DNA of 61,930 bases, counting the filler, from Hausera hauseri (taxonomy: Eukaryota), in NCBI GenBank assembly GCA_046269625.1. It is 12 parts of 12 records of this genome, joined end to end, with 100 filler letters (N's around TTAATTAATTAA, not from the genome) between each part and the next. Parts side by side here need not be neighbours in the genome. Positions count along the whole stretch, not along the records: positions 38,155 to 42,843 come from JBJURY010474577.1; positions 42,944 to 47,829 come from JBJURY010403034.1; 10 more parts are not named here. One strand, written 5' to 3'. Within the stretch, counting starts at the first letter, position 1, and every line of letters begins with the position of its first letter. This document shows, piece after piece, positions 1 to 61,930 of this stretch. The position numbers and the translations under genes are program-made. The notes under the pieces were generated by a model that saw only the letters and a program-made list of their open reading frames with translations, made no database searches and was not told the DNA's origin.

Positions 1-19
1 ATATAAGACTCTCTGTGAA

Positions 20-1290
20 TTGATCATTGTACGCATTAAAATGACAGAACCAGAAACGAGATATTTTGCTAAATCTGTTTCGTATACATTGAAATATTTA
101 CATTCGAATAAAATCATTCACCACAATATCAAACTAGAAAATGTTTTTCTTAATGAGTCCACGATGGGGAAAGTTGGTGATTTCGGTTTGTTAGTTAAAC
201 TGAAACCAAGCATTGGGAGAATTCTTATGAAATGTGGTACGCCGAATTATATTGCTCCGGGAACGCTGAGCAATTTATCTCATTCATATAAAGTTGATAG
301 GTGGGCATTAGGATGTATAATGTACGTGCTCCTGGTTGGCAAACCTCCATTTGAATACCATACTCAACATGCGACTTTTGAAAAAATCAAAAATAACAAT
401 TACCAAACCTCTTGTACAGTTAGTATGGAAGCCGAAAATGTTATAAATTTATTAAATAAAGACGATAAGTTACGTCCGAATGCCTACGAATTACTTCACA
501 AACCTTTTTTGTAAAAAGTTTACTCCAAAATGTTTGCCAATCAATTGTTTAGGAACAGTTCCACGACTCGATAATATATCTCGCAACAGTAATCCACCAA
601 TCGCCCTTCACAAGATTCCATGTTCATCTGAAACTATGCGGTCATATCTAGAAATTCTTAGCGAACAATTGAAAGAGTTGATTTCAAACTCAAAACTACT
701 TGTTGACGAATTACAAATTAATTCAATCATGAATATAGAGAAAATCCTGAACTTATCCCAATATTTTGGAAATCGAGTTGGGTCAGTTCGTTCGGAAATT
801 ATTTTTATTACGTGTTGAATGACGCATTATCTGGTTGTTGTTTTGACGATTTAACGACATTATTGTTGATAAATAACAACATCAATGTCCAATATATCGA
901 TATCGATGGTTATGAAACCCTGCTCACACTGTTGAACGCACCTAAATATTTACAAAATAAATTGAAGACCTTTCTAACACTTCTGAAAAATTCTAAAATA
1001 TTGATAAAGATGGGTGAAGAGAAAGAAAATGTGCCAGAAGGAGATTCGATGGTAAGGTTACCGTTTTTGCAAGCGTGGTGTATTTCAAAGTTAGGAAAAG
1101 TTTTTTTCTTAGCAATAACACTTTTCAAGTAAATTTTATCGCCGAATATAAAGTCATTTTGTGTCCAAAACTCTCCGCCGTTCCCTTTATCGATCACTCG
1201 GACAATTTCAATGTATATTCATGGAACAAACTCCGGTCTTATAGAATCTTAAAATGTCTCCAGGTCAGGTTAATTTGTTGCCAAAATCAA
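20..1290 (+). pseudogene. Polo-like kinase fragment (C-terminal kinase lobe plus degenerate polo boxes), frameshifted
   Basis: IIHHNIKLENVFL (degenerate HRDLKLGN), GDFG, CGTPNYIAP, VDRWALGCIMY..LVGKPPFE. Polo-box-like GCCFDDLT..L, PFLQAW and FLSNNTFQVNF...KVILCP follow in other frames. Confidence 0.85.
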
Positions 1291-1299
1291 ATGAGCAGC

Positions 1300-3120
1300 C
1301 ACGAGGTGAACCAAACAATTCTCAATTTGAATCACACGATAACCAATCAAGTATCATGGGATAATATAAAAGAAAAGGTAAAAGACGATCAAGAAGTAAG
1401 TGATCCCATTGCATCTATAGTAGTCGATTTAAATTTTCAAAACAATGAGATTATTTTACGATTAAGAGATACGTTTGATGAAGATAAATTGAATTTTGTT
1501 GACATAGCTTTAAATTTATCTGAAAATGCATTTGGGAATGCTCGTTTTTATTTCAGCACAAAAAAGCTGTCAGTACCAAAGAACAAAATCATATGTTCGT
1601 CCGAAAAAGCTATTAAGTCAACAGTGATTAAAACTAAGCAAATGTTAAAAGACGTTCAACCCATTGCCAAAATCAATAAACTGCGCAAAGTGCATTGGTT
1701 TGAAAAGTTCGACTGGCTTAATTCCAGTGAAAATTACCTAATCGTTGGTGGAAAAGATCAACAGCAGAGTGAAATGCTGGTGAAAAGGTATCTTCGACCT
1801 GGTGATATTTACGTTCACGGTGATATTCACGGCGCGTCAACTGTTATTGTTAAAAATCACAATTATCCTAATAAACCCGGTATGCCTCTAATGACATTGA
1901 CCGAAGCTGGTTACGCATCAGTTGTATATAGCAGTTCATGGGAGTCCAAAGTAGCCTCTGGAGCATGGTGGGTATGTCACGATTAGGTAATCAAGACGGC
2001 CCCTATCGGTGAATACCTAACGACCGGTGCTTTCATAGTCCGTCGAAAAAAGAATTATCTGCCGGTGACTTCACCAGTTTTGGGGTTTGCAAACCTATTC
2101 AAATTATCTCATGAATCGGTCAGTAATCATATTAACGATAGACGTGTAAGACTCATTGAAACCACCTTAAAAACGTTGGAGGAAAATGTTGATGATTTCG
2201 AAGAGGTTTCAGAATCTGAATCATCGAGTGATAGTAAAGACGCTGCAGCAGTGTATGAATTTCCCGATATGAAACTTCAAATAAATTTAAAAGACACCCC
2301 AATCATTCAAGCCGTTGAAAGTTACGACTTCACAGATCAAAGCCGACATAAATGTTTCAGCAATTGAAAAGAAAAAGTTTAAAAAATCGAAATTGAAAGG
2401 CGACGAGTTGCAGGTAATTGATGAAAACAAAAAACAGGATAGTGACGTATCTGACGTTGAATCAAACGATGCACCACCAACAATCACTGCCAGTGAATCC
2501 AATTTTAGTCAGTCGTCAGAAAATAAGCAACCGTTAAGTAAGCATCAAAAAAAAATAAATTGAATAAAATTCAGAAGAAATACAAAGACCAGGATGATGA
2601 AGATCGTCAAATCAGAGTGGCAATTTTGCAGTGTAAAAATCCTTATCAGGAAGATGAACATTTAAAGCACTTGACAAAAAATTAAATTCGAAAGCAAGCT
2701 GAAGACCTTAAGAAGAAAAGAGCAGGAGAAAAGGCAGCAGCAGCAGCTGCAGCCAGACAGATACAGAAGCTCCTACAGAAAATTACGGAGAAGGTTAAAA
2801 ATCAGCTGAGTGACGATGAAGACCGCCACGAAGAACATATTGCCACTGATCTGTCCATGGTAAATACACTCACTTGCATGCCTGTTGTTGAAGATGAATT
2901 ATTGTTTGCCGCACTATACCAAACCATCCGAGGCTATAAATTTAAATTGAAAATGATACCCGGTGCCTGTAAACGTGACAAAGCTGGCGAAACTATTCCG
3001 TTTAATTTCACCAATGATAAAACGGCATCGATTCCGAAAAAAGAATTGATAAAAGAATTAAAAGACCAAGATATTACTAGAAATTTTCCGGATCGTGTAA
3101 AAATATACGCTCCAAATGTC
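1300..3120 (+). pseudogene. NEMF: NEMF/Rqc2 C-terminal two-thirds (NFACT-R and NFACT-C), with stops and frameshifts
   Basis: KVHWFEKFDWLNSSENYLIVGGKDQQQSEMLVKRYLRPGDIYVHGDIHGAS; AWWV; KKYKDQDDEDR; [12 protein letters not shown]...[10 protein letters not shown]. Confidence 0.9.
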
Positions 3121-3540
3121 AACAAAGAAAGAATTTATGCATTTGAACGAGTATTTTTGGGTATAATAATAATCATGGGTTCGAATTATGTTGTTGATAA
3201 GAAAGAATGCTTTTGTGAGAAAAGCATCCGAAGAACAAACGTGATGGTGGGAAGGTGTGTACAGGCCATCGAAGATGTGCCGTGTGGTAATAATCGCGAT
3301 CTTGTTGATGTTGATCAATCCTTGGTTAAAACTGAGACAATAACCATTCATCACCAAGTATATAACCTTCGAGTTATGAAATTCAGTGTGAGTTCAGTTA
3401 TTCGATCCGCTGTTGAACATAAAAATCCCGCTAATTTACCGAAATTAGTTAAGGGTTTAAAACTATTAGCTAAATTAGATCCAATAGTTCAAGGTAATAT
3501 GAAAGAATCCGAATAAAGTGCCATGGCTGGTGCTGGCGAA
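3121..3540 (+). pseudogene. Elongation factor 2 internal fragment (domain II-III), fused in frame to the NEMF tail
   Basis: [75 protein letters not shown]. Confidence 0.9.
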
Positions 3541-3665
3541 TACCAGTCGTTGTTAATAGGTCAATATCTGACTGAGATTGATCTAATGAAATCACTGAAC
3601 AGCTGTTTGAATGCAAAAATCGTACTGGGAACGATAACCGACATACAAGAGGCAATTCGTTGGGC
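3541..3665 (+). pseudogene. Ski2-like helicase fragment (Brr2/ASCC3/HFM1 family, winged-helix region)
   Basis: YQSLL.GQ...E..L...L...LNAKIVLGTITDIQEAIRW resembles the family motif LNAEIVLGTI....A..W. Confidence 0.7.
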
Positions 3666-4759
3666 GCTAGTCCATCCGCTAGTTTTCGTCAGAATTAGTT
3701 TCGATCAAAGAAAGAAATAGAAAAACTTAACGGCTCTCCTTAGAGCTACAATTATTGATTTTGATTGGGTTTCAGATCCCCTTAAAAAATTCGCAGTAAT
3801 TATTTTAGTAGAAACTAGCCGAAATTACGGAAACAAAATTAAAGTTCACCTTATTGGTCGGGTAGAAACTCAACTTCATAACGGAAGAATTACCGGACTT
3901 GGGAGATGTGAAATCAAAGACATCGAACTGAAGAACCGAATCACAAAATGCGAGATCAAAGAGAAGACCAAATTAGCTAATGAAAAGGTCAGTCTTTCTA
4001 CATTGTTATATATGCTGTCGTCAGTCGCCTACACCCCCCACTCTGGGCTTCCCGCTGGTAGACATTGCGCTAAAACCTATTGGGAAAAATTGCAGAATGT
4101 TTATATTACTCTCTCAGGCTATGTAAATATAAATACTACATTAACCGATGTATAAATAAGCCCGGTCCTATCTGAGATTTTATCTTCATAAATAATTGTA
4201 AAAGGCACAAAATTTACCATCTTCACAAATACGTCGTTATTTTTATATTGCGCCAGACCCGAAATAACATTACAACAGATAGTTGGAGATTAAAAATAAA
4301 GAGTAACCAACTATTTGTTGAAAGGTATCACCCACTAAATAAACATCATATAAATAAAAGGTCCGAATTTAGGTTAGTTTTATCAGATAAAAGGATATTA
4401 ATTCCAAAGGAGAGTAAGAAAAAATACGTCAATTTTATCCAGGATATAAGCAGCGCTTTAAAAATTGCCAGTTTGTGCTTTGAAGAAAAAGTAGTTCTTG
4501 ATATGAATGTTCATGTATATATGACTGGAGTGGATGTTTTATCAGTAGCCGTAAATGAACCCGAAAGCCTAGCAAAGCTGAAGAGTTCGCTTCAAAATGG
4601 ATGAAGCAAATTTAGAAGGAAGTTATTGGTATCGAACTTGTCAGAGTTGAATTTGGTGTTATTGGTCCTCATGAAAAATTTTAGTTTTGGAAAAAACAAA
4701 TGACACGGTTTAATTCATTAGTAAACCAGCTGAAGCAGAAACCAGTTATAAATACGCTG

Positions 4760-4859
4760 NNNNNNNNNNNNNNNNNNNNNNNNNNNNNNNNNNNNNNNNN
4801 NNNTTAATTAATTAANNNNNNNNNNNNNNNNNNNNNNNNNNNNNNNNNNNNNNNNNNNN
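4760..4859. other. Artificial contig spacer (N-run + TTAATTAATTAA + N-run). The same spacer occurs at 8964, 17362, 22460, 28440, 32846, 38055, 42844, 47830, 53242 and 57311.
   Basis: Identical 100-nt N spacers with a six-frame stop linker, 11 times in the window. Confidence 0.98.
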
Positions 4860-5240
4860 GTTTCGGCGGTTGTTGTTGTATCAGTGTCTGAATAGCGTCA
4901 GCAATCTCTTTACCGGATTTAGATTTCACGGCAATTTCACGTGCAAAACGACTAAACACATCAACACATGTCAGCACGTACCGATACCCATCGTTGATGA
5001 TGGCGTACGGAATCATTTCCATCAGATACATTTGCCATACGTTATTTACACCGGCTTGTTTATACCGGTTTGTTTAGTCTGTATGCTAACTGTTTCCCGA
5101 GCCAACGTTGGGTCTGTTTCCGAATCTGTTTGACAGTCTTTGCCAGTTTGTCGACGCCGGTATATCCGACGGGATGACGTGGGTCGAACCGCACGTCGCC
5201 CATCGTTGCTGTCGGTGATATCGTTTTTGTTAGCATTACA
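4860..5240 (-). pseudogene. Polinton integrase, N-terminal part (truncated by the contig end)
   Basis: FDPRHPVGYTGVDKL...WL..QLAY.LNKP; WQM(Y/D)LMEM..YA..NDGYRYVLTCVDVFSRFA..IAVKSKSG.EIA. Confidence 0.88.
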
Positions 5241-5347
5241 ACAATTAAAACGAAATGTATGTAAAAGATTCGGTAAACTGGGGCAAAATGCTGAAAAACA
5301 TGCACTCATATCACAGAATCATCATATACGTACCGTCATTGTTCATA

Positions 5348-5670
5348 CTATGCTGTTGCAGAACCAAAGATTGTACCCAGTAATGATGTGACAATCGGTA
5401 GAATTGCACAAAGAAATCCGCCGTCTTGCTGGTACATGACCTCTCGTTTCATTCGGTTACTACGGGCGTTGGCAAGGAAAATGAGTCGTTTTCGATAATT
5501 CAGCAAATTCCGCTTTCCACTACCAATGTCAACGTGACCCACAACGATATTATATAAAATTTCCATCAAATCATCTACTACAAATTGCAGGAATAATAGT
5601 AGTATGTTTCGCTTATGTCTCGTAGGTGCCGTGAGCAAAGAAATAAAGTACGACTAACTACGTTTGAATC
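5348..5670 (-). CDS. Small Polinton protein with a C-terminal GG-FL amphipathic tail (cupiennin-like/pVI-like)
   Basis: EILYNIVVGHV...KREVMYQQDGGFLCAILPIVTSLLGTIFG, lying between the ATPase and integrase. Confidence 0.6.
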
Positions 5671-5899
5671 CCATTTTTGACGTATTGATGTTGATGAGAC
5701 GTAGTTGTTTATAACCGTTGCCTCTGAGATGGTAATTTGCGTCTAGTTGTTCTAAGCACAGAACTGATTAATCGCTTGACTGTAGCGGTGGTTCGTTCTG
5801 ATACACGATTCTTGCCGCCGGACACCCGCTTGATATGTTTACGCTTTACAATTGTTTGTTGGAAATTCTTCATTTTATCACAAGAGTGTCGTCGATTTT

Positions 5900-6494
5900 C
5901 GAATTTGGTTATAGACACATACAACCTTCTGATTAAAAATTTCTGTTCGTACACGCATGCGGTTTGTGCGGAGCATCATGATATGCATCTATCAAGTAGG
6001 CTCGGTTGTGAGGAAATGCTTGTCGTGCAAGATAATCAATGATAGTCTGATCACGGGGATTTTTGAACAACACCAAATAGTGTACGTTTATATTTCTTAT
6101 TCGATGCTGTCCGCCCTGATGGAACATGTTTTGCGTAACGAAAATATCCGTAACGCCACGGTGCCGTGCAATCTTCGTGAACAAGTTGTTGAAGTCAGAT
6201 TGTTTCGGAGCTTCCTGAAATAAATCGTCAATGACAATAACATCACAGTTGTGTAATCTCTCTGACCAGTTCTCATAAAATCAATCAATTACCGTTATCA
6301 ATTTCAGTTTACAAAATTCCCGATGTGTCAGACAAGACCCACCATCATCACCAACACTCTGATGCCAGTATATGTGATTGTACCGCGGTGAATTGAACAT
6401 GTTACGGTAGTTCTGCAATAGATTACACAAACTATATTTTGCCACTTCCATTGGGGTCTACAATCTGGAAAATGGCATCATTCTGCAGCTTCAT
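5900..6494 (-). pseudogene. A32/FtsK-like packaging ATPase of a Polinton, disrupted
   Basis: Degenerate Walker A IVDPNGSGK near the ATG at 6494; IVIDDL Walker B; FTK..RHRG..DIFVTQN.F; NVHYLVLFKNPRD...I.YLARQ. Confidence 0.85.
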
Positions 6495-6595
6495 TTAATA
6501 ATAGTAATAATAATAATGCAACCTTTCCTCACCACATGATTTATTTATAATCGTGTTACACGCATGTAAATAGCTATAGTATAAATACTGTTTCC

Positions 6596-7072
6596 ATAAT
6601 ATTAGCTAACATCAACTATTGCGGACATGTTACCGAGTGTGACATTAACACACTACCTTTTAATCAATAAAAGCCGAGGCATTATATCTTCAAATGTCTA
6701 CTAGATTTTACATGCATCATATTTCAATCAGGAAAGTGTCGTATTATGGGTTTTCGCAAACCAGTCACAGTTGATAAACTACTACCATTCGGGATTGTCA
6801 TTGACCAAATTCAATCAATAACGGTAACGACTCAGTTAGACTACCACCAAACAATCAATCTGTAAAAATTAACAATGGCCCCTGCTGAATGTACATGTAA
6901 ACCCGAACTGTTTCCTGCGCTGAGACTAACATTGTTTCGCCCACTTTGTGTCAGTGTGTTTAGCAGTGGAAAAACTGTTGTACTCGGTATTCGTACAGTG
7001 GACTATGAACTGATTATTAGTCAAAGTAAAAATCACATAAATGTTTTAGTGAATCAAAACAACAAACTATAA
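6596..7072 (+). pseudogene. TATA-binding-protein-like gene (two TBP repeats) with two in-frame stops
   Basis: One frame reads ANINY...CIIFQSGKCRIMG (repeat 1), then IQSITVT...INL*KL...KPELFPAL...VFSSGKTVVLG (repeat 2). These match the TBP motifs YEPELFPGL and IF.SGK.V..G. Confidence 0.75.
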
Positions 7073-7811
7073 ATACTATTCCTATGCTTATTTAGACATT
7101 ACTGCCATGGAAGACGACGAAAACAACGAAATGATTCTACTCAATGATGCCAATGATGAAAGTTCAAATTAGTCGTGGTTGCTTGGCTACAAAAAGCACA
7201 ATTCTAATAGAAAACTGCTGGAACTACCTATTCGACAATTAGAAAAACCAGGTGATTGCCTGCTCAGAAAGCAGCAGCAGCAGCAAAGCCGACGTTAAAA
7301 AGGCAAAATAAAATTATTGTAATACGTAAACGAAAATCAAAACCGTCGTGCGAAACACAAATATTTTTACCGAAACGAATTTTTCGCAAGAACAAAATGC
7401 ATTTTCTACAAGCGCCCGTACTGATTTCGTTGAATGATCCCGTGTCGCTATGCACACCCAAGTACAGCTATCGTGCAAAAACGGCTTTGGATGAAAATTA
7501 AACGTGGATTTAAAGTTGAACGAAACGATCGTGGAACAGCAATCTGTCGATTTACTGGCGCAGAAAACGAAATTGTTTAATTTTATCGGTCACGAAATGT
7601 CTCATGTACCACATGATAATAGTTTAAAGTGTCGACTAAATATTGAATTGCAAGGATACAAGGAAAAAGCCTGTGTCAAAAACCCGATTGGCGTGTAGCT
7701 GATGTATATTTTAATTATCAATAAATTTTGTTTTACCATTCTTCTTCTTCTTTCATCAACCCAATTAACGTGTATAAATATACCTGTAATTTTAATATTG
7801 GAATAAGAATA

Positions 7812-8291
7812 ATGATAATGAATGATATAAGTATTATCTTAATAGACGAAAATGCCTTTGTACCGCGACATGTTACGGCAAACAGTGCAGGCTACGATGT
7901 GTTTGTCAATGTCAATATGAAAATTCCGGACTGCACAATCAAATGCGTAACGACTGGGATTCAGTTGGCCATTCCAACGGGTTATTACGGCCAACTGATA
8001 TCGAAAATCGGACTGGCAAAACTCGGATTAACGGTTGTGGGCGGTGTTATTGATTCGGACTTTTGTGGTGAAATTAAAGTGCTGCTGGAAAACCAATCCG
8101 GCAAACTGTATGATTTTTCGAGAGGCAGTGCAATCGCACAAATCGTTTTTCTTTGCTATGAAAAGGCGGAATTCAGTATAATGTCACCGGAACAATGGAG
8201 ATTGTTTTACCTTAATGAATCGACAACAATAACACGAAATGAACGGAAAGAATTTGGCTTTGGTGATATGGACAAGACCGCCTATGTTTAA
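7812..8291 (+). CDS. dUTPase (trimeric type); open frame but motifs 2 and 5 are degenerate
   Basis: SAGYDV, TGIQLAIPTGYYG, GLTVVGGVIDSDFCGEIKVLLEN, AIAQIV, ER..FGFG. Confidence 0.92.
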   Translation: MIMNDISIILIDENAFVPRHVTANSAGYDVFVNVNMKIPDCTIKCVTTGIQLAIPTGYYGQLISKIGLAKLGLTVVGGVIDSDFCGEIKVLLENQSGKLYDFSRGSAIAQIVFLCYEKAEFSIMSPEQWRLFYLNESTTITRNERKEFGFGDMDKTAYV

Positions 8292-8365
8292 TTATTGTGA
8301 TATTAATAACTGTTAGTTGCTTTGCTTGTGTTATAAACAAAAAATGATTTTGTACATGATAAGTA

Positions 8366-8860
8366 ATGTCGACAGGATTTATAAATATTGAAGCTTTGAA
8401 AAATGATAATGCCCGGTGCCTGATAAACGAATTATGCATTATGGATGTCGGTAACATTTTCGAACCGCTTGTGTACATATTCAAATACTCTATTGTGTTG
8501 AAAGGCCTGACGGAAAAATTGAAAATTACAAACGGATTTCTCTTTTGACATCGTCACGGACTACATTGGTACGTAAGGAATTCAATTTTCTGTGTTACAT
8601 GTATTATAGGAGAAATTTGTGATCGTTTTGACATTGAAAATACAATATTTTACATTAAAGATCAAAATAGCAGACAAAAGTTTACACAACTCCATTCACA
8701 GTTTCCCGAGTTGCGAATGACAACGTATTCAACATCAGCATTAAACAGCTCGCTGACGATGGTAGCTGACAACATCCGATGTCCGTATCGTGATCATGGA
8801 ACGCATTGTGCTTACTAAAAATGTCTACGGCTTTGTATTGACTATATTTCATGCAAATAA
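8366..8860 (+). pseudogene. DEDD-type exonuclease-like Polinton accessory gene, disrupted
   Basis: FINIEA...INELCI (ExoI-like), HGLHW, and a C-terminal Cys/His cluster ending HCA; stops present. Confidence 0.5.
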
Positions 8861-10559
8861 ATAAATGTATTTCTTTGTTTCTTTTTTCTTTCCGTAAATA
8901 AGTTACGTTGTATTGGTCAGTTGAATAATTCAAAAACTATACACGCGTGTAGGAAATAATATTNNNNNNNNNNNNNNNNNNNNNNNNNNNNNNNNNNNNN
9001 NNNNNNNTTAATTAATTAANNNNNNNNNNNNNNNNNNNNNNNNNNNNNNNNNNNNNNNNNNNNTGAACAAATCGATGGCACGGGAGTTCGCAATGATGGA
9101 TAGTCACAAGGAACAGACTGGTCGTTTGGTGAAGAATTAATTTTCAAATTTCTAAGATGTGTCGTAGACTTTGGATCGAATGTTGTCGATGAATTGTTCG
9201 AATTACCAACTCCCATTATTAAAGAATTCGATCGAATATCATTCAAAATTCCAGTTCGTAAACTAACACCATTGTAATTCGTTAAGTGATTAGAATAAGG
9301 CAACGTGATTACACAGCAAGGAAAACTTTTTATATACAAAATAGGTTTGTTACCAACATGAAATGTTCATAATTTTTTATTCGATTTCAAAACTTTTTTA
9401 CACCGGTTCTGCATACCAATATTTAAACACCTGCTTTAATAAAATTTCTTATATACAAATCATCCATAGGATGAATGTGGGCACCACATTACTCCCCGTG
9501 GCAAGGTTGGTACTGCCGGGAGGGACGCACCAAAGGTCTTCTGGTAACCAGACTTCTGAATCCTGATGATTGATCATATTTCCGTTATACACCGATTTGT
9601 TCTGTTGCAACTGAAGTCATGATGTGAATAACGAATGGGCAAACTCGGATTCTTTTTGATTCGCTATAATCTTTTTAGCATTACTCGGTATTCGACAATC
9701 AATACATGAAACACTCGTCGAATTCAAATTCCGTTTAACAAACGAGGTGGGTAAGCAGGAATTGTTACTGGTAGGATATTTTACCTCAACGGATGGTATT
9801 TTTGCGTCCAAATTCGACTCAACTGCTCTGGAAGACGGAATGTTACTCAGCTGTTCAAGAGATATCTTGTTGTTATTATGATAATTCAACGTATTGTCCG
9901 GATCCAGCGAACTTTTCAAATTGGTTTTATGGTCACAATTTGATGAAAAACATACGTTACATTTAGGCTTAATAGATCCATCGCCATTTGTTGTCGTGAG
10001 CAAATGCTCTGAGAAGTTGTTCGAACAATCGTCGATTTTTTTCATTTTATTATGTGCTCGATCAAATGACGAATTGATATCATCACAATCTGATTCCCGA
10101 GAACGTTTGTGGGATTCGCGATAATGCAAATAGTTTGAGTAGCTTGTTTTTTCTGAATCATGTGATGATTTAGATTTTTCGGTATTGGTCGAATCGACAG
10201 AAGTAACACTAGTCATGCTCGGTGCATAGTCGATGGAAAAATAAAGCAATTTCTGAATTTACCCGAGACGTAGAAATGGTACGTAAAAGTCTGTTTGATG
10301 TGTTTCGACTATTAGAGAATTGGTCTCTCCTGGTTCCACCGGCTGATGCAAAACGATTGATCCTAATGGGTCCGTGATTATTAAAAAATGTTGGACTTCT
10401 GCCCGTTGTACAGCGACTGTGTACAGATGTGGGCTTCTGACACCAATGTTAATATCAGTCATTTTGGTTTCACGACATATAAAATTCAAATTTCAATGTA
10501 GAGGCGATAACTTTTTTTTCAAAATAAAAATTTGTTGGGCTTCTTTAAAAAACAAAGGG

Positions 10560-13500
10560 CTTCTGTAGGTGAACAACCTGTAGAAGTATAAGGGGTGTTA
10601 CGCCAACCCAGAAGAACTAGCGGAAGGAGAGTAGTCCAACTGCTATTTGATTCTGCTAGGATTCTCAATGACGTTTTTAGTGATCTGTGGAATCTCTCCA
10701 GAAGATCATTCGATTTGGGATGATACGGTGATATGTGAATATGGCTGATTCTTAAACGGTTAAAGAGCGATTTAAACAAATTGGACTCGAACTGAGTACA
10801 TTGGTCTGTAATAATTAATCTAGGGGATCCAAATCTGCTGATCCAAGTACGTACGAAAAGGTCGGCTATAGTGTCCGTGTTATTGCTTCTTAGTGGGTAA
10901 GCTTCTGGCCAACGTGAGGAACGATCCACTGTGGTCACGATAAACTGATGGCCATTGTCAGGAGGGAGAGGGCCAACGAGGTCAATGTGAACAGACTCGA
11001 AACGTGATGTGCAAGGGAAATGATAAAGTGGTGGCTTCAAATGTTTGGTGATTTTAAATCTCTGGCAAGTCTCGAACTCCTTAACCCACGCTTGCACATC
11101 AGAACGCATAGTCGGCCATATTACTTGCCGGTGGAACAAACGAAAAGTTGCCTTAGCGCCAGGATGGTGCAGTGAATGTAAACTGTTAAACGCTTATCGT
11201 TGTAAAGGTGGTGCGAGGATTATTACGGAAGACCCGGTTTGGAAGTTTCTAAAGCTACGTCGTCAAAAATTGTACAAGACTTAAAAGATTTAAGCATGTC
11301 CTGAGGTGGTTGGTTCTGTTGGAGTTGTGCTTGAGTGAAAATGGGTAAAAAGTTAATCTAACCAACCGTCCTAGATAAGAAATTGGCAACTAAATTATTA
11401 ACGCCGTTTCTGTATTTGATATGGAAACTAAATGTTGATAGATACGATATTTGTCGCTCTTGACGTGTAGACGGGTGTTTCATAGACATAGTAGTGACTA
11501 AAGGTTTGTGATCAGTTTGGATAACAAAACTGCGAGCTATGAGTAAGTGAAAGAAATGTTTTAAAGTCAAAACTATTGCTAGTAGTTCTCGATTGAATGT
11601 AGAATACTTAGTTTCTGGTGGTGTTAATTTTTTAGAAAAAAATTCGAGTGGTTGGTTTTCGCATTTGTATAACTGATTCAACACAGCGCCTACCGCCATG
11701 GTTGAGGCGTCTGTGGTGAGAATAAGTTCAGCGTCCGGCTTAGGAAATGCCAGAATTTCTACGGTTTTGATACCTTCTCGTAGTTTGTCAAACTTATCAA
11801 GCAAATTGGGTCTCCATTAGATAGGTTGATGTTTTTCTCCACTGCTTAGATGTGCGAAAGGCGTTGTGAGTTCCGAACAATATGGGACATATTTGTTAAC
11901 GAAATGTAAAATCCCCAAGAAATTCCTCATCTCTCTGGTGCTTCTAGGTAGTTGTATGCTTTTGAGAGCTTCAACACGTTCTGGTTGGGGAGAATGACTA
12001 TTTGCTGAAATGTGTCTGAGGAAGTTAATACGCTTTTGTAAGAAGTGACACTTCGTAAAATTAATTTGTAAATTATTATGGTTAAGTCGTTCGAAAACGG
12101 AACGAAGGTGTTCCTCATGCTGTTTGGTTGAAGACATGGCAATCAAGATATCGTCGATATATGGATGCGCGAAAGTGAAATCCGAGAGGATGGAGTCGAT
12201 GTGACATTGGAAAGTCTGTGCAGCGTTGCGTAAACCAAAAGGCATATAAATGTATTCGTATAGGCCGAAAGGTGTCGTCACAGCCGTTTTCTCGATATGC
12301 TCGGGTGCTACAGGAATTTGATGATATGCCTTGGCTAAGTCTATAGTTGAATATATTGTAGTGGGATTAAGCTGGTGCAAGATATCCTTAATTAATAGTA
12401 AAGGATATGCATCCATAACAGGTAAAGTGTTTAGCTGACGGTAATCACCTTATGGTCGGAAAGATCTATCCTTTTTTTGGACAACGTGCAAAGGCGAAGA
12501 CCACGGCGATTTAAATCTGCGTACAATGCCAGAGCGTTCAAGGTCTAGAAATTCCGCTTTGACAGCTTGCCTACGACGAGGTGACAATGGACGTACCTTT
12601 TGACGAATAGGTCGTTGATGTTGCGTTATGATGTGATGAAAAGTGTTGTTCATAGATGTGAAGGTTCGATTTTTCTGAATTAAGCGGGGACATGAATTGT
12701 GTATGTATTGCCGAAGACTTTCAGACAATTGCAAGAGATTGTGTGATGGTTGAGGTGTTGAGTCAATATGTGCAGTTACTAATGAGGCTTGCGAGTTATT
12801 GAGATCAAGAGGAAGTTGGTGTAATATAGTAGTGTTAAAAATAGTGTTTGAAGAATTAATTTTATCTAACGAGTGTACTGAGCCGTAGTTGTCAGAACCA
12901 AATCTTGACTGGATATCGATATTATCATTAAAAAATTTGCGAAATGAAAAATGCTTGGATTACTTACATGATTTTTGAGTATAGGCTTTCGCGGGAAGAT
13001 CGTTTGCGCCTTAGTGGATATACTATTTATTCGCTGGGTAAGATATCCAGTAGTGTTACGTTTCAGATATTGTTGTTTGCAATCAACTAAAAGATTATAG
13101 TGCGATAAGAAATCCAAACCTAGGGTTGCTGTGCGGACATTAGCGACGGTAACCGTTTAATGAAACGTGGACTGGAAGTTTGGTAGGGTGAACGATAATT
13201 TAGATGTACCGGAAATGTCTAGCGGTTCTCCTGAAGCCGTAAATAACAATTTAGCTTTGAATGGTGAATTTTGTACAAGGAAAGTGAGTGGTAGCAAAGA
13301 AACCGCAGCGCCTGTGTCGATAAGGAAATCTATGGATTGAGTTGTTGGTGTGGTTATCGAAGCCGTTAGCGTAAAGACTGCAAAAGAAGAGTGTCGGCAG
13401 GTAGTATTAGAGAAATTGCCTTTGCCAGACTCTACCTTGAGTACTGGCGGCGAAATTAGTTTTTTGAAAAAGGAGAAACAGGGCGGCTGTTAGAAGACAT

Positions 13501-14990
13501 GTTTGTGTGCTCTTCATTTGCATGATGAGATTTGTTTTTAAAGGTACAACCAGGAATGCATCTGCATGCATTATATCGGAATTTTGCACGATATATGCAA
13601 ATGACGTTATCTGTATGATATCTTTGGTTATAAAATTTGCACCCTAGGTGGCATTTTTGTGCATTATTGTCAAACTTATCGTGGTAATATCAGATCAGTA
13701 ATCATCTAGGTGAAGGTGAACGACCACGAGATATTGAACGGTTACGGTCACGTATGAAACATTTCCCCTACGAGTTAGTGAAATCTCGTTCGGTTTGTTG
13801 TTAATATTACTTATTGTTGTTTGTAGGGCCGCATTTTCGGCTCGTAGTTGATTTAACTGCTGTTCGAATGTAACATTGTTGGTAGTAACGCCTGCAGAAA
13901 TGACTGGTTGGGTGTGTACATTCAAAACCTCGTATGTTTTGTCTGCCAGTTTGGCCAATTTATCAAGCGTCGTCGATTCTTCGACGACATTAAGTAAGGC
14001 TCTAATTTGTATTGGCAATGCGTTCAGGAAAGGTCGGCGTTATGTTGTTTAGTCACGCCAAGTGTTTGAAGTTGAACGAGTGAAGTTCTGAGGAAATCTG
14101 ATGGTTTTTGCGTCCCCATAGCATTGTCGTTGAAGAAACGATGAATTATGGAGCACATAGATGGTTCGGTAAGCTTTAAAACAGCATTGTAAAGATGGGT
14201 GTATGGATCTGGTTGTTGGAAGGTGTCTAGCAAAACATGAATGGACGTTTTTACGTTTGTCGGTAAAAGGCAAAGTAGGTTATGAGCTGTGGTTAGCGGA
14301 TCAGTGACGTTGTTATACTGCAGTCAAAGTTTGTGAAAGCTAAACCAGGTTTTACTGGATTTTTCGTGGTCTATAAAATACTCCGTGCACTGAGAAGTGT
14401 GTTTGGCTGGCGGGATGGAGAATGTATAACTAGTGAAAGTAGATGGCATGGTGACGATCGACGATTTTTGGTGAAAAGCAAAATGTGATGTTTTAGAAGT
14501 AGTTTTATCAGTGGTGTCGATGGTGGGTGAAGAGTCCATTCCACCACGTATGCGAATATGTACGTGAATGATGATACAATGAGTTGAAGGAGCAGAAAGA
14601 TTGCGAAGAATGACATTAGTTACGGGTAGACTGTTGTATATGAGATAAAAGTCAGAGATGTTGGCGACGCGTAGTGCGTAATTGTGTAAGTAGGATGCGT
14701 CTATGAATTGGGTTATTCTGTGTGTGAGTAAATGGCGATTATTGAGAAAGTATAAAAAGGAAAGGGTCGGTGTAAGCCCAAGTGGTTGATGTGGTGACGG
14801 AACGCACCTTGGCGTGGAACTCACATGCATTGAACGGACAGGCGGGTGGTCAGTCACGTTGTGATTTACTTGAGACTTAAGGTTATTGTTGCACACGCAA
14901 CGACAAAAATTGGAACTATCGAGATAAATGTGCTGTAGAGGGCAACCGCAACGGAGAGCTAAGTTGGAAAGGGGTGATGTTGTGTCAACA
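10560..14990 (-). mobile_element. Ty3/Gypsy element 1 (Ubl-Gag-PR-RT-RH-IN), decayed; integrase truncated at about 10560
   Basis: FLIDTGAAVSLLP protease; YHQIP...KTAVTTPFGLYEY..MPFGLRNAAQTFQ and YIDD RT; TTDAS and TDHKPL RNase H; HIDLVGPLP, DQCTQFES and LERFHR integrase. Confidence 0.93.
14540..14764 (-). CDS. Ubiquitin-like leader (75 aa, ending RIRGG) in frame with the Gag of element 1
   Basis: LSFLYFL...ISDFYLIYNS...IIIHVHIRIRGG|MDSS; ubiquitin-like length, alternating hydrophobic last strand and di-Gly end. Confidence 0.65.
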
Positions 14991-15329
14991 ATGGCATGGA
15001 CAATAATATATAGGAAAAATGAGGAAGAGACATTGTTAATAAAAGGAATATTAAAAAAATATTTGCCGGTCGAAAAGTACACAATGATAAATCTCACCTC
15101 ATCGTACCTCTTATTGAATGACGGCAATACTTTCGAAACAACTGCCAAACCAGAAAGGTCATTTGGATTATAAAATCGACTTCCGAGACCTAAGAAGTCT
15201 AGCAAAACCACCCAAATTTCCATAATGACTAGAAGGTTCTTTTGTAGGTTTTTCCATTGTAGGTTCTTTTTCGTAATTTTATCAGAAATGATCTTCAGAC
15301 TTCTTATTAAAGTTGTGTAATGCTTTTCA

Positions 15330-15720
15330 AGATCGTATTTCTTCGTGATTTGTTGTATAATTTGCATTGTTTTCTTCTGGTACATGTCTGGAACATTCGA
15401 CAAAGGACTTCCACCGTTTCGAATATTTATCTTTCACATCCTCGGGAAATAACTGTTTGATTACTGGAAGATTTATATCAATAGGAATTCTCGATGTTAC
15501 TGAACACGATTCCATAAGAACTGTCGCCATACTTGTTAAACATCCGTCCATAATTTTCGATTTGTTGACAGAGAAAATGAAATTTGGATTTTTGATTATA
15601 TTTACCCGAAATCGTAGTACAAAACTATTACTTTTCCACAAATACAGATTAACTTCATCGGTAATTGGAAGAAATTTTGCAATGTCATCGAAAAGTTCTA
15701 AAATAAAATAAACTGGTGTT
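15330..15720 (-). pseudogene. Plexin cytoplasmic RasGAP C-terminal fragment
   Basis: YFILELFDD.A...WKSNSFVLRFRVNIIKNPNFIF.V.K...DGCL..MA...MESCS matches plexin WKSN.LPLRFWVN.IKNP.FVFD...DACL...FMDSCS. Confidence 0.82.
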
Positions 15721-17559
15721 AAATAAGATTCTTTTGACACAGGAAATTGAGAATTGGGAGATGAAGATTTTTCTATAAATTGAGATGATGCATTTAACTC
15801 GCCACTAATTGAATTGAACAAAGAATTTGACGAGTGTTTGACATCCTCTGGTTTCCTTTTCAAACTGACTGTACAATTTTTATTGGTAACTGCTGGGGTC
15901 TTAAATTGTTTTTCGTCTGGAAACAAACATTTAAGTTTGATTATTCTGTCATGGTCAAGAGACTACGTCTCTAAGAGAATTATTTTGTGATAGACAATTT
16001 GGAATTGAATACCGCCTCGCAGGCATCTCATTAGAATTGTTATCATTATTGTAATTTGGGTCATGAGCATAATATGCTGATCTGATTAAACCGTCACCGG
16101 ACCTGGCCAAAATAAATGAAAGCTTTTCTGTTTGGTGACAAGACTCCATTTTCTTTTGATTAAGTTTTAAAAGGAAATCTGATTTTGCAATACGAGAATT
16201 TAACATATATTTTGATTCTTTTTCGATGTGATGATTAGATGGTTTTTGAATTTCCGTTGGTTGTTCTTCTTTGTCTTCATGTAGAACCTGTAACTGATAA
16301 GGATTCAAAGTAACTTCGTTTGTTAATCTCTGATTTGATTTCAAAAAACTACCATTAGGTTGAATTGTTGCTCTTTAATGTGAGGACGACTGAGATTTCC
16401 GTGGAACGATAGCAGATGAAAGACTTTGTGAAAAACTTTGTCGACGATTTTCAACATGATTAGAAAAAGCCTTCGAAATTGTGTTAGTACTACTATTGGA
16501 TGGCATTCCCCTAACGTGACGAGATGGCTTATTCTTTAAAGCCAGAGTAGCTTTAATGTTGTTCTTTTGGTTGAACAAGAATTTTTTAATATATTCTCGT
16601 AGGTTCTAAAGAAAACATAATATATAAAATAGGATGAACATTTATAGTAACTCTACAATATCAAAATTTTTTATTGCAGATGGAACAACTTTTGTACAGC
16701 CAACAAAATTCTCAAAGAGATCTAAAATGCGCGATGACTAAGTATAAATCTATATATTTTCTGACAACACACAGTCCAACTGGTTAAAATGTCTGCCCAC
16801 TAAAATGTCCAACTCCTGGTTGGTTTTAGTGATCGATTCGCATTATTATGGGGAAAATTGTTAATCAGACTGATCTCTTGTAAAGTACGGTACAGAAAAT
16901 TACAAAGCATGAAGCCTGGCTCCTCTCCTCTTGTTGTTGCTGGTAAAGCAGACTTTCTTTTCGGGGAAGAAGATGAGGCCGGAGGCATGCTCAATCTGGC
17001 AAAGAGGGGTTAAATAGTCATCCAGCTTGACTTCCTCGCCCTCTTCAGGTTTGCAGTTGGGCATCATGTAGGATTCCAGTTCCAAGTTGCCATCGTGAGT
17101 CTCAATAATTATCACCTGCAAATTTTACAAGAAGTTAACATTTTGAAGTGTTATGATTTAAACTGAGGCAGAGGTTTACAATTTTTGTGTTTTTTTTAAA
17201 TCTTGCATTACACAGTCAACGTTAGGGCCTCGGGAATTTTATCCATGGAACGCCAAGGCAGTGAGGCTGGCTATTCGGCCTTTGAATTGCGATATATTCT
17301 AAAGGGTCGGAAACGAGTACAACTTCGTGACAAATTTAACTTAGAAGCCCAGCCTCCCGGTNNNNNNNNNNNNNNNNNNNNNNNNNNNNNNNNNNNNNNN
17401 NNNNNTTAATTAATTAANNNNNNNNNNNNNNNNNNNNNNNNNNNNNNNNNNNNNNNNNNNNATATCAGAAAATCTAACATCGATGACATCATTGAAAGAA
17501 AATGTTTATCTCCAACGACACCACGACCATAAATAAAATGTCAAATTCAATATGAAAAT

Positions 17560-18230
17560 AGTAGGGAAAAATTGGAGATTCTGTCCCACCCCCCTGGGCG
17601 GGTAACCGATAAATCAATTTTGTACTTGTGTCAATCGATAGTGCACACTGTGCACTAGCAATCGATAATGTGCTAGGCAACGGTGCCGGTAGGCACCGTT
17701 GCTAAGCACATTTTTGCACATTTCACAAATCGATCGCTATATATTGCACAATTGATCGAATCAATCGGAACAAAGTGCTAATCGATAGTGCACATCAGTG
17801 CACATAGATTAATGCACAGTGCAGGTGTACTGCACATGTGCAAGTGTGCAAAAATCAATATTATTGGATTTCCGATATTTCCAATATTGATGATTAGGAC
17901 ATGTGACCGGGTGGGATCGATTAGAAACATGGTGCAGTATATGAATGTGCAGTTAGAATTTAAAGTTATCGAGCCGATTTCGAATAATATCGATCCAAAG
18001 TGCAACTGAGGGAGAATCTGCACAGGTTTTTAGGTCCTAAGGAAGCAAAATTCGACATTATAATTAGCGGGGACAGATAGGAAATCGAGTATGGCGATCT
18101 TAAATCTCGAGTCAGATATTCGAAATTTGAATATTTTGGGCTCGAATATAGATTATCGAACTATTCGAAAAATATAACAGCGGAAATCGATTCCTCAAAT
18201 TGGAATACCCCCTTATCCATAAAAATTATT
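17560..18230 (+). repeat. Dispersed palindrome-rich repeat starting AGTAGGG; probable Polinton terminal inverted repeat (copy A)
   Basis: Homologous to 60852-61930 (+) and 53342-53617 (-); 5'-AG start; lies just upstream of pPolB. Confidence 0.6.
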
Positions 18231-18803
18231 CCATGAAAATGTACTATATAGGCACAAAATCAATATTTCGACTTAAACAAAATGTACATTTAAAGCCCAG
18301 TGAAGCGAAAATCAATAAATGTAATATCGGGGCTGGATAGGAATTCATGTACGCCGTATCGGAATGTGATGTTAGATATTCGAATTCGAGCTTACATGTC
18401 GAATACTTAGCTATTCAAACTCGAAAACTCGGTCAAGCATGCATTATTCGAAGAATCTAATGACGTCATTCGATTTCCCATGGTCGAAAACCTTAAATTT
18501 GGCACCACCATATGTTTAATTTAATTGGTGCATTAAAACAAAAGCGCATTAAAACCAATCAATAAGCGAGGCAGTACGTAGTGATATGGCAATATTTTTC
18601 ATTATTTCCAAAATCACTTTAATGAATGGTGAGTTTTTTTTAATTGTGTTCCTCAAATAATTGGTTGATTTTAGATATGCAAACTTTACAGCGAATGTTT
18701 GGCTCAAGTCCACGAGCCGGAAAATTGCCACCGTGTTATGAAGAAGTACTTTGGCCATATGTACAACAGGGTTTAGTATTGTATATGCCCTACATGTAAG
18801 GTA

Positions 18804-21800
18804 GTGTACCAAACCAATTATGAAGACTTTTACAATGACCGTAAACAGCACTTGATTTCCTTCACCAAGTCGAAAAAACAAATATTCAGTACCAATATGC
18901 CAATAACGACTTTCGTACCAAAGGAAAATCAAAGATGCAGTCCATATGTATATTGCACATGTGCAATACACAACCATCAGATTTGCCTCAATACCATGAG
19001 GTGCTATTATGGATACAAATTCAATAGAGTCCTCTATTATATTTGCCCTAAATTTGAGGCTATATGTGATGGAAAATATACTCAGTTTTACAACGATCAT
19101 ATTGCCCATTTGACAGATTTTAATTCAAAGCCAAGGAAGATCATATTTAATGAGCAGCATCCTGCTTTGGCTGCACAGCCAGTTTTACAGCCTGCTTTAG
19201 CAGCAAGGCCTGATGCAAGACCAAAACGCCTATCAGAAATAGCAGCAGATGCTTCATCAAAAAGCCAAAGACAGCAACCAGTTGATGCAGCTGCACTGAA
19301 GAGCAAAGTGCGGCGATACTTCGTGACAGCAGTCGGGCAGACATTGCTCAATGATTTCCTAAATTATTCAAGGCAGGATGCAGCATGAATTTTCCACGAC
19401 AAATTCTTGGAGCTGAAGGCCTTAAGGTGAACTTTAAATTAAAAGCCACCTTCGCCATTGTCAAAGGAGAGCTGTCTAATAGAGCCTTCAAAACAAAGAA
19501 CAGGCTACTATTGAAATCATTTAACATTAAGGATTTTATTACAGAGGACTATGCAAGGCTCATCCCTGAAGCCGAAGAGAGCCAGGACAAGAAGTGCGGT
19601 TGGACTTTAGCAACAATAAAGGGGTTACTTGTGCATGTACACAAGTATTCTCCCATGAGAGGCAGGTCCTACATACCGTTTCATGAATGGATAGTTAAGA
19701 AAAGGCATGTGTCAATGTCCGTAATAATGACAACATGTGTTTCATATATGCCATGTTATCAAAACTAGTCGAGGATCAACATAATTGTTCCAGAGTTTGG
19801 ATGTATAACAAAGTGCAGCACACATACGACTTCAGCTGTATTTCAATCCTGCCGAGCCTAGATGAAGTCGTGAAATTTGAAAGCGTAAACAACATCTCAA
19901 TCAACATCTTTGGATTGGAAGAGGACAAATTTTATTCACTATATGTATTCAAGGAGGTACTGGGGGATCATAGGGATCTACTCCTGCTAGATGATGGAGA
20001 AACGAGGCATTTCATTTGGATTAAGAATTTTGAGCGCCCCCTAGGATCCAAAATATGCAAGCATAATTCAAGGCTCAAAATATGCAAGACATGCTTTACC
20101 TATTTTAATGGAGATACAGCCGCAGAAAAGCTGCTGGAGCAAAATACTTACGGTAGTACAAACTATTGCATCGCCAAGGAGGATTACCTGGAATTCAAGG
20201 AGTTCGAGAAGATGCAGAAGGTGCCAATTATCGTCTATTGTGATTTTGAGGCCATCCTCAGCCCCGTTCATAACTGCAGTCCTAATCCCTAACATAGCCT
20301 CACAACGGCATAAAAATATCATAAACTCTCATCATATTGGATGTATGTCAAAGGATTGGACAGTGAACTATTTTTATTCAAAGGGCCAGACGCAGCAAAA
20401 CATTTTATGACGAGATTCGAAGACATGGCTAATAGGCTTGAAAACATGCTTCAGCAGTATAAGGATAAAATGAGCATGTCGAAGCAGCAAGAAGATAAAT
20501 AACGTAAGGCAACAACATGTAACTTGTGCGACACGTCCTTCACCAAGAAAAATCATAAAGTCAGGGATCATTGCCATTTTACAGGCAAATATCGAGGTGC
20601 AGCATGCAACAACTGCAACTTACGCTGCAAAACATGAACACATGTGCATGTGGTGTTCCACAACCTCAGTGGCTATGATTCCCACTTCATTGTTCGAGAA
20701 ATTGGCAGTATTGAAGGAAACATTAATGTCATCCCCAACAGCGAGAAGCATATCACTTTCACTAAGCATGTTGGTAAAATCCGATTTCGATTCATAGACA
20801 GCTTCCGCTTCATGAGCTTGTCACTGGGTAGTTTAGTGAAGAACGCCTCTGCAGAAGAACTCAAGGAGACGAAGCGGTTCTTCTCCACTAGCTTACGACT
20901 AGATAATATCATGGGAACACTGGATGAGACCTCATTACCGCCCAAAGATGGCTTTTATAGCCAGTTGTCGGACTGTGATATCAGTAATGAGGATTACCAG
21001 CATGCCCATAACGTCTGGCAAGCATTCGAATACCGGACAATAGGGGAATACAGCGACATATACCTCAAGATGGATGTGCTGCAGCTGACAGATGTCTTTG
21101 AGAGTTTTAGGAATGTTACAATGAAGAGCAATGCATTGGATCCGGCTTATTTCTTTACGACTCCAGGGATGAGCTGGACAGCTATGCTGAAATATACTGG
21201 TATTAGGCTGCAGATCATCAAGGATTACGACATGATCCTTATGATCGAGAGAGGCATTAGAGGCGGGATATGCCAGGTCATTTATCGGTATAGTGAGGCC
21301 AATAAGAAGTATATGACCCAATATGATCCATCCAAGGAACCCTCATATATATCATACCTGGATGCCAACAACTTGTATTTATGGGCAATGAGCGCCCCAT
21401 TGCCATATGATAATTTCAAGTGGGTCGTGAATCCTGAAAACATCCCTATATTGGACCTGGATCCCACTGGAGATACAAACTACATACTGGAGGTGGATAT
21501 GGAATATTCGGCTTCCATTCACGCAAGGCATCAACAGCTGCCTTTCATCCCTGAGCGCCAGCCTCCGCCCCATGGAAAGCAGAGAAAACTGCTGTGTCAT
21601 CTTGGTAATAGGGAAAGTTATGTAGTCCACTACATTAATCTCCAGCAAGCAGTTAGACATACACTACGTATTACCAAGATCCATAGAGTCCTGCAGTTCA
21701 AACAGTCCATGTGGCTGCAGTCATACATAAATCCCAATACAAAGTTGCGGACTAATGCCAAGAACGACTTTGAAAAGGACCAGTTCAAGCTTTACAACAA

Positions 21801-22459
21801 CTCGGTCTTTGGCAAGACGATGAAGAATATCCGTAACAGGATCAACATCGAGCTAATATGTAACTGGAAGCGAGCAAAAAAGCTTATTTCCAAGCCTAAC
21901 TCCTATAGCAGCACCATATATACGGAAAACTTGGTAGGCATCCATATGCTAAAAACATCCTTGGTATTCATCAAGCCCATATATGTGGGTATGGCAATCC
22001 TCGACCCGTCAAAGACCCAAATGTATCAATTCCATTAAAATATAATGGTCCCCAAGTTCAAGTCCATGCAGCTGCTGTATATGGATACTGATAGTTTCAT
22101 CTATCAGATCCATACAGATGATATGTATAAGGACTTTGCCCAATTGGCTCAACACATGGATACCTCGGACTATCCAAAGGATCATCCAAATTATTCAATT
22201 GCCAATAAGAAAGTTCTTGAGAAATTCAAAGACGAGGTGAATGGGGCAATATTATCGAGATTTGTGGCTCTCAGATCTAAAATTTATGCCACTCACATAT
22301 GTGGTCAAGTAAAGAAGCGGGCAAAAGGGGTTCAAAGGGCTGTCTTAGCCAAGAAGATCAGTTTTCAGGACTATGTGACAGTTCTGCAGGAGCAGACTTA
22401 CATCATATCGGAAATTAAAAGGATCCAATCTAGCGATCATAACATACAAACTGTATTCT
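18804..22459 (+). pseudogene. Protein-primed family B DNA polymerase (pPolB) of a Polinton with N-terminal region and endonuclease-VII-like insert; frameshifted and truncated by the contig end
   Basis: VYCDFEAIL ExoI; CNLC..VRDHCHFTGKYRGAACNNCN insert; HNLSGYDSHF; DSFRFM; YLDANNLY motif A; KLYNNSVFGK motif B; YMDTDS motif C. Confidence 0.95.
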
Positions 22460-22559
22460 NNNNNNNNNNNNNNNNNNNNNNNNNNNNNNNNNNNNNNNNN
22501 NNNTTAATTAATTAANNNNNNNNNNNNNNNNNNNNNNNNNNNNNNNNNNNNNNNNNNNN

Positions 22560-22740
22560 CTCGAGGAATTAACTATAGGAATAGATATAGAGTAGACTTT
22601 GAAAAGAATGACTCTACTGAGGCATATTATTGGTCCATAATACTGAACATGGGACTTTTGAATAAAAATATAAATAATGGCATCACCATGGATGACTTCA
22701 AAGAAAATTACCCCTTCTTTACATTTGTTCGAGCACCTGG
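22560..22740 (+). pseudogene. Polinton major capsid protein C-terminal fragment
   Basis: AYYWSIILNMGLLNKNINNGITMDDFKENYPFFTFV.AP shares NMGLLNKN(I/V)NNGI(T/S)MD with the capsid fragment at 56790-57310. Confidence 0.7.
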
Positions 22741-23289
22741 TGTCGTTCCAACGATAATTTCAACAATGTTAGAGTATATGAGAGTAAGGATTAGACGACT
22801 TTATTATTTGAAACTCAAAACCTGCCAATATTCAATATTTTCTATAAATCAATCGTATTTACAAATTCCATTTTTTAACTAAGAAACAATATATTGTCGA
22901 CATTTCTCATTCAAAAAAAAAATGTTCCAACAAATTGACGAGAGTAAAATTATAAGCACACAAGTATAAAGAAATCCAAATACATATTTTATGGTGTAAA
23001 ATTGTCAGGAAAATCTTCACAATGATTTCTAAAAAAAATAATAGCGTCAACCAAAATTTCGATTCAATACATTATGACGACGATTTAGCCTTTTGATTCA
23101 AATTTATGAATCGACTGCAGACGACATCATTCAGAACATTGCATTTATTTCTAATTCTTATGCACATCGCATAAATAACAATATTCTTTGGAAACATCAT
23201 TCGATCATGTTGTCTCACTGAAAGTCCAAATAGTCATTTGATCTAACTTATACTCATTAACAAAAACGTCGAAGAAACAAAAACTGGAA

Positions 23290-26200
23290 AAACCTATAAT
23301 ACAAGTATACAGAATTACTAGAGTTGGTTATTTTAAAGTGTAGTCACACGGTAAGGAAAATCCTCTCACCGATGCGTTAACCCCTCCAGTGGGACCACAC
23401 TTTAAGCACTATATCACACCCCCCCATGGCAAGATGAAGACTATTAAGAGGAAAAATAAATGGAGATTATAGAAGGAAAAGAAGCGCTTGTACCTATTTG
23501 GTTTTGATATGTGTTAGACGTTGGACTCCATCTATGAATTTCTCCCTGCTGTAAGTACTAAATGTCACATGACGTTATCTGTTAGATGTTACTGGTGCTT
23601 GTGGAGTTGTTTGATGGAGAGATACTGTGTATTTTGTGGTGTTTTGGGAGGATGCTTCATGAAGAGGTGAAAGTGGAGTAAAAGCTGAGAAGGGCAAAGG
23701 ATCACGCGAAGGAGGTGAAACTGAAGATGGAAGCGAATCGTTCGATGAAGGTGACATGACTGCAGGCTTAGTGTGTGGATGTGCAGGCGATGACGGCGAA
23801 GTAAGTGGTGAAGGAGCAGTAGACGGAAGTGAGGATAAGTGATTGTGACACAAGAGCGATTGCTGCGACGGATCAAAATCATCCAGGAAATTGGATGATG
23901 GCTCGAGGGGAGAAAAGTTAGAGTTGGGATTTGAAACAATGCTGTTATCCTGGTCATCGTCAACAAAGAATGATGGCTTAAGATTAGACATGTGTACGTT
24001 GTGAGGTCTATCCTTGCGTAAAATAGTAGCGGTGTGCGAAGAAAGGTTCAGTAATTTGTAAGGACCGACGTATTGGGACCGAAAACCAGAAGGTGACGGG
24101 TCCTTCAGCCATACAAACTTGGCTGAGTATAAGTCCTCTGGAATGTAAGATTTGAATTTATTTATAAGACGGCAGACGGCATTTGAGTTGACATCAGCAA
24201 AGTGGGACTGTGCCGCGCGAATAACGTCATCTGATGGACTTTCATCGAGATTGGAGAGCTCAAATAGTGCACGAACTGGTGTCCTAAAGAGAGCCTCAGC
24301 TGGAGCACTGCCTGTGGTGGTGGATGGTGTGTTGCACCAACCGAGTAGGAAAAAAGGAAGCATTGAGGTCCAGTTATGATTGTTGTTTGCCAGGATTTTT
24401 AAGGAAATCTTCATGGTGCGATGAAATCTCTCAAGAAGACCATTTGCCTGGGGATGGTACGGCGTCGTATGGAGATGGGCTATCTCCAAGTGCTTTACAA
24501 GAGATTTGAAAAGATCAGCTTTAAACTGCGAACCCTGGTCCGTTATGATGTGACGTGGTGAGCCAAAACGGCTGACCCATATCTTAATAAATGCATCTGC
24601 TTCCGAGTCGATGTTGGTTGATCGAAGCGGAACGGCTTCAGGCCAGCAGGAAGCACAATCCATCATGGATAAGATGTATTGACAACCATTGTCGGAAGGT
24701 AGAAGACCCACAAGATCCAAAAACACGGTTTTAAAACGTGAAGTACAAGGAAAGTGGTAAAGTGGTGGTTTGAGGTGTTTGTGGATTTTATATTGCTGAC
24801 ATGCTACACATCCCTTGACCCAGATCTGTACATCGGTACGCATAATTTGCCATACAACGTGACGTTGCAATAGACGAAATGTGGCTTTTGAACCCGGATG
24901 ATGAAGAGAGTGAAAATGAGTGAAATCTGCCTTTTGTAGCGATGCAGCAAGAATGATTTTTTTGTTGGACAAGTTAAAAGTGTCATAGGCAATGCCATCA
25001 ATGATTTCAACAGATTTAAAAGCTTGGAGAATATCAGACAATGGTTGATTACTTCTCCTGATTTTAGATGACAAAATTGGCTGAACTGTAATTCAGTTGA
25101 CCGATAGCGTCAGAAAGTCTGCTACTAAATTTTCGGTGCCGGAAATGTATTTCATAGAAAAGCTAAATGTCGAATGGTATGATATCTGTCGCTCTTGTCT
25201 GGGTGATGGCTGTTTTAACGTCGAGATAGGAAGTAGAGGCATGTGACCGGTTTGGATGGTAAATTGACGAGATAGAAGCAAATGCTTGAAATGCTTTACC
25301 GCTAGAACTACGGCCAGGAGTTCACGATCGAATGTTGAGTATCGGTTTTCCGGTTGCGTGAGCTTTCGAAAATAGAGTTGCAATGGCTCGTCAACACCAT
25401 TGTATATTTGGAGTAATATTGCACCAGTGTCTGTGGTTGAGGCATTGGTATTTAATATCAGTTCCTCGTTTGGTTTTGGAAAAGCCAAGATTTCAACGGT
25501 TTTAGACCTTCACGAAGGTGATCAAATTGATTTAATAGATCGGGAGTCCAATGGATTAATTGTCTTTTCTTTCCGGATGAGAGGTATGCAAAAGGTGCCG
25601 TTAGCTCGGAGCAATGTGGCACGTATTTGTGTACAAAATGCAATATCCTTAGACAACTCCTCATATCGGTAGTAGTAGTAGTTGGTAACGTCACATTTTT
25701 TAATTGTTGTAAGTGATCAGGCTGGTGCCAATGCCCTTCTGTAGTAATTATGTGGCCTAAAAAGTTGACGCGTTTCTGAAAGAAATTGCATTTGGCGAAA
25801 TTGATTTGCAGGTTGCTTTGATGCAATCTGTGGAAAATAATTCTAAGGTACTCGTGATGTTGTTTGATCGAGGTGGAAACGACTAATATGTCATCTATGT
25901 ATGGGTGAGCAAGATCAAGACCTGAGAGAACGGTGTCAATGTGGCGCTGAAGGGTCTGAGATGCGCTACGTAAGCCAAAAGGCATGAGGATGTATTCATA
26001 AAGACCAAATGGCGTGATGATAGCAGTTTTTGGAATGTCATCAGGGGCAACAGGAATTTGATGGTAGGCTTTGCAGATCAATGGTAGAATAGGTACTGGT
26101 GTTGTTGAAGCTATGAAGAATATCTTTAATGAATGGTAGTAGAAAGGCATCTGTAATAGTTAGATTGTTTAATTGTCTATATTCGCCACATAGCCTATAG

Positions 26201-28439
26201 GTGCCATCATTTTTACTACTACATGGAGAGGAGAAGCCCACGGTGAATTCGATTTCCGAATTATGCCAGACCTTTCCAGTTCATTAAATTCCTGTTCCAC
26301 AGCTTCACGTCTGTGTAGCGACAAATGTCTGACCTTTTGTTTGATCGGCCTCTGATGCTCTGTTACTATGTGATGATAAGTTGTGGATGGACGCTTGAAG
26401 TTGACGTCCCTTTAAACTATGCGAAAGCAAGACGTTGTGACGTATGATTTAAGATTTGAGTCTAGAGACAAGAATGAATGAGGTATATCATTAGACAGAA
26501 CAGCCCCAGTGATTGACGAAAAACAACTGGTATCGCTACTATCGACGCCTATTTGGATTTTTGTTTTAGAATAGATTTATGATTGTCGTTCATAATTGAA
26601 ATATTACCGACTTTATCGGAAGTTTTTTTATAGATGACGAAGCGTTCAACATGTTCACAGATGAGTGCAATGAATTGCTCGCTAAGTTGTTTATGAGACA
26701 CATATTTGGAGTTGCAATCGAGTTCCTGCTTAAAAAACAGCCGTATTTGCAATCGACCAATAGATCATGTGCGGCAAGAAAATCTGAGCCTATTATGGGA
26801 GATTTAATGTTGGTCACGTGGAACTTCCAGATAAACTTATCTGGCAAGTTGGCGAATGTGAAAGTCAATTCCGTGGTTCCTGCAACGTGCAATGGTTGAC
26901 CACTAGCAGTAAAAAGCGGTGGACAGGAAATCATAATCGATGTAGGAACGAAGGATAAAAAAGGAGCGAAAAGGCAGCTTCTGAGTCTATAAGGAAGTCG
27001 ATATGTGAAGTATCTCTGCATAACAGTGCAGCTTTAAACAGAAAGACTGTAGAGGCGGTGTTGAAACGGCCAGAAGATTGAGCGATATTGACTGCGCCAG
27101 AATGTGCCGTAAAATCTGGCGGCATTATTAGTTTTTTGAGGGATTTGGAAAAAAGGAAGAAGAGAAAGAAAAACGAGGAGATTTATCGTTGTAATGTTTA
27201 CAACCAGGCGCACATGATCTAGTCTGTGACTGAAACTTATTGTGATAGGCGCAAATAGGGTTGTCCACAGCGTACCGTTCGCTGTAGAACCGACAGGCCA
27301 AAAAGCATTTCCTAGCATATCTTCGAAATCGCGTGTGATAGAAGCAAGTCATGCATCCGCCAGGTGAAATGGATCGAATAGAGTGTTTGGAAAAGCTTCT
27401 CTCTATTGAAGGCCTGGTTTTACTGCGTCGAGGCCCATTAAGATTATTTAGTTGGGTAGTAATGGCCGAAATCGACTGCTGTAACTTGTCAAACTGTTGC
27501 TGCATCATTTGCAATTGTTGAGTATAAAATGTTGTGTCTGTAGTTGGAGCACATATGGTTGCAGCCGCAATAGGGAGAGAACTGTTCTTATATAGAATCT
27601 CAAAGGATTTGTCAGCCATTATTGCCAGTTTTTCGATAGCAGTGGATTCATCGACAACGGTTACTAAAGTTCTGATTGAGGTGGGAAATGATGACAAGAA
27701 ATAACGGCGAATTAGATCCGCGTTATTCGTAGGTGTCACTTTTCGAGTGCTAAGCTGCAGAATGGCCGTTTGGAGAAAATCGGATTCTGTTGGTTTCCTA
27801 TCGCGTGGTCGTTAAAATACTTTTGTATTATGTTGTCAATCGAAGAATCCGTGACATGCAGTACAGCTTAACATAGTGTTTCGTAAGGTATCGAGGATTG
27901 TAGCAGCTCGGTGCTATTACTAATCTGCTGCTTGACGTTGGCACGCAGAAGGATTAAAAGACTATTGGCTCGCACAAAAGAATCAATGATGTTCGATTTT
28001 AGCCACTGTTGGTGGAATTGGAGCCATAGTTTGCTGGAGTTGTTTTTGTCGAGGAAAAATTCCACACTAGGTAAATTTAACGAACCTCGTGACTGTTTGG
28101 AGTGTGGCAAACGGTAGACGTTGCCTGTATTTGTGGATTTGTCATCCGAGAAGGATAGATTTTGATCCGATCCACCCCGAAGGCGAAAATGGAGCATAAG
28201 ATGGATAACTGGACGTTAACAGCAGACGAAAAACAGGAGTGAGTCAACAGGATGTACAGTGATACCTCGATATGTGAAATAGAAGTTAGACATGTTGAGT
28301 GCGGAGGATAAAGAGGTGTATAACAGATGCTCTGTGGCGTTGAGTGGAGCTTTAATGGTTGTTGTGAGGAGGAATTCAGGCAGCCAATATAAAGTGAGGA
28401 AATTCATAAGAGGAGGAAAATAAGGTTCATTTACTGATT
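23290..28439 (-). mobile_element. Ty3/Gypsy element 2 (Ubl-Gag-PR-RT-RH-IN, Ser/Pro tail, PPT, LTR start), decayed
   Basis: Gag with CFYH.RF..YA..C and CAYH.KF...C motifs; FLIDS protease; YIDD; integrase ORF 23575-25074; PPT GGGGGGG then TGTGA at about 23418. Confidence 0.93.
28171..28407 (-). pseudogene. Ubiquitin-like leader (79 codons, one in-frame stop, ending RLRGG) in frame with the Gag of element 2
   Basis: MNFLTLY...MSNFYFTYRG...FVCC*RPVIHLMLHFRLRGG|SDQ; ORFs 28216-28407 and 27868-28197 are in the same frame. Confidence 0.7.
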
Positions 28440-28776
28440 NNNNNNNNNNNNNNNNNNNNNNNNNNNNNNNNNNNNNNNNNNNNTTAATTAATTAANNNNN
28501 NNNNNNNNNNNNNNNNNNNNNNNNNNNNNNNNNNNNNNNTTTACTAGCGTTTTCGTTTTTTGAACTTTGTTCAGCAAGGTCAACTCATGTTCGCAGTCAA
28601 AGTTGACTGCTAAATAATTCGTGCATCACTTAAGTTTGTGAAACGAAGAAATTGTATTGTATTTGTGATGTAATCATTTTGTGTAGTGCGATAATTTCGC
28701 TGATTATTTGTTTTTTAGCACGGACACGCGAGCAGATTGCTTTAAATGTTGCTTAACTCATGTTACACAGTGCAAG

Positions 28777-28869
28777 GGCTGACGAATCGTAGTCGAGTCA
28801 AGATCTCTGCCCAAGTCTACCTCGTGTCTCCGAGCAACAGTAGGGAAATCTGCCGGCTAACGGGCGGAG
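28777..28869 (+). ncRNA. Degenerate HDV-like self-cleaving ribozyme (type found at RTE 5' ends)
   Basis: GGCTGAC start; P2 CTCTGCCC pairs with GGGCGGAG; P3/L3-like AAG-TCTACCT-CGT; GAAA-capped P4; GGCTAA J4/2. P1' and P3 carry mismatches. Confidence 0.6.
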
Positions 28870-28900
28870 GTTATGGGTGATCCCAAGTTGAGTGGCAGGA

Positions 28901-29215
28901 GAAGCCGTGGCCTAGCGGTTAGTGCGCTCGTCTGCCGATTGTGTGGGCGTGGGCTCAATCCCATGGAATAAAAGAAGGAGACTGCCGTAAGACTATACAG
29001 TACAATGGACTCCATTACCCGGTTTTAAATTTTTTTTCACGATTCCCTGTGGGCATTGGATTTTTTTCGACCAAAATGGCTCCAGGGGCCAACCCGGCCT
29101 CACAAATGGGTACCGGAGAAATTCTTTGGAAAAGAAAAGGCTGCCTGGTGTTATGTTGACAACATAACCTAATCATGTGTCGATGTCAAGGAAAAATGTA
29201 GACACTAACTCTACA
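28901..29215 (+). mobile_element. tRNA-derived SINE
   Basis: A box TGGCCTAGCGG (28908); B-box-like GGCTCAATCC (28952); central CCCGGCCTCACAAATGGGTACCGG segment resembling conserved invertebrate SINE cores. Confidence 0.7.
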
Positions 29216-29299
29216 TTAGTAGTATAGTATGTTGTTAATGGTTAGTATTTTGAAGGGTGAGCACAGGTTGAGCAGGAGGAGTGGCCAAATGACGTCAGC

Positions 29300-29490
29300 A
29301 GGTGAAGCCTCGCACCGCCTGCGGTACCCGGAAGTTAGAGGGGAGTAGTCAGGTGTCACGGGTACCTGGGAGTTAGAGCGGTGGAGGCAGAGGGAGCAGA
29401 GGGTGTCACAGGCATGTACCCAGAAGTTATAGAAGGGAGGAGTCGCATCAAGCAGAGGGTGTCACATGCGTGTACTCGGAAGTTAGAGAC
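29300..29490 (+). repeat. Four imperfect GTACYYRGRAGTTAKAG units, mostly preceded by GGTGTCAC, in a G-rich tract following AGTAGT at 29218
   Basis: Units seen at about 29325, 29362, 29417 and 29472. Confidence 0.7.
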
Positions 29491-29904
29491 AAGGGGAGGT
29501 AGTTAGTCGGAGATAGGCGTAGGAAGGGTCCACGTGGGAAAAGTCAGGTATAGGTAGTGGAGGAAGGAGGAGGGGCAGGTGGGGCAGGGGGCAAAATTCA
29601 AACCATTATGTACATACTATACTACTCCGGCGAGAATGATAATTTGGCGAGTTATTGATTGTTTTTTCTTCTCCAAAGTGGGTCAATACTTGGGATGGGG
29701 GCTTAATTGAGATAGATAAGTGGTCATGTGGGCCCATTGTGGCCTCTTCTTCTTCTGCGTCGTCGAATATGAGTCAATTTTGTAACTATGTATCTTGGTA
29801 AAGTTGCAGTGATAGTTGTATAGGGCCATGTTTATTGTTGTGTACTATTAGTTAGCATCATCATTGCTTGTTCTACTCATCATCATAGTTTTATCTCCAA
29901 ATCA

Positions 29905-30106
29905 TCATCATCATCAGGTGTCTTTGGTCGGAAACTTAACAACGTTCGATGGTTTGGGGACATGTTGTTGCTTGTTTTGCGTCTTGTTTCTTGTTGTCTT
30001 CTAGCAGTTAACATTGCTTGTTCTCTTTGTAATCTTTGCTTGTTTTCAAATAATCATCATGATGTGTCTTTGGTCGGAAACTTAGAACGTTCGATGGGTT
30101 TGGGGA
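29905..30106 (+). repeat. Imperfect direct repeat of about 50 bp (TCATCAT..GTGTCTT(T)GGTCGGAAACTTA..AACGTTCGATGG.TTGGGGA)
   Basis: Two copies at about 29905 and 30053. Confidence 0.8.
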
Positions 30107-32571
30107 ATGTTTTATTAGTTATTATCATCGCATGTCGTTGTCGTGTAAGGTAGATTTGTGTCCGTTAAGAAACGGATGTCATATAAGGAAGAATTGTTTC
30201 CCTTTAAGAAAGGGCGTGTTGGCCTTATTACGCAAACGGCTTGCCCTTATAGTGCGGCCAAGTGTTCGTGTAAGGTAGAATTGTCGTTAAAGTTTGGTGG
30301 TCAAGCTAAATTGTGACAAAGATCACTGACGAGGGTCACGAACCTTTGACAAAGGTCAGATTTTTATGCTTGCTGATACAGATCACACTGACAAAGGTCA
30401 CGTTGACAAACAGGTCAAATGTACAAGTCATCGGCCGTAAACAAACTTCATGTCCGGAGTCGCTGTGTTTACGAAAAGCCCATGTCGGTCTCGATCGTGA
30501 TATTTCTAACAACACATTGGTGTATTGCTTATCGACATCGATTGGTCTTAGGGTCGAGCGGAAAAAAAACGCGTGTGTTGCTTATCGGTGAATCTAAAGG
30601 GTCAGTTTCGGTACAACACAAGTGTTTCTCAGTGACATCGACCTTAGGTCGAGAGAAAAACGCATGTGTTTATGGGGATCTTGGTCGGGCGAAAACGTGT
30701 CAGGAGAAAAAAACACATGTGTTTCTGGGGTCGGGTGAAAACGAGTCGAGAGAAAACGCGTGTTATACAGTGCAAAACAAAATATTTGTTCCATATCAAC
30801 GAGTTACGGCTAAGATTTTGAAGGTAGACTACAACAAAACTCTCGAGGTCGGTTGGTTAGATGAATATTAAAAGGTGTGTTTTGCTTGAGCGACAGCGAA
30901 CAACGGGAGCCTTTATCCCTTTCTACGCGGACGAAGAATGGAATGTTGGTTAGACGATTTATTCACGTTTGTCGGGCAAGTGTATGTTGCTTGAGCGATT
31001 CGCGGGACAATGAAGGCTTTATCCCTTTGTGCGCAGACGAACAGTCGAACGTTCCATTGTTGCTGGATAAGTTTGGTTAAGAATAATATTTCTGTGTTTT
31101 GTTCGTCTTTCTAAGGGGCGACCCGATAAAATTGTGAAAATTGCTGTTGGAATGTTAGTCGATTTCCAAAGTTTTACTTAGGAAAAATACGCATTTGCTG
31201 TTAGAATAAGCATACAACTTTAAGCATATAGCGTTAAGATACACCTCGTAAAATACCCGTGACAACTAAAAAGATTGACTGGAAGACCAGCCAGCTCTTT
31301 GAAGATGTCCGTCTTGACAAAATTGTAAGTAACAAAAATTTCCCATGACACTACACTTAGATCAGCAAGTATAGTTTGTACTTTCTCGAATGACTAAAAC
31401 CTGTACTATTTGCCTTATAAAATGTACTATTTGCCTTATGATGCCTTGCCCCTAAACATGATGCAGATGTCCTAAACTAACGTCATCACCCTTGAGAAAC
31501 ACGCCCTTCCCAGAAAATATCACCCTTCCATGTCCCTATACATGAAGAAGATGTTGATGACGTAACAACACGTCTGCCCCTTAAAAACATTTCCAAAAAG
31601 TTATCTCCCCCTTACCTCTACGCCCTCCCCTGAAGGGAGAAGAAATATCTTCTTCAGGGTATATTATTCCCCCTTCCTCCCCCTGAAATCCGCGTCGTTT
31701 TGCGGCTACTTCACAACAGGTGTGTTTGTGCCAGATTGAAATCATATAAGACTTTGACAATGAGCAGCATTGTTAGAACTGTGTGGATCATATGTCATAA
31801 ACACTAGATCTCATTCAAAGTATGCCCGAGATTGACACGACGATCAACACAAAACATGAAGGTCCACGACCTTTGCGCAACGGAGTTACCTGCGTCTGTG
31901 TCGCGTTCCGGCTTTCGAGATTCCACCTGTGTGGTTCGATACCAGCCACCCTGTGACTCAGTTGTGGGCAAGAGTAGGTTAGAGTTTCTGTTGGGTTGGA
32001 AATTGGAGCACCAATAGATGTGTCCAGAGTGTAGTGATGATGGCATTTCGCATATTACCACTACTTCTACTTTAACTACTACAACAACTACTAATTCATT
32101 GCATTTTGTCGATCTGTGACCATGAAGCTAGCGGTGTCTTTACTTCTGATAGAGTGGATTATATTCTGTCTGTGATTTGCCATTGATATAATGTCTTACC
32201 TAACCTGAGAGTTATCTATATGTGTCTATTCGTTTTTTTAAACCTTCCTTCCAGAATTTGTCTGGATGGCTTCATAGATTTCTTTACGACCGTGCTAGCA
32301 TTTCAAAACCGCTCCCAACGTATGATAGCGATGCTGTAAACTGATTGTATTTATCAGTGAATCACTTTCAGTCCACGATTATCTTTCAAGGTTTGGCTGT
32401 CCGCCATGAAGAAGCAGTTCAAACAGCCATATTTAAAAACCAGAAATAATTTGTATTAAGGATTGCATTTCAGGACGTTTTTACAGCAATCATGATTTAC
32501 AAAGGAATTGCAGGGGGAGGCGGGAAGGATTTCGCAACCAGTCAGATAATTTCATAGAATGAATAATTAAG

Positions 32572-32692
32572 TTTGGCTACACATGGAAACAGATAGAAAG
32601 ATCCAGGACAGGAAAGGTTGGAGAGCTCTTGTAGACGACCTATGCTCCACAAAGGGGTCGCGGGGATACGAATGATAATAATAATTAATAAT
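32572..32692 (+). mobile_element. 5'-truncated RTE-clade LINE 3' end with a (TAA)n-like tail
   Basis: Translates as GYTWKQIE.(fs).QDRKGWRALVDDLCST, typical of RTE C-termini, followed by an ATAATAATAA tail. Confidence 0.7.
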
Positions 32693-32945
32693 AAAGCAAA
32701 CAAACATTATTGAATAATATTAAGATGCTGTCCACTCTTTAACATGGATATTCGAGACCTGCTTGTAGTTAGACTTCCTTTCTACCTTTCAAATACTTTT
32801 ATGATTCTCCTGAATTTATAATTGCTGAATTCCTTTGTATTTTATNNNNNNNNNNNNNNNNNNNNNNNNNNNNNNNNNNNNNNNNNNNNTTAATTAATTA
32901 ANNNNNNNNNNNNNNNNNNNNNNNNNNNNNNNNNNNNNNNNNNNN

Positions 32946-33324
32946 AGGAAATGGTTAAACTGCGGAACCTCTGGGAGGTTCTACGGCAAGATTTTTGTTC
33001 TGCGTTCAATCTTCCCTCATATGTACAAGATTTTCCCACATCGACGGTGACATTGTGACAGAGGGAGTCATCAATGATGAAGATATTCTTCAACAAGTCC
33101 GAATTGAGAATGACGAGGGCGATTTGTCAGCACTGCGGTCAACAAGTAATACCGGAGATTATACCTGTCGCAGATTTAGAAACTGCTCTGGCGCAATCGG
33201 CATTGAAGCGACGACGACGAGCCACTCCGAATGCTTTTTTATGAAACCCTGCTTTAACGAAACCCTGTTTGAATGAACATTTTCTCTATACCCACACTTT
33301 TTGTTAAATCGGGGTTAGACTGTA
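32946..33324 (+). mobile_element. pogo/Tigger transposon 3' remnant with TIR and TA target site
   Basis: Acidic HIDGDIVTEGVINDEDILQQV tail; terminal GTTAAATCGGGGTTAGACTG-TA. Confidence 0.6.
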
Positions 33325-33989
33325 AAAAGATCCTTCAACTTATTCGAAATGCAAATTTCAATGAAATGCTGAACATTTGAGATATTTTGTTTCTTGTACC
33401 CTTTTCACACTGAAGTTCTATCAAATTTGATTTTCAATAAAAAATAAAATTTCACGTTGGTGACAAAATAACCATTATGAAACCTATCAGAAAATGATTA
33501 AGATTTTCAGTCATTCTAATATCTTTCTTATTTCGATAACTACATGAAAATATTGAAAAATGTTGACAGAATTCTCATCATGTGTTAACGAACTCCAAAT
33601 GTAGAAAAATTATTAAAAACTGAATTAGAACAAAACCTACCTCAAAAACATCCATGGTATAGTTGAAGAAAAAAATTTAATAATTAATAAAAAAATGTTC
33701 AAACAATACTACATTACTAAAAAGTTAATAAAAAACAAGAACAACCCGGGTATATTATTAAATGCAAATGTGTATGTATAACTGTGGTTTGGCTGACGCA
33801 CCGGACAAATTTCCGTCAGATATGAAACTGACCGATATCTCCGAGAAACACGCATGTCTTGTAGAACTCCTCGCAGGTAAATCACATCTATAGTGAAATC
33901 CATAGAATATATTGAATTTAAATTCGTCGTCTCCATTAACAATTTATTTACCACAACATTTTAGCAACTTACACAAAACATTATCATTT

Positions 33990-36900
33990 ACGAACATATC
34001 TGTCTTTATACACGGTGGAAAAATTTCCTCATTGATCCGTTAACGCCTCCCAGTACAACCAAAATGCTTTTCATAACAGACATTATCGACTTATTTATAA
34101 ATATTACAGGTACTACATCACCCCCATGGCAAAATTATGACAATAAAGAAAAAAATAAGCGTAGAATATCGTAAGAAAAGGAAGAAATTGTACCTATTCG
34201 GCTTTGGTATGTCATACGCTGTAGATCGCCTATGAATTTCTCTCTACTGTAAGTACTAAATGTCACTTGGCGTGACCTACTAGATGTTGCTGGTGCTTTC
34301 GGAGTTGTTTGAGGAAGAGATGTTGTAGAATTTGTAGCATTTTGGGTAGATGTTTTGTGAAAAGGTGAAAGTAAAGTAGAAGCTGAAAAGGGAAGGGGAT
34401 TAGGCGACTAGAGATGGAAGGCGAGACTAGAGATGAAAGTGAATCACGCGATGAAGGTGACGTGAGTAGTGGATGTACAGGCGATGACGGCAAAGTAGGT
34501 AATGAAAGAGCAGTAAACGATGAATGAAGTGAAAAGAATTGATTGTGACACGAGAGTGATTGCTGCGACGGAGCAAAATCATCGAGGAAATTAGATGATG
34601 GCTTGACAGGAATGAAGATAGAGTTGATTTTTAAAACAAAGTTGTTATCCTGGTTATCGTCAACGAAGAATGCTGGCTTAAGATTGGAAATATGTACAAA
34701 TATGTATATTTCCTTACGTAAAATGGTAGCGGTGTGTGAAGAAAGGTTGAGCAGTCTATAAGTGCCAACGTACTGAGGCCGAAAATCAGAAGGCGACTGA
34801 TCTTTCAGCCATACAAATATGACTGAGTATAAATCCACTGAAATATACGATGTCTTTATTTATAAGGCGACAATAGGCGTTTGTGCTAACATCAACAGTG
34901 TGACTGTGCCGCACAAACAGCTTCATCTGACGGACTTTTGTCGAGGCCGGAAAGCTCAAATAGGACACGAATTGGTGTCCCATAGAGAGTCTCGGCTGGA
35001 GCATAACCTGTGGTGGTGGAAGGCGTGTTACGCCAACCGAGTAAGACAAAAGGAAGAATTGAGGTTTAATTGTGATGATTGCTTGAGAAGATTTTAAGGA
35101 GATTTTCATGGTATCGTAAAATCTTTCAAAAAGGCCATTTGCTTGGGGATAGTACGGTGTTGTGTGGAAATGGATTATCCCCGCGTGCTTTGTCAGGGAT
35201 TTAAAAAGATCAGCTTCTAATTGCTGACCTTAGTCCATTATAATGTGACGCGGTGAACCAAAGAGGCTGATCCATATTTTAATAAAGTAATCTGCTACGG
35301 AATCAGTATTGGTTGATCGAAGAGGAAAAGCCTCAGGCCAGCAAGAGGTACGGTCCATTATAGATAAGATGTACTGATAACCGTTGTGTGATGGTAAAGG
35401 ACCGACAAGATCCAAGTAAACGATGTCGAAGCGAGATGTACAAGGGAAGTGGTAAAGTGGTGGTTTGAGGTGTCTGTGGACATTATATTGCTGACATGCT
35501 ACGCATTCCTTGACCCAAACTTGTACATCTGTACACATAGTTGGTCATACAATGTGGCGCTGAAGTAAGCAAAACGTGGCCTTTGAACTCGGATTATAAA
35601 GAGAGTGAAAGTTACTGAAAGCTGTCTTTTGTAACGATGGCGCAAGAATGATTTTTTATTATTCAAGTTGGAAGTGTCGTAGACGATGCCATCGATGATC
35701 TCAACATATTTAAAAGCCTGGAGGATATCAAATGATGGGTGGTTGCTTTTCAGGATTTCAGAGGAGAAAATTGGCTGAATGGTAATTGAACTGACCGACC
35801 GCGACAGAAAATTTGCTACCAAATTTTCGGTGCGTGAAATATATTTTATAGAAAAACTAAATGTCGATAGGTTTGATATCTGTAGTTCTTGCCTGGGTGA
35901 TGGATGTTTTAACGCCATGATATGCATCAGCGGCTTATGGTCGGATTGAATGACAAATTGACGAGATAGAAGCAAATGTTTGAAATGCTTTACCTCCAGA
36001 ACTATGGCTAGTAGCTCACGGTCTAACGTTGAGTATCGACTTTCTGGTTGTGTAAGCTTTCGGGAATAGAATTCTAACGGCTCATCGACACCATTATATA
36101 TTTGGTGTAATATCGCATCAGTGGCTGTGGTGGAGGCATCGGTAATTAGTATGAGTTCCGCGTTGGGTTTTGGAAATGCCAATATTTAAACGGCTTTTAG
36201 ACCTTCATGAAGGTGATAAAATTGGTTTATTAGATCAGGAATCCAGCGGATTAGTTGTCTTTTCTTACCGGATGAGAAATATGCGAAAGGTGCCGTTAGT
36301 TCGGAGCAGTGTGGCACATATTGGTGTACGAAATGTAATGTCCCTAGAAAACTCCTTATGTCGGTGGTAATTGTTGGTAATGTGACATTTTTTAACTGTT
36401 GTAAGCTATCAGGCTGGGCGAATGACCATCGGGAGTAATTATGTGACCTAAGAAGTTGACGCGTTTCTGGAAGAAATTATATTTGGAGAAATTAATTTTC
36501 AGGTTGCTTTGATGCAATCTGTGGAAAATAATTCGGAAATGCTCATGATGTTGTTTGATGGAGTGGAAGCGACTAATATGTCGTCTATGTATGGATGCGC
36601 AAACTCAAGACCTGAGAGAACGGTATTAATGTGGCGTTGAAAGGTCTGAGATGCGCTACGTAGGCCGAAAGGCATAAAGGTGTATTTATAAAGGCCAAAT
36701 GGTGTCATGACAACAGTTTTTGAAATGGTAAAATATTTATTGGCGTTAATGAGGCTATGAAGGATGTCCTTAATGAGGGATAGTGGATAAGCATCTATGA
36801 TAGCCAGGTTGTTTACTTGACGATAATCGCCACATGGCCTATAGGTACCATCTTTCTTTGCTACTACATGAAGAGTAGAAGCCCAAGTAGAATTTGATCT

Positions 36901-37040
36901 CCGAATGATACTAAAATTTTCAAGTTCATTGAATTCCTGCTCCACAGCTTTATGTCTGAGTGGAGACAAAGGTATGATATTTTGTTTGATAGGCCTCTGA
37001 TGTTCTGCTACTATGTGATGATAAATTGAGGATGGATGTT
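33990..37040 (-). mobile_element. Ty3/Gypsy element 3 (RT-RH-IN, tail, PPT, LTR start), same family as element 2; gag and PR absent
   Basis: Collinear with 23400-26390; YIDD, ITDAS, YLDLVGPLP; PPT GGGGGTGA then TGTAG at about 34117. Confidence 0.9.
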
Positions 37041-37679
37041 GTTCTCTGTCATTTTGTTTTCTTTGAACAATGGAATGTCATTTGAATAGGCAATTTCTGT
37101 TGTCATACTCTCTAAACTATTCTGGAAGTAATGTTTCACCGATAAATTCTTATTTAAACTTTCATTCAACGAAACATTATCCAACGGATTACGGACGTGA
37201 TGGGATTGGATTTGAGATAAATTGAAATGGGGCAAATTGTTTTCGCATGACTGTTAGAAAACGCTGCACAGTTGGATAATATTACGTCATTATCGGCAAA
37301 GAATATTGGGAAATTATTCTCGGATATTATGCCCAACGAACCGGAATCCGATAGAACCGTTGGTGTGTTAAGTATCTCCGAATTATCAATCGAGAACCTG
37401 GGAATTTCTGGCCTGGGAATTTTGGGAGTACGACCGGAATGTATCGAACCGAATGATAATAACTCGTCGACGGTTAATTCCTTGAATGATTTTTGTATAT
37501 CCATTTAATTACAGAAATATTAACAATTAACAAAAATAACTACATAATCATACTCTCCTACATTGAAAAAGTCGATAATTTTCAAAATACCACATTATCT
37601 ATTGAATATTAAAACACTTATTTAAAATACAAAATGTTTTATATACAAGTTACCGATTGGGTAAATGTGGGCAACACAC

Positions 37680-38054
37680 TGAGACTCACTGCAAGCGAAC
37701 CATTCGAGAATAGCTACATTGACATTTGCGGACCTTTAAAAGAAACGTGGAGGAAAATATATATTGGCCATCATAGACCAGTTTAGTAGATATATTTCAC
37801 TATCGGCAATAGCAAAACAGGACGAAGTAACAATAAAAAGACACGGTGCTAAAGACTTGGATTCGCAAATTCGGCGCACCGAAAGAGATACACACAGATT
37901 GCGGAGAAGTATTTGAATCTAAGGTATTTAGAGACATGACGGCATCAATTGGCATCAAGATGTGCTACTCGAGCCCGTATCATCACAACACCAATGGAAT
38001 AGTAGAAAGGGAATTCCGGACAATAAGAGAATATATAGGTGCGACTCTCCACGA
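37680..38054 (+). pseudogene. Unrelated Gypsy integrase core fragment
   Basis: IDICGP, IIDQFSRY, FGAPKEIHTDCG.VFES, SSPYHHNTNGIVER.FRTI. Confidence 0.85.
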
Positions 38055-38154
38055 NNNNNNNNNNNNNNNNNNNNNNNNNNNNNNNNNNNNNNNNNNNNTT
38101 AATTAATTAANNNNNNNNNNNNNNNNNNNNNNNNNNNNNNNNNNNNNNNNNNNN

Positions 38155-38560
38155 GCACTATTATTTCCGAGCGCGGTGGGATAATAGCATCATCTATCAG
38201 TGAGACGGCCTCTTCGTATTTCTTCTCATTAAAATATCTAAGTTGACCTGTCTTAACGTCAATGTACACATCGTCTAATTGATGTAATACGTCGCATCCT
38301 AATAATATTTCGTTGGTTAGGTTCTCGGCTACTCTTATAGTATGCTTTATCACTTGACCACCAATTTTAATCTCGGCCTTTAAAACCATCTTTATCTCTT
38401 CTTCCATTCCAAACGCTCCGACATTAATTAAGGTTTCTTCGAGCCTTTGTAGCATACTTTTTAATTCTTTGGGTATTTGACTCCTTCTCATGATTGTAGT
38501 TGTTGAGCCAGTGTCTATTAAGTCAATTAATGGATGCCCATTTACTTCTTTTTCTATCTC
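38155..38560 (-). CDS. Retropepsin aspartic protease (partial polyprotein)
   Basis: VNGHPLIDLIDTGSTTTIM ... IRVAENLTNEILLGCDVL. Confidence 0.88.
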
Positions 38561-38968
38561 TGGTCTCGTATATGATTGAATTTCACTTTTAGAACTCACC
38601 TTACATGTAGTTTCATGTTCCTTTTGTATAAGATTTTTATCATAATCTTGTTTTATTCTTAGGATTTGATACGTTGGATACATTACCCCATGTCTTACAT
38701 ACTGGGGGGCTGAGGGGTTTATTGGCAGGTGGTCATTATAAACTTGCCTGTGGTACTCATCTGCGAGATTCAACTGAGGTAAGTCGGTAACTAGCTTCCT
38801 TCGATACTTTTGATTGTGATACTTCAATGATAATCTTTTTAATACTTGGATATATCTATTACTTCTGAGTCTCGTGTCTACATTGTCCTCGTCGCCTCCT
38901 CCATTCAAAGTTCTGTAGGGCGTATAATCGTCAGCTTTACCACTTCCTTCGTTAGTTATTTTCTTTTT

Positions 38969-40827
38969 TTACTTCGCGTCATGATTTGCTAGAAAACAAC
39001 TAGCTACGGCCGGTATTACGGCTATAAGGATTTTCCACGAACAACCCACTGCTGCATGTATTCCATATGCCTTACCTAGTGCTGTAAATATTGTTCGTAA
39101 GGCACTAATACTAAAATATATTGCCAAGAATCCCGATGCTGCCTGTCCGAAGTATAAAAATTTGCCCCACATTTTTTCCATCACATTTCTTGTAACCTTC
39201 TTCAAATAATCTTTTCCCATTAGATTTTCCCAATGTGGAGAACCTTCCCCGTCCCACATTACCTTTCTGGTTAGTTCTGTTATTATTCGTTGTCTCTGTT
39301 GAGGAAATAATAACATTCTTCGATAATCTTCTAAATTCTGTTGCGTATAAATGCCTCCTTGTAAAATGCCAGTTAGCGGTTCGAATTTTTGGTTCCTTTG
39401 TAAGTTGATCAAGCTTAAAGTTTCCGGTTTTGCTACTTCTTCTCGTTTTGGCATTCTAAACCACTTATCATTTATCTTGAACATAGGTGACATATTAAAC
39501 GTACAATTGTCGAGTTGCGTCGGTCTTGCTTTGGCGTCTAGTAATATACGGGTTACTGGTATTACGTATCGAGGTTCCATATTGTAAATCACTGGTAACT
39601 CTGAGGTACATTCTTCCGATTCTCTAATCGCTACCTCTACCTTTTTGCATTCAATCGTTATTAACACTTCCCCCATTACTTTTCCAATTACTCCGTCTCC
39701 AAAAGGCATAACCGGGGCCACCATGTCTGGGTTTGTTATCACCAATGCCATTTTATTTCGTATTATTTCGAAATTCAATTTACATTCGTTTAATATTATT
39801 TCTCTATATAAATTTCTTATTTCTTGTCGGACATAGTTAATCAAATAGTCTATTTTATTATCAAAATATTGTGTTACTTTGATAACTTTCTTATCTATTT
39901 TTGTTTTTGCTTCTGCTACCTCTCTCGATGAGAGATATAGTCCTTTATAATTAGTCATAAACATTTCTTCATTGCATTTATTAATTGTCCCTTTGATCTT
40001 AAATCGCATCATCTCTTCAGGGTTCTGTGAATATACTATTGTTTCTACTTCTGTCATTTTTACTTCTTTGACCCCTTCTCTATAAGTGGCTGTTTCTTTT
40101 TCAGCCTTTTTCCCCACTGTCTTATTAAACTTACCTTCTTTTAACAGTGTCGGATGACATCGGCTCGAAGATATTTCTTAAGTCATTTTAGATTCTCCTG
40201 TATCGCACTCTCCACTTTCGTATTCGCATTCATTCATTATTGTCATGAGTCTCGTTTGGGAATCGAACAATCCTTCGTATTCTTTTAACTGTACCTGATA
40301 ATCTTTGATTGCTACCGTCCTTGGAGCTATTGTTCCCACGACATCGTAATCTACTCCCTTACACGTACCTTCCATGGTTTTGTCTATTCTCCCCGCTCGA
40401 AAAATCCTAGTATACTTTATCTTTCCTCTTACGGCTGGTATCTGAGCATTCTGTACTGTTATGACCCCGATTTTAAAAGCATCTTGACATTCAGCCCGCG
40501 ATATTATTATTGGCTCAAAAGTGGTCGTGGGTTCAATAATTGCTGAATTTCCTGAGTAATATGCGCAATTAAATAAAAAAACGACTTCTTTACATAACAT
40601 TCTCGTATCTTAAATTATCTCGTATCCGACTCCTGGTATACACAATACCGATGACCGCTGGTTGTTGTTAATTGTTCTGGGTCCGCTTCAGGGCATTTTT
40701 CTAAATCTATTAGTGAATACTTTTGTCCTTCTTTTGGCTTTGAGCAATCATAAGCCACCATTCCCATGGCTTTAGGCATGCATAGTGATGCTATAAGTAA
40801 TATCTGTAATATTTCCATAAACGACAT
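38969..40827 (-). pseudogene. Chuvirus-like (gB-related, class III-type) envelope glycoprotein with signal-like N-terminus and C-terminal TM; two stops and one frameshift
   Basis: Hydrophobic ILQILLIASLC, then MVAYDCS...YSLIDLEKC; GEVLITIECKKVEV.IR...ECTSELPV; PVTRIL; C...SPMFKIND.W; GGIYTQ..L..YR..LLFP; WGKFLYFG...G.LAIY TM. This is the motif series I recall for Chuviridae G and its endogenous copies. Confidence 0.8.
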
Positions 40828-43689
40828 GCCTCCGAGACCATGCTTATTAATACCAGGTTGGGTTGCAGTTGGTCTCTCTGGTATTTCTCTTTCCGATCTC
40901 AACCTGCCATTCATTAAACTAGGTATCCATCTTTCCCTGCATTGTACCCAGTTTTCTAAAGTATCACGTAGAATTTTAACAGTGGTTTTTATATTTCGTT
41001 CAATTTCCTCCAGATTCTGTGTCTGATAATTTGTTACTATTACTTTATATATCAGATAAGCTATCGCCGTAACAACTTTTTCTCTAGTGATCCCTGTAGC
41101 AAACATCTTCTCTAATATATCCTGTTCATGTAGTTCGTTAATTCGTTCCTCATTAATGTTTTCGTAAAATTGTCTGCTAATTCTCAGCATGCTATTCCGT
41201 AGCATCTGAAATAACTCATTGGGAATAGTTATCTGCATATCAAATAATCCGAATGACGTATGAAGTTTGGCTAATAATGTTCTTAACAATGGATCTATAT
41301 CTACAGATTCTGGTGTCGTATCTGTTCCTGCCAATAATAGTCGTCGTACAATTTCCTCGTTTCTATCCTTTTTATTTCTAATGTCACTTATCTTTGTCCC
41401 TTTTGGTCTTCCTTTTCTTCGAGCTTCTGTCTGTACCGTAACATCTTGATTATCAGTGAAAAATGGTCCTTCCTTTTCCTGAGGCTCTACCTCTCTTATT
41501 ATTTCAGCTATCGTTTCTTCTGCTCTTACATCGGGGTGTATTGCGGTTATAGTGATCGGATTATAATTTCCGCTTCGACACCCAATTCTTAATAACTGGT
41601 CATAACCGTATAATGTTCTGCCGAAGAAATTCAACCCATAGACATTTTCTTTATAAAATGGCTCCAGTTCCTCCATCTTTTCTCGTAACGTTAGCACATC
41701 GTCCGTCTCATTCATTCTAATAACTCTTATGTCCTGATTTCCTTCCTTTAGTGTTATTCTTACCGCCTCATTTCGCTCCCTTTCACCTTCTGCTGTTTTA
41801 GCTAATATTGTCCTTGCTATCTCTCGTACTGGACTACTGTCATGAGCTAACAGTAATAATTGGAATAGGATCTCATTTACTTTAGCTATTGCTACTTTAT
41901 TATCTATTAGTTTTAATATTGTAGTGGTGGCCTGATTGACATCCCTTATATTTTCGGGGTCGATGGCCACTACTGCCTGTATGATATCGTCTTCAGCATC
42001 CAAATCTACTTCTATGTCGTGTATCACCTGTTCTATGACGGTTTCGTCAAATGTTTTTGCAGGTGCTTTTTCTTCTTCTGATGTTAACTCCTCAGGGTTA
42101 TTTTTCTTCCGTCCCTTTTTCTTTTCCGTATCACTTCTTTCAGTAGAGGCTTCTCTTGATTCCGCTTCTATAATTTTCTTATTGCCTTTCTTTTTCCTGG
42201 GCTTTCCGCCCTTTTGTTTTTCTTCCAATACATAAATACCATTTTCTCTTAATCTTTTTTGTTGGGTCTTATAATCTTTCAACTCCATTGCTAGCTGAGT
42301 CCTCATTCGTTGCGTTAATACACTATTAACGTAATTTACATTTTCTTTCTTTTTATCTTTATACTCTTCGTGTTCGTCATCCTCCCTTTCATCTTTATAG
42401 GAAGACTCATCCGATGTTGCTGAGGTGTAATCTTGCTTATTTTCCTTCTTTTTGTCCTTCGATCTGGTTTCTCGCTTGCGTGACCTACAAACCTTGGCTA
42501 TATGGCCATACTTGTTACAATTGAAACATTTTAACCTGCCCTCTGAATCTATACTTGGCAACAAACGGCCATCTTTAGTGGGATACTTCTTTGACTTTTC
42601 CCCATGGTTCTTTAGTTTGAATCTTACTTTTTTTCCACATCTGACTCAGCCTCTGTAGCTGACGTTTGTGAGGGGCTTCGGTTAATATCGTATCTCTGGT
42701 ATTGTTGTGTACTATTATTTCTTCGTTTATAATTGTTTGTGCTATCTTTTGACTTGGTCCATTTACATAACTCGGCATCCCGTTCGGCTTTTCTGGCCTT
42801 CCTGATTGCTTCTTGAAACGTGGAAGGGTCGGCTTGTAATATGNNNNNNNNNNNNNNNNNNNNNNNNNNNNNNNNNNNNNNNNNNNNTTAATTAATTAAN
42901 NNNNNNNNNNNNNNNNNNNNNNNNNNNNNNNNNNNNNNNNNNNAATCCCGTATGTTATTTCGTCATTGACTGACAAGACTTTGTCTTCTAAGCAGAGTGC
43001 GTTTTTATCGTAACATCGACCAAATTCCAAAACTGAAACTTATGGAGAAATCCAAATGGGGGATATTTAACCCAAATTCGATTATAAATTTATCTGAAGA
43101 AATTAAGAAAAAGAAAAGTGTCATTAAACGTCTATGTAATCAGAAATTGAAAGCAAAATGTGAAATAAAACCCATATTGAAAATCGCTGTGAATCTAAGG
43201 AATCGGATCATCAAAGTACCAACATCACCCCATACCTCGCTATATTATGCTCTATATGTAAATGTTATTTTCACGCACAAACAGAATGTTAAAAATGAAA
43301 TTATTGTTGCAACTGTCAATCTACTACAGATGATCGAAGAAGTTGAAGAATTTCTTGAGTGGACCCACAGAATTGTGAATACAACTAGAAGTGTTATATG
43401 TTCAGAATCGGAAAATTTTAGTGAGAGGTCAGTGAAGATTATATTTGAAAAATTATTAGTCACTGTTAATCAAATTATTCAGGAAAATAACAAAACTGTC
43501 CGTGAGCTTTTAGAAAGCGATGTTGCAGAAAAGTTGTGTTTTCTGGAAGAATTGCGTAAAGAACGTCTATCAAATTTACGGCAACAAAATGAAATTGATG
43601 GTCTCAAACGTCTCCAGCCAAATGACATGCAACATACGAAATGTTTATATTGTGGAAAACCGAATGCTATTGCGCAATTTCCATCAGAA

Positions 43690-46600
43690 CAAACATTTCA
43701 GTCAAATCCAATAAATGATTCTAGTGAAAAAAGTAAATTCTTTGTTACATTTCCATATCCATATATGAATGGTATTTTACATTTGGGTCACGGATTTTCA
43801 TTATCAAAATGTGAGTTTGCAATGGGATATGAAAAGCTAAAAGGAAAAAATACACTATGGGGATTTGGCTTACACTGTACTGGAATGCCTATTAAAGCCA
43901 GTGCAGATAAATTGACCAGAGAAATGAAGGAATTTGGTTTCCCTCCAGTTTTTCCAGTAGAACAAGGAAAACAGGAGATTATGGGTAGAAAAAAAAGTCG
44001 TTGCCAAATCCGGTGGATTTAAGTATCAATGGGAGATTATGCGTAGTAACGGTATGACGGACGATGAAATTGTCAAATTTATCGATCCATTGCATTGGCT
44101 CCAATATTATCCTCCACTTTGTATTGAACATTTACATAGGATGGGATTGAAGGTTGATTGGCGCAGATCATTTATTACAACAGATGCAAATCCCTTCTAC
44201 GATTCATTCGTACGTTGGCAATTTTTGCGATTGAAGAAAGATAACAAGATTATGTTTGGGAAAAGAGAAACAATATTTTCACCATTGGACAACCAGCCGT
44301 GTATAGATCACGATAGACAGACGGGCGAAGGAGTCGGACCCGTTGAATACACTCTGATCAAAATGCGATTACTAGAGCCATATCCACTTGTATTGAATGA
44401 TATCAAGGAGCCAGTTTATTTGGTTGCAGCAACTCTCCGACCAGAAACAATGTATGGCCAGACAAATTGTTGGGTAAATCCCGACATTGAGTATTCACTA
44501 GTCCGATCTGAAATCCATGGACTTTTAGTTACCGTTCAACGCGCAGCGCGAAATATGGCATATCAAAATATTATTTCCGAATCCCATAATTCTTATAGTG
44601 TTCTACGAAATTTCGAAGGCAATCAACTAATTGGTGCAGCTGTCAATTCTCCACTTTGTCAATATGAAAAAATTTATGTTTTGCCAATGATGACGATAAA
44701 GAAAACCAAAGGAACCGGTGTTGTTACTAGTGTACCCAGTGATTCTCCGGATGATTATGCTGCATTGTTGGATGTTAAGAACAAAAAGGCCTTACGACAG
44801 AAATATAACATTACCGATGAAATGTTAATGTCATTTGATCCGGTTCCCGTTCTACGAGTACCCGGTTTAGACAAGTATGACGATCAGTGTGCTAGATGGT
44901 TCGTGGAGCAGGCCAAATTCCAAAGCCAAAACGATTCGGAAAAACTCGCGAAAGCCAAAGAAGATTGCTATAAATTGGGATTTTACAAAGGTCGCATGAT
45001 TGTCGGCAAATACAGCGGGAAAATGGTCCAGTATGCCAAAGAGAAAATCCAAGCGGATTTAATTATTTCCAATGATGCTATTAGGTATTTCGAACCGGAA
45101 AGTCAAGTTATATCGAGGAGTGGAGACGAATGTGTCGTTGCCCGATGTGATCAATGGTATCTCAATTATCAGGACGCCGAATGGAAGGCACAGGCTCGAC
45201 AATGTTTGGCGCAGTTGAATACATTTTCCGATGAAGTTCGTAAGAATTTTGAGGTCAATTTGGAAAACCTCCATGAGTATGCTTGCTCGAGATCGTACGG
45301 ATTGGGAACAAAGATTCCCTGGGATGAACAGTATCTCGTCGAATCGCTGTCCGACTCTACAATATACATGGCCTATTATACAGTTGCCCATATGTTCCAG
45401 GGGGCTTCATTGGATGGACGAGCTCCATCGAATGATATTGGAATACGACCATCAGAAATGACAACTGATTGTTGGGAATACGTACTGGGCAATGCGTCAA
45501 CAGTCAGTGAATCAATGAAAGAAAAACTGGATACACTGCGCAAGGAATTTCTCTATTGGTATCCAGTCGATTTACGAGTCAGTAGAAAAGACCTCATACC
45601 AAATCATCTCACGTATTATCTATACAATCATTGCGCAATCTGGCCGAATAGTCCTCAACAACATTGGCCGAAGAACGTCCGTGCCAACGGCCATTTATTT
45701 CTGAATAACGAAAAAATGTCGAAATCAACGGGAAATTTCCTGACAATCATCGATGCCATTGGGAAATATTCCGCCGATGGAATGCGATTAGCATTGGCCG
45801 ATAGCGGTGATGGAATTGAGGATGCGAATTTCGTGGAGAAAATTGCCGATTCCGGATTGTTGAAGTTGTATAACATGATCGATTGGATGAAAATTCAATT
45901 GGCAGACATGGATAGAATGAGAAAGGGTCCGTTGACGTTGCATTGTGCTGTCGTATTTGATAATGAAATGAATCGACTGATTAGAGAGGCTGACAAGAAT
46001 TATGCTGACATGCATTATAAGAGTGCGGTAAAGAATGCATTCCATGAATACCAGAATTGTAAAGACCATTATTTGAACGTATCCGATGGGAATGTTCATT
46101 GGGATTTGATAATGCGCTTTATCACGACTCAGTGTCTAATTCTGTCACCAATATGTCCCCACATTTGTGACTATCTACGGCGTGAAGTGTTGGGCAATAG
46201 CAGTTCCATAATGTCGGAGAAATGGCCCACATCAAACCCAGTAATAGATGCCATTGTTACAGAAGCCAATTTCATTCGTGACTGTGCATCAGAATTCAAA
46301 AAATACGTCATAGTTCGTAAGGAAAAGAAGCAGAAGTTCAACAGTGCCATTATTTGGATCGCTAATGGATACCCGGCATGGCAATTGGCAGTCATTGAAA
46401 CGATAATTACCATGGCAACGGATATAGGATGTCTGCCGGATAACAAGGAACTTAGTAAACGATTGAAGGAAATTCCAGCGGTAAATGATAAGTTTAAAAA
46501 GGCGATGGATTTTGCTGAAATGTTGAGGAAGAAGAGAGAAGGAAACATTGACAGCTTGAGAAAAATGCGCGAGCCGCAAGTTAACGAAATGGAATTGATC

Positions 46601-47046
46601 AGGTCCAATATGGAATATTTTGAGAGGACTATCGAGGTGGAGCCAGGTCGGTTGATCGTGAAATACAGTGGAGACGCCACGGACAGCAATATTCGGGATA
46701 ATTGTTGTCCGATGGATCCACGTATTACGGTCAATGATGATGAACGATCATCAGCTGTTGTTCCAGCAATCAACAAACAATTGTATTCAGGTGGACTGAC
46801 TGCACATGTGGTTGTTGAGGATGGAGACAGTGGTGTTACCATAATTAAACGAATTGCAGATGACATGGCCATAGGAGGTAGCGTATTGACTGACAATCCA
46901 TTAGTAATTCTGTTGTAGATTACAAAAGGATCAGCTTATTTACCATGGATAACAGGCCAGTTGATAGATCGACATACTTCACCGTTGTTAGAGATGCAGT
47001 GAACATTGGCAAAACACCAATTAAGTCACTGAGATATGATGTCTAG
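43690..47046 (+). CDS. LARS1: Cytosolic leucyl-tRNA synthetase; one frameshift at the A-run 43989-43996, predicted 41-nt intron 46878-46918, native N-terminus missing
   Basis: [70 protein letters not shown] editing domain, KMSKS; removing the GT..AG intron opens a last exon ending RYDV*. Confidence 0.93.
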
Positions 47047-47776
47047 AAGAATCTTTCTTTTGTATTCTTTTTAGGAATAAATTTTCATTGGTTGTGTTTT
47101 TACAATTTCATGTGTTTTCTTACGATATTCTAAATATAAAATGGAATTTTTTTTAATTTCTGTAATACGGCAAGTTTTTATTTCATTTGGTTTTGTTAAA
47201 TTTTTATTGAAATATAGCTTATATACAGCGGTAACTAAAAGTATTGTCGAGTATTTTTTTATTAGTAACTGGTCTTTTCTTTTCCATTTATTCAAATTGA
47301 CTTATTTAGTTCTGAAAATTAACATCCAAGAAGTAAAATCAGTTGATTTTAATCAACTAGACGCACAGCAAAGAAAAGCCGGTATATTTTCAGACAAGCC
47401 AAAAACGAGAGTAAGTCAGCAAGCAAGTCACAAATGGAAACAAATACTCACTGAGATATTTACGTGTCAGCCGTTTTAATTAACTAACATGGTCTCCACC
47501 AACCTTGATATACCTATGCCTATACTGTCTACTGTTACTTGTTTGTGGGCTCCTATCATTTCTTCCACCTGCCGTACTGTTGGTTCCGCCCCAGTTTAAA
47601 TTGGCTGAGCGTCCTTCACACACATTTGTGTGCACTGTAATATGAGATGCACACTTCCTCTACTAAACATTTCCTTGTGAAAATTCGTTCTAGGATGTCC
47701 TCTTGCATACAGAACTAAGCAACATCACTTTGCTCATCTCACGTAACTAAACGAGCACAGTCGCCATTTCTTAAAC

Positions 47777-47829
47777 CAGGGGTTCCCAACCTTTTTAATG
47801 CCCCGAACCCCTAAAATATTTTAATATGT
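47777..47829 (+). mobile_element. hAT (Charlie-like) element terminus
   Basis: CAGGGGTTCCCAACCTTTT terminal motif. Confidence 0.6.
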
Positions 47830-47929
47830 NNNNNNNNNNNNNNNNNNNNNNNNNNNNNNNNNNNNNNNNNNNNTTAATTAATTAANNNNNNNNNNNNNNN
47901 NNNNNNNNNNNNNNNNNNNNNNNNNNNNN

Positions 47930-49690
47930 TTGCACTTTATCTTTCTGGTTTCATCTACTTCCATCGGTTCATGTTCGTTATGTTTCTCATATCTCTTGAC
48001 CTGTTTATTTTTCACTTTCCATTCAGGTTCTTCTGGCCTGTATTCTCTACTGCTTCCTCTTGTGTACTGTCTACCATCTCTACTTATTGTTCTGCCTTTT
48101 AACGTATCATGTCTTGGTTTCATATCTGTGTACTGTCTTTCCTCATATATATATCACGTTTATCCCTGTTTCGTATGAGTTCTCTTTGCTAGCATCTGGG
48201 GTGTGTAGTTCGCTTCTGGTTGTAGGTTCTATACCCATCATACTTGGTACCTCTTTCTTTGATTTGCTTCTTGGTTAAAGTACTGTCTTGTGATGGTCTT
48301 CTAGTTTTTAGATTTTGTATTGTCTCATCTGTACATTGCTTGTTTCGTTCTACTTTTGTTTGATAAAATGCTTTGTCATGATTATTGACTTTTCTAATTT
48401 TGTTTGTCTTGGCCATCGAACTATTCAATGTGGCCCTTCCTGTGTTCCTGCACTGTACGGACCTTGCTAAACAGCAGGATTTGTGTTTCCCTTCTTCTCT
48501 TGATCTCTGTTTTCTCTGTGTTCATTATTACATTTCGACAAAATTTCGTGAAGTGTCCTTCGTTGCCACACTTGAAACATCATTTGCCATTTGTCATTCA
48601 CCCTGTATCATCTATTCTGTATGTTCTGCTATGACATTCTTTTGCTATATGGCCTTCCTAACATCGAATACATTTCTCTACTTCATGTATAGATCTTCTG
48701 TGTCCATGTCATTTCTCTCTGTAGTGATCATGTTCTGTGTGTCGACCATGCCATTTTGGTCTGTAGTGATCAATATCCATGTGTTCTTCACTTTGATCAT
48801 CAAACTTATCTCTTCCTAGTCTGATATTGATACGTTTCCCAAAATGTTCTTCATCGAAAGCATTTTGAATTGCATCTTGAATAGTCTTTGGTTCCTCTTT
48901 CATTAGCTGGATCTTGATGCGTGTGTTTCGTAAACCGTTGATAAAAATTGGAGTTAGTGACTTCCCAATTTCTTCTGAAATGACATCTTGACCAACATAA
49001 GCATCCTCCGCCATATTGAGAAGCTTGTCACCATACAATTGCGTAGCCTCCCCTTTTTCTTGCCTGATCTTTCTCAGTGTTGCAATCGCATACTGCATGT
49101 CATTTATCTCTGCATACATATTGGCGGGTTTCTTTTTGAATGCCTCTTACGTTTCGTCTGGGTGTGTCTTGAATCTTCTTCGTACAAAATGTACAAAATC
49201 ATTTGCCAGCTCGTCTGTAGTCATATACGGCAGTTCTTTTTTTCTTCAGTTGTGGCTTTGACCATATGACTATATTTCTCTATCTGCGATAGCCATGTTT
49301 TGAACTGTTTAGTTTCTTGCCCATTAAACGATTGTACAAATGTCCGTATATTCTGATGCTTACTATTGAGGTCAACTTTTGTGACCATTGTCTCGATTTT
49401 TTCCAACGCTTTCCTCACAGGGTCATTTCTCCCTGCCAGTGGTTTTACTGGGTGTGGTCTTCCTTCTCTGACTGGTGTCTGACCTCACGCCTGCAAACTT
49501 TCAAGCTTCTTGCACACTTCTTCATGTGCTGCATTTATTTCTTCATTACTGATCTGCATGGCTGTGTTATTTGCCATCATGGTGTCAAGCTGATGCTGTG
49601 GTATTGCAACCATTCGCTCACCCATTGCCGGATTTCCTATGGTGTAACTTCCACTTTCCGTCATATTGTCCGTAATACTGTTACTCAAAT
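47930..49690 (-). pseudogene. Gypsy Gag (capsid plus several zinc knuckles), decayed
   Basis: FNG...KQFKTWL..IEK; L..IRQ.KGE..Q.YG.KL; FINGL...IK..L...PKT.QDAI; HMDID and EPMEVD motifs; CFKCGNEGHF.KFC. Confidence 0.85.
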
Positions 49691-50145
49691 TTAAAACGAA
49701 CTGTTCGTAATCAATGATTAAGTATGGCTAAATCGTTTGAACACACGATATTTGGCCTCTCTGACTAGTATCTCCGTGTAGTTTCCTCGAATTTCAATTA
49801 ACACAAACCGTAGAATATTCCCCACAGCGCTGGGTAATTTCCGTTTCGCTGATGAATATAGAATCAACAATATGCCACACTCATTTTATTGTGTGACAAA
49901 CACAAACCAACAACTTCGTAGTTTCCTTATAGCTCCAACACGTACGAACAACCTGATGGTTACGTAAAAGAAATCGTTGCCGTAAGGACATACAGTCCCT
50001 TTAGCTCTCTCATAGAGCGCAGCTATATTTTGTTATGGTGGGTGCTATAACTAAGCCATGGCCACATGGACACAAAGTCCATCCACTGTCAGAATGACAT
50101 CCTCACAGCTTGCGGATTTCGATGAGAATGCCCCATTGATAACTT

Positions 50146-50330
50146 CCAAATACTTTTTGTAGGTAAAACCCAAGCCACTCCTTTCTTTTCTTGACTTCCT
50201 GTCAATAATCTGGCACTCCCAAAACAATTTCGGCCGCTAAGTTTCAAATACTTTTTGTAGGTAAAACCCAAGACACTCCTTTCTTTTCTTGATTTCCTGT
50301 CTTTAAACTGGCACTCCCAAAAACAATTTC
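50146..50330. repeat. Tandem duplication of about 100 bp
   Basis: CAAATACTTTTTGTAGGTAAAACCCAAG.CACTCCTTTCTTTTCTTGA.TTCCTGTC...CTGGCACTCCCAAAA(A)CAATTTC occurs twice. Confidence 0.9.
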
Positions 50331-50829
50331 CGTTTTCCTTGCATGAGTGTTCATTGTGGCTTTTTTGTAGCTAGCTTGTTGATGTCTCTTTCTAGTGTTG
50401 CGGTCCTTCTATGGCGCTTTCTGACTTTGCGGTCTTTACTCTACGACAACACGCCCGTTTCCCAATAAAAGAACATTTTTTCTACTTCTGTAGACAAAAT
50501 TTCTTTCTCGTCTCCTGTAGTTCACATGTCGGCAATCCGCCCTTTACCCAATGAAAAAGTATTTTCCATTGCTTTGCATTCAGTTGAAGGGATGTTAATA
50601 ATGTGCTTCATCATGTCTTTACATTGTGCATTGTTCGGTGGAAATGGAAAATATTTTCCCGGTGTTCACATAGTGATAGGACTTCGACTTTCTGGAATGT
50701 AAGCTTCGGTTATACAGTCTTGGTGTCTCGATATTCCATTTACATTTCATTGGCTGGGTGTTCGCCTGTCTCTGCTACCTCATTTTGCTTATCTTCTGTA
50801 GCGTTCTTTTTCTGTGCAGGTTGATGAAA

Positions 50830-51330
50830 TTCTTCGGTTGAGCATAAACATTGTGCCTTTAAATACAATCACTGCTATGAAGATCATGATACTAATGTTA
50901 TTTGTGTTACTATCACCGTCTAAATCTCGAATTGTCTGAAAATGTTCTAACTCATTGAGCGTGTCATGATAGTTGATCTTTTCTATGTCTTTCAGGTGTG
51001 TTGTGGCTTGCTAAAGTTCAACTTCACACTGTAGGCTGTTGTGTTATCTTCAAGACAGTTCCATTACTGTAAACGGAGGTATGTTGTGTTTTCTCTCCTT
51101 ACGAAATACATTTGTTTGAAGCATCAATCTGGCTCTGGTTAATTGCGCTTCGATGTCATTCAACTGACTTTGAAAAGTGATTAATGATTGAATAATTACT
51201 AATCTCCTATGAGCATGTACAGTGTGTACACCTTTGATTTTCACAAACATCGTACCATTCGTCTGTAACGATTTCTTTCTTGGTCTGAGTCGATTTGGCA
51301 ATGACCGCACATACTTATGCTACTATCATT
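50830..51330 (-). pseudogene. Possible internally deleted env remnant downstream of integrase
   Basis: NGTMFVKI.GV......RLVII..L resembles F-type env N-termini; hydrophobic ISIMIFIAVIVF near the end. Confidence 0.4.
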
Positions 51331-52579
51331 TGATAGAACTGCATCGTTACTTTCCGGTTTTTCCTGTGGACGAATATTGTTCAACCGTATTATGATTAGG
51401 GTAACTTCAGTACTGTTTGCAACAACAATTTCATAACGCTATCTTCTTTCATGACTTTCTGGTCTTCTGCTATAACGTCGTGTCTACTTTCTGCTTCCAT
51501 TTCCACTGTATTTATTGTTTATCTTCGTTTACTGATAGCTTGATTCGCATGAGGGTGTCTCATATCTATCTGATTTACCTCAGCCGTAGGGTCTCTTCTG
51601 CTGACTGTATCAGTCAACTGTTTCCCAAGTTTCGTTATCATTGCAGTTTTCTCAAATTTTGCTTCTTCAATTTTGCCCACTTGATTTTCTAAATCTCGTA
51701 TAATTGCATCAGTTTCGCACACTTTGCATTGAAGTTCATTTACTCGTTTATCCGATTCTTGTTTTGCTTCTGTAAGCTTTTCCCCAATTTTACGAATATC
51801 TTTCATTTCTCTATCCTTTTGCTCTACTGTCGTGTGTATTTCGGCTATCTTGGCTTCTATTTGGGTTCTTGCTTTTTCTTGATTCTTTCTGACTTCTTGT
51901 ATCCGTGTTGCAATATTCTGTCATTTGGTTTTCATGGCTGTGCTTATAGGTATTCGTGATTCTTTTTGGTCGGTATCTTCAGTTTTTCTAACATATTTCT
52001 TTTGTAAAGCTGCTTGCTGGGTGATTTTATTTCTGCGTTCTTCTTCGGTAGAAGTCCCTGTATCTCGTGTTCTCTTGGCACTTCTTGCTATGTGTTCCAT
52101 TTCACACGTTTCTGTTTCTGAGTCTTCTTCAACAACTGTGTCGGAAGAGTGTGCTTCTGACTTGCCTAATGTCTCTATCTTGCAACCGTCTCCTCCATTC
52201 AGGTATTTGTAGATCACTGTCTTCAGATGAAGTTTGTAACATATTTCTGGATCGCTTCATTTGTCGAGCTTTAGCTTCTTCGAATCTCCGTCTTGCTTCT
52301 TCTCGAGTTTTGGGGTATGACTGGCTTGTATCGGACTCAACTCTTTATGTTGGTGATTCTGCTTTCTCACTGGTCTTTGAGGTTACTCTCAGTGGTACTG
52401 GACCTATTTCATACCTGGTATCGCTGTCTTCATCATCCGATGTCTCACTACTTTCTTCTCTTGATAATTCTGTTTTATTTTCTTCCGGTTGTACTACATA
52501 TCTAGTTTTTCTGAACTTTTCTCTGGCGTGTACCCATGGTTCATTTGACAATGTCCGATCATCTCGTCGGATGTAGTCT

Positions 52580-53241
52580 GTTGTTGCTGTTTGCCCTGTG
52601 TATTGGTTTCGGACAAAATAGTTTACTGGTCCACGTTGTTCTACAATCTTGTACCCTGGAATCCATAGATTGTCAAATTTCGAATTTCTGTGCTGCTTTC
52701 TATAGCAAACTTATCGCCGATTTCAAAATTCTGAGGTATCGTTTTTCGGTCGCTTCTTTCTTTTCTTTTCTGGAACGCATTTCGAACATTCCTGCTGACT
52801 TCGACCATAATTTCATGCTGCTTTTGTAGCATATATTTGTCATATTCTTCCCCATGGTACTTATACTTGGGTTGTAGCATATTGTCTAATGGTAGGATCG
52901 GCTCTCGTCCAAATATCTTTTTGAATGGCGAGTGTCTCCGGCTACCATTCTCCATAACTCGGACTACTGTGGCTGCTTGGTTCAAATACAGATCGCATTC
53001 TTTGACTTGGTCATTGACATACTTGGCTATGATGTGCTATAACATTGTGTGTTGTCTCTCGTTAATACCATTCGCTCCTGGATTATAGTGTGCTGTTCTT
53101 ACCTGCTTTATATTAGTTCTCAAAGCGTGTCACTTAGGGCTTTGTTAACGAACTCTGTGCCTCTGTGCCATTATCTGTAATGACAACTTTTGGGCAACAA
53201 TACCTGGGTATGAACTGTTCGACTAGTATACCCACAATGTT
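52580..53241 (-). pseudogene. Gypsy integrase core end and GPY/F region
   Basis: PRYCCPKVVITDNG; HSPFKKIFGREP.LP.D; FEIGD; KFDNLWIPGY.IVEQRGPVNY. Confidence 0.85.
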
Positions 53242-53341
53242 NNNNNNNNNNNNNNNNNNNNNNNNNNNNNNNNNNNNNNNNNNNNTTAATTAATTAANNN
53301 NNNNNNNNNNNNNNNNNNNNNNNNNNNNNNNNNNNNNNNNN

Positions 53342-53617
53342 TGCACTTGTGCTGCACTCCTGCATTGTGCACAGTCGATGTGCACTGATGGGCGCTATGG
53401 CTTAGCACTTTGCCCTGATCAATTCGATCAATACTGCACTGTGCAGCGATCGATTTGTCAAATGTGCTTAGCAAGGGTGCCTGGCGGCACCGTCGCCTAG
53501 CACACTGCCGATCGATAGTGCACAGTGTGCACTATCGATTAGCACATGTGCACTATCGATTTATCGACGCACACACCCCGGAGAGGAGGTGGGACAGAAT
53601 CTCGATTTTATCCTAAT
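53342..53617 (-). repeat. Palindrome-rich terminal repeat, copy B (inverted)
   Basis: Reverse complement aligns with 17560-17840 (GAGATTCTGTCCCACC; GTGCTAGGC.ACGGTGCCG..AGGCACC.TTGCTAAGCACAT). Confidence 0.8.
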
Positions 53618-54544
53618 AACGATTCATTCAAAAATTATTATTTCTATCAACTAGTACTTAAACATATTACCTTTATTCTTAGGACTGGTGAAATTATGAT
53701 CAAGGTAAGGGACTCAACGACATGTTTCATTTAATTTCCTTAGCAAATATCAATACTTCAAAGTATTTCGACGGATCTATTCTGTTACTCGCCACAGATT
53801 GGTTACTTTTTCGTCATGTCCGCCCTTGATTATTCTACTTTGCTTCGTACCGTCCAGTGATACGATAAGACAACGCATAACTCGTTGGTCATCGACAATT
53901 CTGTAAGTAGAGCACAGATAATCCGTTCATAACCACGCCGACTAATTCATATTGGTCACTATATACTTTAAGAAGTCAAATAACTATCATACACATTGCC
54001 ATTATCCATATGCATATGTCAAATCATTAGTTATTTTCATTCACAAAATCTTGAATTGTTCGACATGATTCGTCATGAGAAGTCGAATTCTTCTTAAATT
54101 TCAATATAATGCAGGGCGAGACTAAATCACAGTCAAGCTATGCTCTCATTCATGTATTTATTCCCCTTTATATATGGGCGATTCCCAGGTTTATAGCATA
54201 ACCAAATCATACTAGCTTTCAAATATACTTCTTAAAACATCATGTGCATTGACCAATATGAATTCCACTGAGATGCGTGAGACATATAATGACTTCTGAC
54301 ATTTATCGTTGTCATCACACGCTTTAGTAATGCCCCACTGACAAATACATTTAACTGGGATGCAGAAATTACAGAGAACTTTTCCATTAGAGTTGATTGC
54401 ATGACTTCATAGAGTTTACACCGTCCAGCGCATATACTCTCACTGTTTACCTGTCTGTCAAGTAAACTGTTAGAGGCGATTCGAATTTCTGTCAAGAACC
54501 CTCCTTCTATTATGGAGGATCCTTCAGTCACCATGGCCGCGGCG

Positions 54545-55276
54545 CCCTGACATTCCTTGATGAAAATGTCGAAATGAACACAGATAAATATTTGGAGATT
54601 TTTTATGGAAAACTACAAAGATTCACGACAGTTGGTGGCTGCACCACCTTTCAACAGAATTATGCTGCATGCCAGGTTTCCGGAAGGGCTAGTTCGTGGT
54701 TTGCCAGGAAGGACATCGAGCTGCTGAAATGGCCGGGTAATAGTCCCAATGATTTTTAAAACAAAGTTATCTAGTAGACGTTTTACTAATCCAGTATAAT
54801 TCCGGAGTGAAATCAGGATGATATGGTACCAGAAGGTGGCGGATGAGGTGTGTGAACGATTGGTGTAGAGTATGCCAATAAGAATTTCATGGGTTATGAA
54901 GAACAAAGGATGCGCCATTAATTATTAGCTGTTACAATTGTAAAGTGCTTACACACGTTTATTCATATGTATTTAACTGTTTCTAACTATGTCTGCATTT
55001 TTCTTGAATTGATATCTCATTTGGATCATTTTTTCTAAAAATTTCTTAAAATCGTTATATGCATAGTGTTGGTTAAAAATTAAAATTCTGTACACTTAAA
55101 AGGTTTAAGCTGCCAGGCAAATTATGCAGAATTATTTGAACTTGACTGTAGAAAACTGAATAAGACTATAAGTCTAAATTTACATGTATAATCAAGCATA
55201 GGCTCTATAAACATGAAAATACATAACAGCATAACGGTAAAAGTTTGCCGATCAAAAACTTTTGCACGACACTGTA
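54545..55276 (+). mobile_element. Tc1/mariner transposase C-terminal remnant plus 3' TIR
   Basis: MN..KY.EI; FQQNYAAC (FQQDNAPCH); WF..KDI.LLKWPGNSP; SMP.RI..V.KNKG; terminal ACTTTTGCACGACACTG-TA. Confidence 0.85.
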
Positions 55277-56341
55277 CAAATCTTGATTGGTAAAAGCAAT
55301 ATATAACAGTTATTAATTGTTTCTGTTGTATGAATACTCACGAAATAGAGATTGTAGTCCCGAAAAAATATAATTTATTACCGTAAATATGTTAATTATA
55401 CATTGGGTCAGTTGCAATAAACGTAATGGTTTAAAACAGTATTATTAACCTATTTGTATTTCATATTGCTTTTAAGTTTCGAATTTAAACTTTGGACTGC
55501 TTTGGAATTTCGTTAGGGCCAGAAATTACGGTTGTTAAGTAGGTAGATGTGTCGACTCGTTCTCACTTATCAAAAAAGTGCCCAATCTGCTCGGTAAGCA
55601 TATTGCCTCACATATCTCGCTATAACGGTCATTTACGGTAAAATTTTCCCACAACCCCCTTGCCAAAAAGGAGGTCGATCAATGGACTTCGGACCGAGTC
55701 ATATCGGTAGCGCGTGAAGAGACGAGCAAAGATTTATAGCGGTGAGCAGCTCGGAAATGTAAGCGAGAGGAGCCAGGAGACAAAAAAGCAAAACCTGAAA
55801 TGCTCCACGGGTTACGCAGAACTGATTACTGGTATATTGAAACTTTGAATGAAGGTTTAATCGATGTCGGAAAATCGATTGGTTACATCTTGAAGCTCTT
55901 TTGAATATGGGAACGTGGGGGGAAATTTAAAACTCAAAAAAGTTCCCCTTGTCNNNNNNNNNNGGAAATCAGTTAGACACGTAGCCTGTCACAACATGTA
56001 TATTTCATATTATAGACGCCTCACGATCAAATCATCGGGAGATGGTGAAAAACGCCTCAAAACGCATTAGTGGTAAAAATCATCATCATTGCAAAAATCA
56101 AATTTTATTCTATTGTACAACAACAACAACAATTACATCCGACGAGTCCATTAAATTACGATCACACAAACCATAACCAATTACTACTGCTCATAACGAG
56201 AATGTCAGATTACAATGGTAAAGGTGTATCACTATTAAACAAGTGATACAAACTAATGAGTCGCGACAAATGTTGTAATTGTGCAATAATAGAATCCAAT
56301 ATTTGTAACAAAATGTAACAAAGAAATAATATATTTCAAAT

Positions 56342-56722
56342 TCATACAAGTGTTTGTAATATAAGCCACAATGAACAGTAATGTCCACATAATACGGTCA
56401 ATGGATGTTAATAATGGAGTCGATTATATTCAGGACGATGATGACGTGATTGTCTTTCAGTTTGAGAAACTAACGATGAGAAATAATAAAATCCGAGCGG
56501 GTCTAATACTCTGACGACGGTCGGATGTACTTACACAGCAATCCTATGTTATTCCGGTAACGACGATGTGTGTGTATTGACAATAACACCACTACAACTA
56601 GTTTATAGTAGGTCACTCGGCACACGGTTCAGTAAAAACACATCGCGGAATTTCGCACCCAAGAGCAGTTTTTCGTAGTGACTGAGCTCATTGGAGCTAA
56701 ACGTAAAACGTGATTTAAGCAT
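56342..56722 (-). pseudogene. Polinton adenain-like cysteine protease, disrupted
   Basis: FRDVF....P...VIVNT..S..P.*H.IAV...LDPLG, then YN...Y*...CGHYC around the catalytic Cys. Confidence 0.75.
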
Positions 56723-56789
56723 AACAATAATAATAAATTATTTTATGGTACTGAGAAAAAGAGAGATATCCGATTTTATTTACACATTG

Positions 56790-57310
56790 ACGGTTCCGTT
56801 TTTTGTTATTTCTACTTTCGCTTCAAACACACCTTAAAGTACATAACAGTAGACTCTTCCAGCGCTTTGGCAAAGTGAACCTCCAGTGTCAGGTTTCCTT
56901 GATGAGGTAGTTGAGACTGCTCAACGTCATAATCAGGAGCCAGAACAAATCCATTGATATTCCATTGTTGACGTTTTTGTTCAGCAATCCCATATTACGC
57001 ACGATAGATTGCATATGTATGCAAATATAATCATAGGTCTCAAAATTTTTCTTATACGTTTAAACGAAATCCGTATTTTTGCCCAAACTGATATAATTCA
57101 CATTGCTACAGGTAAACGTTTCTGACTCAATGGAATAATTACCGCTTTGTTTAGTAGTCGAGTGAAATGTTACAAGCACAAATTTCGGCATTCGCGTATC
57201 GCCAAACAGCGCGTCCTTATAAAACGATGTCGAACCTTTGGATGTGGTGCGAAACACGAGTTCTGTGCGTCTTAATGGATAACAGGCATTTTGTGTTTCC
57301 AAGCCCATGA
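56790..57310 (-). pseudogene. Polinton major capsid protein, C-terminal half, disrupted
   Basis: YPLRRTE...T.SKGSTS..KDALFG...PKFV; NMGLLNKNVNNGISMD; FVLAPD...GNLTLEVHFAKAL; lies directly upstream of the protease. Confidence 0.78.
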
Positions 57311-57479
57311 NNNNNNNNNNNNNNNNNNNNNNNNNNNNNNNNNNNNNNNNNNNNTTAATTAATTAANNNNNNNNNNNNNNNNNNNNNNNNNNNNNNNNNN
57401 NNNNNNNNNNAACCATCCGAAGACGAAATAGAGCAAAATTGGGAATCTTACAGACTAGTCCCAGATGGCCGAAATACTT

Positions 57480-57930
57480 GAATATTGGCCGTAAACTACG
57501 GAGAAAAGAATTACGGATGGTACTTTCAGATCGAAATATCCATCAGAAATACTAATGGGGAGGAAATCATAAACAAAATAGTCGCACCTCGGGCTAGGAT
57601 AAAGGATACTTTTCTCGACGAGACTGGAATCACGAAGCCGCAGTTTGAAAAGGGAAAAGATTTTTTAGAGATCCAAGAAGATATAAGCCATTGCTTATAT
57701 GGGTACGTCGTTACCGGATTTCGAGTGCACGAAGCGTTGGAGCGACTAGGAATCAGATAAGAATACATAGCCGGAATTCGCGAATTGAGTCGGAACCCAG
57801 CAGTAGTAAGCCAAGTGGAAAGTACATTGGTGCGGAAAAGAGGCTGTATGCTTCCGTCAGCATCCCGCGAATCGCAATTTAAGATGATGCTAGAAGCCAT
57901 GAATGCAATCGATTCAAATTCCCTAAGCTA
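57480..57930 (+). pseudogene. REX4/ISG20-like DEDDh exonuclease-fold domain; ExoI acidic residues not evident
   Basis: ISI.N.NG..I.NKIV.P..RI.D....TGI....F..G.DF.EIQ.DI...L.G.VVTG....L..LGI parallels the REX4/ISG20 pattern. Confidence 0.55.
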
Positions 57931-58525
57931 ATGACAGTTAGCCAAAGGACCAAATTTATAAAGGATATCTATAAATCATTACAATTGGATCACGAATGGA
58001 AACCCAGAAGTCCCATAAAGAATACGATGTCTGACAATAACCCCAAGGCACTGATACAGAAATTCCGAAAAGGGTTTAGTGAATACCCTAGCTACCGACA
58101 AATCGAAACCCGTGAACATAACCAATTCCGAATAACAGTCTATAACAATCCAATAGAAGTCTCAACCAATCCATAGAAACCATCAACCAGTAAAGCTCAA
58201 GCAGAAGTAACAATAAGAGCTTATAATTTCAAGAAACCGAAGAGGCAAAAGACAAAGACCTCATTTCTGGACTATATCAATAAAAAAAGAAGCAAGACCA
58301 GCAAGGGTCTAACGACAGATAACTTAATCCCGGAGAAATCTATAAAAGATCAGAAAGGAGTAGCAAATCAGGAAAATGGAAAGAATATAGAGAAACCGAA
58401 CTAGAAATTATAAGCCTAAACCCTTAAAAACGGAAGTTAACGTTCTTCGGAAGAACTGGAAAGAAGATACCCCAATTATCGTCACAGAATTTGGTCAGGT
58501 AAAAGAATATAAACGAATCCTCGTC

Positions 58526-59302
58526 ATGGCCGATTACTATAGCAAAGGAAAGATCAAAGATGCTATATTTTACGTATCTACCGTTCCAAGACGGGTAGAG
58601 AGTGGAAACGGATATGCCAGAGAAGACCACACTATCGGCAAATACCTAGCCCCAATATTTCAATCAAAGAGTGGCACTAACAGATTAACAATTCCCGTGG
58701 ATACCCAAGTTAGGATTCAACTAAAAGAACAGTACAAGAAGACTGGAGTATCCGATTTGGACAAACAAGAAATCGTCGAATGGACCTTAGTCGCAGTATC
58801 TGATTACTCAAAGAAAAGCTTAATAGACACAAATCAAAAGACATTGTACGGATACTTATATCAAGACAAGAAAGGACCTGTATTTGAGAGAATAGAAGTG
58901 GATGAAAACCTTGTGGACATTGATGCAGCTGAAAAAGAAGAATGCCCCGTTTGCGATGCGGATCTCTATCAAGGTTTCGTAGTCTTAGATAACAAGGGTT
59001 GAAGTCATAAATAGTGCAGATACTGTTTGGAAACGTGGACCCTGAAAAATTCGAAAACGACCTTCCCAGTATGCAGAGCTGAAGCTACAAGGCTGAGATA
59101 CTACTCGAATGGAGATTATAAGAAAATAGTGGAGATATTGCCCGAACAGGCCACTACATCCTATCTTATTGACTCGCAATCACTATTTAACAAAACAGAT
59201 TCGGAAGCGAACTTACGCAGACGAATGAACAGATTACGCGGCATCTCTACTGACGCAATGGGCACATCCGAGAGTGCCGTTCAGGGAGGAAAAATGTTCT
59301 AG
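58526..59302 (+). pseudogene. ORF with a C3HC4 RING finger (two in-frame stops inside the RING)
   Basis: One frame reads CPVC...G*SHK*CRYCLETW......FPVCR; TGA, TAG and TTC are each one substitution from the expected Cys, Tyr and Cys. Confidence 0.75.
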
Positions 59303-59814
59303 AATAGCCATTGTAATCAATATAAACCGAAACGGAAGTTGATGTAAATACAAAACTGAAACTGAAATTCAATGTAAATAATACAAGTGCAAAAGCGGAA
59401 AATAATGATAATGGATTAATTACCAATAATTGAAACTAACTCATTGTGACAATTGAATGAATGCAGGTGGATTGAAAATAGATTGAATTATATTGAATGC
59501 GGAGAATCAATTTAATTATGAAATTAATTGTATGTAAACAATGGCTCTAAATGTATATATAAAGATGTACAGACAGTAATAGTTGTAGTAGTTAATCAGA
59601 AGGTAGAAAAAGTTGATAGTTAATACGATTCTCAGTCAGTATTAATCCGTGGATCAAAGAATTGAAATTGACGTTATATTGAATTATTGCTTTTGATCTG
59701 ACGTTATCTCTGCTGACTCGACATTTTTGTTACGGTATATTTTCGTGTTTAAATAAATTTTTGTATCTAAATTCTTATAGTTTTTCGTCGCTCCTTACGA
59801 GGGACTAGTACCAC
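59283..59814 (+). mobile_element. PPT plus 3' LTR, BEL/Pao-like
   Basis: AGGGAGGAAAAA then TGTTCTAG (59295); TATATATAAA at about 59554; AATAAA at about 59752; ends CTAGTACCACA, an imperfect inverted terminus. Confidence 0.65.
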
Positions 59815-60851
59815 ACTAAGTTCTTAAAATCATTACAAAATTCATATATAAGACGAGATTTTGTAACTTACGCAATCACTGCACGCAGTACACGCATCTT
59901 AAAATAGTGCAGACATTCTAACGAGAACGATAGATCTTACCTGCTTGAATAATATTATCTAAAACTTGCAATTTTCTCATTGTTGAAGTTGGGTGTTGGA
60001 TAAGGCCTACCTTCAACTACTAACAATATCACTGATTTTAAATGTTACTTACAATTCTGTTCTGTATGTTGTTTTCCCATCGCCATGTTTTCCGTCGTCA
60101 ATAACTTTCGGAATCGGTTGTTTTTCCAAACGTTACGTCGATGCCAGTCAATATTCCATATCCATCCCCGTCGTACAAAGAATAATGTAAAGAAAATCAC
60201 CTTACACGAAAGATATTGCGTTTGCAAATGACTTATCCGATAATGTAAATAAGGAACACGAAACTATGAAACAAATCTGGCAATTACACACGGTTTGTTT
60301 GACTGACAAAGAAACAGTATAGGGATGTGAACGCACGAGGCCAATATAAATTTCCTATCTTGATCCCCCAGGCAAGAAACAGTGTTGAACGTGGGAAAAT
60401 TTTGTGGACTGTGGAAAAATTTTATGTTATTGAGCAGATTTTTTCCTTTGTGGCTAATTCGTTTTTGTTACGTCTATCTGCGTCGAATGGTGTATAAAGT
60501 AACTTCATAGGACTTTGCCTTGTTGTGCTATAGCACAAAAATGTGCAAAATTTCCATGTTTTTTAGTTTTCAGCGAGAAACGTTTTTTCCTGAAATACCT
60601 AAAAATTTTCTGTTAGGTCTATCTGGTGCAGTTCTCGTACAGTTTCTTATCGAAAATTTATTTTTCTTCGTAACTAAAATTTTTTAATAAGTCTATCTTG
60701 TTCCGAATTTGACACAGCATCGAATGATGTATAAATAAACTTTATATGACTTTTCCTACGTTGTGCTACAGCACAAAAATGTGTTTATTTTACATGTTTT
60801 TTCAGTTTTTTATAAAATATCTAAATTTTTTTTGAAGTTTTATCTTGTACA

Positions 60852-61930
60852 AGTAGGGGAAAAATGCGGGTTCTCCCTCACCGCCCGGAGAGAGGTAATC
60901 GATAAATCAATTTTGCACATATGCCAATCGATAGTGAACGTTGTGCACTATAAATCGATAGTGTGCTAGGAACCGTTTCCAAGCACATTTTTGCACATTT
61001 GACAAATTTATCGCTGCACAGTGCAGTATTGATCGAATCGATCGGAACAAAGCGCTAATCGATAGTGTACATCAGTGCACATTGTTTGGTGCACAGTGCA
61101 ACTGTGCAGCACATGCGCAAGTGTGCAATAATCAGTAATATCGGATTTTCGATATTTTGAATATTGATGATTAGGGCAGGGTACCGGGTAAAATCGGTAA
61201 GACACATGGTGGATTGTGCCAATGCGCAGTTAGAATTTAAATATCTTGATTGGTTTTCGAATAATTCCCAACTGAGTGAGAACTTCATAGGCCTTTCCGC
61301 TATAAAATAAAAATCGATAATATCAATCCGGGGAAAGTACTGGTACGTAGCACACACGGTGCGCCACCAACATGGAAATGTTTAAGATGGAGATGCTTTT
61401 GGATACGGTTGCCAAGGCGCTTTTTCACTTTTCACATACTGGTCACTGGGCAGCGTAGGATTGATGGAATCGATCGGGGTCAAGTGCAGGTAGACAGAAA
61501 ACATTGAGATGCACCTTGATATATACTGTGCAATGCAAAAACACATGTGCAAGTGTGCAAAAATCAAAAATATAGGATTTCCGATATTTCCAATATTGCT
61601 GATTAGGACATGTGACGGGGTGCATTCGAAGACAAACATGGTGCAGTATATGAATGTGCAGTTAGAATTTAAATTTATTAAGCCGATTTCGAATAATATC
61701 GATCCAAAGTGCAACTGAGGAAGAACCCGCATAGGTTTTTTAGGTCCTAAGGAAGCAAAATTCGATATTATAATTAGCGGAGACGGATAGGAAATCGAGT
61801 ATGGCAATCTCGAATCTCGAGTCAGATATTCGAAATTCGAATATTTTTAGCTCGAATATCGAATTATTCGAAAATCTAACAGCAGCAATCGATTCCTTAT
61901 ATATGAAAACCCCCTTACACATAAAAATTA
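60852..61930 (+). repeat. Palindrome-rich terminal repeat, copy C, with an internal duplication
   Basis: Starts AGTAGGGG; 60852-61170 and 61540-61930 align with 17560-17900 and 17830-18230. Confidence 0.8.

Follow-up and report, generated by a model that had tools for sequence, protein, structure and literature searches.

A compact TBP-like protein family encoded by Polinton-type elements, with a candidate late-promoter word, as seen from a decayed copy in Hausera hauseri

Introduction

The closest described systems to the locus presented here are cellular TATA-binding protein (TBP) and its viral counterparts. Cellular TBP (PF00352; 7egb_P, 1ytb, 1mp9) is a two-lobed saddle, in which a pair of glutamates on the C-lobe stirrup contacts TFIIB and a basic patch of the N-lobe contacts TFIIA, TAF1, Mot1 and Brf (excerpts of PMC7221094). 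In the same excerpts, the nucleocytovirus TBPs studied are said to have diverged at their sites for TFIIB and to be frequently accompanied by a virus-encoded TFIIB. The beta- and gammaherpesviruses encode TBP mimics (KSHV ORF24, EBV BcRF1) that serve TATT late promoters, ORF24 being a large multidomain protein that acts in a six-protein complex, is devoid of the glutamates for TFIIB and makes direct contact with Pol II (excerpts of PMC12529657). Polintons, Mavericks and adintoviruses (excerpts of PMC8502044 and 10.1101/697771) share their hallmark gene set with the relatives of the element studied here. The legend of Fig. 5 in Starrett et al. (2021; PMC8502044), on MELD viruses, carries a TBP label, and one supplement file of that paper mentions neither TBP nor TATA. 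The literature searched, the coverage of which takes in few subscription journals, yielded no paper specifically on TBPs of Polintons or on a promoter word that they might use. The locus bears on how animal Polintons time the expression of their capsid genes and on whether these elements have a regulated viral phase.

The locus lies in a stretch of 61,930 nt from Hausera hauseri (GCA_046269625.1), hereafter the window, which consists of short pieces of 12 records with filler at the joints (N44-TTAATTAATTAA-N44). A first-pass annotation of this DNA had proposed that a Polinton encodes a compact TBP-like gene at 6596..7072 (+). The fold, family and context described below support an element-encoded TBP homologue, but this particular copy is a pseudogene.

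Results

Gene Content of the Element Fragment

The TBP-like gene sits on the piece 4860-8963 (JBJURY010759762.1), the only part of the window that is contiguous with it. Along this piece the order is integrase (-), core-like gene (-), ATPase (-), TBP-like gene (+), small neighbour gene (+), dUTPase (+) and a conserved gene (+), and the first five of these are broken. The retroviral-type integrase (4860..5203, -; Pfam rve, 5.7e-06; 41–56% identity to relatives) is frameshifted and truncated at the piece end. It is followed by a small conserved element gene with one stop (5348..5674, -; 35–47% identity to relatives), for which a Pfam search gave no match and which we take to be core-protein-like; the word YATAAACR (TATAAACA) stands at 5706..5713 (-), 39 nt ahead of its ATG. 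The packaging ATPase (5933..6495, -; 5' end approximate) contains stops and frame changes and is head-to-head with the TBP-like gene. By tblastn it is 55–71% identical to the ATPases of relatives, themselves matching Pox_A32, and in the ATPase tree it falls inside the TBP-bearing clade. Both the integrase and the packaging ATPase are of the Polinton/Maverick type.

On the other side, the first-pass annotation had the TBP-like gene lying between the packaging ATPase and the dUTPase, which is right as to the flanks but passes over a broken gene at 7376..7689 (+) that also precedes the dUTPase. This small neighbour gene is in two frames with an undefined 5' end (profile matches at E 2e-4 and 0.07), and gene order across loci identifies its family as the common neighbour of the TBP-like gene. 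The dUTPase (7725..8291, +; Pfam 5.9e-20) is open over 188 codons and has no counterpart in the 65 related loci. The last gene, a conserved element gene of ∼155 aa (8366..8851, +; about 32% identical to the members in L021 and L034), encodes a product that matches unnamed clusters, arthropod for the most part. It is preceded by YATAAACR (TATAAACA) at 8332..8339 (+), 34 nt ahead of the ATG, and no difference in this word is listed among 620 contigs aligned to 8280-8420. A search for terminal inverted repeats in four relatives, all of them incomplete, yielded no such pair, and the window piece is an internal fragment of 4.1 kb.

A pPolB at about 18.5–22.5 kb was not assigned to this element because it lies on a different piece, and it was also left out because its long match to the family pPolBs reaches 29–32% identity, compared with 57% between L011 and L021. 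This gene (18549-22459, +) probably belongs to another Polinton lineage. Other Polinton remnants on separate pieces are a putative major capsid gene at 22562-22738 (+) and capsid and protease genes at 56360-57308 (-).

Reading Frame, Fold and Decay of the Window Copy

The TBP-like gene occupies a single intron-free frame of 159 codons, with internal TAA codons at 6668 and 6863, as noted in the first-pass annotation (two stops, no introns), and a terminal TAA at 7070. Homology to intact relatives runs from 6599, and since no in-frame ATG occurs between the upstream stop at 6548 and codon 51, the copy has no start codon where its relatives begin. For the matches and the model given next the protein was translated with X at both internal stops. 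Pfam TBP matches it at E 8e-12, over the C-terminal repeat only. The AlphaFold model (pLDDT 91.8, from a 116-row alignment) gave 44 PDB matches at E ≤ 0.001, and among the matches listed all are TBP-containing entries, at 18–25% identity. Alignment against human TBP 159-337 (VIA-align) covers both lobes, with Z 13.1, rmsd 2.8 over 151 residues and 20% identity, the next-best fold having Z 6.8, so the match to the TBP fold is clear. In the window model and in that of an intact relative the first lobe is a strand skeleton from which both helices are missing; the two half-repeats that had been read in one frame of about 160 codons are therefore there as two lobes, but the first consists of strands only. 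The divergence, judged at first sight to go far beyond that of a host TBP, does so at about 20% identity to cellular TBP and is a trait of the lineage, not of decay.

The window copy is a dead pseudogene within a decayed element. It deviates at 4 of 31 near-invariant columns, compared with 0–3 in 115 intact members, and its end branch measures 0.32, compared with 0.07–0.08 in its sisters; in three public runs most of the related copies do not share its second stop. In runs X1-X3, 29,271, 1,423 and 419 contigs match 4860-8963 at a likeness of at least 80%, in all 30 bins, and their largest likeness class is 90–95%, which points to a diverged multi-copy family in three organisms.

The TBP-Like Family

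Intact reading frames are present in other copies, the closest intact proteins being about 70% identical to the window copy. Among 2491 candidates, 603 match the family profile, 120 of these being listed; with clustering at 50% identity, 59 clusters reach E ≤ 1e-30 with it. Intact members are 144–170 aa long. A total of 65 metagenome loci were gathered, of which 60 belong to the family, the 26–28% matches L061-L065 being excluded from the family counts. ATPase, integrase, pPolB, protease or putative capsid genes are carried by 28 of these 60 loci, and the remaining 32 are 1.0–5.6 kb long. Taken together, L011, L021, L034, L047 and L051 contain pPolB, protease and major and minor capsid genes, and the genes of the relatives include pPolB, a chromodomain integrase, an A32-like ATPase, an adenain protease, a PLA2-like gene and a putative capsid gene, as well as further small genes and zinc-finger and KilA-N proteins. 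Pfam and NCBIfam gave zero matches for the genes named capsid and core, and these names are our assumption from size and position. No relatives turned up in IMG/VR, whether the query was the TBP-like protein or its alignment, the alignment for the ATPase or for the capsid, or P0281. Five Maverick-type contigs (L084-L088) come from genome bins of prokaryotes, two of which carry the label of a tubeworm endosymbiont, and are probably host contamination.

Values of dN/dS are 0.08–0.42 in 17 of 24 pairs, the other seven being saturated and the pairs not independent, and show that the family is under purifying selection. The small neighbour gene family has no informative PDB or PHROG match, and its two subgroups align weakly (E 8e-4, probability 25%); it may resemble single-strand-binding proteins. 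One protein, P0140, is a 357-aa fusion of a TBP-like domain with the ∼190-aa gene that follows the TBP-like gene in L028, L031, L033, L043 and L044. Fusion of this type to a small neighbour gene is the only longer form found among 7998 scored candidates, and may indicate a possible partner or be a read-through artefact in one record.

Kept and Lost Protein Surfaces

Residues were counted in 115 intact members and mapped onto TBP by alignment and with Table 1 of PMC12529657. Like cellular TBP, the family has the glutamate pair that contacts TFIIB (first Glu in 110 members and Asp in the other five, second Glu in all 115), three of the four DNA-kinking phenylalanines (115/115 each), the first central asparagine (112/115) and the C-lobe proline (103/115). 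Unlike cellular TBP, it is shorter in having no tail, is borne by a mobile element, carries mostly lysine at the first Phe site (Lys 88, Ser 12, Arg 6, Pro 5 of 115) and has serine in place of the second central asparagine in 113 of 115 members. With this Asn replaced and one Phe lost, DNA binding by the family may be weak.

The median length of the lobe linker, the segment that contains N-lobe helix 2, is 19 residues, compared with 32–34 in archaeal and eukaryotic TBPs. The N-lobe helices are deleted in a compact subclade, to which the window copy belongs. A deeper subclade (L047, L048, L051, L052 and L084; 165–171 aa) retains both, and its linker segment has 27–31 residues of which 0–2 are basic, compared with 6–9 in two eukaryotic TBPs. 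The basic N-lobe helix patch of eukaryotic TBP is hence absent from the compact subclade and non-basic in the deep one, and the sequences suggest that the deeper subclade is an intermediate stage towards the compact form. The family as a whole has a two-lobed TBP fold that fails two canonical TBP features.

Phylogeny

A long branch with support separates the family from archaeal, eukaryotic and IMG/VR TBPs in both a 62-row tree and a 55-row tree (two duplicate loci dropped, one row truncated). The host stand-ins in these trees are plant- and protist-type TBPs, with no animal TBP or TRF and no labelled nucleocytovirus TBP, and the outgroup kingdom labels, except for L089-L092, are guesses from sequence. 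The window copy is nested inside the element family, and constraining it to a clade with the canonical eukaryotic TBPs, that is, with these host stand-ins, is rejected (AU p=0.00013). Constraining the whole family to a clade with eukaryotic TBPs gives p=0.48, hence no rejection, a result that carries no weight on an ancient eukaryotic origin. The family also stands apart from 13 unlabelled IMG/VR TBPs, labelled nucleocytovirus sequences being absent from the tree. In the ATPase tree the TBP-bearing elements form one clade (support 90/88, unstarred), and the co-occurrence of the TBP-like gene with YATAAACR is therefore a single evolutionary contrast.

Upstream Words

De novo word counting over 268 upstream windows yielded TATAAAC and CATAAAC; the word YATAAACR was found on the same loci later used for counting, many of which share sample prefixes. 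With positions -90..-25 scored and L057 excluded, YATAAACR stands ahead of 86 of 212 other ORFs in TBP-bearing loci (shuffles 2.5, maximum 8) and ahead of none of the 50 TBP-like ORFs (0/33 if anchored on the conserved first strand). In 22 loci with no detected TBP, which are incomplete, mostly distant and of 22–56% GC, it precedes 2 of 231 ORFs, which is chance level (shuffles 2.0). The best control among loci of this kind is L086, whose 11.8 kb hold the genes for pPolB, ATPase, integrase and protease and capsid-like genes but no TBP gene, and which has 0/9 words; L084, which came from a separate search, has a TBP gene and 3/8 words. After 90% dereplication the word precedes 11/15 ATPase, 9/9 putative major capsid, 7/7 and 4/6 core-like and 6/7 PLA2-like genes. 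The counts are 6/11 for the integrase, 3/7 and 3/5 for minor-capsid-like genes, 2/5 for the protease, 1/3 for pPolB, 2/18 for the common neighbour gene and 0/42 for the TBP-like gene. Ahead of packaging and virion genes it lies on the gene strand in 45 of 61 cases and on the opposite strand in 0, in both subclades. Position 7 of words of this type is C in 46, T in 6 and A in 2 of 54; position 1 is C in 14/48, and CATAAACR is commoner in elements of the deeper subclade (11/22 words vs 3/24).

A canonical TATA word precedes 19 of the 50 TBP-like ORFs (shuffles 4.2) and is absent within 90 nt of the other 31. The triplet TCA follows at an offset of 27–35 after 11 of 22 canonical TATAs of TBP-like ORFs (control windows 2 and 6), whereas at the same offset after late words it gives no signal (10/95; controls 7 and 13). 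In the window, canonical words precede the TBP-like gene, the ATPase and the dUTPase. The candidate ahead of the TBP-like gene, TATAAATA at 6580..6587 (+), lies 19 nt from its homologous start, a tighter spacing than in relatives, and the ATPase is likewise preceded by TATAAATA, not by YATAAACR. Over the whole window YATAAACR is not enriched (16 occurrences vs 14.4 expected), and its position alone is informative.

Discussion

With the fold, family, genomic context, purifying selection, surface pattern and two classes of upstream word established above, the shortened two-lobed TBP is likely, at a probability of roughly 60%, to be the element's own late-promoter factor, one that would use host TFIIB and Pol II in the manner of the herpesvirus TATT factor. 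The first-pass annotation had suggested either a transcription factor or a TBP decoy; of these two roles, both of which we infer, the transcription factor better fits the promoter-class pattern. Under such a scheme the TBP-like gene would be transcribed early by host TFIID and Pol II, using a canonical TATA that is followed some 30 nt later by an initiator-like TCA, and the gene product would bind YATAAACR ahead of the ATPase, capsid, core and integrase genes. The remodelled N-lobe, which we assume to be oriented towards the 3' end of the word, would face its 3' half, where C replaces A/T at position 7. The two conserved stirrup glutamates would recruit host TFIIB, and hence Pol II, and a protein lacking the basic N-lobe helix would escape control by TAF1, Mot1/BTAF1, TFIIA and Brf. 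The outcome would be an early-to-late switch run by a single gene of about 150 aa. Several points count against this mechanism. Gene and word coincide in one clade only, the control loci are incomplete and mostly distant, and the word was counted on the loci that had yielded it. Wild-type TBP has been crystallised on a similar TATA variant, DNA binding by the family may be weak, 31 of 50 TBP-like ORFs show no canonical TATA nearby, and the ATPase of the window has TATAAATA ahead of it. In addition, the C-lobe is described as facing word position 1, with its proline reported to favour T there (excerpts of PMC12529657), and C is found at that position in 14/48 words despite the proline being kept in 103/115 members.

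The analogy with the herpesvirus TBP mimics lies in canonical early promoters, a variant late TATA word and a viral TBP fold. The Polinton family differs from them in being a bare core that retains the TFIIB glutamates; at 144–170 aa this core has no ORF24-type Pol II-binding domain, and the fold similarity of BcRF1 to the TBP-like model is weak (E 4.5e-3). By analogy, then, the family would work like a herpesvirus late TBP mimic without belonging to the herpesvirus system. The family resembles nucleocytovirus TBPs in being virus-borne and two-lobed with eroded N-lobe regulator sites, and differs from them in keeping both glutamates. No TFIIB match was found among 90 scanned proteins (88 from related loci, whose elements are incomplete), and BFVD matches to the TBP-like model are at 8–19% identity. 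It is the kept contact with host TFIIB that sets the family apart from both the herpesvirus and the giant-virus TBPs.

Other explanations of the same observations have to be weighed. YATAAACR may function as a weak TATA whose reader is host TBP or some other protein of the element, with the TBP-like gene merely sharing the clade or assisting generally. By its numbering, the C(-25) variant of the TATA box would be TATAAACG. If so, host TBP can bind the YATAAACR word in a crystal, as PDB 1qn3 is by its entry title wild-type plant TBP on the C(-25) variant. In a single clade, moreover, gene and word may co-occur by inheritance, and the further small genes, zinc-finger and KilA-N proteins of these elements offer other candidate readers. 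Reading by host TBP, however, leaves unexplained why the word avoids the TBP-like gene itself (0/50), why the late word is without the TCA that canonical TATAs have, and why elements without a TBP gene have it at chance level, and we regard this explanation as unlikely, though of some substance. Somewhat less probable still is the decoy, a protein that would sequester host TFIIB or occupy host TATA boxes and so damp host transcription with no initiation of its own. It would account for TFIIB-contact glutamates that are among the best-kept residues and for a DNA face that is partly altered. However, three phenylalanines and one central asparagine of that face are nearly invariant, a decoy for Mot1 or TAF1 would depend on the very regulator-binding helix that has been lost, and a decoy predicts no element-specific promoter word.

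Two further explanations concern the window copy itself. A copy still functional through read-through, or as a domesticated single lobe, would be in keeping with the high confidence with which the read-through model folds, though that model is driven by its alignment; set against the two stops, the missing start, the four changed near-invariant columns, the long end branch, the broken neighbour genes and a second stop that most copies do not have, it is very improbable. A recent processed pseudogene of host TBP or TRF caught in the element would likewise be intron-free and broken, and the window does contain other intron-poor host-gene fragments. Unless the host has a TBP paralogue belonging to this family, this candidate was nevertheless ruled out, leaving it a negligible chance, by an identity of about 70% to the intact family vs about 20% to cellular TBP, by nesting within the element family and by the AU test (p=0.00013, in trees without animal TBP or TRF).

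Returning to the late-promoter factor, a broader proposal would be that a widespread Polinton lineage runs a one-gene early/late cascade, in which a minimal TBP of altered specificity reads YATAAACR, uses host TFIIB and Pol II, and has lost its host-regulator surface stepwise, charge before helix. This we put forward tentatively, at a little under even odds. If true, no smaller natural orthogonal pair of TBP and promoter would be known, and the cascade would be evidence for a regulated virion phase in these 'transposons'. Since both a late word and its candidate reader are defined, a single small protein and a motif of 8 bp are enough to test how capsid genes are timed, and the family can be seen as a natural deletion series of dispensable TBP surfaces. 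The window copy itself represents ordinary decay, and the interest lies in the family.

The window holds several other features of note. A retroelement-like region at 38155-42645 (-) combines a zinc knuckle, an aspartyl protease and a fusion glycoprotein of the Monjiviricetes (chuvirus) type, the glycoprotein being in three stop-bounded segments (Pfam 1.3e-67, 2e-06 and 0.001). A leucyl-tRNA synthetase gene at 42970-46918 (+) consists of two long overlapping frames (350 and 985 codons), is apparently intron-free and includes a RagD-binding domain. At 1018-3516 (+), a broken NEMF/RqcH-like gene lies between a POLO-box fragment and an EF-2-like fragment, a region that resembles a chain of captured host-gene pieces. 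Finally, a plexin cytoplasmic-domain fragment (15327-15962, -; 1.6e-24) points to an animal host.

Follow-up and report, generated by a model that had tools for sequence, protein, structure and literature searches.

A probable Burro-like GAG-ENV-POL retroelement with a chuvirus-type glycoprotein in Hausera hauseri

Elements with env between gag and pol

The closest described system is Burro (GYPSM1), a giant gypsy element of planarians. In the portions of its description drawn on here, a single ORF (ORF1, 4,873-5,140 aa) contains Gag with two to three CCHC knuckles, a Ubi2/SUMO-like domain (PF11976), a BCL2-like domain, an in-frame env that matches mononegavirus glycoproteins, and a protease, as well as MATH, BIR, ankyrin and Smc domains (PMC6431247). 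Burro is also mentioned in PMC13238120. HSV/gB-type GAG-ENV-POL errantiviruses have been recorded in Nematoda, Bryozoa and Platyhelminthes in the parts of PMC13524379 covered, where nematode endogenous retroviruses with ENV before POL are also cited (Sacco et al. 2022). A search of that paper's text does not find the terms 'in-frame', 'single ORF' or 'fused', and the portions covered note no accessory Ubl or Bcl-2 modules.

The gag-env-pol order of the Hausera hauseri locus described here is real but already published; the initial annotation had not recognised an architecture that is present in both papers (PMC6431247, PMC13524379). The contig copy is a compact relative of the Burro-like layout. 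Compared with the published description of Burro, as far as covered, it shares Gag, Ubl, BCL2-like domain, Env and protease in one frame (PMC6431247). Env lies in frame between gag and pol in relatives of the contig copy, which is itself colinear but broken, and the Ubl and then the BCL2-like domain directly precede env, as judged by concordant sub-threshold calls. In contrast to Burro, the spacer between knuckle and signal is only about 555 aa, one knuckle is seen, and Pfam finds no MATH, BIR, ankyrin or Smc match in the spacer at E<=0.1. There is no giant ORF, and the element is therefore filed as Burro-like, not as Burro. With the gB-type errantiviruses, in the portions covered, it shares the position of env between gag and pol, a chuvirus-like Env, many copies and, in relatives, a Ty3/gypsy-type Pol (PMC13524379). 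Intact, near-identical multiple copies would be expected of that group; the many copies found here among contigs of a public run (X1) are diverged, and the contig copy is broken.

Env also occurs after pol, for example in P0069, where DUF5641 precedes Env, and in P0148, where Env follows IN; both fall outside the Env clade of the contig copy. Nematode endogenous retroviruses reportedly have a continuous gag-env-pro-pol ORF, and mosquito BEL/Pao elements are said to carry chuvirus G (Dezordi 2020); the name Anakin is in use for such elements. The latter use the same glycoprotein family and differ in being BEL/Pao.

The contig copy and its modules

The window, the whole stretch of DNA analysed, is 61,930 nt long. 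The retroelement copy fills one entire contig in it (38155-42843; 4,689 nt, JBJURY010474577.1), flanked by artificial N spacers and coding on the minus strand in the order Gag end, CCHC knuckle, signal, class III glycoprotein, TM and DTG protease. It is an internal piece: no LTR, PBS, RT or IN is found on the 4,689 nt. Further contigs of the window have gypsy elements of their own, likewise decayed, and none can be tied to this copy. LeuRS on a neighbouring contig has much the same identity, 49-51%, to sequences from arthropods, molluscs, annelids, priapulids and vertebrates, and 57% to its best match, a protein without a name. From these identities the host reads as a fast-evolving animal of unplaced phylum, and the contigs may represent more than one organism. 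The features of the copy, all on the minus strand, are as follows.

42627..42842, minus: Gag capsid-like region, end only (truncated by the contig edge), in a different frame from the next ORF
42487..42528, minus: CCHC zinc knuckle (nucleocapsid), PF00098 and CX2CX4HX4C by direct reading
41782..42009, minus: HEAT/solenoid-like module of four helices, low-confidence model (pLDDT 40-53)
41530..41766, minus: ubiquitin/SUMO-like domain (Ubl), Atlas and three-row profile
41404..41442, minus: VQT then RGRP motif
40900..41295, minus: Bcl-2-like helical domain without the BH1 WG motif, by Pfam, profile, Foldseek and VIA
40762..40827, minus: internal signal sequence by hydropathy, with a predicted signal-peptidase site, ahead of the conserved AYDC start of Env
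38972..40761, minus: class III envelope glycoprotein (chuvirus G/herpes gB-like), by PF24664, AF2 and Foldseek
38987..39169, minus: membrane anchor, with a first hydrophobic segment at about 39169-39077 and a second, shorter one at 39043-38987
38969..38971, minus: TAA between Env tail and linker, open at this site in relatives and in loose ends of related copies
38570..38968, minus: variable in-frame linker from Env to protease, open frame
38156..38569, minus: aspartic protease and the first strand of the domain that comes next in relatives, truncated by the contig end

Four breaks interrupt the reading frame. A frameshift near 42630 separates the capsid end from the knuckle ORF, so that these two do not share an ORF as initially proposed. 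The claim that one ORF continues into signal and glycoprotein holds from the knuckle to the signal-like stretch beginning at Met 40827; the glycoprotein is interrupted twice, by a frameshift near 40615 and by an internal stop at 40180-40178. The fourth break is the TAA at 38971-38969, after the glycoprotein TM. It is indeed the one stop at that place, and past it the same frame runs on without a stop to the contig end, over 271 codons (probability by chance about 5e-10, given the composition of the contig), but it is one of four breaks in the copy, not the single one first described.

No Pfam Gag match is found at 42627-42842, and the putative capsid call derives only from a small home-made profile of four Gag segments, which scores 14.8 bits; none of 500 shuffles reaches that value, the highest being 7.9. 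The knuckle noted in the initial annotation is borne out by its motif and by PF00098 (E=8.5e-4; 19.8 bits, slightly below the cut-off of 20.8).

Three domains overlooked in that annotation lie between knuckle and signal. The HEAT-like, Ubl and Bcl-2-like calls are each under curated thresholds, but those for Ubl and Bcl-2 are concordant. The HEAT-like module matches the symplekin HEAT with a VIA Z of 8.9, in a range common for helical repeats, and a segment resembling it is present in P0009 and P0014. The Ubl has Atlas values of 0.90-0.92 to PF00240/PF11976 clusters, the top match being a cluster without a name, and with its three-row profile UHRF1/RAD23A Ubl make up five of seven matches (best E=0.014). 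Kinship of the helical and Ubl segments with P0009/P0014 comes from a three-row alignment at 19-20% identity; phmmer with these segments against 151 proteins gives nothing. The VQT and RGRP motifs, putatively LC8-binding-like and AT-hook-like, respectively, recur as a pattern in P0007, P0008 and P0009 (3 of 10 relatives scanned).

The Bcl-2-like domain matches PF00452 below the cut-off (E=5.8e-4), and its four-row profile finds Bcl-xL (E=2.6e-4). All 40 of the Foldseek matches listed belong to the Bcl-2 family (best E=0.021), and VIA aligns 109 residues with Mcl-1 (Z 8.3, rmsd 2.9); the Atlas value of 0.88 serves as a lead only. The model is consistent, with moderate confidence (pLDDT about 60-70), with the Bcl-2 helical fold. 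The WG of the BH1 NWGR/TWGK motif is missing in all four rows, and BH2 GGW is retained in three of four, the contig copy being the exception. This domain is found in only three relatives; in the contig copy, P0001, P0005 and P0014 its end is 28-59 aa from the h-region of the signal. The accessory-region model as a whole (mean pLDDT 44) has no Foldseek match at E<=0.001, and the region (aa 190-640) has none at E<=0.01 among 2,994 shorter-protein candidates.

A hydrophobic h-region lies 16-23 aa ahead of the AYDC motif in all 11 proteins examined. Five of the 11 have no Met within 15 aa ahead of it, so that in those proteins the signal is internal. The contig copy and 5 of 10 relatives do have Met codons right ahead of the h-region. 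These would suit a route in which most Env comes from a spliced or subgenomic RNA that begins at a Met near the signal, the in-frame fusion playing a minor part; Drosophila errantiviruses as a rule use a spliced env RNA. Such a route is unlikely to be the main one, given the proteins that lack this Met and a Gag-Env-Pol frame that stays open in relatives of 30-40% identity.

Identification of the glycoprotein as a chuvirus-G/gB-like fusogen proved correct. PF24664 (Monjiviricetes_fusion) matches it by Pfam in three successive pieces (E=1e-3, 2e-6 and 1.3e-67), none of which has a furin motif. The AF2 model of 40609-38972, with X put at the stop, has a pLDDT of 85 and finds chuvirus G (E=8e-33) and gB (E=8e-9) by Foldseek; TM-scores against gB reach just 0.23-0.27, since the domains of the monomer model sit differently. 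Signal, gB-like ectodomain and TM, the parts of the gB-type GAG-ENV-POL Env, are all present. Of the two anchor segments, the first has the higher hydrophobicity in all 11 relatives, while in the contig copy the second outscores it (1.92 vs 1.55), so that two membrane passes are possible.

The protease has its LIDTGS motif at 38521-38504 on the minus strand and is matched by PF13975 (E=1.6e-8) and PF00077 (E=1.3e-7), with the RT-proximal protease of P0007 as best match (E=5.5e-14). About 40 aa follow before the contig end, and this stretch aligns to the post-protease segment of P0007 and P0044; a dUTPase-like domain, expected of Burro between PR and RT, has no Pfam match in relatives at E<=0.01. 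A CCHC knuckle and a retropepsin DTG protease are as expected for Ty3/gypsy (Metaviridae), a status that rests on relatives with 28-40% Env identity: the order PR-RT-RNaseH-IN is present in P0004, P0007 and P0035, and the contig itself stops in PR.

Relatives, other copies and the TAA

The Env clade of the contig copy includes 13 relatives, of which 10 have Env and a DTG protease in one ORF; four of these also have RT and three also integrase. For example, P0004 has knuckle-Env-PR-RT-RNaseH-IN within 2,627 aa, and a single colinear tblastn HSP between it and the contig runs from 40567 to 38156, spanning both stops. One of the ten polyprotein relatives is listed under a Flavobacteriaceae MAG, as a hypothetical protein, and is probably mis-binned animal DNA. 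X1 comprises 8,362 contigs across 30 of 30 bins, mostly less than 95% alike, with many diverged copies; the contig is not covered from end to end by any single piece of X1 or X2.

The contig could in principle be a chance chimera, in which an endogenous chuvirus G, or else a second, nested element, came to sit between a gag and a protease unrelated to it. Standalone chuvirus-like glycoproteins make up most of the 150 matches listed (a cluster look-up of ten gave virus names for none), and depth falls in the linker bin 38783-38939, to 112 in X1 and 0 in X2. This origin is extremely improbable, being contradicted already by the single-ORF relatives and by colinearity with P0004. In a tree built by a quick method, with no named chuvirus among the sequences, the contig Env joins the polyprotein Envs (SH-aLRT 100), and the standalone and pol-env forms lie outside this group. 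Composition is even along the contig, which has no internal repeat >22 nt. Two X1 contigs bridge the Env-protease linker, with shorter linkers.

The TAA might instead be a programmed read-through stop that reduces Pol relative to Gag-Env. Gammaretroviruses have such a stop ahead of PR, P0005 and P0014 also terminate soon past the TM, and no substitution at 38969-38971 appears among the 40 of 1,331 rows listed (of the internal Env stop, 40180-40178, only one position is represented among the substitution rows listed). Against this stand the ten open clade members, the three further breaks in the same copy, and loose ends in X1 whose consensus sequences, built from 18 and 9 contigs, are open across the TAA place over the 8-9 codons shown, as judged by eye. 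A read-through stop is accordingly very unlikely. Because related copies from the public run are open there, the TAA is most likely a decay mutation of the contig copy, neither a read-through stop nor the edge of a nested element. With single-ORF relatives and P0004 colinear across the TAA, the initial proposal of one Gag-Env-Pol polyprotein, not nested, is upheld.

Proposed processing and significance

The contig very probably represents a multi-copy LTR retroelement of the Ty3/gypsy type, here in a decayed copy, that belongs with the Burro-like, gB-type GAG-ENV-POL elements; this reading takes in the processing steps given here. Intact members would encode one polyprotein, Gag(CA-NC)-HEAT-like-Ubl-Bcl-2-like-signal-Env-TM-linker-PR-(RT-RNaseH-IN). 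Order, folds and single-ORF relatives are observed; processing and topology are inferred. The internal signal would insert into the ER, with Gag staying cytosolic, and signal peptidase would release the N terminus of Env on the lumenal side. Transfer would stop at the first hydrophobic segment and the second would lie in the inner leaflet, leaving PR-Pol in the cytosol. The element protease would separate Gag, accessory modules and Pol. The cleaved signal may remain as a C-terminal membrane anchor of the Bcl-2-like module, and Env trimers may permit budding and cell-to-cell spread in the host.

A more ambitious and rather unlikely proposal is that these elements form a compact lineage apart from planarian Burro, in an animal group without a reported GAG-ENV-POL element. 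One signal would translocate the fusogen and then tail-anchor a retroelement Bcl-2-fold protein that, at the membrane where budding occurs, controls innate signalling or the death of the host cell. Some relatives would also have, after integrase and within the one ORF, a second membrane protein of type I. If true, a flavivirus-style membrane-threaded polyprotein strategy would operate in a reverse-transcribing element.

With the order known, the value of the find is modest. No treatment of the ER threading or cutting of such a polyprotein was found in the literature searched or in the parts of PMC6431247 and PMC13524379 covered. The contig copy and its 13 relatives present the Burro core in compact form outside the giant planarian elements, with Ubl, Bcl-2 and Env in frame ahead of Pol, and their small natural ORFs offer material for tests of the ER threading and cleavage of such a polyprotein.

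Gene order, glycoprotein fold and decay

Among the 12 short eukaryotic contigs that, with artificial spacers, make up the window, the element fills one (38155-42843, 4,689 nt), with even base composition and no repeats longer than 22 nt within it. Five open pieces lie on the minus strand, separated by four breaks.

Features of the element
42842-42627, minus: capsid-end-like piece, scoring 14.8 bits with a profile of 4 Gag rows; none of 500 shuffles reached that score
near 42630, minus: frameshift between the capsid-end piece and the 676-aa piece
42645-40618, minus: open frame of 676 aa with CCHC (42528-42487), signal from 40827 and glycoprotein start
near 40615, minus: frameshift within the glycoprotein
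40609-40181, minus: open frame, second glycoprotein piece
40180-40178, minus: stop within the glycoprotein
40177-38972, minus: open frame, third glycoprotein piece
38971-38969, minus: TAA between glycoprotein and protease pieces
38968-38156, minus: open frame, protease piece, LIDTGS at 38521-38504

Taken in order, the three glycoprotein pieces match Pfam PF24664 at profile positions 3-55, 82-207 and 246-601 of 653, and the protease piece matches PF13975 and PF00077. The order Gag end/CCHC, signal, glycoprotein, protease proposed in the initial annotation is borne out by the open pieces and Pfam, although its "single TAA" was too mild for a copy broken by two frameshifts, an internal stop and the TAA.

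A 546-aa glycoprotein stretch, with X at the stop, was modelled from a 104-row alignment (pLDDT 85). The best viral Foldseek matches are chuvirus-type glycoproteins, e.g., of dermapteran chu-related virus 142 (E=8e-33) and Tacheng tick virus 4 (E=3e-29), at 18-20% identity; after these come glycoproteins of the xinmo-, qin-, nyami- and rhabdo-like kinds. All PDB matches listed are herpes gB, with E=8e-9 at best and TM-scores of 0.23-0.27. The fold places Env among the class III fusogens of chuvirus G/gB type, in line with the chuvirus-type envelope first claimed.

Accessory modules and proposed membrane threading

Overlooked at first, the knuckle-to-signal region holds a weakly supported four-helix module, a ubiquitin/SUMO-like domain, a VQT-RGRP motif (also in 3 of 10 relatives) and a Bcl-2-like domain. 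The last matches Pfam (E=5.8e-4) and, searched as a profile, Bcl-xL (E=2.6e-4); all 40 Foldseek matches listed are Bcl-2 family (E>=0.021), and VIA against Mcl-1 gives Z 8.3 (rmsd 2.9, 109 aligned). The accessory-domain tests are concordant, though each falls below its curated threshold. The Bcl-2-like domain recurs in three relatives (P0001, P0005 and P0014), always ending 28-59 aa ahead of the signal's h-region. All four Bcl-2-like domains lack the BH1 WG motif, which casts doubt on canonical BH3 binding; it is as likely that they act like the Bcl-2-fold signalling inhibitors encoded by poxviruses.

All 11 proteins examined have a hydrophobic signal ahead of a conserved start of Env, and in 5 of them no start Met lies near the signal. 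The first C-terminal hydrophobic segment is the stronger in 11/11 relatives and the weaker of two in the window copy. Following established ER biology, the internal signal would insert into the ER with Gag kept cytosolic, signal peptidase would release Env, and the first C-terminal hydrophobic segment would halt transfer; Pol would remain cytosolic, and retropepsin would cleave the rest. Once cleaved, the signal would stay attached to the Bcl-2-like module and act as its tail anchor, which cellular Bcl-2 proteins carry at the same place. Gag, Env and Pol would be equimolar unless splicing or processing steps in.

Relatives and other copies

A library-wide search with a 402-aa glycoprotein piece gave 1,010 matches (150 listed); Pfam scans covered 21 of these proteins, chosen for high rank or length, and a quick tree was built from 69 of the 122 matches covering at least 290 aa. 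A branch with SH-aLRT 100 sets the window Env and 13 relatives apart from the rest; the grouping is partly circular, since it was the highest-ranked and the long matches that received the polyprotein label. Nevertheless, P0035 (rank 35) falls inside this clade, and higher-scoring standalone glycoproteins and the env-after-pol forms P0148 and P0069 fall outside. Env and protease share one ORF in 10 of the 13, with RT as well in 4 and integrase in 3; the remaining 3 stop at or before the TM. Gag or a knuckle lies upstream in the same ORF in P0002, P0004, P0009 and P0011 (two by Pfam, two by eye). A single HSP links P0004 to the window, running from 40567 to the end of the contig across both stops and the linker, and the closest match of the window protease is P0007's RT-proximal protease.

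P0004 (HBK71150.1) is a full polyprotein running from knuckle through Env to Pol; its record calls it a hypothetical protein from a Flavobacteriaceae MAG, but the DNA is probably animal and mis-binned. Two or three DTG protease-like repeats stand in tandem behind Env in P0001, P0006, P0007, P0008, P0009 and P0011, and P0007 has another beyond integrase. Beyond integrase, in the same ORF, P0004 (2254-2560), P0007 (2486-2740) and P0035 (2780-3200) carry a second signal-like segment and TM, possibly a second type-I membrane protein; these tails have no detectable mutual likeness and no Pfam match, and those of P0004 and P0007 show an FN3-like motif by eye.

Related sequence is present in two public runs. 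In one, X1, 8,362 contigs fall on the element's stretch, covering 30/30 bins and mostly <95% alike; none spans it whole. Loose-end consensuses (18 and 9 contigs; 38979 and 38988) are open by eye across the TAA place, with few codons shown. Contigs crossing the frameshift places, of which there are two, differ in length there, two connect the Env side with the linker through shorter spacers, and read-run depth is low in the linker bin. Together, these copies and the single-ORF relatives indicate a diverged multi-copy family in which the breaks of the 38155-42843 copy are decay.

Host and standing of the element

A neighbouring contig's cytoplasmic leucyl-tRNA synthetase, ~50% identical to every named bilaterian among the matches listed, points to a probable fast-evolving animal as host.

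Other contigs of the window
1-4759, plus: Polo-like kinase and NEMF-like frames, broken (by eye)
7725-8288, plus: lone dUTPase-like ORF (by eye)
9064-17361, 22560-28439 and 32946-38054, minus: three decayed gypsy elements, related to one another and carrying RT, RNase H and integrase; the latter two are ~80% alike
17462-22459, plus: frames like protein-primed DNA polymerase B, broken; Polinton/adintovirus-like by eye
42970-46918, plus: the synthetase, apparently intronless, its start in a different frame, with a break near 44000
47930-53241, minus: integrase end, a coiled-coil frame whose tail is hydrophobic, ~1 kb of non-coding DNA containing a 98-nt duplication, then Gag (Ty3_capsid E=8e-4); A-rich, like the element studied, this is one element's 3' end followed by another's 5' end

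PMC13524379, which cites Sacco 2022, describes GAG-ENV-POL elements of the gB type from Nematoda, Bryozoa (10 rows of supplementary file 1) and Platyhelminthes (9 rows) as not monophyletic, ties the glycoprotein to Chuviridae and argues that the env-pol association is ancient. The window element has their gene order. By domain order on the contig it also has the Ubl-Bcl-2-Env arrangement of Burro, the giant gypsy elements of planarians, but lacks their giant cargo. The element is real, ordered as claimed and decayed, a compact addition to an already reported kind. If true, the dual use of one segment as signal and tail anchor, together with a new host phylum, would make it more notable.
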